Shown: piece after piece, positions 1-64,000 of the stretch
Layout of the letters: each line of letters starts with the position of its first letter
Numbering within the stretch: the stretch's first letter is position 1
DNA from: a phage
NCBI GenBank assembly: GCA_024683775.1
Contig: GCA_024683775.1_4106.1
Length of the DNA stretch: 64,000 bases
Reading direction: 5' to 3' (one strand)
Made by a program: the position numbers and the translations under genes
The notes under the pieces: generated by a model
Databases searched by the model: none
The model's input: the letters and a program-made list of their open reading frames with translations, nothing else
What the model was told of the DNA's origin: nothing

Positions 1-585
1 GAGTTGGAAGAAGTTACCAAAGCACAAGATGCTGAATTGGTAGCAATGCAAGCGAACCCTGACGTTGATTCTTTTGCAATCCAGGAGCAAAAGATGATTT
101 GTGAAGCTCTTTCTAAACAGGAAGATAAGATTCGTCGTCTTATCATGATGTGTGAACTGAGCGGTCCTCGCCTGATGAGTATGAAGAAAGTAAACCTCAA
201 CACTGTTTCTAAGTTTGAGGATTTGAAATCAGTTGTTATTCCAGCATGGAAATCACAATTGGCTGAACAGTTGATTTCCGAACGTCAACGTAAAGACAAT
301 GAGTTGGGTAATCTGATTGACAATGAAACTAACCGTTTACTCGAAGTAAACTCTAAAATGGTAGCAACTAACATGTTGGATGCTGCTAAGGCAAATAATC
401 GTGGTATCGTGGATATTAAAACATTGCGTAATGTACACAAAACAATGATCGATAGCATCGAAGCAGTACTGATTGAAGAGAAGAAAGGTAAAGAAGAGCG
501 TGAGCGAGCTAAGATTGAAATCGCAAAACTCTCTCATGAACTTGAAGATACTCTTCGTGAAATTGCTGAAAAAGCTAACAAGTAA
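1..585 (+). CDS. TelA-like (toxic anion resistance family) protein, C-terminal part; 5' end lies outside the window
   Basis: Frame is open from base 1 with no start codon. The C-terminal 'NRGIVDIKTLRNVH...IEEKKGKEERERAKIEIAKL' resembles the conserved GIVDIxTL segment and coiled-coil tail of TelA/KlaA proteins. Confidence 0.55.
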   Translation, partial: ELEEVTKAQDAELVAMQANPDVDSFAIQEQKMICEALSKQEDKIRRLIMMCELSGPRLMSMKKVNLNTVSKFEDLKSVVIPAWKSQLAEQLISERQRKDNELGNLIDNETNRLLEVNSKMVATNMLDAAKANNRGIVDIKTLRNVHKTMIDSIEAVLIEEKKGKEERERAKIEIAKLSHELEDTLREIAEKANK

Positions 586-588
586 TAG

Positions 589-617
589 TTGACACAAGAG
601 TGCGTTTTCGATATAAT
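589..617 (+). promoter_or_regulatory. sigma70-type promoter (TTGACA, 17 bp spacer, TATAAT) lying inside the loop of a terminator hairpin
   Basis: TTGACA at 589-594 and TATAAT at 612-617. The hairpin arms at 597-607 and 628-639 bracket the -10 element. Confidence 0.6.
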
Positions 618-643
618 GTTCTTATTGAAACGCACTCTTTTTT
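597..643 (+). terminator. intrinsic terminator with a long loop
   Basis: AAGAGTGCGTTT pairs with AAACGCACTCTT and is followed by a T-run, directly after the TelA-like stop codon. Confidence 0.6.
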
Positions 644-666
644 AATATACAGATAAGGAACGAAAT

Positions 667-1356
667 ATGAAACGCCGTCATGTTAGTGTTGATATTGAAG
701 CTCTCGGTACTCCTGAAAACTCTGGTTATGATATTATTATTCCAAATTATGCAGCAGTAGTTGTTCCAAGTAAACCTGAACATGATATCAGACAATTTGT
801 ATATGTTAAGTTACCATACCAAGCACAAGTCAACGCTGGGCTGAAATCAGATGCAGGTGCAATGGATTTCTGGATGAATACATGTCAGAAGGAATATCCT
901 AATGCATATGCTGAAGTTGCCAGTACTATGGCACTAGTTGCACCAGAATTGTACGGTCCTAATGGTAAATCCAAACAAATCTTTACTTCTAATGGTATTG
1001 TCGATTTCTGGAAAGATATCCGTTTTGATTGTTATGGTAAAGAGGTTGAACATTCAATTTGGGGAAATGGCTGCAACTTCGACTGTAGTATTTTACAAGC
1101 TAATCACTTAAAACTATTGAATGTTGGTGATTTGTGGAAATATGATGCTCCTGAAAACGCACGAACCCTGAAGCGTTTATTGAATGAAGAAGCTCGCACC
1201 GAAATGGATGAGATTGTGTCAGTGCAGTTAGCTAAATTCGTGAAGTATGTAGAAAAATGTGGTATTAATGGTTTGGAATTACATCACCCTCTGTATGATG
1301 CAGCACGTGAAGCTATCCAAATCTCCTATTGTCTCAATAAACTTAAACTGGACTAA
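667..1356 (+). CDS. DEDDh-type 3'-5' exonuclease-like protein
   Basis: N-terminal 'VSVDIEALGT' (D-x-E Exo I motif) and C-terminal 'HHPLYDAAREA' (H-x4-D Exo III motif). AAGGAA RBS lies upstream. Confidence 0.55.
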   Translation: MKRRHVSVDIEALGTPENSGYDIIIPNYAAVVVPSKPEHDIRQFVYVKLPYQAQVNAGLKSDAGAMDFWMNTCQKEYPNAYAEVASTMALVAPELYGPNGKSKQIFTSNGIVDFWKDIRFDCYGKEVEHSIWGNGCNFDCSILQANHLKLLNVGDLWKYDAPENARTLKRLLNEEARTEMDEIVSVQLAKFVKYVEKCGINGLELHHPLYDAAREAIQISYCLNKLKLD

Positions 1357-1359
1357 TAC

Positions 1360-2454
1360 ATGAATTTTATTATTCTGTTGATTCCTTCACTTATCGTTGT
1401 ATTTGTTATGAAATACATGTATGATAAGCACATCAGTACTAAAGAACTGTTGATTCATATTGGTTGTTGTATAGTTGGTGCTGCTCTTGTGCTTGGTATC
1501 TCATATGCAATCAACTACAGTCAATTGTACGATGTAGAGATTCTAAATGGGCAGGTAACATCCAAATATAATCACAAGGAGTTTTGTACACAATCAAGCT
1601 CATGTAAGCATTACACGTGGCACGAGAAATGCAGAACTCGTTATGATAGTAAGGGGAAATCCCATCGTGAATGTGAGTCCTATAAGGTATTTGATTATAC
1701 ATACGAAGTTGACTGGTATGTAAAAAGTACTGTAGGGAAGTTTGAGATTGAGCGAGTAAACCGTCAGGGTACAATGACCCCTCCACGCTGGCAACAGGTT
1801 AACATTGGGGATTATGCTGCCGCAGAAAGTTCTTATATTAACTATCTGTTCGCTGATAAAAACTCATTGTTCAGTCCTGATGAATTACATGAAATGTATG
1901 ATGAGAAATATCTTAGTACTTTACCAGAATACCCAAGTGTGGTAGACTATTATAAAACACACCATGTAATCAACACTACTAATTATAATGTAGATGGTTA
2001 TGATGAGTATCTGCGTGAAGAACTAAAAACTATGGGTGCACGTAAACAAGTCAACATCCAAGTTTTGGTTTATGATTATAAAAACGTAGATTTTGTTGAG
2101 GCAACACTCGCTTCGTGGCGTGGTGGTAAGAAGAATGATGTTATTATGTTCTTTGGAATTGATAATGATGGGAAGATTGTTAAATTTGATAGCACTTCCT
2201 TTGCACAAGGCATGAAGAACGAAGAACTACATGCTAAGATGCGAATGGATGCATTAAATGAAAAATTAACTCTTGACTTGTTGAGCAAAGAAGTGCATAA
2301 TATTGACACAAAGTTTGAAAGACTCTCTAATAAAGAGTTCGAGTACTTGTCTGTAAAAATGGAACCACGTAAAGATGTTCTCATCGGTGCTTCTATTTTA
2401 TTACTGATTGTATCTATTTTCATTGGCCTTTATATGAGGGATAACAAGTTATGA
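1360..2454 (+). CDS. membrane protein with N-terminal and C-terminal TM helices
   Basis: 364 aa ORF. Hydrophobic N-terminus 'FIILLIPSLIVVFVM' plus a second helix, and C-terminal 'VLIGASILLLIVSIFIGLYM'. The middle part is Cys-rich. Confidence 0.55.
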   Translation: MNFIILLIPSLIVVFVMKYMYDKHISTKELLIHIGCCIVGAALVLGISYAINYSQLYDVEILNGQVTSKYNHKEFCTQSSSCKHYTWHEKCRTRYDSKGKSHRECESYKVFDYTYEVDWYVKSTVGKFEIERVNRQGTMTPPRWQQVNIGDYAAAESSYINYLFADKNSLFSPDELHEMYDEKYLSTLPEYPSVVDYYKTHHVINTTNYNVDGYDEYLREELKTMGARKQVNIQVLVYDYKNVDFVEATLASWRGGKKNDVIMFFGIDNDGKIVKFDSTSFAQGMKNEELHAKMRMDALNEKLTLDLLSKEVHNIDTKFERLSNKEFEYLSVKMEPRKDVLIGASILLLIVSIFIGLYMRDNKL

Positions 2455-3005
2455 ATGGTAAAATTATTGCATTGATTGGTGTTGTTGTTGTATTCGGTCT
2501 TATGGCAATTGGTTCAGTTAGTATGTATGTAGATGCACATGACCGTGCTGTTGAATTTGAAGGTAATATTAAAAAGTACTATGATGCATCAGAAAGTCAA
2601 CTAAGTAAATACACTCTTGTCATTCAAGAAAAAGTACAAGTTTCTGATAAGTATAAGGATGCATTGAAAGAAACCATCGAAACATACTTTAAAGGTCGTG
2701 AAGGTGTTGACCAGAAGTTTGTGATGTCACAGATTCAACAACAGGTTCCTAATCTCGATCCTAAGATTTATCAAGAACTTATGGTAACTATCGAGTCAGG
2801 ACGTACACAGTTCAACAATCTTCAGAAAATGAAAATTGACCAGTGTACTGATTATGCTAAGTTCCGTAAAGGTTTCTGGAACTCCAAAATTCTTGATACT
2901 AACACATTCCCAAGTGAAAATATTGAACATTTATGTACAGTAGTTTCTGATACACGCACTAAGAAAGCAATGGATACTGGTATCCAAGAAGTAATTAAAC
3001 TATAA
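2451..3005 (+). CDS. LemA-like single-pass membrane protein (tentative)
   Basis: N-terminal TM 'IIALIGVVVVFGLMAIGSV'. About 185 aa. 'VPNLDPKIYQELMVTIESGRTQFNNLQ...YAKF' resembles the LemA YPxLK...L...ENxIxxxRxxYN pattern. Start overlaps the upstream stop (ATGA). Confidence 0.4.
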   Translation: MNGKIIALIGVVVVFGLMAIGSVSMYVDAHDRAVEFEGNIKKYYDASESQLSKYTLVIQEKVQVSDKYKDALKETIETYFKGREGVDQKFVMSQIQQQVPNLDPKIYQELMVTIESGRTQFNNLQKMKIDQCTDYAKFRKGFWNSKILDTNTFPSENIEHLCTVVSDTRTKKAMDTGIQEVIKL

Positions 3006-3014
3006 TCTAAATTT

Positions 3015-3040
3015 GGGAGTACATTGTACTCCCATTTTCT
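3015..3040 (+). terminator. intrinsic terminator
   Basis: GGGAGTAC pairs with GTACTCCC, followed by ATTTTCT. Confidence 0.6.
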
Positions 3041-3052
3041 ATAGGATTTATT

Positions 3053-3640
3053 ATGTTTTTAAAAAATACTTATGAATTAATTAAAATGCTTCAAAATATG
3101 AATTCCGGTGGTCTATTCCCGTATCACTCTGAGGATAAAACTCATCGTTTAGTTTTGAAATTGGATGAAACTGGGCGTATTGCATCACTAAGAACGGCTG
3201 TTCCAAATATAGATCAAGTAATTATGCCAACAACTCCGAATTCAGGAACTGCTGTTAATACACCACAAACATATAACTCAAACTACCAACACCCACAGAT
3301 GTATACGATTAGTACTCCATCTATTACAAGAGTTGCTTGTATTGTTAATATAAAAGTATCAAAAGACTATCGTGATTTAATATCAGTTGAATGGTCAGAA
3401 CTAACATCAGCATTTGCAAACAATGGGCTTGTTGTAACAAATGCTGGTATAGCAGTCAATGCAAAAGAAGGACAACAGATAATGAGTGCGTTGTATCTTA
3501 GCAATGGTTATGTTATCATTAATGGGAAGTTGTATTGTAACACCGAACCAGAAGCACTCACTGAAGATTTGATTAGTGAAAAAGAATATAGTCTTCTTGA
3601 AATTATGAATTTAAAAAAGGTATATGAAAACTGTGATTAG
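3053..3640 (+). CDS. hypothetical protein
   Basis: 195 aa ORF in the co-directional gene train; no recognisable motif. Confidence 0.5.
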   Translation: MFLKNTYELIKMLQNMNSGGLFPYHSEDKTHRLVLKLDETGRIASLRTAVPNIDQVIMPTTPNSGTAVNTPQTYNSNYQHPQMYTISTPSITRVACIVNIKVSKDYRDLISVEWSELTSAFANNGLVVTNAGIAVNAKEGQQIMSALYLSNGYVIINGKLYCNTEPEALTEDLISEKEYSLLEIMNLKKVYENCD

Positions 3641-4205
3641 ATTTGATCAAGACGATTTGCCATTTATCCAAGAACTAGAAGAACTAGTTACGGTAACGAT
3701 GCAAGAAATTAGTTCATGGGATATAACAGTTTTTAGGAACGTATATGATAAAATCACAAACTTTAAAACTGTTAATATTGAGGTAAAACACAATAACTTT
3801 TACTTAACAAAAGAATTCATTCTAAAAAGACCAGGAACGATCCAACCGAAACGTAGTTTGTCTTTTGCTCAAGTTCTCGGTGCTAAGACAAGGGATGATG
3901 ATTTGAATGAATCAATATATTCGTATATTAAAGAGCGTTCTCCTGATGTTAAGAAGAGATATTACCTTTGTGTTACATTTGATGAACAAGGAAAACTAAA
4001 TGCGTATTCTATAAATTCATCAGCACACGTCCCATTACATTCAACGTCAATTGGTGATAAACAATTACTAATCGATTCATCAACATGGCATAATAGGGAA
4101 AATTTTGCCACTGAAACTTTTCAGTACTCGGTATCTGAACCAAAGTCTCCATTTGATTTTGTGTTTGTTAATAACATCCTTTTACGTTTTGGTGTAGGAG
4201 TCTAA
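3624..4205 (+). CDS. hypothetical protein, possibly a divergent acidic-FQxS family member
   Basis: 193 aa ORF. C-terminal 'FATETFQYSVSEP' weakly resembles the family motif. Confidence 0.5.
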   Translation: MKTVIRFDQDDLPFIQELEELVTVTMQEISSWDITVFRNVYDKITNFKTVNIEVKHNNFYLTKEFILKRPGTIQPKRSLSFAQVLGAKTRDDDLNESIYSYIKERSPDVKKRYYLCVTFDEQGKLNAYSINSSAHVPLHSTSIGDKQLLIDSSTWHNRENFATETFQYSVSEPKSPFDFVFVNNILLRFGVGV

Positions 4206-4207
4206 AT

Positions 4208-4561
4208 ATGCTAATTTATTTGAGTGTTCTTGTTATTTCATTACTAGTATCATTAGCAGTACTGAAAGTTGTTGCTATCGGTCGTAGTAAAATTGATAGT
4301 ACTGAAACCAGTTCTGTGTTGGACCTAATTATGGATCATCCAAAGATCTGTACTGGGATTGTTGTGTTTGTTCTTCTTATAGGAACATTCATTGTACGTA
4401 CACATTTATACAATATGTATGACTGTAGTGTTCGTTCAATTTCTCAGGGTGTTGAAACCGACTATAGCTGGTACTATGAGAAATGTCGCTTCAAAAACCA
4501 GCATGGTATTTGGGTTGATTTTGATAAACTGCGTGGTACACCATCTGGTGAAGAAGAGTAA
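4208..4561 (+). CDS. small membrane protein (2 TM)
   Basis: Two hydrophobic helices, 'LIYLSVLVISLLVSLAVLKVV' and 'ICTGIVVFVLLIGTFIV'. Confidence 0.55.
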   Translation: MLIYLSVLVISLLVSLAVLKVVAIGRSKIDSTETSSVLDLIMDHPKICTGIVVFVLLIGTFIVRTHLYNMYDCSVRSISQGVETDYSWYYEKCRFKNQHGIWVDFDKLRGTPSGEEE

Positions 4562-4563
4562 TT

Positions 4564-5055
4564 ATGTTTGAATTTCCTGAAGAGTCATTTAACTATATTG
4601 ACCCTACTGATGACGGATACAGACACATTAATATCTATAGTAAAGCTAAAACTAAGTTAGGTAGGGATCTATCTAACTTTTCGTCACATAGTTTTACCTT
4701 AGAACCATACGGTTGGTTCCCATCGGTAGAAACTTTTTATTTTTGGTTTTTAACAGGCCAGAAACATGATGATCTTAGAAAAGTGTCGGGTGCTGCTGCA
4801 AAAGCAGCGGCGAACAAGTATATGCACGACCGTATTGAAATGACACCCGAATGCATTTCTCGTATCCAGGATGCAATATGTGCTAAGATATTTCAAAACC
4901 CAGAACTTGCTGAACGATTGAGGAAAAGTAAGTTACCCTTCTATCATTACTATGTTTATGGTGGGAAGGTGGTTGATGTATCTGATGAACATGACTGGTT
5001 TGTTAAAACATTCGAAGATATAAGAATTGTTTTGAAGGAGAACCACAATGAGTAA
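4564..5055 (+). CDS. NADAR/YbiA-like domain protein (tentative)
   Basis: 'INIYSKAKTKLGRDLSNFSSHSF...GWFPSVETFYFW' and 'KIFQNPELAERLRKS' resemble the NADAR pattern (LSNF...F...G..y.S.EhyyQ ... Kf.qNp.l...Ll.t). Confidence 0.45.
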   Translation: MFEFPEESFNYIDPTDDGYRHINIYSKAKTKLGRDLSNFSSHSFTLEPYGWFPSVETFYFWFLTGQKHDDLRKVSGAAAKAAANKYMHDRIEMTPECISRIQDAICAKIFQNPELAERLRKSKLPFYHYYVYGGKVVDVSDEHDWFVKTFEDIRIVLKENHNE

Positions 5056-5326
5056 ATGTTGGGTATGTTGTAAGCAATTCGATGAAGATTATATTATTTC
5101 TTTGGATGTATTACCACAACAATACATGATATCTTCAGGGAAATATAAACTAGATACAGTTCCAACACCTAAGTATATGGGGATTTGTCCATTGTGTAAT
5201 GGGAATGGTGTATCGAATGAAGTTGTTGCATTCACAAATACACAAACTACTGATTGTGTCGCCGAATATATAAGAAAGAATCTGGCTTTTTTCACTAGGA
5301 GATTATATGAACGAGAGAATCTTTAA
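5048..5326 (+). CDS. small zinc-ribbon-like protein
   Basis: CxxC pairs: 'CWVCC' and 'CPLCNGNG'. Confidence 0.45.
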   Translation: MSKCWVCCKQFDEDYIISLDVLPQQYMISSGKYKLDTVPTPKYMGICPLCNGNGVSNEVVAFTNTQTTDCVAEYIRKNLAFFTRRLYERENL

Positions 5327-5543
5327 TTCATATGATATGGAAGATTTACTAATACCATCTGATAACAGTACTGTTAAAATGCAAATGTATTGGTTAGTAA
5401 AAGATGGAAAGGTATTCCAGCACAAAGTTACAAAAGTATGGCAATGTAATAAAAACAAATCTATAGTTGATGCACTCGCAACTGCATATCCTGGGGTAGA
5501 GGTTGTATTTTTACCATTTGCTTACATTAAGGAAATAAAATGA
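5307..5543 (+). CDS. hypothetical protein
   Basis: 78 aa ORF, co-directional. Confidence 0.45.
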   Translation: MNERIFNSYDMEDLLIPSDNSTVKMQMYWLVKDGKVFQHKVTKVWQCNKNKSIVDALATAYPGVEVVFLPFAYIKEIK

Positions 5544-5695
5544 AAAAAAACATGGACAATATTCGTAATACCTACTATAATGTTGTTATTGTCACTTACG
5601 GTCCCGCAAGGGCATGTTGTGGCACTGAATGTAGTAGAAATTATTCTTCTTGTAATTCACTGCATTGTATGTTACTATTATGTAAAATCGGATGA
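5540..5695 (+). CDS. small Cys-rich protein (51 aa; not in the supplied ORF track)
   Basis: ATG overlaps the upstream TGA (ATGA). My translation is MKKNMDNIRNTYYNVVIVTYGPARACCGTECSRNYSSCNSLHCMLLLCKIG. Confidence 0.3.
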   Translation: MKKNMDNIRNTYYNVVIVTYGPARACCGTECSRNYSSCNSLHCMLLLCKIG

Positions 5696-5704
5696 TAAAA
5701 AAAT

Positions 5705-6127
5705 ATGAAGTACTATCGAATTCGAGTTGGTGTAAGCTCTGGTTTTAGTAATTGGGTATATTATGATTTACCTGATAGCTATACCGTAGAAGATGTAATT
5801 GACTTATATTATGAAGAAGAGTCATGGGTATCCAGTACTGAAACACACAGTGTTGTGTGTGAAGAACTGAGTGCTGAAGATTACAAGCACTGTACCCAAG
5901 CAATGAAGTATTACAGTAAAGATGTGAAGATGTTATCTGAAAACGTTTTTCCTGTAAAAGAATGGGCAATTTTGCTTGCAAATCCTAACAAACCTGTTAG
6001 AATAGGTTATCCAAACAATCATATGGTTTATCGAATGAATGATAAACGTGAGCTAAGTTATCAGTATGATTACAGTGCTTCTAAGTTTGGAGTTCTAAAA
6101 CAATTTATGAAGGCTTATCCAGTATGA
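5705..6127 (+). CDS. hypothetical protein
   Basis: 140 aa ORF. Confidence 0.5.
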   Translation: MKYYRIRVGVSSGFSNWVYYDLPDSYTVEDVIDLYYEEESWVSSTETHSVVCEELSAEDYKHCTQAMKYYSKDVKMLSENVFPVKEWAILLANPNKPVRIGYPNNHMVYRMNDKRELSYQYDYSASKFGVLKQFMKAYPV

Positions 6128-6459
6128 GCAAAGACAGCAAAGAATTTATAGTGCGTTGTAGTTGTGGCGATAATACGGAACATTGTGTTCACATTTCACA
6201 ATTTGACTTGACACAAGAACATGGAGATGATAAACTTGGTCAATGTCTGGTGAGTATGCGTTTGAATCCTTTCTTAAAATGGTACAAACGTATATGGGTT
6301 GCATTGAAGTATATTTTCGGCGTAAACGACTTTCAATACAAAGAAGCAATGATTGATGTTGACATTCTGAAAGAAGTTGTGTTACAATTAGAAGATACCC
6401 GCTCCGATGAGGTAAAGAAAGAAGAAAGAGATAAACGTACTGATGTGAAGGTTTTATGA
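6124..6459 (+). CDS. hypothetical protein
   Basis: 111 aa ORF. ATGA overlap with the upstream gene. Contains 'CSCGDNTEHC'. Confidence 0.5.
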   Translation: MSKDSKEFIVRCSCGDNTEHCVHISQFDLTQEHGDDKLGQCLVSMRLNPFLKWYKRIWVALKYIFGVNDFQYKEAMIDVDILKEVVLQLEDTRSDEVKKEERDKRTDVKVL

Positions 6460-6650
6460 GTACTGAACTTTATGAAAAAAAGTACTGTACAAATTGTTCA
6501 ACCGAGTATACAATACAGGGTATGTTGATTTGTACAATATGCCAATCAAAACAGGCTGCCACTTTTATCGTTGATGATAGATTTGGTGATTTAAAACAGT
6601 TTAAAGCAAACCGTAATCTTCGTAACTTTAGCAATCTATATAAGGAATAA
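6456..6650 (+). CDS. small zinc-ribbon-like protein
   Basis: 'CTNCSTEY...CTICQSK' gives two CxxC pairs. ATGA overlap upstream. Confidence 0.45.
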   Translation: MSTELYEKKYCTNCSTEYTIQGMLICTICQSKQAATFIVDDRFGDLKQFKANRNLRNFSNLYKE

Positions 6651-6653
6651 CAC

Positions 6654-7082
6654 ATGAATATCGAACAAACTATCCGTAACCACTCTTTCTTCGCTGCTGA
6701 AACTGGTCGTGTAATCGAGAGCGTCAAAATTGAAGAACTGATGATTAACGTTAAATATAAAGAACTGAATGATGAGATTAGCAGCACCATTTGTGCACTA
6801 CGTGCTCCATTCCGTTCTGAAGCAGCTAAGAAACCTGCCTATGTACTGGCGATTGCATTGGGTTGTGTAGTGAAATTGGTCGTTGATGAAAATCAACTAA
6901 ATATCAAAGTTGCTCCAACCAACGATGAAGAAAACATCGACCTGAACTTTGAAGGTAATCTGGCTGAAGACGTATTCTTCCAACAATCACTGGTTTATGA
7001 TTTCCGTACCGTAACTCATGACCATATCAACTTTGTCAATGAGATGGTTGACATTGTAGCTGAATACGAAGCTTCCCTATAA
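6654..7082 (+). CDS. acidic-FQxS motif paralog family protein
   Basis: Motif 'AEDVFFQQSLVYD' about 40 aa from the C-terminus. Confidence 0.65.
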   Translation: MNIEQTIRNHSFFAAETGRVIESVKIEELMINVKYKELNDEISSTICALRAPFRSEAAKKPAYVLAIALGCVVKLVVDENQLNIKVAPTNDEENIDLNFEGNLAEDVFFQQSLVYDFRTVTHDHINFVNEMVDIVAEYEASL

Positions 7083-7095
7083 TTAGATTAACAAA

Positions 7096-7118
7096 AGCCT
7101 CCGTAATGGGGGCTTTTT
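7096..7118 (+). terminator. intrinsic terminator
   Basis: AGCCTCC-GTAAT-GGGGGCT hairpin followed by TTTT. Confidence 0.65.
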
Positions 7119-7138
7119 CCAACATAAGGATATGAATA

Positions 7139-7690
7139 ATGATTGACCAAATTAAAATCCTAACTGAACAAATCACTGATTTTCTAGCAGATAAAGATGG
7201 ATTCAGTACTGAAGTTAAAATGCATGGTGTTAGTCTCGATGTAACTGCACCAAATGGTGAAACAACCAATTATGATATGTATGAAATCCTACTTTATACA
7301 TTGGCTGTTCGTAAACTTGGTAGTGATATTGAACTGAACATTAACAAAACCGAGAACGGTGACCAAGTGTTTGCAATCAACACTGGTGCACAAATGGACG
7401 TAGTAGCTGAAATCAACAAGATCAACCAATCTTTTGTGGGTTTCAAGCATGATACAATCCAATCTGTGTTCCTGGGTAAACAAACCGGAAACAGCCACTG
7501 TCCTTATTGTGTAATGACAACCTATAAAAATGGTAACTGGATGCGTCAGGATCTAGTACTTGCAGAAATGCTTTATGCAATCACTCACGGCCTAGAACTT
7601 GAACTTGATGATAGTGTTTACTGTTTCAAGAAAATCCGTAAACTTTCTGGTGATATACAAGCTCAATTAAAAGAATTAAATGATAAATAA
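7139..7690 (+). CDS. hypothetical protein
   Basis: 183 aa ORF downstream of the terminator. Confidence 0.55.
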   Translation: MIDQIKILTEQITDFLADKDGFSTEVKMHGVSLDVTAPNGETTNYDMYEILLYTLAVRKLGSDIELNINKTENGDQVFAINTGAQMDVVAEINKINQSFVGFKHDTIQSVFLGKQTGNSHCPYCVMTTYKNGNWMRQDLVLAEMLYAITHGLELELDDSVYCFKKIRKLSGDIQAQLKELNDK

Positions 7691-7801
7691 TTATACCAGT
7701 AATGGTTAACATTATCATGTTACTTTCCTCCCTTACATAATAATGATGCGTTATTATTTTATTGTATTATTCCCCTTTTTTGTACAAAATCTTTTTCGTA
7801 C

Positions 7802-7826
7802 TGCCCCGACCTTCGGGGCATTTTTC
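7802..7826 (+). terminator. intrinsic terminator
   Basis: TGCCCCGA-CCT-TCGGGGCA hairpin followed by TTTTT. Confidence 0.7.
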
Positions 7827-7847
7827 TTGTCTAAATTTTGAGGTTCT

Positions 7848-8243
7848 ATGAATAATACTATTGGTAGTACAATATCTAAACCACTCTCTTATTACCTTGA
7901 AAAATTCAGAAGTACAAATGGTAAAAAATTTAATGGTATATACCAATTCTCACATAAAGAATATATCACAGTTGATTGTTATTCAAATAAACTTATGTAC
8001 GTAGATGATACTGAATACTGTATGAAATTGTCATTGGATGTAGAATTAGATAAGTTAACATTTATTGAATATACATCCAAAAGAACATCATTTCTTGGGA
8101 AATGTAATCGAAAAGTATATAAAAATATTTCAATGTACTTAAATGAAGATTACCACTTCCAACAAACAACGATTGAAGATGTTCTATTCAGTACTGAAGA
8201 ATTGAAAGAACTGTATCACTGGTATAAGCAATTCACATCTTGA
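7848..8243 (+). CDS. acidic-FQxS motif paralog family protein
   Basis: Motif 'NEDYHFQQTTIED'. The stop TGA lies inside the next promoter's TTGACA. Confidence 0.65.
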   Translation: MNNTIGSTISKPLSYYLEKFRSTNGKKFNGIYQFSHKEYITVDCYSNKLMYVDDTEYCMKLSLDVELDKLTFIEYTSKRTSFLGKCNRKVYKNISMYLNEDYHFQQTTIEDVLFSTEELKELYHWYKQFTS

Positions 8244-8268
8244 CATTATCGTGGGTTTATCCTACAAT
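8240..8268 (+). promoter_or_regulatory. sigma70-type promoter
   Basis: TTGACA at 8240-8245, 17 bp spacer, TACAAT at 8263-8268. Confidence 0.55.
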
Positions 8269-8298
8269 GTAAGATAATGATACATAGAGGATAAATTT

Positions 8299-8709
8299 AT
8301 GAGTTTAGATTTACACAATGAACTAAAATATTATTTCGATTTGGATATATCACATTTGAACCAACACGTCAATTATATGACTAGTACTATGTGGTGGTCT
8401 GATGAGTTTGATGAACCAAAAATCCAACTTTGTGGTGATTTGTCTGTTTTGAGGTTGTATGCCCTTGATTCGGAAATGAATATCAAGATCACATACATCC
8501 CATACACAAACAAACTTATTGTAAACACCCTAAACCCAGTTACCGTATTGAAAATTTCTGATTTGGACACGATACAGTCAGATGAATCACTATTCCAACG
8601 TTCTTTGATTGATGATATGGGTGGTATTTTATATGAAGATATTGTACAATTGAAGAAGATGTATAGTGAATTGTTAGAAATTAAAAACACAGTAATTGTG
8701 GGGAGTTGA
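8299..8709 (+). CDS. acidic-FQxS motif paralog family protein
   Basis: Motif 'SDESLFQRSLIDD'. Confidence 0.65.
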   Translation: MSLDLHNELKYYFDLDISHLNQHVNYMTSTMWWSDEFDEPKIQLCGDLSVLRLYALDSEMNIKITYIPYTNKLIVNTLNPVTVLKISDLDTIQSDESLFQRSLIDDMGGILYEDIVQLKKMYSELLEIKNTVIVGS

Positions 8710-8710
8710 T

Positions 8711-9115
8711 ATGGTAAGTTTACTTGATATTGATAATACCAGTCTAGTACTGGTAAAAAAAGGTGTAATTCCCAATTCTACAAAAATTGATTATGCAGTT
8801 ATTGAAACAAATATTGGAAATATCTGGTATGACTCCGAAAGGGATATTGTGATTAGCTGCGTAGACAGTGACCGTGCTGAGTGTTGTAGGGTTGGTCATG
8901 ACGGGCAATTTATTTTCGAATTCCGTTACTGGAAAGATGCTAAATTCCATCATGAGCATGTTTCAATTACAGGTGTGTATTGCACCGAAGAATCGTTCTT
9001 CATGGATAGTACTGTTAATGATTTTGGTTCAGTTACATTTGAGTACTATAAAAAAGTATACAACGTATCCAGAGAAGTAATGCGAATCATCAGAAATGCT
9101 GAGGGTCAAGATTAA
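8711..9115 (+). CDS. acidic-FQxS motif paralog family protein
   Basis: Motif 'TEESFFMDSTVND'. I prefer the ATG at 8711 over the non-ATG start at 8696 in the ORF track. Confidence 0.6.
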   Translation: MVSLLDIDNTSLVLVKKGVIPNSTKIDYAVIETNIGNIWYDSERDIVISCVDSDRAECCRVGHDGQFIFEFRYWKDAKFHHEHVSITGVYCTEESFFMDSTVNDFGSVTFEYYKKVYNVSREVMRIIRNAEGQD

Positions 9116-9116
9116 C

Positions 9117-9491
9117 ATGACTACTATATATGACATTTTAGGTGACTTGAATAAAAATATAGATAATGATTTTGTTATTGTTCAAGATACTAGAAATTTA
9201 TTTCAACTACCAATAGGTTCACCAGATAGGTTAATTTTTAATAGATACGCAAAAACACTGACATACCTACACGATGGTATGGTTATATTGGTACTTGATA
9301 TTAAAGAAAATACAATACGATATGCATATGACTTCAAAGATTATTGGTCAAGAACCCATAGTATTGATATTGAGGAAGAGGAACTATTCCAATTGTCATT
9401 GATTGAGGAAAATGTAATAGGAATTACAGAAATTGATATTGTTAAAAAAGCATTAGACTATACAAATATAAAAATTAATGGTGAGCTATGA
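9117..9491 (+). CDS. acidic-FQxS motif paralog family protein
   Basis: Motif 'EEEELFQLSLIEE'. The ATG at 9117 avoids overlap with the upstream gene; 9096 is an alternative. Confidence 0.6.
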   Translation: MTTIYDILGDLNKNIDNDFVIVQDTRNLFQLPIGSPDRLIFNRYAKTLTYLHDGMVILVLDIKENTIRYAYDFKDYWSRTHSIDIEEEELFQLSLIEENVIGITEIDIVKKALDYTNIKINGEL

Positions 9492-9943
9492 TGGAAATTG
9501 ATGAAATAAAAAATCATTTTGAAATTGCATTGTCTTGTAAATTTGATGGCTCTTATGTTCCTGATCCAGAAGAGATAATTAGAATTTCCACATCGTTTTC
9601 GGAAGAGTACAATGTTCTTATTGAGAAAACATATGACAGTACGGAACTCGCATTTTACAATAAGAATTCACGAACAACAACATTTATATTATTATATAAC
9701 ACAACATCGGATTTAATAGAAATTATAACATGTAAAACAATCAAAGATGTACATTATGAGACTATATCAAATGTGAGTTATTGTTCAACTGAAGAAGGAT
9801 ACTTTCAGGAATCTCTTGTTAAAAATTTAACAGTTAGTTATTCTGATTTAAGCACTATAATCAATTGTGTTGAAAAGCTAAATGATTTCGTTCTATCTAT
9901 GTTTGATATCACAGAGCAAAACCCGAAGGTAATCAAATGCTAA
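9488..9943 (+). CDS. acidic-FQxS motif paralog family protein
   Basis: Motif 'TEEGYFQESLVKN'. ATGA overlap upstream. Confidence 0.65.
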   Translation: MMEIDEIKNHFEIALSCKFDGSYVPDPEEIIRISTSFSEEYNVLIEKTYDSTELAFYNKNSRTTTFILLYNTTSDLIEIITCKTIKDVHYETISNVSYCSTEEGYFQESLVKNLTVSYSDLSTIINCVEKLNDFVLSMFDITEQNPKVIKC

Positions 9944-10392
9944 ATCCAGGACAGTTTTTCCATTTACTTAGTATTACACCTATACCGGATTTAATCAGTG
10001 AAGCGAATCAATATCGTGATATAGGAATTGTATCTATGGAATACGATTCACCTGACTTTAAATGTTACGTAACATATGATTTGGTAGCCTATGAGTCAGA
10101 AACTGAGATAAAAAAACCATCATACATTTTTGTGTTCATATATAATGATTATAGTGGTGATCTACTCAATGATGTTCATATTGACACATTTGAAATATGT
10201 GATAATATTATAACAGATGATTCATCATGTACATTTGATTTATCAGAAAACAGTACTGAAGAGGCACTTTTTCAGTTGAGTACTGTTAGTGACACTGTAC
10301 TAACTCTTGATGACATTGAGAAATTTAAAGAACAGCTTGACGCAGTACGTGAGATGTTCTATAATCATTATCCAGAAATCGAGTTCAAATAA
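9937..10392 (+). CDS. acidic-FQxS motif paralog family protein
   Basis: Motif 'TEEALFQLSTVSD'. Confidence 0.65.
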   Translation: MLNPGQFFHLLSITPIPDLISEANQYRDIGIVSMEYDSPDFKCYVTYDLVAYESETEIKKPSYIFVFIYNDYSGDLLNDVHIDTFEICDNIITDDSSCTFDLSENSTEEALFQLSTVSDTVLTLDDIEKFKEQLDAVREMFYNHYPEIEFK

Positions 10393-10406
10393 CTAAAGGT
10401 ATCAAA

Positions 10407-10667
10407 ATGACTAAAGTAGTTCGTAAACGCCACATGATGAACATGGATGAATTTCGCACCTTTGACAAATACCGTACTATGTTTCGTATGCTGTCACAGG
10501 GCCGTCCAATCGTCATTGTAACGGAGAATTACATGTCACCTGAGATGATGTTCGGTAATTATGAAAAGGTCTTCATGTTGTACGTGAAGCGTGAATTGCT
10601 AACGATTAAGACCTTAGCTGAAGCTACAGATGAAGATATGGATGGTGATAATACATTTACCATGTGA
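10407..10667 (+). CDS. hypothetical protein
   Basis: 86 aa ORF. Confidence 0.5.
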   Translation: MTKVVRKRHMMNMDEFRTFDKYRTMFRMLSQGRPIVIVTENYMSPEMMFGNYEKVFMLYVKRELLTIKTLAEATDEDMDGDNTFTM

Positions 10668-10745
10668 GGAAATATATGGCAGAAAAACCAAAAGAACCAT
10701 TGGACCGTGATGATGATTTTTACGACGAACGATATGGGGAATCAG

Positions 10746-10997
10746 ATGAGTGAACATCGTGCAGTACTTAAAAAGATTTTAAATGAACTTGGTGATGAGT
10801 TTAATGTTACTGAAGAAGAATATCAATGTTGGAAGAAGGATTTTGAACTCCTTGCTGAGTATGATAAAGTCTTCAATATGATTGGTGTCATTAGCCAGTA
10901 CTTACTTGGTGGTGGTCGAGCCAGTGCTTCAATTCTTGCATCTGCGATCATCTGTACTTCTCGATGGTGCGATGAAAAAAGTCTGGAAGATTTCTAA
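10746..10997 (+). CDS. hypothetical protein
   Basis: ORF 10707..10997 in the track. The ATG at 10746 ('MSEHRAVLKK') overlaps the stop of a possible 25-codon upstream ORF at 10676-10753. Confidence 0.45.
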   Translation: MSEHRAVLKKILNELGDEFNVTEEEYQCWKKDFELLAEYDKVFNMIGVISQYLLGGGRASASILASAIICTSRWCDEKSLEDF

Positions 10998-11049
10998 ATA
11001 AGATGCTATAATGTATTATAGTACCTTAACAATATAAAAAGGATTTTAT

Positions 11050-11910
11050 ATGAAACCTATCAGAGTACTGTCACTTTTTAATGGAATGAGCGTTGGATAT
11101 ATGGCATTGGCAGATGCAGGTATTCCAGTTGAAAAATATTACTCATCTGAAATTGACAAGTACGCAATTGCTGAATCTTCCGAGAATTTTCCTGATATTA
11201 TCCAGTTAGGTGATGTGACTAAGTGGAAAGAATGGGATATTGAGTGGGATAAGATAGATTTACTCATGGGAGGATTCCCATGTCAAGCCTGGTCTGTTGC
11301 TGGTAAGCAAGGTGGCTTGAATGATATACGTGGACAGTTATTTTTGGTTATGGTTGATATTTTTGAGCACATCAAAAGTGTAAATCCAAACTTGCAATTT
11401 CTGTTCGAGAATGTTAAAATGAAGGAAGATTTCAAAGAATACATTAATAGTATTTTAGGAATCACACCAGTACTGATAAATTCCCAGCATTATACGCCTC
11501 ACTTCAGGCAGAGATACTACTGGTGCAGTACTGATAAGCTTTTTATACCACCTGCATTATCAAATGCCCCTAAACTTCAAGATATCATTGAAGATGGTTG
11601 GTATACTGACAGAACCGCTTCGTACTGTATAGATGCTAACTATTTTAAGGGTGGTGATTGTAACCAGTACTTTAATAAATCAAGACGACAGTTGGTGTTT
11701 CGTGACCCAACGATTAATCGTCAATATCTATTGGAGAATGGTAAAAGAAATATTGACTATAGACACTTAAGTGTAGTAGAATGTTGTAAATTACAGGGTA
11801 TTCCTGTAGATTTCTTTAAAGTGTCTAGTAAGACACAAGCATACAAAATGCTTGGGAATGGATGGACTATGCCAGTTATATCACACTTACTAAGAGAGAT
11901 ATTCTTTTGA
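11050..11910 (+). CDS. C5 cytosine-specific DNA methyltransferase (orphan; no nuclease partner seen)
   Basis: Motif I 'VLSLFNGMSVG', motif IV 'GGFPCQAWSVAG', motif VI 'FLFENVKMK', motif VIII-like 'QRYYW' and motif X 'GNGWTMPV'. Confidence 0.85.
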   Translation: MKPIRVLSLFNGMSVGYMALADAGIPVEKYYSSEIDKYAIAESSENFPDIIQLGDVTKWKEWDIEWDKIDLLMGGFPCQAWSVAGKQGGLNDIRGQLFLVMVDIFEHIKSVNPNLQFLFENVKMKEDFKEYINSILGITPVLINSQHYTPHFRQRYYWCSTDKLFIPPALSNAPKLQDIIEDGWYTDRTASYCIDANYFKGGDCNQYFNKSRRQLVFRDPTINRQYLLENGKRNIDYRHLSVVECCKLQGIPVDFFKVSSKTQAYKMLGNGWTMPVISHLLREIFF

Positions 11911-11912
11911 AC

Positions 11913-12392
11913 ATGAAGAACTACCCCACCTATACTGAACGTGTAATGAAATTTCAACGTCAGTCATCAAAGGAAGAATTAGAATTTAATTTGTACTATC
12001 CTAATATTGGTGATGAGGTATTCTATTGTTCTCATACAAAGAATGGAACTTTACTTAAATCTGGTAAAGGTATTATTGTTGATATGATTAGCACTTTCAA
12101 AGGTAAACTTAATGTAATGTACAAAGTACAAGATTCAAGTACTGAGTGCATTCATGAAGTGATGCATAATATACCTGCATATCCAAAGGATTTTGTTGAG
12201 CTAATATCTCGAAGGGAGAAACCTATGTTTTATTGTGGTTATGACAAACTAACCAAACAAATTATTCCTAATACTATGGGAAAATTTAAAAGTGATGTTA
12301 AAACTGAACTTAATAAGAAATTAGGTTCATCATGGGAAACTGAAAACGAATTCATCGAAATTCGTTTGATTGAAGTTACTATACTCGATTAA
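11913..12392 (+). CDS. hypothetical protein
   Basis: ORF 11862..12392 in the track. The ATG at 11913 removes the overlap with the methyltransferase gene. Confidence 0.5.
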   Translation: MKNYPTYTERVMKFQRQSSKEELEFNLYYPNIGDEVFYCSHTKNGTLLKSGKGIIVDMISTFKGKLNVMYKVQDSSTECIHEVMHNIPAYPKDFVELISRREKPMFYCGYDKLTKQIIPNTMGKFKSDVKTELNKKLGSSWETENEFIEIRLIEVTILD

Positions 12393-12398
12393 TTACAG

Positions 12399-12422
12399 AT
12401 CCACGCTATGCGTGGATTTTTC
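12399..12422 (+). terminator. intrinsic terminator
   Basis: ATCCACGC-TAT-GCGTGGAT hairpin followed by TTTTT. Confidence 0.7.
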
Positions 12423-12434
12423 ATAGGTGCATAT

Positions 12435-12950
12435 ATGACAGTTCCTTATGTTAAAATTATTAATAATATCCTTGATTCGTGGGAAGATGTTATTACTGGT
12501 AAAAAGAACCCAATGCCAGTACACGCACTAACCGGAAGACTACAATTCAGAACGTCAAACAAAACTGAAACTTTTAATAATCATGATGTTCACATTACTA
12601 TAAAATCACCTGTACGTATTGTAATTAAAAAAAATCAAGATGATGAATTGACATTATCTATTGGTAGTGATAAAATCATTTTGAGTAATTTATCCGAAGA
12701 AGAATTCTTTCAACGTAGTACTATCATCGATATGAAAGATTTCACATATGAATCATTGGTTGAACTCAATACACGTTTCAACGATATTCAGGAACGATTG
12801 CGACCAATCCTCGGTAAAGAAGAGGAAGCCTGGAATGAAAGTGTGAGAAAGATGCAAGAAATGTTGAAAGAAAATATTAACAATCTGGGTAAAGCTACAA
12901 TGGAATTTGGTAAATCTTTTAAACTGAACTTTTCAAAGGATCGTAAATGA
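12435..12950 (+). CDS. acidic-FQxS motif paralog family protein
   Basis: Motif 'SEEEFFQRSTIID'. The track start at 12408 lies inside the terminator hairpin, so I prefer the ATG at 12435. Confidence 0.6.
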   Translation: MTVPYVKIINNILDSWEDVITGKKNPMPVHALTGRLQFRTSNKTETFNNHDVHITIKSPVRIVIKKNQDDELTLSIGSDKIILSNLSEEEFFQRSTIIDMKDFTYESLVELNTRFNDIQERLRPILGKEEEAWNESVRKMQEMLKENINNLGKATMEFGKSFKLNFSKDRK

Positions 12951-13402
12951 AAATTGATAATTTGATTCATGTCTTAGGGACTTTACATAAAATATTATCT
13001 CATGTAGATGAGATAAAGAAACTGGGACTTAACATCTCAAATTCAATTGAAACTACATTTAAATATCAATCAATTACTGGTGATGGTTATTACATAATCG
13101 AATATACTTATGAAACCGATCCAGACTTCTATCCTCTTACGTTGAGAATTTATCCAACAAATCCGAGAGGAATTCACGACATATCATCAATTTCACTTGA
13201 TCCAGATGGTGAAACGAGTATTGAATACAATAATGATTCAAAACCAGAATTTTACATTGATGATATTAAAAAGTTGTTCAATGATGAATATGTTTTCCAA
13301 CAAAGTACTGTGCATGATGTTGGTAGTACTACTGGGCAATTTTGGAATACATGTTATTATCATATGATTGAAATTTGTAAATTACTAAAAGGTGTTGAAT
13401 AA
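12947..13402 (+). CDS. acidic-FQxS motif paralog family protein
   Basis: Motif 'NDEYVFQQSTVHD'. ATGA overlap upstream. Confidence 0.65.
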   Translation: MKIDNLIHVLGTLHKILSHVDEIKKLGLNISNSIETTFKYQSITGDGYYIIEYTYETDPDFYPLTLRIYPTNPRGIHDISSISLDPDGETSIEYNNDSKPEFYIDDIKKLFNDEYVFQQSTVHDVGSTTGQFWNTCYYHMIEICKLLKGVE

Positions 13403-13785
13403 TGAAATACTGCATTGAAGTACATTACACTACAGGTGATACTGAAAATTGTTATGACGTTCTTAATACAATTGATATTCAATGGTCTTCTAAAGAGGAA
13501 GCAGTTGCTGCTTTACAGTGCCTAAAAGAGCATTGGGTGTTTTATATGAAGCAAGATAATTGCTATACAAAAGAACACGAAACGATCATGGAAAATGCTA
13601 AACAAAAAGAGTGGTTTGACCCAATATCACCAGAATATTCATTCTTAGTTAAAGTTGGTGATGTGACAGTTCCATTACGAACACCGTGGAACGGCTACTT
13701 TGAAACTCTTCATAATGCACGAGTTGTCGCTGTTGATAACCCTGAACAAATCGATTTCGATTCATTGGACTGGAAAAAACTATGA
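13402..13785 (+). CDS. hypothetical protein
   Basis: 127 aa ORF. TAATG overlap upstream. Confidence 0.55.
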   Translation: MKYCIEVHYTTGDTENCYDVLNTIDIQWSSKEEAVAALQCLKEHWVFYMKQDNCYTKEHETIMENAKQKEWFDPISPEYSFLVKVGDVTVPLRTPWNGYFETLHNARVVAVDNPEQIDFDSLDWKKL

Positions 13786-14225
13786 CAGTACTGCACCGAT
13801 TGAAGAAGGTTAAGCATCCAGTTGTATATGAGGACTGGAAACGACAGAAGTTGCTGGGTGATTTTTATTACCCAAAATCTAAAGTTCTTGCGAATTCAAG
13901 ATGTACATATTGCACACATAATGATAAAGATACAGTATTTGTCGAAATGGGTTTCCATCCATCAAACACAATGTTCACTACTAACCAAACGTTTTACAAA
14001 TTTCATATACAAAAAGATTCATTTACTGTTATGATTATAAAACATTTAGTTGAAGATCTGGCATTCAGTGAAGAACGAGTACCTTTATCATTAGTGGATA
14101 TTCCTTATAATAATTTAGAGGAAATGTACTTCCAACAGTTGACAGTACAAGAAAACTTTGGTATGATAGGACTTCAAGAGTTAGAGATGATTAAGCAAAT
14201 TCGTGATATCTACTTTAAGGAGTAA
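13782..14225 (+). CDS. acidic-FQxS motif paralog family protein
   Basis: Motif 'LEEMYFQQLTVQE'. ATGA overlap upstream. Confidence 0.65.
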   Translation: MTVLHRLKKVKHPVVYEDWKRQKLLGDFYYPKSKVLANSRCTYCTHNDKDTVFVEMGFHPSNTMFTTNQTFYKFHIQKDSFTVMIIKHLVEDLAFSEERVPLSLVDIPYNNLEEMYFQQLTVQENFGMIGLQELEMIKQIRDIYFKE

Positions 14226-14227
14226 CT

Positions 14228-14371
14228 ATGCCAGTACGTAACAGTACTTCACGCTTTACGCTTCAACAGAAAGCAGATCTTTTGAATATGGCAAACAAAG
14301 ATTCTAATTTTCACTATCTAGTACTCGGTGGTTCAGTTGAAAAGATTGACCTACGTGAGTGTATGAAATAA
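14228..14371 (+). CDS. small hypothetical protein (47 aa; not in ORF track)
   Basis: ATG 3 nt after the upstream stop. Fills an otherwise unannotated gap. Confidence 0.35.
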   Translation: MPVRNSTSRFTLQQKADLLNMANKDSNFHYLVLGGSVEKIDLRECMK

Positions 14372-14387
14372 CAAAAAGGGGACTAAA

Positions 14388-14558
14388 ATGAGTCTACGTG
14401 AATCATGGGAACAATTTAAAGAAGAGATTGGTTATCGTGGTGTCAAAATCGAACCAATCAATCGCACCGAAAGCATCAAAGCTAGTACTAATGGCACTAC
14501 CTATGATCGTTATGATGAAAAGTATGGTTTACATTCTAAACCAAAGGATACTGAGTAA
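14388..14558 (+). CDS. small hypothetical protein (56 aa; not in ORF track)
   Basis: GGGGA purine run upstream of the ATG. Fills a gap. Confidence 0.4.
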   Translation: MSLRESWEQFKEEIGYRGVKIEPINRTESIKASTNGTTYDRYDEKYGLHSKPKDTE

Positions 14559-14701
14559 TGGTGTATACTAATATTTTTACTGGTATTATGCGTAAGTTTG
14601 TTAATGGTATTGGATATGTATCCAATGACAACGGTAGTACATGGGTAAAAAATAATACGTCAGAATCTTTAGTGAAAAGTCTTCCGTATTATAAAGCTTG
14701 A
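14558..14701 (+). CDS. small hypothetical protein (47 aa; not in ORF track)
   Basis: TAATG overlap upstream. The TGA stop lies inside the next TTGACA. Confidence 0.35.
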   Translation: MVYTNIFTGIMRKFVNGIGYVSNDNGSTWVKNNTSESLVKSLPYYKA

Positions 14702-14726
14702 CACATGAAAATGGAGTATGTATAAT
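14698..14726 (+). promoter_or_regulatory. sigma70-type promoter
   Basis: TTGACA at 14698-14703, 17 bp spacer, TATAAT at 14721-14726. Confidence 0.6.
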
Positions 14727-14743
14727 ACTCCTATATTAATCAA

Positions 14744-15331
14744 ATGAGGATATACGAAATGGCTGGTGTTGATAAAATTTGTGAATTCAGTGGCGATTAT
14801 GAAGGTTACGAAATGTACAAGTCCAAGCGTAATCACATTCAAGTTCTGTCAAAGTACCGTAAAGAATTCCGAGGACACAAAGCAACATTGTATGTTTTTG
14901 AGAATGGATATTCTGAAGTTTTCACAAGTGGTGGGTATAGTACAGCTAACATGGCACATATCAACCCAAACCCAACTGAAGATGATTGGAATAGTGGTAA
15001 CGCTTTTCGTATTTCAATTTTGAATAAAATGAATCGTTACGACCGTTATTGTACATTCTTTGAAAATATTTCAGAATACAAGCAAGCATTAAAGAAATAT
15101 AATCAACGCTTACTAATGAATTATGATTACATTCTTCATGTTCCTACTGTTCCAGGTCAGGTTAATGGTCTGTATACGAACAGTACACATGATTTAACTG
15201 CGGTGAAGCGTCGCCTCAAACGTATGTTGGGTTGTGGTAATTTAACAATCAAGGTTATGCGTAATGAATCAATGTATAACTTTTTAAATGTACTACAATA
15301 CACATTGAAGGATAATAATGGAAACGATTAA
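14744..15331 (+). CDS. hypothetical protein
   Basis: 195 aa ORF. The ATG at 14759 is an alternative start. Confidence 0.55.
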   Translation: MRIYEMAGVDKICEFSGDYEGYEMYKSKRNHIQVLSKYRKEFRGHKATLYVFENGYSEVFTSGGYSTANMAHINPNPTEDDWNSGNAFRISILNKMNRYDRYCTFFENISEYKQALKKYNQRLLMNYDYILHVPTVPGQVNGLYTNSTHDLTAVKRRLKRMLGCGNLTIKVMRNESMYNFLNVLQYTLKDNNGND

Positions 15332-15515
15332 GTTTATGTTTGAGGTGTTTGTTGCATTCATCTTATGTGCTGTATCTATTGCTATTGCTTTAATCCCAGT
15401 AATCGTTTACCAAGTTAATGGTGGTACAGACCCAACAGTTGATCTGTTTCTTCGTTGCGTGGGATTCTGCATATGGTTGGCGATGTTTATGTACTATATG
15501 CATCGTGAGGATTGA
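15318..15515 (+). CDS. small membrane protein (2 TM)
   Basis: 'FEVFVAFILCAVSIAIALIPVIV' and 'FLRCVGFCIWLAMFMYYM'. Confidence 0.55.
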   Translation: METIKFMFEVFVAFILCAVSIAIALIPVIVYQVNGGTDPTVDLFLRCVGFCIWLAMFMYYMHRED

Positions 15516-16348
15516 TTATGTCATTGGAAAAAGTAATTATTTCTGAATTCCGAAAGTACATCATTGATTGTGATAGAGATACCCAGCGTAAGTTCAATGA
15601 GTATCTTGACAAATATCCATATTTGATGTTTAATCCATTTGAAACTCAATCCGATGTTAATCTTGGATTTTACATTGGGTTTACACAACGAATTCTACAA
15701 CAATATGAGATGAAACAGCCAGAGGTTTGGGTAGAAACTGATTCGAATGAGACGAATGTTTTTTATCTGTACTCTTATTATGCGGAAATTGTTAGTTCAA
15801 TGACGCTAGAAGGGTATCTATTCGTCAAAACATCTGATATTGAAAAAATATACATAGAACCTGTATCTTTGGATATGGTTGCCCAGCTTCCAACAGTTCA
15901 ATATTTGGATGCAAATGAGTTGACATATTCGGTGTTTGAGTACCTTAACCGAGACGATTTAACTCAAGAAATTGAGAATATGGTTTCAAAATATACCACA
16001 ACTCTTATATCTAATGGTTCACTTAGAATAGAACTGATTTACGACGATACTAGTACTAATGCAGTACGAGGAACTCGAATTGGAAAAGTTACTATACGTG
16101 TTGTCCACAATGATGTAGTACTTGGTTATATTTCGAAACGTGGTCATGACTTGTGTTTGATTAACACATATGTTATTGAACGAAAAGAATGGAACGATTT
16201 AATGCAAAAAATCGTAGACGGAAGTGGAATTCGTGATATAATGTGTAATGAGGTAGTGACAATTAATCCTGACATTGACTGTGATGTATATTTCCCAGTT
16301 CCTGGATTTACTCTACGTAATTTTGGTACATTAAAGGGTACAAAATGA
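15512..16348 (+). CDS. hypothetical protein
   Basis: 278 aa ORF. Overlap with the upstream stop. Confidence 0.55.
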   Translation: MIMSLEKVIISEFRKYIIDCDRDTQRKFNEYLDKYPYLMFNPFETQSDVNLGFYIGFTQRILQQYEMKQPEVWVETDSNETNVFYLYSYYAEIVSSMTLEGYLFVKTSDIEKIYIEPVSLDMVAQLPTVQYLDANELTYSVFEYLNRDDLTQEIENMVSKYTTTLISNGSLRIELIYDDTSTNAVRGTRIGKVTIRVVHNDVVLGYISKRGHDLCLINTYVIERKEWNDLMQKIVDGSGIRDIMCNEVVTINPDIDCDVYFPVPGFTLRNFGTLKGTK

Positions 16349-16635
16349 AAATTTTAGAAGTCTTACTTGAAAAGGATGCATCTGGCACACTTTATGTTGG
16401 TAATGAGTTCAGTCCTGATCCAATTGATATGATGCAGCGTATTCAAACACTGACCCAATCAATTTCAGTTAAACAACCTTTCCTAAAAGAATTGGAAATT
16501 CACTGCGATAAAGATATGGAACAACATGATAATGTTATTTCTGATATCAAAAGTCTATTGACAAAGAATGGATATGTGGAGTATAATCCTTCTATCGTAA
16601 TCGTTATCCCTGACTTTATGAAAGGAACCTTGTAA
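16345..16635 (+). CDS. hypothetical protein
   Basis: 96 aa ORF. ATGA overlap upstream. Confidence 0.5.
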   Translation: MKILEVLLEKDASGTLYVGNEFSPDPIDMMQRIQTLTQSISVKQPFLKELEIHCDKDMEQHDNVISDIKSLLTKNGYVEYNPSIVIVIPDFMKGTL

Positions 16636-16904
16636 TGACTAAAGAAGAAATGAAATCTCGCCTAAGCGAACTTAAGAAAGAACGAAAACTAGTCCGTTTG
16701 GACTGGGACATTCTTAACAAAAAAGATGAGCAATCATATGCTAACTGGAGTTCCGATAAAGTTCGTAACGACCGTTCCAAAGAAGACGCTAAACAGTTTA
16801 TGGCATTGACCAAACGTTTATCCTCACTGAACAGTGAAATTACAGGTCTTCAAAAGGAAATTATTTCAATTCTTCAATCGGAGATTAACTCACTGTATGA
16901 ATAA
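16635..16904 (+). CDS. hypothetical coiled-coil protein
   Basis: 89 aa, charged heptad-like sequence. TAATG overlap upstream. Confidence 0.5.
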   Translation: MTKEEMKSRLSELKKERKLVRLDWDILNKKDEQSYANWSSDKVRNDRSKEDAKQFMALTKRLSSLNSEITGLQKEIISILQSEINSLYE

Positions 16905-17193
16905 GCATGAAGTGATTCATTTTGATGGTAAGATTTATGTACCAAACAATGATAGTACTGAATCTTATTATCTAATCAATGCAATTATGTCAGAAACACA
17001 AACATGTTGCCGTCAGCGTCCAGGTGAGTATGAGTTCAGTCAGACCATTGGTTATTATCGTTATACTGAACTTGATAAATTTACAATCGATTCTAAAAAA
17101 GTTATTGACGTTCTCACGAAGAACGGATATAATGAATCCGAATCAAACGAAACAGAGTTACCAGTTGTGAAATTTGTTCTAAAAAATAATTAA
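16897..17193 (+). CDS. hypothetical protein
   Basis: ORF 16834..17193 in the track. I prefer the ATG at 16897 ('MNKHEVIHFDG') because it overlaps the upstream gene least. Confidence 0.5.
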   Translation: MNKHEVIHFDGKIYVPNNDSTESYYLINAIMSETQTCCRQRPGEYEFSQTIGYYRYTELDKFTIDSKKVIDVLTKNGYNESESNETELPVVKFVLKNN

Positions 17194-17260
17194 TTTTTGG
17201 GACAACGCTGAAAAGCATGATATAATGTATATTATCGGCAGATGTAAAAATGCAAACCAT

Positions 17261-17281
17261 TCCTCAATGATGAGGGTTTTT
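17261..17281 (+). terminator. hairpin plus T-run about 30 nt downstream of a TATAAT (17221-17226)
   Basis: TCCTCA-ATGA-TGAGGG hairpin followed by TTTTT. Confidence 0.5.
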
Positions 17282-17310
17282 CATAAAAAAGAAATAAAAG
17301 GGTATTAAAA

Positions 17311-17520
17311 ATGGCTAAAGAAACTAACGCACAAGTACTAGATATCACCGACTTCGACCGCACTGTGAACTACATTCAGTTCCAGATTCATCAAGCTGAA
17401 GAAGCTCTCGCAGTATTCCACGGTACTGGTGCAAGGCCAATCCGTTTTGCTCATCTAATTGCATGGAAGAAAAGTCTACAAGAAGAACTTTCTGAACTGC
17501 GTAAAGCAAACCGTAAGTAA
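17311..17520 (+). CDS. hypothetical protein
   Basis: 69 aa ORF flanked by terminators on both sides. Confidence 0.55.
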   Translation: MAKETNAQVLDITDFDRTVNYIQFQIHQAEEALAVFHGTGARPIRFAHLIAWKKSLQEELSELRKANRK

Positions 17521-17530
17521 TTGATTTCCC

Positions 17531-17558
17531 GCCTCATCAATGTTGATGGGGCTTTTTT
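17531..17558 (+). terminator. intrinsic terminator
   Basis: GCCTCATCA pairs with TGATGGGGC, followed by TTTTTT. Confidence 0.7.
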
Positions 17559-17585
17559 AATAAAATACAAACTGAGGATATATTA

Positions 17586-18092
17586 ATGAGTGTTGAATAT
17601 TGGTTTTTGTTTATATGTCTTGGTACACTAGTACTGATTACATTGGGCTTAATCTTCAATACGGTAATCAGTGGTAGTAATTACTTCAAGTCCTTTCAAC
17701 TTCTAATGTCAGCTATGCAGTACAGTGACGAGGCAGAAGAAACCACTACATTGATTTTGAATAAACTTGAAGCTAACTTACTGGTTGCTAAAATTTCTTC
17801 GTGTAATACAAATATTGTATTTTATGCATCACCCGTGGACATTAATGGGTACGAAATGAGTTACCAGCCAGCCGTTGCTGAAATTTTTATTGGTTCTAAG
17901 TATTATGCATATGGATATATCCGAAAGTATTATACTGAAGCAAAAGCCGAGCTAACAAAGAAACGACCGTCAATTAAGACATTAAAGCGTATCATCGCAC
18001 TAGAAAAGAAACTACGAGGTGATGTGACAAAAAATGATTCACCCACTGTAGTAAATACAAAGAAAAAAAATAACGTAGTGGAGTTGGATTAA
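17586..18092 (+). CDS. membrane-anchored protein (N-terminal TM)
   Basis: 'YWFLFICLGTLVLITLGLIFNTVI'. Confidence 0.55.
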   Translation: MSVEYWFLFICLGTLVLITLGLIFNTVISGSNYFKSFQLLMSAMQYSDEAEETTTLILNKLEANLLVAKISSCNTNIVFYASPVDINGYEMSYQPAVAEIFIGSKYYAYGYIRKYYTEAKAELTKKRPSIKTLKRIIALEKKLRGDVTKNDSPTVVNTKKKNNVVELD

Positions 18093-18397
18093 TGGACGCA
18101 GATAAATCAAACAGTATTCTTATTGATGTACAAACGAAGTTATTAGATGTTATGGAAATCATCAAAGATTTACCACAAGGATATCAGTTTAAAGTTCGTG
18201 AAATGTTATCTTGTGCAGAAACGGTTGTGTCTATGTACAATGATGTGCAGCATGGAATTATCCCTGAAATTCTTCAAGATGGTCTAAATATTAACACAAA
18301 GATTCCAGCACAAGAGCCTGAAGAGGTTGTTCAGCCTGAACCAGAACCTCCTTTACGTAAAGTACTGGATCTGTCTGGCATCAAAATTAACATCTAA
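18092..18397 (+). CDS. hypothetical protein
   Basis: 101 aa ORF. TAATG overlap upstream. Confidence 0.5.
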   Translation: MDADKSNSILIDVQTKLLDVMEIIKDLPQGYQFKVREMLSCAETVVSMYNDVQHGIIPEILQDGLNINTKIPAQEPEEVVQPEPEPPLRKVLDLSGIKINI

Positions 18398-18419
18398 AAT
18401 ACATTCAATAGGAGAAGTA

Positions 18420-18569
18420 ATGAGTAATCAAAAAATCGACTTAGTAGTAAAACTTCAAGAGATTCAAGCACTAGCTAAAGAACTTGATGAAAAACGTGCA
18501 GCAGCAGTTGATTCACTGTGTGCAACAATCCTGACTGTTTTTGCAGATTACGAAAAGAAATCTGATTAA
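18420..18569 (+). CDS. small hypothetical protein
   Basis: GGAGAAG RBS before the ATG at 18420. The track start at 18327 overlaps the upstream gene. Confidence 0.45.
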   Translation: MSNQKIDLVVKLQEIQALAKELDEKRAAAVDSLCATILTVFADYEKKSD

Positions 18570-18579
18570 ACATTACTTT

Positions 18580-18608
18580 ATACCCAGTCTAGTACTGGGT
18601 ATTTTTTT
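18580..18608 (+). terminator. intrinsic terminator
   Basis: ATACCCAGT-CTAGT-ACTGGGTAT hairpin followed by TTTTTT. The hairpin includes an AGTACT. Confidence 0.7.
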
Positions 18609-18619
18609 AAGGAAATAAA

Positions 18620-19012
18620 ATGACTGAATCTGAACTACGTGAAATGATAGATTTCATTTATGAAATGGTGCAAGATAAAAATAACATCAATACAATTATT
18701 TCTGGTCCAAGACAAATTGGTAACCAAATGACATATTCTTTATCTTTGTGGATAAACCAGAACTACAAAGTTGATTGTTTGTATTTTCGTCCTGATATTG
18801 ATGCTTATTATTTTGTAAATCATGATGCATTAATGAAACCAAATAAGCGTCCAGTTGATGATGCCTTTGTGACGCACCCATTTTATCTGGCTGATTCCGA
18901 AGAAGATGAGTTTCAAAAGAACACAACGTTAAGCCCAGGTGAAATTTGCATCCCTTACACACTAAAAGATAAAATGATTTACATCACAGAAGTTATGAAA
19001 ACATGCTGGTAA
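18620..19012 (+). CDS. acidic-FQxS motif paralog family protein (divergent)
   Basis: Motif 'SEEDEFQKNTTLS'. Confidence 0.55.
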   Translation: MTESELREMIDFIYEMVQDKNNINTIISGPRQIGNQMTYSLSLWINQNYKVDCLYFRPDIDAYYFVNHDALMKPNKRPVDDAFVTHPFYLADSEEDEFQKNTTLSPGEICIPYTLKDKMIYITEVMKTCW

Positions 19013-19060
19013 GTGCAATGAAACTCTGATATAATACAAATAATGATAATAGGAGGATAT

Positions 19061-19279
19061 ATGAAATTTATTAATTTTGATATTTCTAAGGTCAAAGAAT
19101 TATTTGTAAGAAATGCAGTTTATGATATCATGTTACATAACGGTACTGTACAAGAAGATGTTGTATTGTTTTCGTTTGATGGTGAAAATCTCGAAACTAT
19201 ATATAAATTCAGCAACTTAGATGGTGACTTTTGGGAAACCAGTGCTGTTAAAATGTATAGAATTAAAAAGGAGCATTAA
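19061..19279 (+). CDS. hypothetical protein
   Basis: AGGAGGA RBS before the ATG at 19061. Confidence 0.55.
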   Translation: MKFINFDISKVKELFVRNAVYDIMLHNGTVQEDVVLFSFDGENLETIYKFSNLDGDFWETSAVKMYRIKKEH

Positions 19280-19280
19280 T

Positions 19281-19769
19281 ATGCCAATTCGTGGTGTCCC
19301 AGAACCATTAACTGAAGTTATTAAGCATGTTCGCATTGGAGATCGAGAAGTTAATCTGCGACGTGGTAATATATATTACTTTAAAACTTCAGATATGAGT
19401 TCTGTGCAGATTGTCATTGGTACATCTATTATGATTACTCGCGTACTTGATGGTAGTACTGACTTCGTTGGGTACAATGTACTTACTAATAAAGTAACAC
19501 ATACATATAAATGGAGTGGATATAAAACTATTAAGTATGAATTTGACTTAGCTAGAACTGAAGAAGAACGATTTATGCTGAGTACTATCAATCCAGCAAA
19601 CTATCCAGATCTTGATGCATTTTTGCTAATTTTAAAATTGTATAATGAAGCAAATCAGAAAGCTAAAGAGTATGATAGAATCATGTATGAACGCCGAAAA
19701 GAACGTGCACAAAAAAGTTATGATCTGTATGATAGCCCATACGTGAAATATAGTAAGGGGTCGAAATGA
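19281..19769 (+). CDS. acidic-FQxS motif paralog family protein (FM variant)
   Basis: Motif 'TEEERFMLSTINP'. AAGGAG RBS before the ATG at 19281. Confidence 0.6.
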   Translation: MPIRGVPEPLTEVIKHVRIGDREVNLRRGNIYYFKTSDMSSVQIVIGTSIMITRVLDGSTDFVGYNVLTNKVTHTYKWSGYKTIKYEFDLARTEEERFMLSTINPANYPDLDAFLLILKLYNEANQKAKEYDRIMYERRKERAQKSYDLYDSPYVKYSKGSK

Positions 19770-20170
19770 ATAAAGAAGTTCAAATTATCATAACTCCACC
19801 TATACAAAGTCTGGATGTATCCATTAGTGATTTTTTGGAAAAATACTATGAATGGTTTAATGAAGATTCAGTAATTTATAACCATTCATTACCTGATGGT
19901 TTCGTTGAGCTTATTGAATTAAATGCCAAATCACTATACTTCTGTGTTGAATACAATGATTATATGACAGATGAAGCATATCGTTTTCGTTGTACATTGT
20001 ATCCTAACCATTTTTCCATTGGTTATAAAGACTATCAGTACTGCACCACAAACTATAGTGTAGAGGAAGAATTTCAGTACAATTTACTTTATCCTGATTT
20101 AGATTATACGATTGCAGTACTGTTGACTAAAATCATGGATTTTTATAAAGATAAATATAATGCATCCTAA
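19766..20170 (+). CDS. acidic-FQxS motif paralog family protein (divergent)
   Basis: Motif 'SVEEEFQYNLLYP'. ATGA overlap upstream. Confidence 0.55.
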   Translation: MNKEVQIIITPPIQSLDVSISDFLEKYYEWFNEDSVIYNHSLPDGFVELIELNAKSLYFCVEYNDYMTDEAYRFRCTLYPNHFSIGYKDYQYCTTNYSVEEEFQYNLLYPDLDYTIAVLLTKIMDFYKDKYNAS

Positions 20171-20345
20171 GACATTTGATGAGTGGTTTAATCTACACTA
20201 TAATATAAATGCAGCAGATATATACTATTTTAAGCTTGAATTGTATATATCATTGCGTAACCCAATCGAATACTATAACAACATCATCAATTGTGATGAT
20301 TTTGGTACATATTTTAGTATAGCAGTCATGGACAAAATAAGATGA
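20160..20345 (+). CDS. small hypothetical protein
   Basis: 61 aa ORF. Confidence 0.45.
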   Translation: MHPKTFDEWFNLHYNINAADIYYFKLELYISLRNPIEYYNNIINCDDFGTYFSIAVMDKIR

Positions 20346-20512
20346 CACACAAAGAATGGTTAGATGAACTAAAATTTAAACATAATCCTTTTGGTTTTGG
20401 TATACGCCAAGGTCATTATGATGTGTTAAAAGATAAACAACTTTTCAAATCATTTGTACTTGATGAGGATAGTAATCACTGGTACATCTATGAGCTTGCA
20501 ATTAGGAAATAG
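20342..20512 (+). CDS. small protein of the 'MTH(E/K)EW' family (56 aa; not in ORF track)
   Basis: ATGA overlap upstream. The N-terminus MTHKEWLDELKF resembles the three tandem ORFs at 21846-22332. Confidence 0.4.
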   Translation: MTHKEWLDELKFKHNPFGFGIRQGHYDVLKDKQLFKSFVLDEDSNHWYIYELAIRK

Positions 20513-20522
20513 AAGATATAGT

Positions 20523-20871
<349 letters not shown>

Positions 20872-20884
20872 CGAGGAATCCAAA

Positions 20885-21082
20885 GTGACTAAAGCAGAAC
20901 TTGTAGCATTATTGGAATCATATCCCGATGATGCATGTATTGAAGTTGTTCATAGTGCGAGACATTTTGACATTGAAGATGTAGTACGTTATAATGACAA
21001 AGGTGTGCTCATCATGGAACTATGTATTGGTGAAATGAAAACTATACCCGAATCAGAAAAACGTAAAAATAGTAAACCGTAA
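20885..21082 (+). CDS. small protein of the 'MxKxELIxxLQ' N-terminal family
   Basis: GTG start after an AGGAA RBS. 'MTKAELVALLESYPDDACIEV' parallels the N-termini of 27558 and 27972. Confidence 0.5.
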   Translation: MTKAELVALLESYPDDACIEVVHSARHFDIEDVVRYNDKGVLIMELCIGEMKTIPESEKRKNSKP

Positions 21083-21092
21083 GGAAAATAAA

Positions 21093-21311
21093 ATGGAATC
21101 TACTCTATTAGAAGTTATTAACTCATTAAACGCTGGCGACAATGTACAAGTACTCCTTCAGGGATACCGTGTAAAAGGTTCAGTAGTTTTAGTTAATGAC
21201 ACCACTGTTGTTGTAACTGAAACTAACCCGTTTGACAGTAATGAGCTTGCTAATATCCATATTGATATTAAAAGTATTATTGGTGTTGGTGTAACTAAAC
21301 CACAAGAATAA
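21093..21311 (+). CDS. hypothetical protein
   Basis: 72 aa ORF. Confidence 0.5.
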   Translation: MESTLLEVINSLNAGDNVQVLLQGYRVKGSVVLVNDTTVVVTETNPFDSNELANIHIDIKSIIGVGVTKPQE

Positions 21312-21332
21312 CAATTGTTATTGGGGATTACT

Positions 21333-21605
21333 ATGCATTTTGAAAAATTCAATACAAATCGTAACACACGCATTGACGTTCTTTATGAAACACAAGACTC
21401 AATAAGCATTCGTACACGTAGTGGTGATGTATATCATGACTGTACTATTGGTTGGGAACAGGGAAGAACACGTAGTGCAGAATTCGATAACTATCGCTTC
21501 TACCAAGGGGACACCACAATCTGGCCTGAACACGTAGAAGATATTGCGATTGAAGATGAACATAAAGATGAATTTATAAAATTTAATCCCGAAACCGAAT
21601 CATAA
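21333..21605 (+). CDS. hypothetical protein
   Basis: I prefer the ATG at 21333 over the non-ATG track start at 21315. Confidence 0.5.
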   Translation: MHFEKFNTNRNTRIDVLYETQDSISIRTRSGDVYHDCTIGWEQGRTRSAEFDNYRFYQGDTTIWPEHVEDIAIEDEHKDEFIKFNPETES

Positions 21606-21622
21606 ATATTGGAACAGACTAT

Positions 21623-21738
<116 letters not shown>

Positions 21739-21742
21739 AAAT

Positions 21743-21828
<86 letters not shown>

Positions 21829-21845
21829 CAATTAAAGGTTAAACC

Positions 21846-22006
<161 letters not shown>

Positions 22007-22010
<4 letters not shown>

Positions 22011-22167
22011 CACATGAAGAATGGATGAATGACATTAATTTTAGATATTCGGGTATCGGTAAATGGCTAAAGTATCATTGGGAATTCATTTCAGAGCCAC
22101 ATCTGTATGATAAACTTATCAACGATCCAGCATATGAAATGTACTTAATTGAACTACTGGTACGAAT

Positions 22168-22171
<4 letters not shown>
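22007..22171 (+). CDS. 54-aa 'MTHEEW' family protein, tandem copy 2
   Basis: ATGA overlap upstream. Nearly identical to copy 1 over the first 19 codons. Confidence 0.5.
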
Positions 22172-22763
<592 letters not shown>

Positions 22764-22767
<4 letters not shown>

Positions 22768-22792
22768 CTAAATAGTTCAGTACTGATATAAT
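22764..22792 (+). promoter_or_regulatory. sigma70-type promoter, copy B of the repeated promoter
   Basis: TTGACT at 22764-22769, 17 bp spacer, TATAAT at 22787-22792. Confidence 0.6.
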
Positions 22793-22798
22793 GAATTC

Positions 22799-23140
22799 CA
22801 CAATCAGACGTATATGGTGTAAGTTACGTCGATGTAATCCAGAACAAGATCTCTGGTACTCTAGGAAGTGGTGAATGTTAACCTAGACGGGTTTGATAAT
22901 TGGACGATAGGCAATTATTACTTGACTAGCAGGTTTAAACTAGAGGTGACAGTCCTTTACCAAACTGGAAAACCGGATGGACTTTTATTTAAAAGGGTAA
23001 GGCGTGGAAATATGTTTACAGTAGTTGCTTTTAGTAGCCTGTACGCCCCACGTAAAGGTAGCCGAAAGGCAAGTTAAAACGGGTGGTTATAAAGCTGAAT
23101 TAACAGCGGCGTTTAAAAGCGTCACCATCCATTTTTTTTA
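22799..23140 (+). ncRNA. candidate structured non-coding RNA (~340 nt), promoter-driven and ending at a T8 run
   Basis: No convincing ORF. It has its own promoter. GNRA hairpin GCC-GAAA-GGC. Nested stem CCAC...GTGG. Terminal stem GGGTGGT...ACCATCC followed by TTTTTTTT. Confidence 0.45.
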
Positions 23141-23155
23141 ATTAAAGTTGGTGAT

Positions 23156-23533
<378 letters not shown>

Positions 23534-23544
23534 GATTAAGTACT

Positions 23545-24109
<565 letters not shown>

Positions 24110-24123
24110 ATCAGTACTTTATT

Positions 24124-24258
<135 letters not shown>

Positions 24259-24262
24259 AATC

Positions 24263-24352
24263 GGTCCCGTTGCCTAGCGTCCGAAGGCAGCCGACTCATA
24301 ATCGGTCACAGTTAATGACACACCACTGGTTAGAATCCAGTCGGGACCACCA
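24263..24352 (+). tRNA. tRNA with CAT anticodon (Met/Ile2 type) carrying an ~18 nt variable region and a TTA T-loop
   Basis: Acceptor GGTCCCG/CGGGACC plus A plus CCA. D-arm GCCT...AGGC. Anticodon arm GCCGA-CTCATAA-TCGGT. T-arm ACTGG-TTAGAAT-CCAGT. Confidence 0.6.
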
Positions 24353-24356
24353 ATTA

Positions 24357-24429
24357 GACTCTGTAGTTCAGTTGGTAGAACGCTTCACTCATAATGAAGA
24401 AGTCGCTGGTTCAATCCCAGTACTGACCA
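24357..24429 (+). tRNA. tRNA-like (CAT anticodon) with a non-complementary acceptor stem; possible pseudogene
   Basis: Canonical D-arm GTTC-AGTTGGTA-GAAC, anticodon arm CTTCA-CTCATAA-TGAAG and T-arm GCTGG-TTCAATC-CCAGT. The 5' GACTCTG cannot pair with the 3' ACTGACC. Confidence 0.35.
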
Positions 24430-24438
24430 CAAAAAAAA

Positions 24439-26136
<1,698 letters not shown>

Positions 26137-26183
26137 AATATTCTCCTGAATTTTCTAAAAGTTATAATAATATTTAGTTACAA

Positions 26184-26190
26184 TATTTAT
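26184..26190 (-). promoter_or_regulatory. possible T4-type late promoter core (ATAAATA on the minus strand)
   Basis: The minus strand reads TCATAAATATTG about 48 nt upstream of the GTG start. Confidence 0.25.
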
Positions 26191-26206
26191 GATATAGATT
26201 AAAAAG

Positions 26207-26236
26207 TTGAAATGTGTTCAAAAAATGTGGTATAAT
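26207..26236 (+). promoter_or_regulatory. sigma70-type promoter with an extended -10
   Basis: TTGAAA at 26207-26212 and TGgTATAAT at 26228-26236. Confidence 0.5.
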
Positions 26237-26262
26237 ACCTCTGTTGTTCACGGAAAGATTAA

Positions 26263-26484
<222 letters not shown>

Positions 26485-26493
26485 TCAAAATTC

Positions 26494-26575
<82 letters not shown>

Positions 26576-26584
26576 TAAAACAAA

Positions 26585-26668
26585 TGGTAGTTAGCATATC
26601 GGCCTTATGCAACGGACTGTTAATCCGTGTCAGAAATGACAAGACTGGTTCGACTCCAGTACTACCAG
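26585..26668 (+). tRNA. tRNA-Asn (GTT) carrying an extra variable-arm hairpin
   Basis: Acceptor TGGTAGT/ACTACCA. D-arm GCAT...ATGC. Anticodon arm ACGGA-CTGTTAA-TCCGT. 15-nt variable region with a GTCA-GAAA-TGAC hairpin. T-arm ACTGG-TTCGACT-CCAGT. Confidence 0.7.
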
Positions 26669-26733
26669 CAAAACAATCATGAACCTCGGAACAATAAATA
26701 ATATCATACAGGATATTATGAGGTCTAAGGTTC

Positions 26734-27276
26734 ATGGGACGAAAACAATCAGAAGAAACACGTAAAAAAATAGCTGAATCATTAAAGGCTAAAAGTTCTA
26801 AATTACCAGAGAATGAAATAATTCAAAAATATTTAAATGGTATGCCAATTTACGGTTTAGCCAAAGAATATAAGTGTAATAGATCAAGAATAAATGATAT
26901 CGTTGAATCACATGGTGTTAAACGACCAAAATCAACCAATGAAATGCGATTTTGTGAAATACACAATAAGAATTATGAATTAAATTCACAAGGTAAATGG
27001 AAATGTTTAAAATGTGACAGTCAACGTGTTTCTGATAGACGTAGAAAATTAAAAATACTAGCCGTTGAATACAAAGGCGGTTGTTGTGAAAAGTGTGGAT
27101 ATGATAAATGCATTGCCGCATTAGAATTCCATCATGTTGATCCTTCACAGAAAGATTATTCAATTAGTCAAGAAGGTGCAACTCGTTCTTTTGAAAAAAT
27201 TAAAATAGAACTGGATAAATGTATTATGGTTTGTGCAAATTGTCATCGTGAGATTCATGATGATGAACGACAATAA
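26734..27276 (+). CDS. HNH endonuclease with a NUMOD3-like N-terminal DNA-binding motif
   Basis: 'GRKQSEETRKKIAESLK', 'CEKCGYDKCIAALEFHHVDPSQKD' and 'CANCHREIH'. Confidence 0.8.
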   Translation: MGRKQSEETRKKIAESLKAKSSKLPENEIIQKYLNGMPIYGLAKEYKCNRSRINDIVESHGVKRPKSTNEMRFCEIHNKNYELNSQGKWKCLKCDSQRVSDRRRKLKILAVEYKGGCCEKCGYDKCIAALEFHHVDPSQKDYSISQEGATRSFEKIKIELDKCIMVCANCHREIHDDERQ

Positions 27277-27279
27277 TTT

Positions 27280-27549
<270 letters not shown>

Positions 27550-27557
27550 GAATTTAA

Positions 27558-27959
27558 ATGAAAAAGAATGACTTGATCAAAATGCTTCAAGAGATTGACG
27601 GCAATCCAGAGATTGTTATTTGGAATGGATATGTCGATGATTATATGAACATCGAAAAAGGCTTGACTAAAATCACTCTAGTCAAAGAAACTGAACAGTT
27701 CCTTCTGGAAGCATTAGTGCACGAATGGTGCAAACGTAACAATACATTCGACATTCCAGAAGATCAACGAACTAAGATTGCAGAACAAGCTAAAAAACTT
27801 CATAAGAAACGTGAATACGATTTCCAGAACCCACATGTTACTGAAGACGAATTCAATCACTGGTACGGTAAAAAGAAATTGACAAAATATGTCATTTCAC
27901 CTAAACTACGTGGTAAGACTTCACTTGGTGTCTTCAACGCCGCTGACTTAAACTACTAG
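27558..27959 (+). CDS. protein of the 'MxKxDLIKxLQ' N-terminal family
   Basis: 'MKKNDLIKMLQEIDGNPEIVIW'. Confidence 0.55.
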   Translation: MKKNDLIKMLQEIDGNPEIVIWNGYVDDYMNIEKGLTKITLVKETEQFLLEALVHEWCKRNNTFDIPEDQRTKIAEQAKKLHKKREYDFQNPHVTEDEFNHWYGKKKLTKYVISPKLRGKTSLGVFNAADLNY

Positions 27960-27968
27960 CGGGTATTA

Positions 27969-28501
<533 letters not shown>

Positions 28502-28520
28502 AAATCTTAGTAAGAAAATA

Positions 28521-28602
<82 letters not shown>

Positions 28603-28681
28603 GAAGAAACTGCTAAACAGCTTGAAGTACTTTGTAGTGCTGCACCTATGCCGACACTTGGCTTAATCAAGTTGATGCGTA

Positions 28682-28723
<42 letters not shown>

Positions 28724-28774
28724 GCCTCCCCTCAATGCGAAAGAGTATAGAGACTTGTTGGTTATCTTACTTCT

Positions 28775-28853
<79 letters not shown>

Positions 28854-28870
28854 CAAAATAAAGGTACACT

Positions 28871-29296
28871 ATGACATACAACATTGTTAAAATGGTGAAC
28901 TACGTATTAAAAAACAACGCATGGTCACTACATGATGTACAATTAAAAGATATTGGTGAAGTTAGAGTTTTTTGCTATGATGACGATTTGAACGAAACCA
29001 CTGATTTGAGTAAATGTTTTAATATTTTTCTTGGTTATGAAATCAATGATCATTTTTATTCATTTGATGTGTATTTTGAACGAGTTAAAATCAGAATTTA
29101 TTCAGTAGATAATGATTTTTATGATTATGATAACGAATCAATTGAATTGAATTTTAACGATATTGATACTGAAGAAAAATTCTTCCAGTACTGTCTCGTA
29201 AACGATCTAAATGGATTGACATTTGAGGACATTAGTGCTATCCTTAAAGTTAAAAGATTGATTCCAGAAGAGGTTCCAAATCCGTTTAATGACTAG
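28871..29296 (+). CDS. acidic-FQxS motif paralog family protein
   Basis: Motif 'DTEEKFFQYCLVND'. Confidence 0.65.
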   Translation: MTYNIVKMVNYVLKNNAWSLHDVQLKDIGEVRVFCYDDDLNETTDLSKCFNIFLGYEINDHFYSFDVYFERVKIRIYSVDNDFYDYDNESIELNFNDIDTEEKFFQYCLVNDLNGLTFEDISAILKVKRLIPEEVPNPFND

Positions 29297-29648
29297 TTTA
29301 ATAACTCGTATAATGCAAGATGTTCGTAAGAATCTTTATACTGGTAATTTTGATGATCCTAACATAAAAATATTATGTTATGATGTATTCACACTGGTAC
29401 ACCCATCTGAATCTAATAATATATACATAGCATATACTTCTCCTGATATTTTGTATCAATTTGATTTATATAGTACAATGGCTAAGATAACATTAGATGT
29501 TTCTAAGGAGCCATTTTTTATAGCAGTACATGATTTTGAGTACACAGAAGAGTCATTATTCCAGTACTCAATGATAAATGACATTGGTGACTTGACATTA
29601 GAAGAGATAAATGTTATAGTTGGTATGTGTCGTTTGATTAATCCATAA
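29289..29648 (+). CDS. acidic-FQxS motif paralog family protein
   Basis: Motif 'YTEESLFQYSMIND'. Confidence 0.65.
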   Translation: MTSLITRIMQDVRKNLYTGNFDDPNIKILCYDVFTLVHPSESNNIYIAYTSPDILYQFDLYSTMAKITLDVSKEPFFIAVHDFEYTEESLFQYSMINDIGDLTLEEINVIVGMCRLINP

Positions 29649-29661
29649 CTCGGAGCTTAAT

Positions 29662-29853
29662 ATGTTTTTGAATTTGTTATGCTTATTTGGTCGTACATTG
29701 GTTCTTGCTATTATTCATACACCTGGTATTCGTAATTATGTTTCTTATGAATTTAAGAAAAATTACCACAACAACACTGAAGTTCGTGTAACTAAGATGT
29801 GCAAAGACTTCAATGGAGATGTTCAACCATTCAAGAAGTACGAGGATGAATAA
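29662..29853 (+). CDS. small membrane-anchored protein
   Basis: Hydrophobic N-terminus 'FLNLLCLFGRTLVLAIIH'. Confidence 0.5.
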   Translation: MFLNLLCLFGRTLVLAIIHTPGIRNYVSYEFKKNYHNNTEVRVTKMCKDFNGDVQPFKKYEDE

Positions 29854-30137
29854 TGGAATTTATTGTTGCACCTGATGAACTAAAAACATTCACGTTCCGA
29901 GACAATAACAATTATCCTTATATAAATCATTCATTGAATTCATTGCATGTTATTTCAATCATTGCATCTGAATACAGAGACAATCCATGTATTGATTTTA
30001 AAACCACTGATGGTGAATATACATGGGTAGTTCCGAACGATAAATACAGTTATCAGGGTGCAGTGGAGATCCGCGACTCGATTCTAAAGCAAATCGAAGA
30101 TGGACATACTCATCCTAAACTAAACATTCAGTACTGA
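29853..30137 (+). CDS. hypothetical protein
   Basis: 94 aa ORF. TAATG overlap upstream. Confidence 0.5.
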   Translation: MEFIVAPDELKTFTFRDNNNYPYINHSLNSLHVISIIASEYRDNPCIDFKTTDGEYTWVVPNDKYSYQGAVEIRDSILKQIEDGHTHPKLNIQY

Positions 30138-30329
30138 AATCGTTTAACCGGATAGCTTCTAGTCGGTACTGAATTCCTCCTTTTGTCTAGAAGCTATCAC
30201 TCTTTTAAAGTATAATGATATCACCCTCATGGTTCATTATATTCGTTACCCTCTAACAGTATCTTTTTTATTCCTCTTTGATACTGTATTTTAGAAGTTG
30301 ACATTTTTACTTCTACTGTGTTATACTTA

Positions 30330-30361
30330 AGGCTGATTCATAATGAATCGGCCTTTTTTTC
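30330..30361 (+). terminator. hairpin plus T-run overlapping a promoter (TTGACA 30297-30302)
   Basis: AGGCTGATTCA-TAA-TGAATCGGCCT hairpin followed by TTTTTTT. Confidence 0.6.
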
Positions 30362-30378
30362 TTGTGGGGATTAATGTA

Positions 30379-30795
30379 ATGAATAAAGAAGTTATTAGTT
30401 TAATGGATGAGTATATCAACCAAACATATCGTTTTATATTTTTTAATGCATTTGAGTCCAGAACAACGTATTATTCTGGTGAATATGAGATAATAACTGG
30501 ATCATTTCTTAACGGATACATGGAGTTTTTAGAACAAAGCGATAATGTGTTCATTTCCATATCTGAAAAACATGGTAATGATTATGTTATTGATATGTGG
30601 CCTAATAAAGTAGAGATTGATACCACGCACAAAATCGTAATTGATGTGGATGAATCGTTGTATGATTTAACTGAAGATATGTACATGCAACTAAATTTCG
30701 TATACGATCTAACTAACATAAGTTATTCTAATCTAAGTAAATTATTTTATATTTGTGGTGTACTACATAAAAACGTACAACAAAATAAAGGATAA
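30379..30795 (+). CDS. acidic-FQxS motif paralog family protein (divergent, YMQ variant)
   Basis: Motif 'LTEDMYMQLNFVYD'. The track start at 30343 lies in the terminator hairpin, so I prefer the ATG at 30379. Confidence 0.55.
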   Translation: MNKEVISLMDEYINQTYRFIFFNAFESRTTYYSGEYEIITGSFLNGYMEFLEQSDNVFISISEKHGNDYVIDMWPNKVEIDTTHKIVIDVDESLYDLTEDMYMQLNFVYDLTNISYSNLSKLFYICGVLHKNVQQNKG

Positions 30796-30803
30796 ACATT
30801 TAA

Positions 30804-31208
30804 ATGTTGAAAATTCCACCACATACACTATCTATGCTAATTGAAAATGGTGTAATATTTTCTGAAGGGTGTAGTTCATTCTATACATGTGACGTAGACC
30901 CGTATACATTTGAATACCGTTCATTTAAAAATACATTGAGTGTTCCATGTGAAGCTTCTGACAACATTGTACTTGTCGTTTCGTTCTATGGTGTGCCAAA
31001 ATTCTTCATTGATATATATTATGATTCTTTTAAGATACAAACATACGATCATTTTCTTGGTGAAGTGCTCTTGCAAATGCAGATTGAACATGTTACTATA
31101 GATGAAGATATGTTCTTTCAGCTATCTACATTATACGATATGTGTGGATTGTCAGTTGACAACATAAATGGTATATTTGAAATTGCCAGAAACCTACGAG
31201 GAAGATGA
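30804..31208 (+). CDS. acidic-FQxS motif paralog family protein
   Basis: Motif 'IDEDMFFQLSTLYD'. Confidence 0.65.
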   Translation: MLKIPPHTLSMLIENGVIFSEGCSSFYTCDVDPYTFEYRSFKNTLSVPCEASDNIVLVVSFYGVPKFFIDIYYDSFKIQTYDHFLGEVLLQMQIEHVTIDEDMFFQLSTLYDMCGLSVDNINGIFEIARNLRGR

Positions 31209-31209
31209 T

Positions 31210-31617
31210 ATGAATAAAATTTTAAGTGATAATGAGGTTGATATTGTCATTGATGTGCTTGAAAACAGTAATACATTTGAGAAGAAACACAGTACTGTAT
31301 ACTTCGGTAAAGATTGCTGGTTGAGCTATATATCTGATAATTCGTTTGTAATTCGTGTTGAAACGGGTGATATTGGATTTACGGTACATGCGGCACATAC
31401 CAAAACTGATAAACAAATCACTGTTATTGCTGACACGCCAAGTATCTGGGATAGAATTGATGATTGTGAACACTACACGTCAACATTCTATGATACAGAA
31501 GAAGAACATTTCATGGATAGTACGGTCAAAGAATTAACTATTCCATTTAAACTTATGAAAGCAGCAAGAGATTTTATTTTAAAATACAAAAAAATAGGAG
31601 TTGATGATGCAATTTAA
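31210..31617 (+). CDS. acidic-FQxS motif paralog family protein (FM variant)
   Basis: Motif 'DTEEEHFMDSTVKE'. The ATG at 31210 follows the upstream stop directly. Confidence 0.6.
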   Translation: MNKILSDNEVDIVIDVLENSNTFEKKHSTVYFGKDCWLSYISDNSFVIRVETGDIGFTVHAAHTKTDKQITVIADTPSIWDRIDDCEHYTSTFYDTEEEHFMDSTVKELTIPFKLMKAARDFILKYKKIGVDDAI

Positions 31618-32053
31618 TGGTAAGGTTTCTAAAGTAGGTTTAGTTTTTGAAAATTGTGAGTTCATTGAGATTGATGTAAAGAATGTTTTATGGATGCATA
31701 TTGCTGACGAGAAAACTCTTTGTAGTCGTTTTTCCAACGGTCTAACTATTAGTACTGGTATTGGTGAGTTTGGTATCGCATTACGTAGTGACACACCATC
31801 TGATTTCATGGATAACTCAACACTGCTAGAACGTTTAAAAATGCGTGATGTTACACACGTTTATCTTTATGATACTAATGGTGTTGAACAGCGTTATGTA
31901 GTTGAATGGGCTAATTATAACCTTAGTGATCAATATTCAGTAAATCAGCGTGTTCAACTCACCCCTGGTGGTAATATTGTGTTTGTTAGTTCAACTGGTA
32001 AATTAATCAGTGTAGATGATGAAAGTATCGATCTATTCACTTCATATAACTAA
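31604..32053 (+). CDS. hypothetical protein
   Basis: ATG at 31604 after a GGAG RBS. Confidence 0.55.
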   Translation: MMQFNGKVSKVGLVFENCEFIEIDVKNVLWMHIADEKTLCSRFSNGLTISTGIGEFGIALRSDTPSDFMDNSTLLERLKMRDVTHVYLYDTNGVEQRYVVEWANYNLSDQYSVNQRVQLTPGGNIVFVSSTGKLISVDDESIDLFTSYN

Positions 32054-32064
32054 TACGAGCTTCT

Positions 32065-32484
32065 ATGAAAACAATCAAAACACATTTCAAAGACACGTGG
32101 ACAGAAGTAAGTACTGGTAATATTCAAGATATTTTATACAGTACTGAAACTATTCATGTCTATGACGAAGAGACAGCAGCGGAGCAGTTAAAGGTATTGC
32201 ATCGTAGTGTAGGTGAACACACCGAGTACGGTGTTAAACATACTCGTGAATTGGTAAGTACTGATCATATTGACACCTGTACTGTAAATCTATCAAAAGA
32301 AGAAATGTTTGATTTTATTCTAAACAATACTTTAGCAATTCAACCAGATGGATCACTATACAGTAAAACAGATGGTACACAAGTTCATAAAAAGTACAAT
32401 GTGACCATCAATGATACGGTGATGTCTGGATATGATTTAGTTGATGCAATCAACGAGTACGTTTCTATGCAGAGGTTGAAATGA
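32065..32484 (+). CDS. hypothetical protein
   Basis: 139 aa ORF. Confidence 0.55.
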   Translation: MKTIKTHFKDTWTEVSTGNIQDILYSTETIHVYDEETAAEQLKVLHRSVGEHTEYGVKHTRELVSTDHIDTCTVNLSKEEMFDFILNNTLAIQPDGSLYSKTDGTQVHKKYNVTINDTVMSGYDLVDAINEYVSMQRLK

Positions 32485-32846
32485 TTAATCTGATATATTT
32501 TACAATTATTTGTTGCATTACTATTGTACTTTGTCGTCTAATTCATGTATACTCATATCATAAAGCGTTGAGAATCGAACAAGAGATTTACAACGAAAAC
32601 CGTGAGCCAGAGCCAGAGAAGCTACCCCGCTCACCATATGCATTGAAGCGTGAGATGCATTCGGTGAGTAAGAAGTGGGGTTATGCAATAACCAAGCATG
32701 GTTATATCGACACTGCTGCAAATGGCTATTTTCAAATTCACTATGATCTTTCAGTTGCGATTGGAATTTTATGGGAAATGGAGGATATAGGTGGTTATGA
32801 GCGTACTAAATTTCCAAACTTACAAAATGATCCAGGAACTTCATGA
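32481..32846 (+). CDS. membrane-anchored protein (N-terminal TM)
   Basis: 'LIYFTIICCITIVLCRLIHVY'. ATGA overlap upstream. Confidence 0.55.
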   Translation: MINLIYFTIICCITIVLCRLIHVYSYHKALRIEQEIYNENREPEPEKLPRSPYALKREMHSVSKKWGYAITKHGYIDTAANGYFQIHYDLSVAIGILWEMEDIGGYERTKFPNLQNDPGTS

Positions 32847-33000
32847 AGAACATGATATAATTATAGATGTAGAAAAGAAGGAAGTTGTTATGAAGAAGCA
32901 AGCATATCGCATCTTAGACAACTTCTATCTTAAGGCATTTATAATGAAGTTCTGTGCAGACGAGCACTTAACAGGACGTGTTATACGCAAGGAGTCGTAG
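32827..33000 (+). CDS. small hypothetical protein
   Basis: The ATG at 32827 lies inside track ORF 32791..33000. It overlaps the upstream gene by 20 nt. Confidence 0.35.
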   Translation: MIQELHEEHDIIIDVEKKEVVMKKQAYRILDNFYLKAFIMKFCADEHLTGRVIRKES

Positions 33001-33342
33001 ATGGACATGAGTTCAACAATTCAGTACTTGAGCGAGAATTTTGTCAAAATCATTTCACGTGGTGGTATGATTGTGCATCCTGAAACTGAAGATATGTATA
33101 TCATTCGTTTTGATGCAAATTCTTATGATCAAGTACTTGTTGTTTCGAAATTAGTAGGTTATAATGAAGTCGTTCAGTTCTGCTGTACTGAGTTCGGTAT
33201 CTATATTAAAGATGCAGAAACCAATGAGATTTCACATTATTTTTATCACACACTGATGGGTACTAAAGATTTTGGATTGAAATTCAATGATTTAGTACAA
33301 TGTCACTATATGTTTAAAACATACCCAGCATCTGGGAAATAA
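33001..33342 (+). CDS. hypothetical protein
   Basis: 113 aa ORF. Confidence 0.55.
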   Translation: MDMSSTIQYLSENFVKIISRGGMIVHPETEDMYIIRFDANSYDQVLVVSKLVGYNEVVQFCCTEFGIYIKDAETNEISHYFYHTLMGTKDFGLKFNDLVQCHYMFKTYPASGK

Positions 33343-33353
33343 GGAGTAACAAT

Positions 33354-34169
33354 ATGAGCAACATTTTCTTCAAAACCATTTCCTTCAAAAAAGAATCTTA
33401 CTCTTACGCTTATGTAGATGGTAAAGTACTCAATATCGTTCTAGATGGTGTTGATGTACCTGTTCAATTTACCAGTCATCAAGAAGCGATTGAGGGTGCT
33501 CAAGAGCTTAACAGCTTACTAAATGGTATTGAGAAGAAACCTGAAGTTAAATCTGACCTTGATTTATTGGTTGACAAAATTAAAAGTGGTGAACTATTAT
33601 CAATTCTAGACCAGTGTAATGAAAAATTACGTGGTGTTGTTGGTGATGTACGTACTACAGTTCAAGATCGTCTACTTGAGCAAGCATTCAAAGAAGTTAC
33701 TAAGAAAACTGAAGAACGTGTTGAAGGTATGATTAAAAACATTGATGACGTTCTCACTCATATGTTCACCAAGCCATACGAATCAAGTACTGATTCTGAA
33801 GAGAAACAAGAAGAACCAGTAGAACGCACCAAGCCATCTATTGTTACTAAAGTTAAACATAGTTTTGGTTCACTGGATGATGTATTTGGATTTACAAATG
33901 TACGTGTTAGTACTGATGAAAAGCCAGAAGTTGATGAAATGCTAATTGGTGACATGACAACTGGACAACTCAAAAAAGAGATTGATACCTTTGTTAATGA
34001 ACTAATTAGTTCTGAACGTGCTGAAAATATGTTTAGCAGTATTTCAGCAAACTTCGGCAAAGAAGCAACTGAGCAAGCAGTACAGGCATTCAAAGATTTG
34101 ATTTACACTGTTGCAATTGCTAATCCAGAACAAACACTGGAAGAAGTTCTACGTAAAAACTTCAAATAA
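33354..34169 (+). CDS. acidic hypothetical protein
   Basis: 271 aa, rich in Glu, Asp and Lys. AAGGAG RBS upstream. Confidence 0.6.
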   Translation: MSNIFFKTISFKKESYSYAYVDGKVLNIVLDGVDVPVQFTSHQEAIEGAQELNSLLNGIEKKPEVKSDLDLLVDKIKSGELLSILDQCNEKLRGVVGDVRTTVQDRLLEQAFKEVTKKTEERVEGMIKNIDDVLTHMFTKPYESSTDSEEKQEEPVERTKPSIVTKVKHSFGSLDDVFGFTNVRVSTDEKPEVDEMLIGDMTTGQLKKEIDTFVNELISSERAENMFSSISANFGKEATEQAVQAFKDLIYTVAIANPEQTLEEVLRKNFK

Positions 34170-34184
34170 GATATAGATAAAAGA

Positions 34185-34213
34185 AAAGCCACTACAATGT
34201 AGTGGCTTTTTTG
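34185..34213. terminator. bidirectional intrinsic terminator between convergent genes
   Basis: AAAA-GCCACTA-CAATG-TAGTGGC-TTTTTT. Confidence 0.75.
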
Positions 34214-35371
34214 TTATGCGTTATAACCAACAATGACTACAGTACAGCCAAATGGTTCAACAACTTTTAATACAACATTATCATCTGCATCGAGTTCAAC
34301 TTCACTTAGAACAACATGATTGTCTTCAGCATAGACTTGAACTTGTGGGAGGATTTTACCATGTTCACTGGCAGGAATGGACAGTGTGTACATAGAATCA
34401 CCATCATCTACCCAATCACTATCGGTATACGTGTTGTGATATGGAGTGGTGTGTAAGGTTTTACCAATAATACTCAATGAGATTGGAGCATCATCAGTTT
34501 GGTACACAGTAATATTACCGCTAGGATCTACAATGAGGTCTACTCCAATTTGGAATAAATCACCACTGTATGCTTGTAGAGCAAGATACTCACCACGCTC
34601 ATGCACAGTAGCTGGTACAGTTGCCATGTACATACCATCGGACGTGTACTCAAACTGAGATAGAAGTACTGAAGTAACGAAGTCAATATCTTCGCCGCTT
34701 TCTAGTATATCAAATTCAATAGTTTTGGTATTATATATGTCAGAAGTGAGTATGATGGTTCCTTTACCGGATTGAGTAATTGGATCAACTGGAATACTAA
34801 AAACATCATCAATTATTTCAGTTGTGAAGTACTCGGTTCCGTCAGGAAGTATAACGGTAATACGCATTCCAGTTGTATCAATGGCTGAACCTGCGTTGAA
34901 TAGGCGACCACCTACCAAATCATCACCTACGAACGTTGGGAACATAAGGATGTTGTCTATATCTCTATCTATAATCCCGCATTCAGGGGTGTACATATTA
35001 TATAGTGTTTGTGAACTACCTAGAATTGTTTTGTGCAAAAGAAACTTATAAACAAACCCAGTAGGATCTGATTCAAGTTTAGCATCTGAGTATCCTCTTA
35101 CGAAAAAAGAGTTCTTTCTTATTTCACTTAGGATTTGGTCATTAGTTTTGTTGTAGTTTAATTGATATCCTTGTATATCCTTTGTTGTAATTTGTACTTT
35201 ACGATAAATTACATTACTTACAGGATCAAGTAAATCATATAATCTATGGCTTCTCTGACGATAGATTCGAACATTTTTGAGTTTAGTCCCATCGTTGAGA
35301 ATTGCACCATCGACTACATATCCACATTCACCGAACTTATATTGTCCAGCAGCAGCAATCGATCTTGACAT
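34214..35371 (-). CDS. hypothetical late or structural protein (fibre or decoration-like; unassigned)
   Basis: 385 aa on the minus strand. GGAGGG RBS and ATG start. The composition looks beta-rich. Possible late-promoter core upstream. Confidence 0.6.
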   Translation of the reverse strand: MSRSIAAAGQYKFGECGYVVDGAILNDGTKLKNVRIYRQRSHRLYDLLDPVSNVIYRKVQITTKDIQGYQLNYNKTNDQILSEIRKNSFFVRGYSDAKLESDPTGFVYKFLLHKTILGSSQTLYNMYTPECGIIDRDIDNILMFPTFVGDDLVGGRLFNAGSAIDTTGMRITVILPDGTEYFTTEIIDDVFSIPVDPITQSGKGTIILTSDIYNTKTIEFDILESGEDIDFVTSVLLSQFEYTSDGMYMATVPATVHERGEYLALQAYSGDLFQIGVDLIVDPSGNITVYQTDDAPISLSIIGKTLHTTPYHNTYTDSDWVDDGDSMYTLSIPASEHGKILPQVQVYAEDNHVVLSEVELDADDNVVLKVVEPFGCTVVIVGYNA

Positions 35372-35402
35372 TCATCCCTCCATTGGTATAATTATTATAA
35401 CG

Positions 35403-35409
35403 TATTTAT
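35403..35409 (-). promoter_or_regulatory. possible T4-type late promoter core (ATAAATA on the minus strand)
   Basis: The minus strand reads GAATAAATACG about 32 nt upstream of the ATG at 35371. Confidence 0.3.
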
Positions 35410-35431
35410 TCTAGATAGGTAAAAAAGCACC

Positions 35432-35460
35432 TTGACTGAGTTGTGTTTTTGACGTATACT
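35432..35460 (+). promoter_or_regulatory. sigma70-type promoter
   Basis: TTGACT at 35432-35437, 17 bp spacer, TATACT at 35455-35460. Confidence 0.5.
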
Positions 35461-35487
35461 TAAATGGAATATCAATAAGGGGATTTT

Positions 35488-36072
35488 ATGAGTGTTGTAG
35501 AAAAACGTTTAGTACTGAAAAATGGTAAAATGACTGTTAAGCTATACAAAGATGAAGCTGATTCTTTTATGGCTAAAGCAATTGAGAAATCCGAACGATA
35601 TAAAATTCTTGCACCTGCAAGTAAATCGCCGTATGGGTTTAATCACGCTCACAGTCATTTTGTTGGTATGGTATGTGAACATGCTTCATTTGTACTTTTT
35701 AATGAAATTGAAAACTATTCAGGTATTGCACTTAACATCGATCCAGCGTTCCAAAGTGATGGACGTGATGGGGAATGTGATATCAAAGTAAACAACTTAA
35801 GAATTGAAGTGAAAGGTATCAAGTACAAATCGTGGACCGACTTTGGACCATGTGTTAGTACTCGACAGTTAAAAAATATACAGAAAAAAGCTGACGTTAT
35901 TCTGTGGGTATTGTATAATGAGAAAAAGCAAGAATTCACATTTGAGGGATTCAACTATGTAAAAGACATTAGTTCGATTCCAGTTGTGCTAACAGGTGTA
36001 CCAGGGCGACCAATGATTGAAAATCACCCAGTACTGAGTATTATTAAACCACTTCAGGAGTTACCATTATGA
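35488..36072 (+). CDS. PD-(D/E)xK nuclease-fold-like protein (tentative)
   Basis: 'DGRDGECDIKVNNLRIEVKGIK' fits a D...E-x-K catalytic pattern. Confidence 0.4.
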   Translation: MSVVEKRLVLKNGKMTVKLYKDEADSFMAKAIEKSERYKILAPASKSPYGFNHAHSHFVGMVCEHASFVLFNEIENYSGIALNIDPAFQSDGRDGECDIKVNNLRIEVKGIKYKSWTDFGPCVSTRQLKNIQKKADVILWVLYNEKKQEFTFEGFNYVKDISSIPVVLTGVPGRPMIENHPVLSIIKPLQELPL

Positions 36073-36296
36073 TTACTGCCACTGTATATCAAGATATTAA
36101 TGAAGAATTTAATTCTAAAATTGCATTTTTATCCTTTCCCGTATTGCCAGCTATTGGTGCTACGTTGAATCTTACAATCTGTGGCTTTGAAAAATACTAT
36201 GAAGTACTAGATATTGAGTACTGTGCCGATGTTTATTCATGCAACAGTGAGATTGCTATTCCTGTGCAAATCGACATTATTGTAAAAGAGGTTTGA
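36069..36296 (+). CDS. hypothetical protein
   Basis: 75 aa ORF. ATGA overlap upstream. Confidence 0.5.
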   Translation: MITATVYQDINEEFNSKIAFLSFPVLPAIGATLNLTICGFEKYYEVLDIEYCADVYSCNSEIAIPVQIDIIVKEV

Positions 36297-36298
36297 TT

Positions 36299-36757
36299 AT
36301 GTTTAAACACTTTCTAGTAATCACTGCTGTTGTATTCAGTACTTCCTGCTTCGTTGCACCAGTACATGCGGAAGACCAGCGTCAAACAATCAAGACGATT
36401 GGAACAGGGAAAGCCCAACCAAAACGTACTGCTGAAGAATACATGCCTGAGATGCGTGAACGTTACCGCCAGCAATACCGTGAAAAACATGCTAATGATA
36501 AGCCTATCAAAAAGCATAAATGGAATGTAGTCAAATCGCCATCGTTTTGTGCTGGGTATGCTAAGGTTAAGGATGAACAGCACAACAAGCAGTACTATAA
36601 AGATATGTACACATTCTATGATTCGAGGATCTCGGATGATGACATGATGGCTGCTAAGGTTGATAAAGAAGAATTTCTTCAGGGTTATGACATGACCGAT
36701 GATGACAAGATCATGGAATGTGTTGAAGTATATGAAAAATACAGAGGTTTTGAATGA
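36299..36757 (+). CDS. secreted protein (signal peptide)
   Basis: 'MFKHFLVITAVVFSTSCFVAPVHA|EDQ' looks like a signal peptide. Confidence 0.55.
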   Translation: MFKHFLVITAVVFSTSCFVAPVHAEDQRQTIKTIGTGKAQPKRTAEEYMPEMRERYRQQYREKHANDKPIKKHKWNVVKSPSFCAGYAKVKDEQHNKQYYKDMYTFYDSRISDDDMMAAKVDKEEFLQGYDMTDDDKIMECVEVYEKYRGFE

Positions 36758-37197
36758 CACTTTTGCTGATTCTAGGTTTATTAGTGTCATATTTCATTTT
36801 TCTTAACATCTTCTCTGATGCATCACATTTTGCATATGCTTCAGCTATTGCAAAACACGAAGGGATAAAGAAGTATATTCCTGCATTGTTATTCTCATAT
36901 ATGTACCATCCAAGGTACTTTACACTAGGTGTGTTTGACAAGTATGTATACGACGAAAAAGCACTCAATGAAATTGAATACTTTGTAAGAACTCATGCTA
37001 ATAACAATCCAAAATCATTAATTAACTTTACTGATAATCGTAAACGTGTTAGTATTAGAAGTGACTTGTATCCTACCAGTCACTTTCATCTAGGCGATTG
37101 TAGTGTGTACAGAGTTAGATACGAAAACTTACTGTTACCACCATCACATATAAGATACATAGAAAAATACTTGTTGAAATGTGTTGACTCCAAATAG
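36754..37197 (+). CDS. membrane-anchored protein
   Basis: N-terminal 'LLLILGLLVSYFIFLNIF'. ATGA overlap upstream. Confidence 0.55.
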   Translation: MTLLLILGLLVSYFIFLNIFSDASHFAYASAIAKHEGIKKYIPALLFSYMYHPRYFTLGVFDKYVYDEKALNEIEYFVRTHANNNPKSLINFTDNRKRVSIRSDLYPTSHFHLGDCSVYRVRYENLLLPPSHIRYIEKYLLKCVDSK

Positions 37198-37250
37198 TAA
37201 ATGGCAGTATAATAGCTTCGTACCGCAATAACTGACAAGAGGATTTAACG

Positions 37251-37709
37251 ATGGACGTATTAGCTACTCAATTCAAACGCAACGCAGAAGAACGTGAAGG
37301 TTACCTAAGTATCAGTGAAGTGGTTGAAGATGGATTCAAGCAGTACATTTTCAACAGTGCAATTAAACTGAAGCCAACAAAAGATTCACCGGATCGCAGC
37401 TTCACAAAGTGGATTGCATTCTGGGAAGAGTCACCAATTGCAATCGAAATGACTGTCATTACTACAGTACTGGAAACTGGTTACATCAAAGCAATTGTAG
37501 TTGATAAGAAAGTTCGCACTCTTGATGAAATCGGGACATACCCAGCACGTAACTCTAAAGTATTTGGGTGTTTAGTTGATGGTAAGTTTATGATTGAAAA
37601 AGATGCTAAGAACTATGTAATTGATAAACTACAAACCAGTGCTACTAAACAGGAAGTCGTAGACCAGAACGCAGTGGATGCTATTAAAAAGGCATGGGGA
37701 CTGAAATAA
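37251..37709 (+). CDS. hypothetical protein
   Basis: 152 aa ORF with a GAGGA RBS. Confidence 0.55.
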   Translation: MDVLATQFKRNAEEREGYLSISEVVEDGFKQYIFNSAIKLKPTKDSPDRSFTKWIAFWEESPIAIEMTVITTVLETGYIKAIVVDKKVRTLDEIGTYPARNSKVFGCLVDGKFMIEKDAKNYVIDKLQTSATKQEVVDQNAVDAIKKAWGLK

Positions 37710-38131
37710 TGTTCACACTTAGCAATGCAAAGTATCTATTTCTTATTGCTATTATTGGTTGGGTTATGGCTCCAGTGCTTAATGCACTGGGGTTTCCAGA
37801 CGGACATAAACTTGTAAATGTTTCAGGTGTAATCCAGGGCATTTCATGGTATTCATTGATTATATTTTCTATATGTATTCATACATTTGCACGTGATTAC
37901 CGCCGTCTGCTTTTTGTTAAAGTATTCGGTACTAAGAGATATAGTTTTGTGTTTACATTTATTTTAATACCATGTATTATCTATGCTTTTGTATTTGATT
38001 ACTATACTTATCTGTGGGTGTGTGGTTCTATGTTTGTTATGTTGGAATATACAAGAACTGTTCAAAACTCATATGCTGATGAGTATTATGATCTTGAAGT
38101 TAAACGAAAATTAACGGAGCTAAACAAATGA
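37709..38131 (+). CDS. multi-pass membrane protein
   Basis: About four hydrophobic helices. TAATG overlap upstream. Confidence 0.55.
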   Translation: MFTLSNAKYLFLIAIIGWVMAPVLNALGFPDGHKLVNVSGVIQGISWYSLIIFSICIHTFARDYRRLLFVKVFGTKRYSFVFTFILIPCIIYAFVFDYYTYLWVCGSMFVMLEYTRTVQNSYADEYYDLEVKRKLTELNK

Positions 38132-38553
38132 GGGGATACAATAAGATTTGTATTTTTGTATTTTTAGTTTGTGCAATCAATACATTTGGATATTACTGTA
38201 CTGAAAACAACATTTCATATGGTTTAAATCCTTTGTGGTTTACAATTGCCAATGTAGCACAAATTGGTATTGCTGTTATGTCTGCACTTATGTTCTGTCC
38301 AATTGTCACTATGGATACTGAACATGAAAGGCTTGGATTTATCCGTGATACTGGAGACGAACCTTACAGTAGATTGATTGTGTTGTATCCATTTATTGTT
38401 ATTTTAGGTACTAACATCCAACTTGGGTCTTTATCTAATAGTGTTACTTCAGCAGCCATTACAGTCTTTGCATTCACATTTTTTATGGTACACAAATCAG
38501 TACTCAAATGGCACATCACCAAAATGGCAGAGAAAGGTACAGAAAACAGTTGA
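38128..38553 (+). CDS. multi-pass membrane protein
   Basis: About four hydrophobic helices. The stop TGA lies inside the next TTGACG. Confidence 0.55.
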   Translation: MRGYNKICIFVFLVCAINTFGYYCTENNISYGLNPLWFTIANVAQIGIAVMSALMFCPIVTMDTEHERLGFIRDTGDEPYSRLIVLYPFIVILGTNIQLGSLSNSVTSAAITVFAFTFFMVHKSVLKWHITKMAEKGTENS

Positions 38554-38578
38554 CGTGAGTTATTGAGTCATATATAAT
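38550..38578 (+). promoter_or_regulatory. sigma70-type promoter
   Basis: TTGACG at 38550-38555, 17 bp spacer, TATAAT at 38573-38578. Confidence 0.55.
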
Positions 38579-38612
38579 TATTACATCAAAACGGGGAAAT
38601 GGTAAGGAACTT

Positions 38613-38864
38613 ATGAACATCGATAAGGTCAAAGAACTTAGTGAAGCACTAATTAAGAACGAAGAAGCTTGTGAAGAACTTCGCAGTACTATCAAAGTTG
38701 AGTACGCACGTCTTCAAGCTATGCTTCAGGAATCCGAATGGGTTGTAACTAAATCAATCGAAGCTATCTATAAGGATATCGAATCCCTTTTCAATAAGAA
38801 AAGCAAGTTTGAATCTGATTCATATAACAAGCGTAAAGAATTGAATTCAGTACTCGGTATCTAA
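38613..38864 (+). CDS. hypothetical coiled-coil protein
   Basis: 83 aa ORF. Confidence 0.5.
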   Translation: MNIDKVKELSEALIKNEEACEELRSTIKVEYARLQAMLQESEWVVTKSIEAIYKDIESLFNKKSKFESDSYNKRKELNSVLGI

Positions 38865-38870
38865 AAGTAT

Positions 38871-38899
38871 TTGACTTAACCAATAACATGGAGTACAAT
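38871..38899 (+). promoter_or_regulatory. sigma70-type promoter
   Basis: TTGACT at 38871-38876, 17 bp spacer, TACAAT at 38894-38899. Confidence 0.55.
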
Positions 38900-38938
38900 G
38901 TGCTCCTACTTTAATCAAAATCCTAAAAGGAAAACATT

Positions 38939-39199
38939 ATGAAATCTATCCTCGTTGCTGTAAACCTGGTTGCTTCCCCATCTTTCAACTTCAAACAAGT
39001 TGTTGCTGATAATCTGAAGAACATTTGCCCTAACGCTGAATTGACTTTCTGTGTGTTTGATTCAGAAAAAGTAACAACTGTTGATCTAAACTATCTTTTG
39101 AACGAAGTACAAAGTATTTCTGGTGAAAGTAATTTGGAAGTACTGAACTCCGTTGCTGATGACTATGATGATACACTTGTAATTTCGGAGAAATTCTAA
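38939..39199 (+). CDS. hypothetical protein
   Basis: 86 aa ORF. Confidence 0.5.
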   Translation: MKSILVAVNLVASPSFNFKQVVADNLKNICPNAELTFCVFDSEKVTTVDLNYLLNEVQSISGESNLEVLNSVADDYDDTLVISEKF

Positions 39200-39204
39200 A
39201 TCCA

Positions 39205-39624
39205 ATGCTTAGATTTATACATTACTTAATCAGTAAGGTTTTTGGGTATCAAACTGTGGAGGACAAGGCTAATCTAGCACACAAAATCTTCACAGCTTTG
39301 TGTTCTGGTGATTATCCTGTATTGAATAAGTACTGTAAATCTAAAGCATGTATTGACATAATGGCACTTCGTATATATGAGTGCCAGTTCAATAGATACA
39401 ATTTTTACCAGTACAGATATGATAAAGATGATTTTGATAGCATTGTAATGCTAAAGAATTTATGTAATAATAAAAAGAATATTCATATATCTGAATTTGT
39501 TGCATTGTATTTTTATTTAAAAAGTTCATTGTATATGAATTCAATGCAACGATTTGATACTAGAATTAATGTATTCAACGATAAAGAATTTTATATCTAT
39601 GATAAATTTTTAGATAAGGTTTAA
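39205..39624 (+). CDS. hypothetical protein
   Basis: 139 aa ORF. Confidence 0.5.
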   Translation: MLRFIHYLISKVFGYQTVEDKANLAHKIFTALCSGDYPVLNKYCKSKACIDIMALRIYECQFNRYNFYQYRYDKDDFDSIVMLKNLCNNKKNIHISEFVALYFYLKSSLYMNSMQRFDTRINVFNDKEFYIYDKFLDKV

Positions 39625-39625
39625 T

Positions 39626-40123
39626 ATGACGACTGTTTATATTGATAAACGCTTGGGAGTATTACTTACTGATTCAAAAGTGACATCAACTGAGCAACGT
39701 TCATTTTTGAACCTATTCCCGTTGAAGCCAAAACTTAGTTATGGTGTAGTTTCACAAAAAACATTGTATGTACACGACCGACTGTTTAGTGCTTGCGGTG
39801 AAGTTAGTGAAATTAACAAAGTACTGAGATACTTGATTTCACAAGAGACTGTGATACCAGACCGCAAGGCGAGTTGTCACTGTGTTCTTGTGTCAAAAGA
39901 TTACATCATTCACTTAATCGTTAATAAGGGTAAGTTTACCAAGAAGATTGATTATCTCCATAATGATTATACATTCTTTATGGGTAGTGGTGGTGAATAC
40001 ATGCTTGATGCAGCAGTACATGAAGAGTATAATACTCTTCTTGATAAGGTATTTGATACCTTCATGGATGTTCATAACCATGATATCTATACCGATGATA
40101 ATATTAATGTATACCGTTTTTGA
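39626..40123 (+). CDS. HslV/proteasome beta-subunit-like Ntn-hydrolase (tentative)
   Basis: N-terminal 'MTTVYIDKRLGVLLTDSKVT' compares with HslV 'TTIVSVRRNG.V.I.GDGQ'. A 'FFMGSGGEYMLDAA' GSGG motif compares with HslV 'AIGSGGPYAQAAA'. Confidence 0.45.
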   Translation: MTTVYIDKRLGVLLTDSKVTSTEQRSFLNLFPLKPKLSYGVVSQKTLYVHDRLFSACGEVSEINKVLRYLISQETVIPDRKASCHCVLVSKDYIIHLIVNKGKFTKKIDYLHNDYTFFMGSGGEYMLDAAVHEEYNTLLDKVFDTFMDVHNHDIYTDDNINVYRF

Positions 40124-40145
40124 TTTCATTCATTAGGAGAAGTAA

Positions 40146-41111
40146 GTGAAAAAGCTTGATTTAAATGCAATTTCTGAAGAAGTACTGGATGAGTGTTTTG
40201 CTAGTGAAGAAGTCAACGTATTAGAGGCTCTTGATTCCGTCGAAGAAGAAGAACATGACGGTCACAAGTTTGAGAAACCAAAAACAGGTATCAGCTTAAC
40301 TCGCCCTAAAGGGATAACGAATGAAATGCTCATCCAAGCAGTGCGTGATGGTATTGACGTTGAAAAGAACATTGACCTTTTGGTTCGCTACAACTATCCA
40401 ATGGTAGTAAGTGTTGCACGTAAGTGTACATGTTTTATCCCATTTGAAGATAAGATTTCTTATGGTGTTGAAGGTTTAATGCGAGCAATTCATACGTTCG
40501 ACACTACCAAAAATGTTAAGTTCATTACATATGCAACAACAACTGTGTACATGACAATCTATAACGAAAGTGCAGATGCTAATTATCTAGTGCATTTCCC
40601 ACGTTATATGAGTGTTAATAACATTTATGTGAAACGTTGTGTAGAAGAGTATCAAAGGAAACATGGTAAATACCCAACTCCTGAGATGGTGTCAAAAGAG
40701 ACTGGTATTGAGATTCAACACGTTAAGAATTGTCTAACTTACAGTAACACTTATGTAGCATTGAATATGAAAATGAGTAATGATTCAGAAAGTACATTAT
40801 CTGACATTGTTACTTCAGTTGAACCTGATTACAACTTAGGCGTAGAAACTGTCAGTACCCCACTGGTACAAAGTATTGCAGAAATGATGAGTAACCTATC
40901 TGCCAAAGACCGTGAATTGATTGAACGTGTACATGGTATTGGTTCTTATTCTGAACCCGAAACGCTACGAGAAATCATTGAGAGTGGTTTTGAAGATGAG
41001 AAGGGTAAGGTCATGACTGCTCGTTCTTCATTGCACCGTAAGTACTCTGAAGCAATGGAACGACTGCGTAAGATGGTTAAGACAAAAGGTTATGAGTTCG
41101 AAGATTTTTAA
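40146..41111 (+). CDS. sigma-70 family RNA polymerase sigma factor
   Basis: GTG start after a GGAGAAG RBS. Region 2-like 'LVRYNYPMVVSVARK...GVEGLMRAIHTFD...KFITYATTTVYMTIYNE'. Region 4-like 'LSAKDRELIERVHGI...ETLREI...ARSSLHRKYSEAMERLRK'. Confidence 0.75.
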   Translation: MKKLDLNAISEEVLDECFASEEVNVLEALDSVEEEEHDGHKFEKPKTGISLTRPKGITNEMLIQAVRDGIDVEKNIDLLVRYNYPMVVSVARKCTCFIPFEDKISYGVEGLMRAIHTFDTTKNVKFITYATTTVYMTIYNESADANYLVHFPRYMSVNNIYVKRCVEEYQRKHGKYPTPEMVSKETGIEIQHVKNCLTYSNTYVALNMKMSNDSESTLSDIVTSVEPDYNLGVETVSTPLVQSIAEMMSNLSAKDRELIERVHGIGSYSEPETLREIIESGFEDEKGKVMTARSSLHRKYSEAMERLRKMVKTKGYEFEDF

Positions 41112-41119
41112 GATTAAAG

Positions 41120-41145
41120 GGTTGACTTCGGTCAGCCTTTTTTTA
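41120..41145 (+). terminator. terminator hairpin of the repeated TTGACTTCGGTCA cassette family (copy 1)
   Basis: GGTTGAC-TTCG-GTCAGCC hairpin followed by TTTTTTT. Confidence 0.7.
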
Positions 41146-41180
41146 TGGGACAAATTTATTAATGGTGATACAATGATCTA

Positions 41181-41660
41181 TGTACAATCACAATGACAGT
41201 ACTGGTACTGACAATCTTCCCCTACTTCACTTGAAAATGTAAAGGATAGATGAGCTTTTCATTGTAGCGAACAGCAAAAGAAACCCGTTAGATGTGGGCA
41301 TAGTTTGAACCCCTCACGGCAATGCGGCTGTATAAAGAACCACGTTAGGATAGCTGGTGGTTCCTCGATAGACATATAAGGATAACACCTTACGAATTAT
41401 CTAAGGGAGAGTTATCGAATTTTGTACAGGAAAGTTGCGTCCAAAATTTGAGTACTCACATTAAGTATTTGATTGCATAGATACTTAATGAAGATACACT
41501 ATGTTTAAAAGTGTAGACCGTCATATGAAACTGAAGTAGAGAGAAACAGGATGACCCGCTTTCGCACTCGTTATGAGTAATCTTCAATGCAATAGCTCTG
41601 ATACCATCAGCGTCAAATTTCCCTCCGTGCGGGGGGAAGAAAAATCCCTTCCTCAAATCC
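41181..41660 (+). ncRNA. candidate large structured non-coding RNA (~480 nt)
   Basis: Extended -10 TGaTACAAT at 41166-41174. No plausible ORF. Hairpins GAACCAC...GTGGTTC, CATTAAGTAT...ATACTTAATG and ACACT...AGTGT. Terminal hairpin TTCCCTCC-GTGC-GGGGGGAA. Confidence 0.4.
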
Positions 41661-41678
41661 CGTCAATATTAAAAGTCC

Positions 41679-41707
41679 TTGACAGTTATGATTCATTCGC
41701 GTAGAAT
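41679..41707 (+). promoter_or_regulatory. sigma70-type promoter
   Basis: TTGACA at 41679-41684, 17 bp spacer, TAGAAT at 41702-41707. Confidence 0.55.
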
Positions 41708-41771
41708 ACGTAGTATTAGAAGCGAACAGACATCTCGAAGAGATGGATGATTAACCATTGAGGAATATCTA

Positions 41772-41981
41772 ATGAATTCAGTAATCTTTTTAATTATTGC
41801 TCTTTCACCACAATCTGGTGTACAAATCACCCCAATGAATTCAATGAATCAATGCATTGCAGTACGTGACAGTACGTATGAACAAGTAAACAGCGTTTCA
41901 CTTAGAACAGTTGGTGAAGAATTAATGTGGTGTTACAATAGTAATACTAAAGAAAAACTAATTGTTGGACAAACAGAATGA
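41772..41981 (+). CDS. small secreted or membrane-anchored protein
   Basis: Hydrophobic N-terminus 'SVIFLIIALSPQSG'. Confidence 0.5.
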   Translation: MNSVIFLIIALSPQSGVQITPMNSMNQCIAVRDSTYEQVNSVSLRTVGEELMWCYNSNTKEKLIVGQTE

Positions 41982-42208
41982 GTTATGGTGTTCGTTTTGA
42001 GATTCGTTCTATTGTTATCAATGACGAGAAACAAGCATCGTTGGATGGCGATATACGAGAACTATATCTATCATGTATCCGTGCGAAATCTGAAGCAGAT
42101 GCCTTAGTACAAATGTATAGTTTTAACTTTTCAAATGGATTCTATTTGGTACGAGTTATTGAAGTGAAAAAAGTACTTATTGGTTGTAGCATAGAAGGAT
42201 TAATGTAA
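41978..42208 (+). CDS. hypothetical protein
   Basis: 76 aa ORF. ATGA overlap upstream. Confidence 0.5.
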   Translation: MSYGVRFEIRSIVINDEKQASLDGDIRELYLSCIRAKSEADALVQMYSFNFSNGFYLVRVIEVKKVLIGCSIEGLM

Positions 42209-42209
42209 A

Positions 42210-43004
42210 ATGAGCACTATAGATGAATTGATTCGCCGGAATTCAAAATACTACGACCCATCAGAAATTGTCGGCAACATTACTAAATCTGAGTTCGGCC
42301 CAAATACTCGAAAACTCATTCATGTAATGTCACGTGATGGCTTTAAATGTGATTGTTGTGGTGAATCCAATGTGGTATTCACTTTACATAAGCACAGTAC
42401 TAAAGACCGTTATAAATTCAGACCTTATGTACTTAAAGGGAAACGCCTTGTACGCATGACGTTAGACCATAATGTACTGGACTGTCTTCAGGGCGGTAAT
42501 GATAAAGAGAACATGACCGCATTGTGTGAGGATTGTAACGCATTACGCCAGCATAAGTTTGCTGAGTACAGTGAGTTTAAGCACTGGTATCATAACGCTG
42601 ATCGTTCTATCGAGCCTGACGTTAACTACTGCTTCATTGAGTATATTAAGAATGCTAAAGATACGTACATTCTTAAATCAATGTCACCTATTACAGTGTT
42701 CCCTGAGAATCTATTCAGTACTATGCAGCGTGATTTTAAACGTGGTATCATTAATGCATTCAAACATTTAGACAAAGGTATCAAGCACTTTGAGGTGCAA
42801 TGCTTAAATGAAGGAATGAATCGTTTAGTACAAATTTACATGAAATCATTTATAGGTGTTGACACCGCACGTCTACCAGTATATAATTACTTTATTGAAA
42901 GCGAAGAAGGTGAATCACTTCGTGATTATGGTGAAAGATTTAATAATAAAGTTTTCACTGCAATCGCAAACGAGATTCATTACTATAAACCATATGTAAT
43001 TTAA
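42210..43004 (+). CDS. HNH endonuclease
   Basis: 'CDCCGES...TLDHNVLDCLQGGNDKENMTALCEDCNALR' matches the C-x2-C ... D-H ... N ... C-x2-C pattern. Confidence 0.7.
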   Translation: MSTIDELIRRNSKYYDPSEIVGNITKSEFGPNTRKLIHVMSRDGFKCDCCGESNVVFTLHKHSTKDRYKFRPYVLKGKRLVRMTLDHNVLDCLQGGNDKENMTALCEDCNALRQHKFAEYSEFKHWYHNADRSIEPDVNYCFIEYIKNAKDTYILKSMSPITVFPENLFSTMQRDFKRGIINAFKHLDKGIKHFEVQCLNEGMNRLVQIYMKSFIGVDTARLPVYNYFIESEEGESLRDYGERFNNKVFTAIANEIHYYKPYVI

Positions 43005-43018
43005 TTAGAGGATATATC

Positions 43019-43201
43019 ATGCAAATCATCATTCTTATCGTAGGTATCATTCTTGGTGTATATGGTCACTCCTGGATGAACGAGAAGTTCCCTAATACCC
43101 GTCCTGAGTATTGCAGTACTAATGTATTCCAGAATGGTGAGAAACCAAAGGATAGTATTGGTAAGAAACTGGACAAAGTACTTGACGTAATCAACGAATA
43201 A
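43019..43201 (+). CDS. small membrane-anchored protein
   Basis: 'MQIIILIVGIILGVYGHSW'. Confidence 0.5.
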   Translation: MQIIILIVGIILGVYGHSWMNEKFPNTRPEYCSTNVFQNGEKPKDSIGKKLDKVLDVINE

Positions 43202-43210
43202 GGGTAAAGT

Positions 43211-43411
43211 ATGTTTAAATCAAATACAAATGTTGGTAAGAAGGTTCAATTACTTGAGGATGTATCCACCTTGAGTGGAATTTTCCCAAGAGGTCACATC
43301 ATGACTATTATTGCCGAAACATCCCGTGGGTGGGATTTGGAAGATGCTGATGGTAATCGCATCCTTGAGGCTGGATTCTATGGTCATCGTGAATATAAAA
43401 TCATTGATTAA
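43211..43411 (+). CDS. hypothetical protein
   Basis: 66 aa ORF. Confidence 0.5.
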   Translation: MFKSNTNVGKKVQLLEDVSTLSGIFPRGHIMTIIAETSRGWDLEDADGNRILEAGFYGHREYKIID

Positions 43412-43420
43412 GGATGCAAC

Positions 43421-43504
43421 ATGACTTTAGAGATTGTCTTTGGTATTGTTAGCTTAGTCGTCTGTGTGGGTTGGTTTGGGTATCTGATGATTTTTGGTGA
43501 TTAA
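43421..43504 (+). CDS. 27-aa hydrophobic peptide (not in ORF track)
   Basis: MTLEIVFGIVSLVVCVGWFGYLMIFGD, after an AAGGA RBS. Confidence 0.3.
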   Translation: MTLEIVFGIVSLVVCVGWFGYLMIFGD

Positions 43505-43507
43505 TAC

Positions 43508-43535
43508 TTGACATAAGATATCAGTACTGTATAAT
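43508..43535 (+). promoter_or_regulatory. sigma70-type promoter followed by a long leader hairpin
   Basis: TTGACA at 43508-43513 and TATAAT at 43530-43535. The leader has GCAGTGA...TCACTGC and then a T-run. Confidence 0.55.
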
Positions 43536-43628
43536 GTTTATATCAAAGGGAATGCAGTGAAAGGAAAGACAGCATAATCGTACTCGTCACTGCGTTTCCA
43601 CCCTTTTAAATTAAATGAGGAATTAACT

Positions 43629-43937
43629 ATGTTTCAAACTAACACTCAAGGTTTTGTAATCATCGATTTGAACCAAAACAGCGGTTATTGGATGAAACCT
43701 ACTGACGCATGTATGCAGTTTGATTTTTTAGGTTACAGGATTAGTGTAAGTACTGGTGCTTCTGTACTGCGTGGTGGTTGTATCGTTGAACATCTGGTAA
43801 CAGATCCTGAAGGCCGTGAGTATGAAATCGCAGGTTCAGTACAAGATGCCATTATGTTTGTATGTCAGCGTGAAATGAATAGTTCGAATTCAAATGCACT
43901 GACTCATGCTCTTTCTCAAGAAGTGGAGGTTCGTTAA
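43629..43937 (+). CDS. hypothetical protein
   Basis: 102 aa ORF with a GAGGAA RBS. Confidence 0.55.
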   Translation: MFQTNTQGFVIIDLNQNSGYWMKPTDACMQFDFLGYRISVSTGASVLRGGCIVEHLVTDPEGREYEIAGSVQDAIMFVCQREMNSSNSNALTHALSQEVEVR

Positions 43938-44188
43938 TGAAATATATCGTAGCAGTACTCGTTGCATTTTTACTCACTGCATGTGACGCTTCAACCAAAG
44001 AACGCACAAGTGATTTTATTCTCCCTATTGAATTACAAGAAGCAGGATGTAAGATTTATCGTATGCAAAAGGACGGTGCTGGCGTAACCTTGTATACAGT
44101 TTATTGCCCTAATGCAAATACCAGTACTGGATACAGCAGCGGTAAAACACGAATCAATACTTCAGTGATTAATGGAGTACAACAATGA
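43937..44188 (+). CDS. lipoprotein
   Basis: Signal peptide plus lipobox, 'VAVLVAFLLTAC'. Confidence 0.6.
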   Translation: MKYIVAVLVAFLLTACDASTKERTSDFILPIELQEAGCKIYRMQKDGAGVTLYTVYCPNANTSTGYSSGKTRINTSVINGVQQ

Positions 44189-44553
44189 GCCTTGATACAA
44201 CCCGTGCAACAGATTTATTAACTCGTCTGAATGATGAAGAATATCTTGCTGAAATAAAGTACAAGCTTGAAAAACTGGCACGAAGTGCTGAAGTAATTGA
44301 AGTTAAAGGTCATTTACCAATGGATCAATTCCATACGTTCAAAGAAGATATGGTTTATTATCCAAATGAAATTTGGATTGAGTGGGAACATTGGACTAAC
44401 AAAACTCTACGCATTGAAGGTTATTGTGTAAATTATGAATCTGAACCTGGTGATGTTACAAAAACTCTCTCCATTTGGTGTACAAAAACACATGAACTAG
44501 TTGAGGTGAATTTGAATTATATGAAAGGTTTCCGTTGGGGTGATGTTAAATGA
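44185..44553 (+). CDS. hypothetical protein
   Basis: 122 aa ORF. ATGA overlap upstream. Confidence 0.55.
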   Translation: MSLDTTRATDLLTRLNDEEYLAEIKYKLEKLARSAEVIEVKGHLPMDQFHTFKEDMVYYPNEIWIEWEHWTNKTLRIEGYCVNYESEPGDVTKTLSIWCTKTHELVEVNLNYMKGFRWGDVK

Positions 44554-44825
44554 TTAAAAAACTATTGACAGTTGTCTTTGTATTCTGTACAATGTTTCTT
44601 ACAGCATGTAATGATGACGGCAGGTTTAGTGCAAAAGACTTAGTTCGTCAGGATTGTACATTCACAGGTAAGTCTTTTATTAACGAGTATGAGGTATGTA
44701 CACAATCAGGCCGTATCTGTGGTGGTTGGGAAAAACGTCAGGAGAGATTGTATGTATATGAATGCCCTGGACATCTCAACAAAGTACTAAGCACACACAA
44801 ACTTGTTTATGATAAGGTTGAATAA
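44550..44825 (+). CDS. lipoprotein
   Basis: Signal peptide plus lipobox, 'VVFVFCTMFLTAC'. Confidence 0.6.
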   Translation: MIKKLLTVVFVFCTMFLTACNDDGRFSAKDLVRQDCTFTGKSFINEYEVCTQSGRICGGWEKRQERLYVYECPGHLNKVLSTHKLVYDKVE

Positions 44826-45040
44826 TGACTACCAATGAAATGATGCAGGTTATTTGGGATAAAGGTTGTGATATTAAAATCACTAGTACTGATGTTCGTG
44901 TATTCAAAACTGAATATATGGAGTACTTGGACCTTGATACTTATAATAATATTGTATCAATTGAACACAAAGGTGCAGTACTGGAAACAATTGACGTAGT
45001 ACTGAAGAAAGCTACCGACCTATTAGGAGCGGCAGTGTGA
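44825..45040 (+). CDS. hypothetical protein
   Basis: 71 aa ORF. TAATG overlap upstream. Confidence 0.5.
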   Translation: MTTNEMMQVIWDKGCDIKITSTDVRVFKTEYMEYLDLDTYNNIVSIEHKGAVLETIDVVLKKATDLLGAAV

Positions 45041-45183
45041 ATAACAAAGAGTGGGAAGAGTACCGTAAGAAGTGCAGGGAGTTTGATAAAGAACTAACTG
45101 GTACAGTGAATGCAGTAATGTGGGTATCTGTAATTATTGCAGTTCTTGCGTTGGGTGCTATTATTATTAATAAATTATTCTAA
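45037..45183 (+). CDS. 48-aa C-terminally anchored membrane peptide (not in ORF track)
   Basis: GTG start 7 nt after AGGAG. The C-terminus reads 'VMWVSVIIAVLALGAIIINKLF'. Confidence 0.35.
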   Translation: MNNKEWEEYRKKCREFDKELTGTVNAVMWVSVIIAVLALGAIIINKLF

Positions 45184-45193
45184 GGCGAATATC

Positions 45194-45394
45194 ATGTTTA
45201 CTTTATATCTCGCAGTAGTTCTCACCAATGGTGAAATCACTCGTACTATTGGTGAAGGTGTATATAAAACACCAGACCAGTGCTACTCTGCTACTCATTG
45301 GCCTCGCGATAGTGGGGATGAAACTCGCACTGAATTCAAATGCATGAAAGTAAAAGGTGATTTTGTTAACCTTAAGGTTATCGAGGCGAAATAA
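45194..45394 (+). CDS. small hypothetical protein
   Basis: ATG at 45194 within track ORF 45137..45394. Confidence 0.45.
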   Translation: MFTLYLAVVLTNGEITRTIGEGVYKTPDQCYSATHWPRDSGDETRTEFKCMKVKGDFVNLKVIEAK

Positions 45395-45909
45395 TGGATA
45401 TTAATGAGTTGTTGATCTTATTGTTTAATCGTGGAAATGATGTAAGACGTTCTGAATATCAAGACAAAATTCACATTGAAACTGATAAATGTTATGGTAA
45501 AACAACTCATGAGATTTTGAAGCCAAATGGCAAACGATATGCCGATGTATGTTTTCATGAACGAAGTGATGGTAGTGAAATAATCAGTACTGAAATTGTG
45601 TTTTATGATAGATCCTCGGCAGGTTCGTATGAAATAGAACTTATATATTGCCCTGGTTCAGAAACACACAATAAACGTCAGATATTATATGATGTTTATT
45701 CACCTCCAGGTGTAGCTGAATATTTTGTTATTGATTACAGTACTGAAGAAAGTGTGTTTCAACAGAGCTTGATTCATAACTTCCAGTTGAATGATCCAAA
45801 TGTACCAAAGTTGTTCAAACTACTCGATACTATCGATGTTGATTTTGAATTTGTTATGTGCATTAGAACTTCCTTGATCGATGAATTTATGGAACTACTT
45901 AATATATGA
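45394..45909 (+). CDS. acidic-FQxS motif paralog family protein
   Basis: Motif 'STEESVFQQSLIHN'. Confidence 0.65.
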   Translation: MDINELLILLFNRGNDVRRSEYQDKIHIETDKCYGKTTHEILKPNGKRYADVCFHERSDGSEIISTEIVFYDRSSAGSYEIELIYCPGSETHNKRQILYDVYSPPGVAEYFVIDYSTEESVFQQSLIHNFQLNDPNVPKLFKLLDTIDVDFEFVMCIRTSLIDEFMELLNI

Positions 45910-46127
45910 ATCGTTACTACATTGTGTATGAGCATGTATCTGAGTTTAATAATGTACGTGGTTATAAGAAAGAAGTACAGAAGATTGATGTATTTGTTCG
46001 TGCATTAAGTCCAACACATGCACTATTTAAATTGTTTGATGAAGTAACTAAGTACAACACATCAAAAACACAACGCTATATTGAAACAGTACATAGTGTA
46101 ATACTCACTGAATATGATGGAGAATGA
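45906..46127 (+). CDS. hypothetical protein
   Basis: 73 aa ORF. ATGA overlap upstream. Confidence 0.5.
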   Translation: MNRYYIVYEHVSEFNNVRGYKKEVQKIDVFVRALSPTHALFKLFDEVTKYNTSKTQRYIETVHSVILTEYDGE

Positions 46128-46130
46128 CAA

Positions 46131-46349
46131 ATGAATTTATATCTAGTTGAAGGGTCAGTACAAGTATCCAAGCAAGACGGAGAAGGGTATCGTTTTTCAC
46201 ATGTAGAATATTTTAAGTACGTAGTAAAGGCCGATGGTCAGTACGACGCAGAAATTCAGGTTGAAGAATCATTCCGTAAGAAGAATGATATTGGTAAATT
46301 TGAATACCAAGACTTACAATTCACTGTATGGCCTAGTATTAATGACTAA
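46131..46349 (+). CDS. hypothetical protein
   Basis: 72 aa ORF. Confidence 0.5.
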   Translation: MNLYLVEGSVQVSKQDGEGYRFSHVEYFKYVVKADGQYDAEIQVEESFRKKNDIGKFEYQDLQFTVWPSIND

Positions 46350-46350
46350 G

Positions 46351-46557
46351 ATGTGGTGGTGTCATGGTGTCTACAATGTCTATGAATATGGTAGATTCAA
46401 AATGAGCAGTACCTATGCCAGACGTGTTAATGCGAAAACCCAAGTTGATGCTGCTTGTGAGATTGTAGAGTGGTATGCAGAGTTCAATGCAATTGAATAT
46501 ATGTACGAAATAGTTACAATAAATGTTGTACAAATTGACACGTCTTTGATACAATAA
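46351..46557 (+). CDS. hypothetical protein
   Basis: ATG at 46351 directly after the upstream stop. The track start at 46234 overlaps the upstream gene. Confidence 0.45.
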   Translation: MWWCHGVYNVYEYGRFKMSSTYARRVNAKTQVDAACEIVEWYAEFNAIEYMYEIVTINVVQIDTSLIQ

Positions 46558-46590
46558 CTACATCAAAAAACAACTGCAACTGAGGATACT

Positions 46591-47253
46591 ATGTTAGTTA
46601 ATCTTAATTTCATCACTTCTCCTGATTGGGCATTGCGTGGTGTTTCTTTGAACTTTAAAGAAACTAATTTCGACTACATTGGTGATTGTACTTTAGTTAA
46701 TGCTAAATTTGATCCTCATCATCCTTTTTGGGCTGAAATTCATGATCCTAATGTAAACAATAGTACATCTGTTATGACTATTGTACAGACGAAACATACA
46801 GGTATCCTCGCAGGTTACAGACCAGGACATGCGATTGAACACTTCACTGATTATGATGTAGTAGATGAGTATCCAATGATCCATGAAGATGGAAGTTTAT
46901 ACACGTCAGAAGACTTCCGTGCTATCTTTAATAGTACTGATGACATTCTACCAAGTGGTCGTCCACGTCCTGAGTCTTATCTTATGCACTCGTCTTATGG
47001 TGTAGCAGATACGCTTGAACAGATTTTGACGAAGTACAAGAACCTTATTGAAGGTCCAGAAGAAATTGTCATGTGCTATCATCCAGTACTGAAGTCTGAC
47101 CAACCAGAGAGTGGTGGGTGGCGTTGGCATAAGAATGGTGAGTACATCGGTACTAAGCGTAGTAAAGAACGCTTTGAGTACTTGTATGATGAGCCAGATG
47201 TTGAGGTTGTTTTATGTTATAATTTTCTTAAGGTGAAAAAGAAATGTATCTAG
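46591..47253 (+). CDS. hypothetical protein
   Basis: 220 aa ORF with a GAGGA RBS. Confidence 0.6.
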   Translation: MLVNLNFITSPDWALRGVSLNFKETNFDYIGDCTLVNAKFDPHHPFWAEIHDPNVNNSTSVMTIVQTKHTGILAGYRPGHAIEHFTDYDVVDEYPMIHEDGSLYTSEDFRAIFNSTDDILPSGRPRPESYLMHSSYGVADTLEQILTKYKNLIEGPEEIVMCYHPVLKSDQPESGGWRWHKNGEYIGTKRSKERFEYLYDEPDVEVVLCYNFLKVKKKCI

Positions 47254-47486
47254 TATTGAGTTTTGTAGTTGCATTATTGTTTATGTTCTACCCTACACTA
47301 GTAGCAGTAGCCACTAAACGAAAGCTGGTGGATATCACTACTGTATTCTTGCTAAACGTGGCACTCGTTCTAGTGTCTATTATCATTCCCGTGAGCTTTA
47401 CGGTTATTGATATGGCATCTGTATTACTATTCGTCTTCAGTTATCTTATGCTTATTGAAGAAAAACCTGTTGACAAACGTTTGTAG
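47244..47486 (+). CDS. small membrane protein (3 TM)
   Basis: Hydrophobic throughout. A promoter (TTGACA at 47470) is embedded in its 3' end. Confidence 0.55.
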   Translation: MYLVLSFVVALLFMFYPTLVAVATKRKLVDITTVFLLNVALVLVSIIIPVSFTVIDMASVLLFVFSYLMLIEEKPVDKRL

Positions 47487-47497
47487 TACTGTATAAT
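47470..47497 (+). promoter_or_regulatory. sigma70-type promoter
   Basis: TTGACA at 47470-47475, 16 bp spacer, TATAAT at 47492-47497. AGTACTG occupies the spacer. Confidence 0.55.
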
Positions 47498-47544
47498 GGT
47501 TCTTGTAGTCTGAAACTTAACACTTAAACTTGAGGATATAAAAC

Positions 47545-47871
47545 ATGTTATCAGTTCTAATTTCAATTCCTGCTCTAATTCTGTTATGGGTTATGGTTTT
47601 CGAATTCTTCATTAAAGACGAAACCGAGCGTGATGAGTTTCGTGAGTTGTTTATGCTAGACTCACCTATTGCACGAATCTTCTTTGTTGTAGTACTTATT
47701 TCAGTACTGTCATGGTTAGTAAGTTTTGTATTACCAATTGGACCATTTGTTTCAATTATGAATTTAGTTGAGAACATTGTCGGTATTGTGTGGTTTATTA
47801 ATGCATTGTTTGCTGGTAAAGTTTCCATTTGGTTTGATATCTTGAAAGATAAACTAACTAGTAAGAAGTAA
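47545..47871 (+). CDS. small membrane protein (3 TM)
   Basis: Hydrophobic helices. Confidence 0.55.
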   Translation: MLSVLISIPALILLWVMVFEFFIKDETERDEFRELFMLDSPIARIFFVVVLISVLSWLVSFVLPIGPFVSIMNLVENIVGIVWFINALFAGKVSIWFDILKDKLTSKK

Positions 47872-47949
47872 CGTTCAAAAAGTCTCTAATAGTATTAAAT
47901 ACTTCTGTACAAATAATATGTGCAGAAGTATTGCTCGTTAGAGGTTATA

Positions 47950-48315
47950 ATGAAAAAATATATAAGAATGATAATGGTGTTTGTAGTATTCATGCTTTAT
48001 TCAAGGTTCAGTACAGCCGTACCTGCTTACCTTGATTGTATGGGAAACGATGGAACATGGCATGTACTTTCTAATGACCCACAAAATGGAAACAATATTG
48101 TCGTAGATAATGAGGTTTACCGTTTCAGGGCCGAGAGTTTGATTGGGAATAAAAAGGTATCGACATATAAATCAGATGCTGGTATAATAGCAAATGTAAT
48201 ATTGATAGTGGACCCCAAGACAAAGGATGGGGATATTTACATAGTCATTTATCAAGATTCGTCGAACAAACGCGATCAGGATATTGATAAATTGAATATT
48301 CATTGTGAACTTTAA
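47950..48315 (+). CDS. secreted Cys-bracketed small protein family member
   Basis: Signal peptide 'MKKYIRMIMVFVVFMLYSRFSTA'. Cys close to the N-terminus of the mature protein ('LDCMGNDG') and near the C-terminus ('IHCEL'). 'NEVYRF' motif. Confidence 0.55.
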   Translation: MKKYIRMIMVFVVFMLYSRFSTAVPAYLDCMGNDGTWHVLSNDPQNGNNIVVDNEVYRFRAESLIGNKKVSTYKSDAGIIANVILIVDPKTKDGDIYIVIYQDSSNKRDQDIDKLNIHCEL

Positions 48316-48325
48316 GGTATAACAA

Positions 48326-48709
48326 ATGATCAACGATGTAATGCTTTATGTATTAATTACTCCGATTCTTATTAACTCAGTAATAACTATTTCAATGGCA
48401 TTATTTGGTATAGTAGCAATTGTTTATGCGGTTAGTACTGGAAAGTATACTTTAATTAGTAAGGTTGATTCATGGTTCGCATCTGATAGTGTACCATATT
48501 CAGCTAGTATGATTACGATTGGTATTCTAATCGTTGCATTTACACTGCACTGTATTGGTTTTATTAATACAAGTATTTTTTCAGTTTTTATTGGTCTATC
48601 ATTATATCCATCACTTTGGTACTTGATTTATGTAATCGATGTTTGGTATAATAACTACAAGCAGTACAAAGTGAAGAAATCCATTTTATCCAAAGGAAAC
48701 AAATCATGA
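48326..48709 (+). CDS. multi-pass membrane protein
   Basis: About four hydrophobic helices. Confidence 0.55.
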   Translation: MINDVMLYVLITPILINSVITISMALFGIVAIVYAVSTGKYTLISKVDSWFASDSVPYSASMITIGILIVAFTLHCIGFINTSIFSVFIGLSLYPSLWYLIYVIDVWYNNYKQYKVKKSILSKGNKS

Positions 48710-49056
48710 AAGTAATTTTGTTTTTTGTTTGTATGATTATATGTGGTATGTCTTATGCAGAACCATTACCTGGACTAGTCTGTACTGAAGGTGATATTAA
48801 ACACATTTACCAAGGTGATAGCGATGACCATACTATCGTTTATATCGATGGTGAAGTGTATAATTTTGTTAAAGAACATACTGTAGGTGACATTAGTTTT
48901 ACGCAGTACTCGAATGATACTGATCCCAATATGCTTGCATTTCTTCAAGTTGATGTATATGAAGAAAGTAATGGCGAACAGTATGTTAAACTTGTGATGA
49001 TGCGTAAGGCAGCAAAACAGGCAACATTCGGTGGCTTGTGTAAATATGAGGACTAA
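48706..49056 (+). CDS. secreted Cys-bracketed small protein family member
   Basis: Signal peptide. Contains 'LVCTEGD', 'GEVYNF' and 'GLCKYED'. Confidence 0.55.
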   Translation: MKVILFFVCMIICGMSYAEPLPGLVCTEGDIKHIYQGDSDDHTIVYIDGEVYNFVKEHTVGDISFTQYSNDTDPNMLAFLQVDVYEESNGEQYVKLVMMRKAAKQATFGGLCKYED

Positions 49057-49060
49057 ACAT

Positions 49061-49252
49061 ATGTTGATTTATCAATGTGATAACATTCGTGTTATGCAGC
49101 ATCCCTACTTACAAATCTTTGATGTGCAGCAGTATATGGAAGGTGATGATCCAAGAACCTATGGTCGTAAGTATGATTACTTCACTGTAAAGCAGTGTCG
49201 TGACATCAAAGAAGTACGACAATTAGTTCAAGAACTTCAAAATAAAGGTTGA
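49061..49252 (+). CDS. hypothetical protein
   Basis: ATG at 49061 after a GAGGA RBS. The stop TGA lies inside the cassette TTGACT. Confidence 0.5.
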   Translation: MLIYQCDNIRVMQHPYLQIFDVQQYMEGDDPRTYGRKYDYFTVKQCRDIKEVRQLVQELQNKG

Positions 49253-49278
49253 CTTCGGTCAACCTTTTTTGTTATAAT
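49244..49278 (+). promoter_or_regulatory. terminator/promoter cassette copy 2
   Basis: AAAGGTTGAC-TTCG-GTCAACCTTT hairpin plus T-run. TTGACT at 49249-49254, 18 bp spacer, TATAAT at 49273-49278. Conserved leader ATTTCATCAACTACTGG. Confidence 0.7.
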
Positions 49279-49307
49279 TATTTCATCAACTACTGGGGAT
49301 TTTAATT

Positions 49308-49748
49308 ATGTACGTATATCGTTTTGAACTTAAATTCAGTTATATTGAACCTAACTTAGATCCAGCAAAAACAGTAGGGCCGTTCGCACGGTACTCTTCA
49401 CGATACAGTACTAAAAATGGATTTGACCGTTTGTGCATGACCACGCCTTCGCAATTCCAACCAGAACCAACTGAAGATGGAATCTATTCAATCAAACGTG
49501 GCTGGGCATTTGGCTGTCAGAGTTTGAATGATTTGTTTAAGTTCTTTACTATGGACTTGGGTAAATTACATCGTGCAGGGTTTGCTGTATCAGTATATGA
49601 AGTTCCTGATAATCATGTTGACATTGGTCGTAGTCAGGTTCAGTACTATTGTGGTAGTGCCAATCTGGTTCGTATCATGTCAGTGAGAGAAGCAAAGGAT
49701 GAGTACCGCCAAAGTAAAAGAGTAATACATGAGGCTGTATATGGATAA
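49308..49748 (+). CDS. hypothetical protein
   Basis: 146 aa ORF. Confidence 0.55.
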   Translation: MYVYRFELKFSYIEPNLDPAKTVGPFARYSSRYSTKNGFDRLCMTTPSQFQPEPTEDGIYSIKRGWAFGCQSLNDLFKFFTMDLGKLHRAGFAVSVYEVPDNHVDIGRSQVQYYCGSANLVRIMSVREAKDEYRQSKRVIHEAVYG

Positions 49749-50085
49749 GACTCAAATAGAATTAAAAAAATTTGTATCGTTTTATCTACCCAATGACCCA
49801 CGTTGTACACAATATGATGTTGCATATTACAATGCATTGACTACGCAGTTAATGAAGAAATTCAAACAATGTTTGACTGTATTCAATGATGATGGTAGAC
49901 GTAGATATAGAATCATTCCAATGAATGATGAAAACGATAACTACTTTGACTTTGATGTTGTTTTTAGAGCATACAGTGATGATAGAATAAAATTAAATTA
50001 TGAGCAAATAATGCTTGACCTGAGTGTTATCTGTGTTATAATTACTCACATAGCCGAACTTGATGGTTTAAAAGAATGGTATTAA
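49741..50085 (+). CDS. hypothetical protein
   Basis: ATG at 49741 overlaps the upstream stop. Confidence 0.5.
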   Translation: MDKTQIELKKFVSFYLPNDPRCTQYDVAYYNALTTQLMKKFKQCLTVFNDDGRRRYRIIPMNDENDNYFDFDVVFRAYSDDRIKLNYEQIMLDLSVICVIITHIAELDGLKEWY

Positions 50086-50099
50086 CTTAGAGGATAATC

Positions 50100-50366
50100 A
50101 TGAAGCTTAAATTACAATACAATGGTTTTACTTTGCGTAACGACACTGAGTTTGTCAATCGTTCACCAGGTGCCGAGTTGTTTTTGCGAGAGATGAACAT
50201 TCCTTTCGTCATCACTACTGTTGGTGACCGTGAAGTGCTACAATACGCAGAGCATCCAGTTATTGATGTTCCGTGGTATTCTGAGCATATGTATATGGAT
50301 ATGGCCCGTCGCTACGACTGTAAGTTCGTAGTTGAAGGTGATAAAATTACAGTCCAATTCAAATAA
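50100..50366 (+). CDS. hypothetical protein
   Basis: 88 aa ORF with a GAGGA RBS. Confidence 0.55.
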   Translation: MKLKLQYNGFTLRNDTEFVNRSPGAELFLREMNIPFVITTVGDREVLQYAEHPVIDVPWYSEHMYMDMARRYDCKFVVEGDKITVQFK

Positions 50367-50377
50367 GGTAACTTAAA

Positions 50378-50671
50378 ATGATCAGTACTTCAGTAAATGC
50401 AAGCATCGTGGCAGACGTAGAAATGGTTAAAGAATGTACAGACGAAACCCTTCGCAACATGTACATCAATGATTTGATTTCAGAGTACGGAAGTCGTGGT
50501 GTTCATGAGTTTGTTCGCCTAAGCGGTGAATTGATGAAGAATCGCATTCGTATGAAGCTTAATGTGCATCCAAAAGCATGGGCGTTTACAATGAAGTACG
50601 CTGAAGATATTGTTGAATTGCGTCGCAATGATGTGTATAATCGTTTACACAATGGTACATTAAAGGACTAA
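50378..50671 (+). CDS. hypothetical protein
   Basis: 97 aa ORF. Confidence 0.55.
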   Translation: MISTSVNASIVADVEMVKECTDETLRNMYINDLISEYGSRGVHEFVRLSGELMKNRIRMKLNVHPKAWAFTMKYAEDIVELRRNDVYNRLHNGTLKD

Positions 50672-50676
50672 ATTAT

Positions 50677-50707
50677 AGGAATCCGTAAAAGGATTCCTGT
50701 TCTTGTT
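50677..50707 (+). terminator. intrinsic terminator
   Basis: AGGAATCC-GTAAAA-GGATTCCT hairpin followed by a T-rich tract. Confidence 0.6.
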
Positions 50708-50721
50708 TATAAGGTAATAAA

Positions 50722-50946
50722 ATGAAATATCTAGTACTAGTACTGCTATTCTTGAGTACTGTTGTATGTGCTAAACCAAAGTATCATGTAGTGTGTATCA
50801 ACGAGATGGAAGGGTATACTGAAACATATAAGAACCATATTGTTGAAGTTGCAGCCCAAGGTTCCTATGGGACCATCATCTTCCTTAAGAACAATGTGAT
50901 TGTTCAGTACAAAAAAGATTCAAATTGTAAAGTGACTAAAAATTGA
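50722..50946 (+). CDS. secreted Cys-bracketed small protein family member
   Basis: Signal peptide 'MKYLVLVLLFLSTVVCA'. Contains 'VVCINE' and 'SNCKVTKN'. Confidence 0.5.
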   Translation: MKYLVLVLLFLSTVVCAKPKYHVVCINEMEGYTETYKNHIVEVAAQGSYGTIIFLKNNVIVQYKKDSNCKVTKN

Positions 50947-51016
50947 TCTAGATCAATTTTTCAGATATTCTCTGTAAATAATAGCAGTACAGAACATTAT
51001 TTTACGGAGGTGTAAT

Positions 51017-51253
51017 ATGGAAACTATAATCATCATATGTGCGTTGTTTGCATTTTTGGTAATGTGGTCACCAACATTCATTGCATATAAAATGAAAAAT
51101 AAAAATGCAGAAGCAATTATGTACGTAAACTTATGTTGCATACTAACTTATGGAATACTTTTATTCTTTACTGAATTTACATTAATCCCAGTAGTAGTTT
51201 GTTCATCAATGTTTATTTGGTTGTTTCTGCTTTATGAATCTATTAAAAAATAA
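51017..51253 (+). CDS. small membrane protein (2-3 TM)
   Basis: Hydrophobic helices. Confidence 0.55.
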   Translation: METIIIICALFAFLVMWSPTFIAYKMKNKNAEAIMYVNLCCILTYGILLFFTEFTLIPVVVCSSMFIWLFLLYESIKK

Positions 51254-51307
51254 AAGATATAGGGTTGGTAATATGCCATCCCTTTTACTTTATGTGGGGT
51301 TTAATTA

Positions 51308-51880
51308 ATGAATAGAAAAGGTAAGTTTAAAGTATCAAAGAAGAACAAAAGTTCTAGATTTAGACCTATAACTTTAACTTTTAAGGCTAAAGAAGAATTA
51401 ACTGCACTTAGTAAAAAGATAATTTCATCTAAGATTAAAGTATCATACGTAAATTCGGTAAAATTTCAGAAGGTTAAACCACAAGACAAACTCATTTCAC
51501 TTATATTTAAACGTAATGATTTTGAGATATTAGTAGATGATTATAGAGCCTATAATGCTGGATTCATTCATGTCACTTGTAATACCGAACTAACTGAGTT
51601 GGAACATTTGACATGTATCATAAGTGTAGATAACGGTGTGGTGAAGTACAATTTTTTACATTTTACCAATATCAATAATGGAATGGGTGTACAATCCAGA
51701 CCTATAGTACCTACATGTGATGTAACTAATTTAGCAAAGCTCAATGAAGAAGAATATTTTCAAGAAAGCATTGTAACTGAGCATTTAGATGCTATAATAG
51801 CAACTTACAAAGAATGCATATGGGTTTTGAATGCGATAAAGCCCAAATTGTGTTTAATGAATGTCGTTCGTGATTTATAA
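51308..51880 (+). CDS. acidic-FQxS motif paralog family protein (longer, basic N-terminus)
   Basis: Motif 'LNEEEYFQESIVTE'. Confidence 0.6.
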   Translation: MNRKGKFKVSKKNKSSRFRPITLTFKAKEELTALSKKIISSKIKVSYVNSVKFQKVKPQDKLISLIFKRNDFEILVDDYRAYNAGFIHVTCNTELTELEHLTCIISVDNGVVKYNFLHFTNINNGMGVQSRPIVPTCDVTNLAKLNEEEYFQESIVTEHLDAIIATYKECIWVLNAIKPKLCLMNVVRDL

Positions 51881-51893
51881 CTGGAGATGAAGT

Positions 51894-52337
51894 ATGGGTT
51901 GGATTAACGTTAATAGCATTGAGCTAAATGAGCAAGACATATTTGCCTTTGTTAATTTGGTAGAGAACATTGCTATTAAAGGTCGTCTGTTTAGTTCATC
52001 GGACGGTAAAAAATGGATCTCTCTTATGAACGACAATGGCGAGATTTATGACGTTATGCAACTACCTCATTGGGCTTATAAGAATACATCTGATGATGTG
52101 ATGGCTGCTGTTATGCGTGAGTTTGAGAAGCTGCCAGGTGGTGATATTAAGAACATCGTATTCAATGCAGAACGCATGAACTACACACCAGAGCAGCTTC
52201 AACAGTTGGCAATTGCTGCCTATCAAGCTGCCATTAAGAAACCTGAATGTGTGATATTAAAGTACACACCGAACTTGAAGTTAACACTAGAAGATATGGA
52301 TTCCTTTATCTTCAGTTCAGAACTTAAACAGTACTGA
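51894..52337 (+). CDS. hypothetical protein
   Basis: 147 aa ORF with a GGAG RBS. Confidence 0.55.
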   Translation: MGWINVNSIELNEQDIFAFVNLVENIAIKGRLFSSSDGKKWISLMNDNGEIYDVMQLPHWAYKNTSDDVMAAVMREFEKLPGGDIKNIVFNAERMNYTPEQLQQLAIAAYQAAIKKPECVILKYTPNLKLTLEDMDSFIFSSELKQY

Positions 52338-52408
52338 TTTGACTTTGGAACAACCATTTCATATGTGATATAATCTTAAGTGTCTGTTGAAATAAACAGC
52401 ACATGAAG

Positions 52409-52416
52409 TATAAATA
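52409..52416 (+). promoter_or_regulatory. exact T4-type late promoter consensus TATAAATA
   Basis: TATAAATA lies 33 nt upstream of the ATG at 52449, downstream of a sigma70-like promoter (TATAAT at 52369-52374). Confidence 0.3.
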
Positions 52417-52448
52417 TTAAAGTAATTTATCTCTTTAAGGAGTATGAA

Positions 52449-52832
52449 ATGGTTGATAAATGGAATAAGAAAGATCCATCGCATGATGTGGATATTTCTG
52501 GAATTGATAATGCACATAAGCATAAGTATCTTGATTCACTAGGTCTACTAAAGCCTGACCAAAGTCTTGCACATGATCGTCCTTCACGTGAAAAAGCTTT
52601 CAGTCTAGAATCACTAGGCCATGAATTGAATCGTGTATTTGAAGATCATCCAATTTATGTACGTGATATCATTGAGAAACTTAAAGTGACTCCTAAAGAG
52701 CACTTCAAGGCAACAGTACACGCAGCATTCCGTGCACTACATGAAGCACTAAAGAAAACTCATAACCTTCGCAAGATTCATGATGACATCGTGAACTCTA
52801 TTGAAGGCGAAAAACATAAGTTTAAAAAATAA
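52449..52832 (+). CDS. hypothetical protein sharing the 'Y..SLGLL' motif with 54195..55688
   Basis: 'KHKYLDSLGLLKPDQ' compares with 'LRYVNSLGLLNATQ'. Both also share a '...KALQAVPKEE / KLKVTPKEH' segment. Confidence 0.55.
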   Translation: MVDKWNKKDPSHDVDISGIDNAHKHKYLDSLGLLKPDQSLAHDRPSREKAFSLESLGHELNRVFEDHPIYVRDIIEKLKVTPKEHFKATVHAAFRALHEALKKTHNLRKIHDDIVNSIEGEKHKFKK

Positions 52833-52838
52833 TTAAAA

Positions 52839-52872
52839 GGGGTTGACTTCAGTCAGCCCTTTGTCGTATAAT
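52839..52872 (+). promoter_or_regulatory. terminator/promoter cassette copy 3
   Basis: GGGGTTGAC-TTCA-GTCAGCCC hairpin. TTGACT at 52843-52848, 18 bp spacer, TATAAT at 52867-52872. Confidence 0.65.
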
Positions 52873-52919
52873 ATTTTCATCAAGTGATACAAAATACAAA
52901 CAACGTGAGGTATTAAATT

Positions 52920-53033
52920 ATGCAAGGTACTAAATTCATCATCGCTGCCCTAATCGCTGCTGTTGTAGTGGGTACAGTATGTTATTCAATTGACACCTAT
53001 ATCAATACACCTAGTGTTGAACAAACCAAATAA
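52920..53033 (+). CDS. 37-aa membrane peptide (not in ORF track)
   Basis: MQGTKFIIAALIAAVVVGTVCYSIDTYINTPSVEQTK, after a GAGG RBS. Confidence 0.35.
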   Translation: MQGTKFIIAALIAAVVVGTVCYSIDTYINTPSVEQTK

Positions 53034-53041
53034 GGGATATC

Positions 53042-53299
53042 ATGGCTGAAACATTATCACTATATGCGTTAGTACTGTTATTTGTCGGATTTCTTCCCGC
53101 ACTCATTACAGCCATTCGTGTTGTTAAACATGAAGCTGCATTGATTGTATGTAGTATTGGGTCGAACATTCTATTGTATTTCTTTTTGACAAATACTATT
53201 GTACTGTTTGCTTTCTTTATCATGATTCTGTGGGTACTTGTAATTCTCGGATTCTTCATTTGGTCATTGGTTGATCCTAAGAAAAAACAGGAGAAGTGA
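53042..53299 (+). CDS. small membrane protein (3 TM)
   Basis: Hydrophobic helices. Confidence 0.55.
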   Translation: MAETLSLYALVLLFVGFLPALITAIRVVKHEAALIVCSIGSNILLYFFLTNTIVLFAFFIMILWVLVILGFFIWSLVDPKKKQEK

Positions 53300-53300
53300 A

Positions 53301-53597
53301 ATGAAATTAATTATTGTAATGATGATGTGTTTGGCTTTCCCAGTACTGGCTACTCCTAATCTGGACTGCACACTGTTGCGTTCAGATGGTGACACACTTG
53401 AAATCAACACATATGAACTCTTTGGTCCAAGTGTAGTGGAGAATGAAACCACCTACAATTTCAAAGCTATTGACTTTGAAGGTAATGTTCCAGTACTAAC
53501 TACAATGACTATTGACAAAACTACTTTACTCGGACGAATCACCACACAACGCGGAGAAAGTAAAACATTCACAGCGAAAGCTGACTGTAACTACTAA
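53301..53597 (+). CDS. secreted Cys-bracketed small protein family member
   Basis: Signal peptide 'MKLIIVMMMCLAFPVLA'. Contains 'LDCTLL', 'TTYNF' and 'ADCNY'. Confidence 0.55.
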   Translation: MKLIIVMMMCLAFPVLATPNLDCTLLRSDGDTLEINTYELFGPSVVENETTYNFKAIDFEGNVPVLTTMTIDKTTLLGRITTQRGESKTFTAKADCNY

Positions 53598-53617
53598 TGG
53601 TATAGTACAGTGAAAAT

Positions 53618-53649
53618 AGGGTTGACTTCGGTCAACCTTTATATATAAT
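53618..53649 (+). promoter_or_regulatory. terminator/promoter cassette copy 4
   Basis: AGGGTTGAC-TTCG-GTCAACCTTT hairpin. TTGACT at 53622-53627, 16 bp spacer, TATAAT at 53644-53649. Confidence 0.65.
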
Positions 53650-53662
53650 GGAAGAAATAAAC

Positions 53663-54190
53663 ATGGAACGTTGGAAATTAATTCCTGATTATGACTATTC
53701 AATTTCTGATCATGGAAGAGTAAGAAACGAACAAACTGGATATATAAGTTGTGGATTTAAAAATAAAGATGGGTATGTGAAGGTCGATTTGTATCGCAAT
53801 TCTGTGAAAAATAGAAAGGCGATTCATCGACTAGTAGCTGAAGCATTTTTACCACCACCCACACAGAAACAGTTACAGTGGGCAAGTAGAACAAAGAAAA
53901 AAGTTGTTCACATAAACCATAAAGATTGTAATAGAAGTAACAATCACTATTTGAATTTGGAATGGAACACAGCATCTGAAAACGTACTATATTCTTATTC
54001 ACATGGTAACGCAACAACTAATCGTGGTGCTGCTGTGTTGACATGGGAAATTGTAAGAGAAATAAGAAAAGATTATAATGATAATTATAATGATGTGATA
54101 GAATATGCACGAGAAAATTGTAATAAATACCGTGTATGTAAAAAAACAATACGTCGTATTTTATACAATCAAACATGGATAGAGGATTAA
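53663..54190 (+). CDS. HNH-type homing endonuclease (NUMOD4-like plus HNH_3-like)
   Basis: 'MERWKLIPDYDYSISDHGRVRN', 'IHRLVAEAFLPPP' and 'INHKDCNRSNNHYLNLEW'. The track start at 53648 overlaps the -10 element. Confidence 0.7.
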   Translation: MERWKLIPDYDYSISDHGRVRNEQTGYISCGFKNKDGYVKVDLYRNSVKNRKAIHRLVAEAFLPPPTQKQLQWASRTKKKVVHINHKDCNRSNNHYLNLEWNTASENVLYSYSHGNATTNRGAAVLTWEIVREIRKDYNDNYNDVIEYARENCNKYRVCKKTIRRILYNQTWIED

Positions 54191-54194
54191 AAAT

Positions 54195-55688
54195 ATGCCA
54201 CAAGATAATGGGGATATGAAACATCGTAATGGTGGACTAGTACAACACTCGGATAAATGGGCCGACCGAAATCGTCGCAAAAATAGTTATCAAGCAGGAC
54301 AAGGTTCACGTGGTTCACGTAATCAAGGGACAGGTTTAGCTGGTAAGGCAAACGCAGAAGCAGGTGAAGTTAAGAGTACTGAGAACATGACTGAGCTAGA
54401 AAAGCTACGTTATGTTAACTCATTAGGTCTTCTTAACGCAACACAGAAACAACGCCTTGCTGATATGGAACGTGCTGAGAAAGAACAAGCAGTTCCTAAA
54501 GAAGAACCAAAACCAGAAGCTCCTAAAGCAGCTAACCCTGTTAAAGAGTTATCTGATAACTTAGGTAAGATCTTTGCTAACAAACCACAGTTGATTCAGG
54601 GTATTGTCAAAGCACTACAGGCAGTTCCTAAAGAAGAACTCAAAGGTAAAGCACAAGCTGTACTTGATGCAATGAAAGGTAATAAGAGCACTGAACCCAC
54701 TGAAGTATTCAGTACTATCATGCGTGCACTTGAAGGTACACACAAAGAAGATTCGAAAGAACCTGAACAGGGTGAAGCAAGTCTTGATGGTATTCTTAAA
54801 ACTTTTGATAGTATTGGTAAAGCAGACCGTGCTAATGCCCAGCAAGTCAAGAATGTACTGGCTAAACTTGAAAACCGTTTAGAAGGTAAAGACGATAAGG
54901 TTAAGCTCGTATCAGATGCAGTTAACAGTGCACTTAAATCTTATGTACAAGGTGAGAAAAGTCGCTTCGTAACAGCTATGGATGCTGCATTCAACACTAT
55001 GAAAAAGTATGAAGCAGAACATGGTGAGAAAGTGACACCTGATGGATATCTACTACGTAAAGATGAAGAAGGTGCAGTTGAACAGAAAGATGTTGAGCCT
55101 GAGCAAGAAGATCTACCTGATACCGTTGATATGGATGGATACATTCATCGTCCTGAGATGGAAGAGTTTGGGTCAGATAAAGAAGGTTTTGAACATGCAA
55201 TGGCAGTATATAAAGCATTAGTTAAAAATCCAGATTATGCTAACCGTTTTGTTGACGAGTTTGATAGTGCATGGAATAACTACAAAGACAAAGGTTATGA
55301 CTTCCCTGCTGAAGCTGCATTCTTTGAACTTGGTAAACTATTAGCTAAACATGGAATTGACGTTGGTTCATCTGATTCTGACGGTATGGAAGAAGAACAT
55401 CTTGAAATGACTGATAAATCAATTCATGAACTTCAAAAGTTAATGATGTGGATATCCGAGATTGGTAAAAAAGCAGGTGCTGATAGTAAAAGTATCAACA
55501 AAAATATTAGTTGGATTAAAGATAATGTTGGTAACAATGCTCGTAAACTTCAAAAGGCTTGGGCTGATTTAGTAAATGGTGCAGATGATGTTGACATTGA
55601 ATCACCAGAAGCATATGAGTATGCACTAACTACACTTGATAACTCATTCAAAGAGTACGACCGTGGTGTTGGAAAGGATAAAAAATAA
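54195..55688 (+). CDS. large acidic hypothetical protein
   Basis: 497 aa. Gly/Arg/Asn/Gln-rich N-terminus followed by a long Glu/Lys/Asp-rich helical region. Confidence 0.6.
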   Translation: MPQDNGDMKHRNGGLVQHSDKWADRNRRKNSYQAGQGSRGSRNQGTGLAGKANAEAGEVKSTENMTELEKLRYVNSLGLLNATQKQRLADMERAEKEQAVPKEEPKPEAPKAANPVKELSDNLGKIFANKPQLIQGIVKALQAVPKEELKGKAQAVLDAMKGNKSTEPTEVFSTIMRALEGTHKEDSKEPEQGEASLDGILKTFDSIGKADRANAQQVKNVLAKLENRLEGKDDKVKLVSDAVNSALKSYVQGEKSRFVTAMDAAFNTMKKYEAEHGEKVTPDGYLLRKDEEGAVEQKDVEPEQEDLPDTVDMDGYIHRPEMEEFGSDKEGFEHAMAVYKALVKNPDYANRFVDEFDSAWNNYKDKGYDFPAEAAFFELGKLLAKHGIDVGSSDSDGMEEEHLEMTDKSIHELQKLMMWISEIGKKAGADSKSINKNISWIKDNVGNNARKLQKAWADLVNGADDVDIESPEAYEYALTTLDNSFKEYDRGVGKDKK

Positions 55689-55694
55689 ACATTT

Positions 55695-55730
55695 AAAAGG
55701 TTGACTTCGGTCAACCTTTTTTTGTAAATA
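55695..55730 (+). promoter_or_regulatory. terminator/promoter cassette copy 5 (degenerate -10)
   Basis: AAAAGGTTGAC-TTCG-GTCAACCTTTT hairpin. TTGACT at 55701-55706 and TAAATA at 55725-55730. Confidence 0.55.
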
Positions 55731-55759
55731 TTGTAGAGGGTTTTATAAGAGGTAATGCA

Positions 55760-56011
55760 ATGTTTAAATATGTTTTATTTTCACTTGTATTGTTTACTGA
55801 TATAGTTTATAGTACTGAATACCAGTGCTCTATTGCTAGACAGGAGTTTAGAAACGGTGAGTTCTATACCAAGTCTTACACTAGAGGATTGGTACATGAC
55901 AATAATAAAACTATAGGGTTCAATGCATTTGATAACAAAGATCGATATACGTCTGGAATACTATCTGAACGTAAGTCGGATGTAATAGGTATCGAGCATG
56001 AATTCCGGTGA
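55760..56011 (+). CDS. small secreted protein
   Basis: Signal peptide 'MFKYVLFSLVLFTDIVYS'. Confidence 0.5.
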   Translation: MFKYVLFSLVLFTDIVYSTEYQCSIARQEFRNGEFYTKSYTRGLVHDNNKTIGFNAFDNKDRYTSGILSERKSDVIGIEHEFR

Positions 56012-56372
56012 CACAGTTGCAATGTGTAATGATATTGAGAGTACTAAGAAAGTATATACTAATGGTGAAAATACCTTTAGATTCCACAATCTTACTACCA
56101 ATGAAAGTTTATACTTCTACAACTGTAAAGAGTTCATTAAACCTGTGGATAACTCATGTGATATGCCGGAGCCAAAAGCTGCTGTATGTGAGGAACCACA
56201 ATCCAAAGCTGACAAAGATTCAAAAGATAAGAAAGACAAAGCTGACAAATTGGATAAAAAAGAAAACAAAAAGAAAGCTAAAGATGATAAAGATAAAAAG
56301 TCCCCTAAGCCAAATCCATTTGAAAAGCCAAAGAATGAAAAGCCAAAACCAGACATGACATGTAAAATATAA
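55998..56372 (+). CDS. protein with a Cys-bracketed domain and a Lys/Asp-rich low-complexity tail
   Basis: 'AMCNDIE...TFRFHN...YNCKEF' followed by 'KADKDSKDKKDKADKLDKKENKKKAKDDKDKK'. Overlaps the upstream ORF by 14 nt. Confidence 0.5.
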   Translation: MNSGDTVAMCNDIESTKKVYTNGENTFRFHNLTTNESLYFYNCKEFIKPVDNSCDMPEPKAAVCEEPQSKADKDSKDKKDKADKLDKKENKKKAKDDKDKKSPKPNPFEKPKNEKPKPDMTCKI

Positions 56373-56379
56373 AAGAAAA

Positions 56380-56412
56380 GGGTTGACTTCGGTCGGCCCT
56401 TTTTGCTATAAT
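56380..56412 (+). promoter_or_regulatory. terminator/promoter cassette copy 6
   Basis: GGGTTGAC-TTCG-GTCGGCCC hairpin plus T-run. TTGACT at 56383-56388, 18 bp spacer, TATAAT at 56407-56412. Leader CATTTCATCAACTACTGGAGG. Confidence 0.7.
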
Positions 56413-56438
56413 CATTTCATCAACTACTGGAGGCAAAC

Positions 56439-56852
56439 ATGTTAAAAGTTATTTTCCGTTCTATCAGTTCATTACTTCTTATGATTAGTTCAGTTTCTTA
56501 TGCAAATGAAGTATCTGACTTGTTTGAGAAGAATTACCCAACTGCACAAGAGATGGGTGTTTTAAAATGCAAGCTAACTTCGTACAACATCATCGGCAGT
56601 AAACTTGTACTGGAACATGAACGTAGTACACCAATCCCTCTAGTAGAAGAAGGCAGTACCTTTAGCTTCAAGTACGGGGTGAACGTAACATCTGGTGTAA
56701 TGAACAATGTTGATGCAGAGACTGGTTCAACATGGAGTACTAGCGGTAAAGATGTGTTTCATCGTATGCGTGAAAATGGTAAACTGAAGTACGTATATGA
56801 AAGTTCATTCATGAAACGTGTATTCATTATAAAAAATTGTGTACCAGCATAA
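56439..56852 (+). CDS. secreted Cys-bracketed protein family member
   Basis: Signal peptide '...LLLMISSVSYA'. Contains 'LKCKLTS', 'STFSFKY' and 'KNCVPA'. Confidence 0.55.
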   Translation: MLKVIFRSISSLLLMISSVSYANEVSDLFEKNYPTAQEMGVLKCKLTSYNIIGSKLVLEHERSTPIPLVEEGSTFSFKYGVNVTSGVMNNVDAETGSTWSTSGKDVFHRMRENGKLKYVYESSFMKRVFIIKNCVPA

Positions 56853-56863
56853 GGAACAACATC

Positions 56864-57139
56864 ATGCGTTCATTTGAAAACTTAATCGGTAAACTTCGCT
56901 TACAAGAAATTGAAGATGATGTGAAGGAATTATCTGAAACTAAGAGTTACATTCATTTAGATGAACTGTTTATTAAGTACGGTGAGATTGGTTTTAAGTC
57001 ATTATTTGTTTTTGTCATGAAGGTGCATAGTTTAAAGTACTTTGATTTGAGTTCAAAAGACGGACAACCAAATCTGTATTACATGTATTATCTTAAGAAC
57101 ATAGACGAAGCTAATACATTATTCTTAGAATATATGTAG
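56864..57139 (+). CDS. hypothetical protein
   Basis: ATG at 56864 within track ORF 56837..57139. Confidence 0.5.
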   Translation: MRSFENLIGKLRLQEIEDDVKELSETKSYIHLDELFIKYGEIGFKSLFVFVMKVHSLKYFDLSSKDGQPNLYYMYYLKNIDEANTLFLEYM

Positions 57140-57148
57140 GGGGTAAAA

Positions 57149-57487
57149 ATGGAACATCATTTTGAATTAATTAATAAGGTATCATTTTATGTAGTATCGT
57201 TAATTTGGGTGTATTACATGTTTTGTTACATTATTGCATTCTTCCGATACACAACCTTGTATCAACGCATATACTACGATGCACCCATTTCATTTATGAT
57301 GTTCTGTGCATGTACGTGGGGGATAATTGAAGCACTGGTATGTGGATATAGTACTGACGAATTAAATCTCGTATCGGGGTTGACATTACTAACAATTGCC
57401 ATTATGATAGCTACTGTTCCGATATTTTTGCTCTTTAAACTGCTTCATCGTATTGATGAGTGGCGTAATAAAATCCCTGAAAAGTAA
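57149..57487 (+). CDS. small 3-4 TM membrane protein family, array 1 copy 1
   Basis: Hydrophobic helices and a conserved basic C-terminus, 'RIDEWRNKIPEK'. Confidence 0.6.
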   Translation: MEHHFELINKVSFYVVSLIWVYYMFCYIIAFFRYTTLYQRIYYDAPISFMMFCACTWGIIEALVCGYSTDELNLVSGLTLLTIAIMIATVPIFLLFKLLHRIDEWRNKIPEK

Positions 57488-57496
57488 GGATTGATA

Positions 57497-57838
57497 ATGA
57501 TTTTTTACACTAATGCGTTTGCTTATGCCGTTGCATCAATCTACATTGTGTACTTCTTATTTGGTGGAGTACTGTACTTCTTTAAGTACAAAACATTGTT
57601 TAACCGAATGTATCCAAATCATCCAATTGTAGTAGTACTTTTGATTATTTCTGTTGCTCACATCATTGTAGAAACAATAATGGGTATCAGTGCAGTACAT
57701 TACAGTCTAGGTACTATTGTAATTATTACTATGATCATCGCATACATTTTAGTAATGGGTTTTGGTTTATTTGGAAATGTAGCAATGAAATTGTATAATC
57801 GAATCAAAACATTACGTGATAATCTACCGGAGCGTTGA
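57497..57838 (+). CDS. small 3-4 TM membrane protein family, array 1 copy 2
   Basis: C-terminus 'RIKTLRDNLPER'. Confidence 0.6.
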   Translation: MIFYTNAFAYAVASIYIVYFLFGGVLYFFKYKTLFNRMYPNHPIVVVLLIISVAHIIVETIMGISAVHYSLGTIVIITMIIAYILVMGFGLFGNVAMKLYNRIKTLRDNLPER

Positions 57839-57839
57839 G

Positions 57840-58184
57840 ATGTATAATTTAAATTTAATATCATATATCATAACAACACTGTTTACTTTCTATGCCTTTG
57901 TTGGTATACTCCTACTGTACTTTAAATTTTATAAACTTTTTGATCGTTTTTATCCGTCATTAGAACATGAATTCTTATTAGTGATGTACATATGTCTAAC
58001 GTTTATGTCTACATTTTTCACTGCATCTGATGGTATCATTGGTATTAAAGCTGAAGAACCAAATGGGAGTACGCTTGTTGCCTTTATTCTGGTAGGATTT
58101 TTCAGTACTTATATTACCTTTATTTCAGGATGTACCGTGATTGATTATCTTGTGAAATTACGAGATAAAATGCCAAATCGATAG
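57840..58184 (+). CDS. small 3-4 TM membrane protein family, array 1 copy 3
   Basis: C-terminus 'LVKLRDKMPNR'. Confidence 0.6.
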   Translation: MYNLNLISYIITTLFTFYAFVGILLLYFKFYKLFDRFYPSLEHEFLLVMYICLTFMSTFFTASDGIIGIKAEEPNGSTLVAFILVGFFSTYITFISGCTVIDYLVKLRDKMPNR

Positions 58185-58193
58185 GGGATTGCT

Positions 58194-58451
58194 ATGTTTG
58201 CATTGCGTAATAAAAATACAAAAGAGATTCTGTGTATCTCAACAGTATGGGATTGTGCAGGAAGTGAAATGATTCTCGAAGAAGGTTCAGGTGATTGTGT
58301 TTATGTTGTTCAGGATCGTCGCGAACTGGAATCATTACTTGACGAATTTAATGCTGGTGGAAATCCTAAAAGTACTCAATTCCCTGAGATCAGGAATCCA
58401 GCACCACCAGGCTCTTATGAAATTCTACAACTGTGGGAGATGGATAAGTAA
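58194..58451 (+). CDS. hypothetical protein (possible paralog of 60313..60600)
   Basis: 'MFALRNKNTKE...VYVVQDRRELESLLDEF' compares with 'MYALYNKEKKQ...YYVLDDVSVLQRLLERS'. Confidence 0.5.
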   Translation: MFALRNKNTKEILCISTVWDCAGSEMILEEGSGDCVYVVQDRRELESLLDEFNAGGNPKSTQFPEIRNPAPPGSYEILQLWEMDK

Positions 58452-58831
58452 TGCGTCAAATGCACAAAGTAACCGAGCTAAACAAGCGTCTGATTAAACA
58501 ATCAATGTTTGAGGATAAAGAGTCTTACTATAACTTCAAACGTGCTGTAGAGGCTGCTATCCACATTCAGAAGCTTAAAGATAGTGGATGTATTATTCTC
58601 GAAAATGGTTCTGACGTTGTTACTGATGACTTCAGTGTAGCGTTTGATGTTTCACCTGATGGTTCGCTATCAATGCCACGCTTAGGGACTGGTGACATGA
58701 CTGTGTGGGTAGGTTTCACTATGGGGAATGTACCAGGCACGGTGTATGTAGATGATGCTGAGTTGAAAGAAAGCTTCAAAAACTTATCGCATCTTGAACC
58801 ACAATACGCACATGAAATGAATTTATTTTGA
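58451..58831 (+). CDS. hypothetical protein
   Basis: 126 aa ORF. TAATG overlap upstream. Confidence 0.55.
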   Translation: MRQMHKVTELNKRLIKQSMFEDKESYYNFKRAVEAAIHIQKLKDSGCIILENGSDVVTDDFSVAFDVSPDGSLSMPRLGTGDMTVWVGFTMGNVPGTVYVDDAELKESFKNLSHLEPQYAHEMNLF

Positions 58832-58832
58832 G

Positions 58833-58860
58833 TTGACAAACTCATTCAGTACTGTATAAT
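58833..58860 (+). promoter_or_regulatory. sigma70-type promoter followed by a leader hairpin
   Basis: TTGACA at 58833-58838 and TATAAT at 58855-58860. Leader hairpin GGGGATGA-ACTTC-TCATCCCC at 58870-58890. Confidence 0.6.
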
Positions 58861-58907
58861 GTTTATCAAGGGGATGAACTTCTCATCCCCACAATCGAGG
58901 AATTGTC

Positions 58908-59462
58908 ATGATTACTTTTAAGAAAACTGCTAACCACATCCATGAGATCTACATTAACGGTCACAAAGCTGGCCTTCTTCGTTTACTCGCCCATCATCCG
59001 AATATTACCGTATCTGATAATGAACCTAAAGATTGGCGTGTATTTTTCTTTGGAAAGTACAGTGATTTTCAAGTATCAAACCTGAAGAACATTCGTTCAG
59101 TATGCACGTTAACTGAAATTAAAGAAAAGTTAACCAAAGCATTGAAAACTAATCCAGATAGTGTTCTTCCACCTGATAACTTTGTAGAGAAAGGATATGC
59201 CTTAGCTCATTTCAAAGATGGTACTATTCAATCTATCAGTACTGAATATGAATATCAATGGACTGAGTACTTCACTTATGGATCGCGTAATACATTGATG
59301 GCTTCACGTAGTAAATTGGAAGAAGTACTGACTCGTATGAATGAACGCGAGCGTCAATTTTATGACAAACCAGAAATGTGGAGTTCAACTTACATTGACC
59401 GTATTGACTATGTTATTATGACTCCAATCTTTGACACTGCTTACTATGATTCTTTGAAATAA
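58908..59462 (+). CDS. hypothetical protein
   Basis: 184 aa ORF with a GAGGAA RBS. Confidence 0.6.
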   Translation: MITFKKTANHIHEIYINGHKAGLLRLLAHHPNITVSDNEPKDWRVFFFGKYSDFQVSNLKNIRSVCTLTEIKEKLTKALKTNPDSVLPPDNFVEKGYALAHFKDGTIQSISTEYEYQWTEYFTYGSRNTLMASRSKLEEVLTRMNERERQFYDKPEMWSSTYIDRIDYVIMTPIFDTAYYDSLK

Positions 59463-59473
59463 GGATAACTTAT

Positions 59474-59650
59474 ATGAAACTACGTACTCGTAATCGACTG
59501 ATGGATGCACTGTACCATGAACAGCTTTCACTGAATGAAGTGAAGCGTCAGTTAATGTACACATATCTGTTACCCGCTCGCATTGCAAAACAACGTGCTA
59601 AAGAATTGCTGAAAGAAGCAATCGAGTACTGGGAATCTGATTCGTACTAA
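59474..59650 (+). CDS. 58-aa hypothetical protein (not in ORF track)
   Basis: AAGGA RBS upstream. Begins MKLRTRNRLMDALYHEQLSLNEVKRQL. Confidence 0.4.
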   Translation: MKLRTRNRLMDALYHEQLSLNEVKRQLMYTYLLPARIAKQRAKELLKEAIEYWESDSY

Positions 59651-59678
59651 TTGTCACGTTAATTAAGTGAGGCGATAA

Positions 59679-59930
59679 ATGAAAATTTTATTAGTTCTAA
59701 TACTACTAATTGTTTTACCATTTACGTTAGTATCCCCTGAACTTGCATGGAATGTGTTTGTGTACTTACTATGTACTATTGTAGTAAATGGTATCTTGTT
59801 CTTAGTTCTATTCATAAATGGAATAGGACACGGTGGAGGATGGACCAGTACTGCTGATATTGTACATAAAACCACTATGTCTTTATTTGTAGTGTGGAAT
59901 TTATTCTGGACTTGGTTTGTGTTCTTCTAA
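59679..59930 (+). CDS. small membrane protein (3 TM)
   Basis: Hydrophobic helices. GAGG RBS. Confidence 0.55.
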   Translation: MKILLVLILLIVLPFTLVSPELAWNVFVYLLCTIVVNGILFLVLFINGIGHGGGWTSTADIVHKTTMSLFVVWNLFWTWFVFF

Positions 59931-59939
59931 TTAAAAAAT

Positions 59940-60311
59940 ATGAATATAGATTTGAAAGGTGCAACCCGAACTGTCATACTCATTGGGGAATATGCTATCA
60001 AGATTCCAACCTTTAAAAGTTGGAAGCTATTCTTAACAGGGATGATAGCTAACCTCAATGAACGTTCTTGGATGCAGTACTCCAAGCGTAGTGATAGTGG
60101 TATCTGCCCTACGTTGTGGTCATCATGTACTGGACTAGTAACTGTACAGAAACGTTGTAAGCCAGTACAACATAGGGGTTTATTTTGGGTGGAGTTGTGT
60201 GCTTTAGCATTGGATTCAGAGTTGAGTACTGACTTCTTCTATTCAGATGCGAAGCCAGAAAACTTTGGGTATCTGGGTGGTAAGTTAGTTAAACTTGATT
60301 ATGGAGATTAA
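59940..60311 (+). CDS. mini protein-kinase-like protein (tentative)
   Basis: 'GEYAIKIP' is VAIK-like. 'NERSW' could supply the alpha-C Glu. 'SDAKPENFG' is a D-x-K-P-x-N catalytic loop. 'VKLDYGD' is DFG-like and sits at the very C-terminus. Confidence 0.45.
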   Translation: MNIDLKGATRTVILIGEYAIKIPTFKSWKLFLTGMIANLNERSWMQYSKRSDSGICPTLWSSCTGLVTVQKRCKPVQHRGLFWVELCALALDSELSTDFFYSDAKPENFGYLGGKLVKLDYGD

Positions 60312-60312
60312 T

Positions 60313-60600
60313 ATGTACGCACTGTATAATAAAGAAAAGAAACAATTTGCTAAGGTTGAAAAATCGATTGATACATTTGGCATGTTTAAGTACTGTATTG
60401 TGACGGACCCATATGCTAACTTGTATTACGTTCTTGATGACGTATCAGTACTGCAACGATTGCTTGAACGTTCCAAAAGCCAATGCCAAGGTATCCATGA
60501 TGGTTCAACTTATGAAACACCTGAGTGTTCCTATGGCTATCTGGATGGGTATGAGATTGTGAAGTTGGGTGCATTGTTGAATAAATGGATTAAACAATGA
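60313..60600 (+). CDS. hypothetical protein
   Basis: ATG at 60313 directly after the upstream stop. Confidence 0.5.
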   Translation: MYALYNKEKKQFAKVEKSIDTFGMFKYCIVTDPYANLYYVLDDVSVLQRLLERSKSQCQGIHDGSTYETPECSYGYLDGYEIVKLGALLNKWIKQ

Positions 60601-61010
60601 AGAAGTGTATCACGTGTAATATTGAAAAAGACATTAGTGAATTTGGTATAAGAAGTGATACTGGGAAACATAGAAATACATGCAAAGGTTGTAGTAATAT
60701 TACCAGTAAGAGAACCAGAAATAAAAAAACTGATGTAAAAACACTTGAAGAAATCAAAAGAAAAAATAAAGATTTCATGACCAGAGTTAAATCATTTTAT
60801 GGTTGTAGTGTTTGTATGATGAAGTATCCAGAATGTTTAGACTTTCACCATCTTGACCCTAATACCAAAGAACATACACCAAGTTCTATGTTCAGTAAAA
60901 GTCGAGAATCTATCAAAGATGAAATTCGAAAGTGTATGATTCTTTGTTCTAATCACCATCGCATGGTACATTCTGGTAGACTATGTTTGATTGAAAGAAA
61001 AAAGGGTTGA
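60597..61010 (+). CDS. HNH endonuclease
   Basis: 'CSVCMMKYPECLDFHHLDPNTKEH' and 'CSNHHRMVHSG'. The stop TGA lies inside the cassette TTGACT. Confidence 0.8.
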   Translation: MKKCITCNIEKDISEFGIRSDTGKHRNTCKGCSNITSKRTRNKKTDVKTLEEIKRKNKDFMTRVKSFYGCSVCMMKYPECLDFHHLDPNTKEHTPSSMFSKSRESIKDEIRKCMILCSNHHRMVHSGRLCLIERKKG

Positions 61011-61036
61011 CTTCGGTCAGCCCTTTTTGCTATAAT
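61004..61036 (+). promoter_or_regulatory. terminator/promoter cassette copy 7
   Basis: GGGTTGAC-TTCG-GTCAGCCC hairpin plus T-run. TTGACT at 61007-61012, 18 bp spacer, TATAAT at 61031-61036. Confidence 0.7.
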
Positions 61037-61064
61037 CATTTCATCGAAACGAGAGGATGAATAC

Positions 61065-61580
61065 ATGACACGCATTAACTTAGTACACGTTAAAGAACTT
61101 GCTGACCAACATCTGATGGCTGAATATCGTGAACTCCCACGTGTGTTTGGTGCTGTACAAAAACATGTTCAAGCACGTAAGCGAGTCCGTGATTTCAAAA
61201 TTAACAGTACTTACCTGTTAGGTTCAGGTCATGTAACATTCTTCTACAACAAGTTATTGTACTTACAGAAGCGTCATATTGATATTGTTAACGAATGTTT
61301 GCGTCGTGGGATGAAGATTCAAAACACTGAAGTAAACGACATTAGCGGATTCCCTACTGAGTTTTGTAATGACTACGTACCATCGGAGTCAGAGATTAAA
61401 ATGTCTCGTGAGCGTTTGATTGAGAAGCTACAGATGAAGCCTACGTGGTATAAGTTTACTGATGTTGAACGCCCACAGTACGTTAAAGATATGCAGGACG
61501 TAAGTAGTAATATAGAATCTAGTACTGATATGTTCGACGAAATTGAAGAACAAATCAAAGATGAAATGAATAATTATTAA
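61065..61580 (+). CDS. denV: pyrimidine-dimer DNA glycosylase / AP lyase (T4 endonuclease V homologue) with an acidic C-terminal extension
   Basis: The N-terminus '[31 protein letters not shown]' is nearly identical to T4 EndoV and keeps Thr2 and Glu23. Also has '[10 protein letters not shown]', 'ECLRRGM' and 'PTWYKF'. Confidence 0.9.
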
Positions 61581-61586
61581 AGGTAA

Positions 61587-61619
61587 GGGTTGACTTCGGT
61601 CAGCCCTTTTTGCTATAAT
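61587..61619 (+). promoter_or_regulatory. terminator/promoter cassette copy 8
   Basis: GGGTTGAC-TTCG-GTCAGCCC hairpin plus T-run. TTGACT at 61590-61595, 18 bp spacer, TATAAT at 61614-61619. Leader ATTTCATCAACTGATGAGG. Confidence 0.7.
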
Positions 61620-61647
61620 TATTTCATCAACTGATGAGGATAACGAA

Positions 61648-62418
61648 ATGACCAGAGAAGCCCGTAGCATTCAAATCCAGAAAAACTTCAACTCCATGAT
61701 GGTTGCTCTTGAGTGTTTGCTCGATGATAGCAGTACTGTAAAAAGTATGGTTGTCAGCGGTGCACCTGGTGTTGGTAAGACTTACACCCTGTCACAACGC
61801 CTCCAGAAAGCTCATGACGCAGCAGAATGGAACGTAGCTACTATCAGTGGTAAGATGACTACTCTTGCTCTGTATGAAGTTCTGTACAAGAATCGTCACA
61901 GCACCAACGTATTAGTACTGGATGATATGGACAGCATCTTTGATTCAGAAGACGGTATGAACCTGCTCAAAGCAGTACTGGACAGCGGTAAACGTACTGT
62001 GTCTTACATGACTAGCTCTAAGTACTTAACTACCAACGGTATCCCTAACAGCTTTGATTTTAACGGTCGTATCGTATTCATTACTAACAAAGATTTGGCA
62101 CTGAATGCTAAAGCTAAAACCAAAATGTCTGCTCACTATGCTGCTCTTATGTCTCGCTCTGTGTATGTTGACTTACAGATCCAGACTAAAAGCGATATCA
62201 TGATTCACATTGAAAACGTAATGAACAAGACCAACATCCTGTCAACTAAAGGTGTTAATAGTAATGGTAGCAAAGCAATCCTGAATTGGATGCTGAAACA
62301 TGAAGATGCACTTCGTGCTCCTTCACTGCGTATGCCTCTGTTGATTTCAGCAGTATACAACAACAACCCGTATGATTGGGAAGAGCAGTGCGAAAACTTG
62401 TTCCTTGAGAAAATTTAA
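61648..62418 (+). CDS. P-loop (AAA-like) ATPase
   Basis: Walker A 'SGAPGVGKTYTL' and Walker B 'VLVLDDMD'. Confidence 0.7.
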   Translation: MTREARSIQIQKNFNSMMVALECLLDDSSTVKSMVVSGAPGVGKTYTLSQRLQKAHDAAEWNVATISGKMTTLALYEVLYKNRHSTNVLVLDDMDSIFDSEDGMNLLKAVLDSGKRTVSYMTSSKYLTTNGIPNSFDFNGRIVFITNKDLALNAKAKTKMSAHYAALMSRSVYVDLQIQTKSDIMIHIENVMNKTNILSTKGVNSNGSKAILNWMLKHEDALRAPSLRMPLLISAVYNNNPYDWEEQCENLFLEKI

Positions 62419-62485
62419 TTACATGTATTGACAGTACTACCATAGTGTAGTACTATAACTTAATATTCACCACCGGAGATACGAT

Positions 62486-62824
62486 ATGCTTGAGTTTTTT
62501 AATTCAGATACAATGCTTAGTATTACTTTGATTTATCTGTTTGGTTTTTTCTTTTATCATGCACTAGTTGTAGTACTATGGTATTTTAAAAAGAAAATCG
62601 TTTTCAAACTGTATCCTGATGGAAACATTTCACTACTTCTTTTCACTATTATCCAAGGTATGTTTGCAATTGTTGGTCTTATCGCACACTTAATTTATTG
62701 TGCTAATCCACAGTTGAACTCAATATCACAATATATTGTATTCCTTGGATTACTAATTTGGGTGCTGATATACTTGTTTAATCTCATCATTAATGGTAGA
62801 GCAAAAATTCGTGGGGACTTCTAA
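62486..62824 (+). CDS. small 3-4 TM membrane protein family, array 2 copy 1
   Basis: Hydrophobic helices; C-terminus 'NGRAKIRGDF'. Confidence 0.6.
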   Translation: MLEFFNSDTMLSITLIYLFGFFFYHALVVVLWYFKKKIVFKLYPDGNISLLLFTIIQGMFAIVGLIAHLIYCANPQLNSISQYIVFLGLLIWVLIYLFNLIINGRAKIRGDF

Positions 62825-63171
62825 TGTTTGAATCTTATCTTGAGTTTTTAAAGAGTAGTTCTGTTGCACATTCAATTGCAGGGATTATTCTAACAGGTTA
62901 TGTAACATTTTGGGTAGTTATGTTTCTAGGATGGTATTTTAAACGACAATTCTATAAGCGTAATGGTGAAGATTTTATGAATTCTTTCATTAATCAATCG
63001 TTGTTTGCATCAACATTGATAGCATGTATTGTAGCAACACTCACAGGAAAGGTACTGCCAGCATTCTCCGCAGTTTACGGTACATTGGGTATGATATGTG
63101 TAGTTTTTTACTTGACCATTAAACTTTGTTGTGTTATGATTGAACTTCGAAACAAGATACCGGAGGAATGA
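62824..63171 (+). CDS. small 3-4 TM membrane protein family, array 2 copy 2
   Basis: C-terminus 'MIELRNKIPEE'. TAATG overlap upstream. Confidence 0.6.
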   Translation: MFESYLEFLKSSSVAHSIAGIILTGYVTFWVVMFLGWYFKRQFYKRNGEDFMNSFINQSLFASTLIACIVATLTGKVLPAFSAVYGTLGMICVVFYLTIKLCCVMIELRNKIPEE

Positions 63172-63506
63172 TGGAATATTTTTTACACTTACTGCCGTGG
63201 TATATGAAAGTTAGTACTATGTACTATATTCTTAGTGCTGGATTCTACTTTCTGATGTGGTTCTTCAAACGACCAATTTCAGTATTCATCTCTGATAACA
63301 TGCTGCAATTAAAATTACACGCATGGTTTGGTATGGCGATGTTCATGCCTATTATTCACTACTCAATGATTAGTAGAGGGTTCCGTTCCAATGGTGAACC
63401 AATTATATTAGTATTCTATTGGGGTTCAACTATTGCATATGTAAGTTTGTTGTTGTTCCCAGTCGTTCATAAATTACGTGCTAAAGTTCCTGATGCGAGG
63501 TACTAA
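63168..63506 (+). CDS. small 3-4 TM membrane protein family, array 2 copy 3
   Basis: C-terminus 'HKLRAKVPDARY'. ATGA overlap upstream. Confidence 0.6.
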   Translation: MMEYFLHLLPWYMKVSTMYYILSAGFYFLMWFFKRPISVFISDNMLQLKLHAWFGMAMFMPIIHYSMISRGFRSNGEPIILVFYWGSTIAYVSLLLFPVVHKLRAKVPDARY

Positions 63507-63820
63507 TGGATATCGTAACATTGATTTACACGCTTTATTCATTCTATTTTATTATGTGTTGGGTTGGATTTTTATTTGTATTGAAGATGTTTGATTATGT
63601 TGAAAAACAGATAAAAGAATTTTGTATTCCTTTTATTGGGTCAACCATAATTAGTATTACTTGTTTGTATTATTTGGTATGTGATCCACCTGTTAATACA
63701 GCAATGATTGACTTCATGTTATTACCAACAACTGTTATTTTTTTATGTAGTCTGATGCCACCGATTAGTCGTGGGCTAACCGAATTTAGACGCAATCAAA
63801 AGCGTAAACGAGGGATGTGA
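63506..63820 (+). CDS. small 3-4 TM membrane protein family, array 2 copy 4
   Basis: C-terminus 'LTEFRRNQKRKRGM'. TAATG overlap upstream. Confidence 0.55.
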   Translation: MDIVTLIYTLYSFYFIMCWVGFLFVLKMFDYVEKQIKEFCIPFIGSTIISITCLYYLVCDPPVNTAMIDFMLLPTTVIFLCSLMPPISRGLTEFRRNQKRKRGM

Positions 63821-64000
63821 TGGAAATTGCACTTATTATATTAACTGCTATGTTGTTTATTAGTACAATTGTTATTATTGGCAAGTTCTTCTGTGTATCC
63901 TTCTTGGAAACCGTATACGATGAAATTGCTGATGACTATGAATTACATGCAGGATTTTTTACTACGTATTGGATTAGTTTATTACTACTTATCACTGTAT
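63820..64000 (+). CDS. small membrane protein, array 2 copy 5; 3' end lies outside the window
   Basis: The ATG overlaps the upstream TGA. Begins 'MEIALIILTAMLFISTIVIIGKFF...'. No stop codon within the window. Confidence 0.5.
   Translation, partial: MEIALIILTAMLFISTIVIIGKFFCVSFLETVYDEIADDYELHAGFFTTYWISLLLLITV

What the first reader, a model, noticed from the sequence alone, without database searches (positions are those of the whole stretch)
47950..56852. Family of small secreted proteins bracketed by N- and C-terminal cysteines, each in its own promoter-bounded module
ORFs 47950, 48706, 50722, 53301 and 56439, and perhaps 55760/55998, share these features:
- a signal peptide;
- a Cys shortly after the predicted cleavage site (LDCMG, LVCTEG, VVCINE, LDCTLL, LKCKLT);
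- a central x-x-(Y/F)-x-F motif (EVYRF, EVYNF, TTYNF, STFSF, NTFRF);
- a Cys 3-6 residues from the C-terminus (IHCEL, GLCKYED, SNCKVTKN, ADCNY, KNCVPA).

This suggests a disulfide-closed periplasmic fold. They alternate with small membrane proteins and are separated by terminator/promoter cassettes. Two lipoproteins, at 43937 and 44550, lie nearby.

Multiple exported early proteins could remodel the envelope or block receptors.
Basis: seen in the sequence. Interest (0 to 1): 0.5.

Follow-up and report, generated by a model that had tools for sequence, protein, structure and literature searches.

The report
Phage periplasmic disulfide-stapled mini β-barrels
An E. coli jumbo phage encodes several small exported proteins, at least three predicted to be tiny β-barrels pinned shut by one disulfide like bacterial lysozyme inhibitors, so they may protect the infected cell's envelope, but they are not one gene family and their function is untested.

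Summary
The window comes from an Asteriusvirus jumbo coliphage (99.5% identical to phage EC.P1). The quoted sequence features exist. Five ORFs (47950, 48706, 50722, 53301, 56439) have signal-peptide-like N-termini and exactly two mature cysteines, one near each end. Both cysteines are invariant in all orthologs (P about 3e-7 against the window background).

They are not one demonstrable family:
- 47950 and 48706 are true paralogs (hhalign 92-93%).
- 53301 is unproven once signal peptides are removed.
- 56439 has no sequence similarity to them.
- 50722 (57 aa mature) is too small for the fold.
- 55760 has a single cysteine.
- 55998 has no signal peptide.

The terminator/promoter cassette is real (8 copies), but it bounds multi-gene units. 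My best guess is early periplasmic binder/inhibitor proteins, possibly acting against tail lysozymes as T4 Spackle does. Structure confidence is high; function confidence is modest. All databases list these genes only as hypothetical proteins.

The parts
47950..48315 (+). Family A (phrog_25709). Exported 98-aa mature protein with Cys7 and Cys96; predicted 8-stranded β-barrel with Cys in β1 and β8; pI 4.7.
48706..49056 (+). Family B (phrog_27330), a paralog of A. Exported, about 97 aa mature, Cys7 and Cys93, pI 4.4. Its start overlaps the stop of the upstream 4-TM gene by 4 nt (ATGA).
   Evidence: phmmer E about 1e-6. hhalign on mature regions 92-93%, E = 4e-7. BFVD orthologs match the A model.
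53301..53597 (+). Family D. Exported 81-aa mature protein, Cys6 and Cys79, pI 4.4. Possible divergent A/B-type barrel; membership unproven. It starts 1 nt after the stop of the 3-TM gene 53042.
   Evidence: Cys, Y-x-F and G columns align in register with A/B. Mature-only tests are not significant. Present only in the EC.P1 group and JNE01.
56439..56852 (+). Family E. Exported 115-aa mature protein with an N-terminal helix and a β-barrel; Cys22 is in the first strand and Cys112 in the last; pI 7.9. First gene after cassette 56381.
50722..50946 (+). Family C (phrog_31284). Exported 57-aa mature mini-protein, Cys8 and Cys52, basic (pI 9.0). Too short for an 8-stranded barrel; its size and N-to-C disulfide bracket resemble T5 Llp, but it is not a lipoprotein.
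   Evidence: Llp facts. No structure prediction was available for it.
55760..56011 (+). Family F (phrog_28901). Exported 65-aa mature protein with a single Cys (position 5) and no C-terminal Cys. Not a bracketed member.
   Evidence: There is no lipobox, despite the label 'lytic conversion lipoprotein' in the fEgEco12 record.
56022..56372 (+). Protein G (ORF 55998; likely start 56022, MCNDIES). No signal peptide, 5 Cys, Lys-rich low-complexity tail. Not a member.
47545..47871 (+). 4-TM small membrane protein (phrog_31401) immediately upstream of A.
   Evidence: The same position is conserved in RaK2 and L009.
48326..48709 (+). 4-TM small membrane protein (phrog_31707) between A and B; translationally coupled to B.
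53042..53299 (+). 3-TM small membrane protein with a weak Imm-like motif, immediately upstream of D.
   Evidence: Labelled 'immunity to superinfection' in record OQ718158. No supra-threshold Pfam support.
51017..51253 (+). 3-TM small membrane protein downstream of C; related to 47244. Its Pfam Imm_superinfect match is sub-threshold (E = 0.014).
47470..47497 (+). Perfect σ70-type promoter (TTGACA-16-TATAAT) that heads the unit 47545-A-48326-B-49061.
49247..49264 (+). Terminator/promoter cassette (GGTTGACTTCGGTCAACC, then a T-run, then TATAAT) that closes the A/B unit. Other copies are at 41120, 52841, 53620, 55699, 56381, 61005 and 61588.
43937..44188 (+). Neighbouring lipoprotein (lipobox LTAC), phrog_902 with a weak match to the Cor superinfection-exclusion PHROG. 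Context only.

Best explanation
A (47950), B (48706) and E (56439), and possibly D (53301), are early-expressed proteins. They are exported by the Sec pathway, their signal peptides are cleaved, and they are oxidised in the periplasm. The product is a soluble mini β-barrel of about 10-13 kDa in which a single disulfide staples the first strand to the last. This is the architecture of the bacterial MliC/PliC/ACP/PhiA inhibitors of peptidoglycan hydrolases.

The most likely role is as periplasmic protein-binding inhibitors that protect the infected cell's envelope. My preferred target is the basic GH24 tail lysozyme of superinfecting related phages, which would make them a β-barrel functional analog of T4 Spackle. 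They may act together with the small membrane proteins to which B and D are translationally coupled.

The shown steps are the signal-peptide-like N-termini, the conserved Cys pair, the A-B paralogy, the predicted barrel fold with Cys in the terminal strands, the σ70-type promoters and the restriction to jumbo phages. The inferred steps are export and cleavage, disulfide formation, early timing, and everything about the target and function.
For: Sequence and family:
- Signal-peptide features and two invariant terminal Cys are seen in every ortholog.
- The A-B paralogy is robust without signal peptides.

Structure:
- The AF2 models are confident and all-β, with Cys in the first and last strands.
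- In ACP, MliC and PliC the barrel is exported, about 85-103 aa mature, and its β1-β8 disulfide is conserved. ACP inhibits lysozyme without the MliC motifs (PMC5507604).

Precedent and plausibility:
- A phage periplasmic lysozyme inhibitor used for superinfection exclusion exists in T4 Spackle, which binds a highly positively charged surface of gp5 lysozyme (PMC7677548).
- Asteriusvirus phages carry a GH24 T4-type lysozyme, annotated as a tail lysozyme in 121Q, with pI 9.19 (PMC12805682). Mature A, B and D are acidic, pI 4.4-4.7.

Context and evolution:
- The genes lie behind strong σ70-type promoters and terminator/promoter cassettes.
- They sit next to a Cor-like lipoprotein and weakly Imm-like TM proteins.
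- The A-TM-B arrangement is conserved out to Klebsiella phage RaK2.
- The genes are much more diverged than their cytoplasmic neighbours (62% vs 93% identity to 121Q, p = 0.001) and vary in presence, yet dN/dS is 0.2-0.4, so they are maintained.
Against: - No experimental data exist, and no database annotation goes beyond 'hypothetical protein'.
- The MliC/PliC inhibitory motifs SxSGAxY and YxxxTKG are absent, and Pfam MliC is not hit.
- E is not acidic (pI 7.9).
- The E model rests on 5 similar sequences, and 2 of its 5 models failed.
- The membrane-protein partners are missing in one related locus, L011.
- Signal peptides were judged by rule only, not by SignalP.
Confidence: 0.4

Rival explanations
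1. The proteins are receptor or channel blockers of the Llp/Cor type. The exported proteins would bind the periplasmic face of an outer-membrane receptor, or an inner-membrane DNA-entry component, and switch it off. That would exclude superinfecting phages at adsorption or injection, not at the cell-wall step.
For: - T5 Llp is a small early β-rich exported protein whose N- and C-termini are tied by an essential disulfide (C11-C58). The authors state that Llp-like folds are common in phages.
- C (57 aa, C8-C52) matches Llp in size and bracket.
- A Cor-like lipoprotein (43937) and weakly Imm-like TM proteins are neighbours.
- The fast divergence and variable presence fit receptor-specific exclusion.
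Against: - A, B, D and E are not lipoproteins, so they are not tethered to the outer membrane.
- The A and E models are 8-stranded barrels, not the 4-strand Llp fold.
Confidence: 0.22
2. The proteins are periplasmic subunits or regulators of the adjacent small multi-TM proteins. Each membrane protein plus barrel would form one device, for example an Imm-like injection block or a lysis-timing or lysis-inhibition sensor. On this reading the barrel has no independent target.
For: - The order TM-A-TM-B is conserved in Asteriusvirus, RaK2 and the metagenomic locus L009.
- B overlaps the stop of 48326 by 4 nt, and D starts 1 nt after 53042.
- The TM neighbours of A and B diverge as fast as A and B do: 44-60% identity to 121Q against 93% for cytoplasmic genes.
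Against: - L011 keeps A- and B-like genes without the TM genes.
- The two 4-TM proteins are not paralogs of each other, so this is not a duplicated two-gene module.
- E is followed by a non-membrane gene.
- Imm_superinfect matches are below the Pfam threshold.
Confidence: 0.15
3. The proteins are calycin/lipocalin- or YceI-like carriers that bind a small hydrophobic ligand in the periplasm, such as a lipid, a polyisoprenoid, a siderophore or a signal molecule. Proteins would not be their target.
Against: - At about 90 residues and with strands of 6-10 residues, the barrels are at the small end. They resemble PliC or Cap15 more than lipocalins with a cavity and flanking helix.
- No ligand-binding motif is recognised.
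- The strong sequence turnover fits protein-protein interfaces better.
Confidence: 0.1
4. The set is heterogeneous. Apart from the A/B pair, the shared features (signal peptide, two terminal Cys, β-rich) would be convergent properties of small periplasmic proteins, so there is no 'family'.
For: - No significant mature-region similarity links D, E, C, F or G to A/B or to each other.
- C is too small for it.
- A terminal disulfide is a generic way to stabilise small exported proteins; Spackle and Llp also have one.
Against: - The bracket is far more frequent here than chance allows.
- A and E share the fold class, the Cys placement in the terminal strands, a similar Cys-Cys span (89 vs 90 residues) and a turn+[YF]xF motif opening β4.
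- At the B locus of L009 the core has become unrecognisable while the B-like signal peptide and the ECTYDE tail remain. Loss of detectable similarity between true relatives therefore does happen here.
Confidence: 0.45

Closest known systems
MliC/PliC/ACP/PhiA periplasmic peptidoglycan-hydrolase (lysozyme) inhibitors of Gram-negative bacteria
   Same: - Exported through a cleaved signal peptide.
- About 85-103 aa mature.
- Eight-stranded antiparallel β-barrel.
- A single conserved disulfide joins β1 and β8 (PMC5507604).
   Different: - These proteins are phage-encoded, not bacterial.
- There is no sequence similarity: Pfam MliC is not hit, and the SxSGAxY and YxxxTKG motifs are absent.
- Several unrelated copies occur in one genome.
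- E has an extra N-terminal helix and extra short strands.
- Inhibition has not been tested.
T4 Spackle (gp61.3)
   Same: - A small early phage protein.
- Signal peptide, periplasmic location and one disulfide.
- It acts in superinfection exclusion by inhibiting the tail lysozyme gp5, and it works alongside a small membrane protein, Imm (PMC7677548).
- The context here likewise contains small, weakly Imm-like membrane proteins.
   Different: - Spackle is an α-helical bundle, whereas these are β-barrels.
- There is no homology.
- The function here is only inferred.
T5 Llp / Cor superinfection-exclusion lipoproteins
   Same: - Small β-rich early exported phage proteins.
- The N- and C-termini are tied by an essential disulfide, C11-C58 in Llp.
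- This is the best analog for C (50722) and for the neighbouring lipoprotein 43937, which has a weak Cor PHROG match.
   Different: - A to E have SPase I sites, not lipoboxes.
- The A and E models have 8 or more strands, not 4.
- No FhuA-type target is known for these phages.
Cap15 minimal β-barrel (CBASS effector)
   Different: By established knowledge, the Cap15 barrel is cytoplasmic, fused to TM helices, and binds cyclic dinucleotides. The phage proteins carry their own signal peptide and a disulfide, so they act in the periplasm. Sequence identity is 5-7%.

Membership tests
MliC/PliC lysozyme inhibitor family (Pfam PF09864) | Sequence match to the family profile | tested here: not met
   Pfam scan at E <= 1 gives no MliC hit for any candidate. 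NCBIfam gives none. PDB sequence searches with the A3 and A5 profiles find no relatives.
MliC/PliC lysozyme inhibitor family (Pfam PF09864) | Inhibitory motifs SxSGAxY (loop 4) and YxxxTKG (β6) | tested here: not met
   A regex scan over all collected members of A, B, D, E, C and F finds no SxSGAxY. YxxxTKG occurs in only 1 of 16 A sequences. The motif definitions are from PMC5507604.
MliC/PliC/ACP structural class | Exported eight-stranded antiparallel β-barrel of about 85-103 residues | tested here: met
   - The AF2 model of A has 8 strands in 98 residues (pLDDT 85.6).
- The AF2 model of E has a helix plus a barrel (pLDDT 90.4).
- These are predictions, not experimental structures.
MliC/PliC/ACP structural class | Disulfide between β1 and β8 | tested here: inconclusive
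   The invariant Cys lie in the first and last strands of both models (A: Cys7 in E4-9 and Cys96 in E91-97; E: Cys22 in E18-30 and Cys112 in E105-114).
MliC/PliC/ACP structural class | Binds and inhibits a lysozyme or peptidoglycan hydrolase | not testable with these tools
   This needs biochemistry, or at least complex prediction with the phage GH24 lysozyme.
A/B family of this phage group (phrog_25709 + phrog_27330) | Significant mature-region sequence similarity to A or B | tested here: met
   This is met for 47950 and 48706 only: hhalign 92-93%, E = 4e-7, with cross-hits among orthologs down to E = 9e-9. It is not met for 53301 (E about 0.2; shuffle p 0.07-0.19), 56439, 50722, 55760 or 55998.
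T5 Llp / Cor superinfection-exclusion lipoproteins | Lipobox with +1 Cys (outer-membrane lipoprotein) | tested here: not met
   A to F have SPase I type sites, and the Cys inside the signal peptide of C is not conserved in orthologs. Only 43937 and 44550 have LTAC lipoboxes. 43937 hits the Cor PHROG weakly, E = 9e-4.
T5 Llp / Cor superinfection-exclusion lipoproteins | Small β fold with an N-to-C disulfide | tested here: inconclusive
   C (57 aa, Cys8-Cys52) fits in size and bracket (Llp facts).
T4 Imm (Pfam PF14373 Imm_superinfect), for the neighbouring TM proteins | Profile match above the gathering threshold | tested here: not met
   51017 scores E = 0.014 and 15.7 bits against a 27.9-bit cut-off. 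The RaK2 ortholog of 47244 scores E = 0.074. 53042 gets no hit.

The most novel reading that the evidence does not exclude
Asteriusvirus and Alcyoneusvirus jumbo phages carry a battery of phage-borne PliC/ACP-like, disulfide-stapled β-barrels. These would act in the periplasm as inhibitors of the tail-associated peptidoglycan hydrolases of competing phages. That would make them a β-barrel counterpart of T4 Spackle that arose independently. The barrel core would be swapped or diverge beyond recognition between a conserved signal peptide and a conserved C-terminal Cys tail, as seen at the B locus of L009, giving each lineage a different exclusion spectrum.
Probability: 0.18. Interest if true: 0.65.

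Novelty: new variant of a known kind. Interest (0 to 1): 0.42.

Why it matters
Superinfection exclusion and envelope protection are understood mechanistically for very few lytic phages (T4 Imm and Spackle, T5 Llp). Jumbo phages have hundreds of unannotated early genes.

If these stapled mini-barrels are periplasmic inhibitors, three things would follow:
- They would add a second, structurally unrelated solution to the Spackle problem.
- They would link a bacterial anti-lysozyme fold to phage-phage competition.
- They would explain a hypervariable block of the Asteriusvirus genome.

In practice such genes would affect the design of cocktails of therapeutic jumbo coliphages, through cross-exclusion between related phages. 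They could also supply small, stable binders of lysozyme-type enzymes. If instead they are generic periplasmic proteins of unknown role, the result is still a useful annotation upgrade for several PHROG families (25709, 27330) and three unclassified families.

Tried and rejected
- Single-family hypothesis. It was rejected for 50722, 55760 and 55998, and it remains unproven for 53301 and 56439 at sequence level. The early phmmer link between 47950 and 53301 (E about 0.005) was largely driven by signal peptides and vanished on mature regions.
- 55760 and 55998 as one frameshifted gene. The two ORFs keep the same frames and a 10-nt spacing in 121Q, and there is no slippery site, so they are treated as separate genes.
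- Giant proteins hit by the A/B/D profile in the exhaustive search. They are Big_2 or flagellin-type repeat proteins with summed weak matches, not relatives.
- Anti-CBASS or cyclic-nucleotide sponge, suggested by the Cap15 hit. It is rejected because of the signal peptide and the disulfide.
- Duplicated two-gene TM+barrel module. The two 4-TM proteins are not detectably paralogous.
- Positive selection. NG86 gives dN/dS of 0.2-0.4 with saturated dS, so the divergence is old or mosaic and not demonstrably adaptive.
- PADLOC, NCBIfam and Pfam gave nothing, and the fEgEco12 genome paper does not discuss these genes.

Full report
**Source and setting.** The window is low-GC (about 34%) and essentially all genes are on the + strand. 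The region 47900-56900 is 99.5% identical to Escherichia phage EC.P1. It is 93%-covered at 99% identity by other Asteriusvirus jumbo coliphages and about 86% identical to 121Q and PBECO4. All genes of the finding are annotated 'hypothetical protein' in these records, apart from a few unsupported labels.

**Check of the observation.**
- Every quoted peptide is present.
- Six ORFs (47950, 48706, 50722, 53301, 55760, 56439) have a basic n-region, a hydrophobic core of 9-13 residues and small residues at -3/-1. They have one N-terminal hydrophobic segment only. The interleaved ORFs 47545, 48326, 51017 and 53042 have 3-4 TM segments.
- Five of the six have exactly two Cys in the mature part, one near each end.
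- I collected orthologs from seven related phage loci and from the 5.8-billion-protein collection. Both Cys are invariant in each family, although identities fall to 40-60%.
- In the other 145 window proteins, a Cys in the last 8 residues occurs in 17 and a Cys in residues 19-32 occurs in 27. The joint expectation is about 0.02 per protein, and 5 of 8 exported proteins gives P about 3e-7. The positional windows were chosen after seeing the data, so this number is indicative.

**Corrections to the observation.**
- TTYNF belongs to 53301. ORF 50722 has no such motif.
- The bare [YF]xF motif occurs in 54% of all window proteins. Only the form preceded by a turn is enriched (4/5 vs 14/150, p = 6e-4).
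- ORF 55760 has one Cys.
- ORF 55998 (probable start 56022) has no signal peptide.

**Is it one family?**
- Pairwise and PHROG results link 47950 (phrog_25709) with 48706 (phrog_27330).
- With signal peptides removed, hhalign still gives 92-93% probability and E = 4e-7. These two are true paralogs. Both are retained in Klebsiella phage RaK2 (Alcyoneusvirus) and in metagenomic relatives.
- ORF 53301 aligns in register with them in the Cys, Y-x-F and G columns. On mature sequence this is not significant: hhalign E about 0.2, and 145-373 of 2000 shuffles reach the real HMM score.
- ORFs 56439, 50722, 55760 and 55998 show no significant similarity to A/B or to each other.
- An exhaustive HMMER search of 1.84 billion cluster representatives with the A/B/D profile found only about ten small proteins, all of this phage group. 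It also found repeat proteins (Big_2, flagellin) that are summation artefacts. The family is therefore narrow and phage-specific.
- Pfam, NCBIfam, PADLOC and PDB sequence searches give nothing.

**Structure.**
- AlphaFold2 on mature 47950, with a 23-sequence A/B/D alignment, gives pLDDT 85.6 and pTM 0.75. The model has eight β-strands, with Cys7 in strand 1 and Cys96 in strand 8.
- In BFVD only A/B orthologs match strongly.
- AlphaFold2 on mature 56439 gives pLDDT 90.4 and pTM 0.83. Only 5 sequences were allowed, and 3 of the 5 models are confident. The model has an N-terminal helix, then a β-domain whose first strand holds Cys22 and whose last strand holds Cys112.
- So A/B and E belong to the same fold class and place the Cys pair in the same way. 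The Cys-Cys span is 89 residues in A and 90 in E. In both models the turn+[YF]xF motif opens strand 4.
- The fold is very common, so this is architectural likeness and not proof of homology.

**Comparison with known systems.**
[quoted passage not shown] Mature ACP is 103 residues and is exported through a cleaved signal peptide. ACP inhibits lysozyme although it lacks the MliC/PliC motifs SxSGAxY and YxxxTKG (PMC5507604). A, B, D and E also lack these motifs. Membership of MliC/PliC therefore fails at sequence level, while the architecture matches.
- T4 Spackle: this is the functional precedent for a phage-made periplasmic lysozyme inhibitor. It is helical, has one disulfide, inhibits the gp5 tail lysozyme by engaging a highly basic surface, and acts alongside the membrane protein Imm (PMC7677548).
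- Asteriusvirus lysozyme: these phages carry a GH24 T4-type lysozyme with pI 9.19, annotated in 121Q as 'baseplate hub subunit and tail lysozyme' (PMC12805682). Mature A, B and D are acidic at pI 4.4-4.7, but E is not.
- T5 Llp: this is a 4-strand β mini-protein whose termini are tied by an essential C11-C58 disulfide (bioRxiv 10.64898/2026.03.26.714494). It is the best analog for the 57-residue C, though C is not a lipoprotein.

**Genomic anatomy.**
- A conserved cassette occurs 8 times on the + strand against 0.17 expected. Its sequence is AAAGGGTTGACTTCGGTCAGCCCTTTTTGCTATAAT followed by ATTTCATCAAC. Each copy starts within about 10 nt of a gene end.
- The -35 hexamer of the cassette is the 5' arm of a UUCG-loop terminator hairpin.
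- The cassettes delimit multi-gene units:
  - 47545(4TM)-A-48326(4TM)-B-49061, which runs from a perfect σ70 promoter at 47470 to cassette 49247.
  - 52920(TM)-53042(3TM)-D.
  - HNH plus 54195.
  - F plus G.
  - E plus 56864 plus three paralogous TM genes.
- B overlaps the stop of 48326 by 4 nt, and D starts 1 nt after 53042.
- The order TM-A-TM-B is conserved in RaK2 and L009, but the TM genes are missing in L011.
- Three small TM proteins (47244, 51017, 53042) show only sub-threshold likeness to T4 Imm.

**Evolution.**
- Against 121Q, the exported proteins are 43-78% identical (median 62%). Cytoplasmic neighbours have a median of 93% (Mann-Whitney p = 0.001). C, D, E and F are absent from some lineages, and E is duplicated in SHEFM2K.
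- dN/dS is 0.2-0.4 and dS is saturated. These are maintained genes in old or mosaic segments, not clear cases of positive selection.
- At the B position of locus L009, the gene keeps a B-like signal peptide and the ECTYDE tail, but its core is unrecognisable. Cores at this locus can therefore be replaced or diverge beyond detection.

**Conclusion.** The 'family' is best described as several families of exported, two-cysteine mini-proteins. At least three of them (A, B, E) are predicted to be PliC/ACP-like stapled β-barrels. The structural reading is well supported by prediction. The function is inferred from architecture, context and precedent only. My preferred function is a periplasmic inhibitor or binder that serves superinfection exclusion or envelope protection, most plausibly against a lysozyme-type hydrolase. 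I put about 40% on that, with receptor blocking, partnership with a membrane protein and ligand binding as live rivals.

Noticed in passing
window 41120, 49247, 52841, 53620, 55699, 56381, 61005, 61588 (+ strand): A bifunctional terminator/promoter cassette, AAAGGGTTGACTTCGGTCAGCCCTTTTTGCTATAAT followed by ATTTCATCAAC. The -35 TTGACT is the 5' arm of a UUCG-loop terminator hairpin. There are 8 copies against 0.17 expected, and each starts within about 10 nt of a gene end.
   Followed up: partly
window 53648-54190 (+): An HNH_3/NUMOD4 homing-endonuclease ORF sits between cassette 53620 and gene 54195. It is present in this window and in EC.P1, but absent from vB_Ec-M-J, fEgEco12, 121Q and others. 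It looks like a recent mobile insertion, and the cassette's -10 element overlaps its first ATG.
   Followed up: partly
L009 5748-6137 (metagenomic relative, Logan SRR30815946): The gene at the position of B keeps a B-like signal peptide (MKIVLFFIVMFMCGVSFA) and a C-terminal ECTYDE tail with the Cys bracket. Its 129-aa core has no detectable similarity to B. This points to cassette-like replacement or extreme divergence between conserved ends.
   Followed up: partly
window 47244-47486, 51017-51253, 53042-53299 (+): Three small 3-TM proteins share a P-x-x-(I/V)-A…(R/K)…N motif reminiscent of T4 Imm. 47244 and 51017 are related (E = 5e-4). Pfam Imm_superinfect matches are only sub-threshold. One GenBank record labels two of them 'immunity to superinfection'.
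   Followed up: partly
window 57149-58184 and 62486-63820 (+): There are two tandem arrays of paralogous 3-4-TM small membrane proteins (phrog_19285 and relatives). The first array lies directly downstream of E in the same transcription unit.
   Followed up: no
window 43937-44188 and 44550-44825 (+): These are two true lipoproteins (lipobox LTAC). 43937 is phrog_902 with a weak match to the Cor superinfection-exclusion PHROG. 44550 has five Cys in its mature part, counting the lipidated +1 Cys. Different GenBank records call them 'Cor superinfection exclusion protein' or 'lytic conversion lipoprotein'.
   Followed up: partly
window 55760-56011 (+); fEgEco12 g556: The fEgEco12 record labels the ortholog of 55760 'lytic conversion lipoprotein'. 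The protein has no lipobox (…IVYS|TEYQC), so this is probably a mis-annotation.
   Followed up: yes
window 56022-56372 (+): This protein has no signal peptide, five conserved Cys and a long Lys/Asp-rich low-complexity tail that ends in MTCKI. It is co-transcribed with the exported single-Cys protein 55760 between two cassettes. Its function is unknown.
   Followed up: no
window 52449-52832 and 54195-55688 (+): Orthologs are annotated as virion structural proteins in 121Q and related records, although they lie in a region with σ70-type early-looking promoters. 54195 encodes a 497-aa Cys-free, highly charged protein.
   Followed up: no
window 47872-47949 (+): An imperfect hairpin of about 12 bp (TACTTCTGTACA…TGTGCAGAAGTA) lies in the short spacer between the 4-TM gene 47545 and A. 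It has no T-run, so it could be an RNA processing or attenuation element.
   Followed up: no
window 21649-28854 (+): ARAGORN predicts a cluster of seven tRNA genes: Ser (two), Met (three), Asn and Thr. One Ser call has an unusual ACT anticodon and a long length.
   Followed up: no
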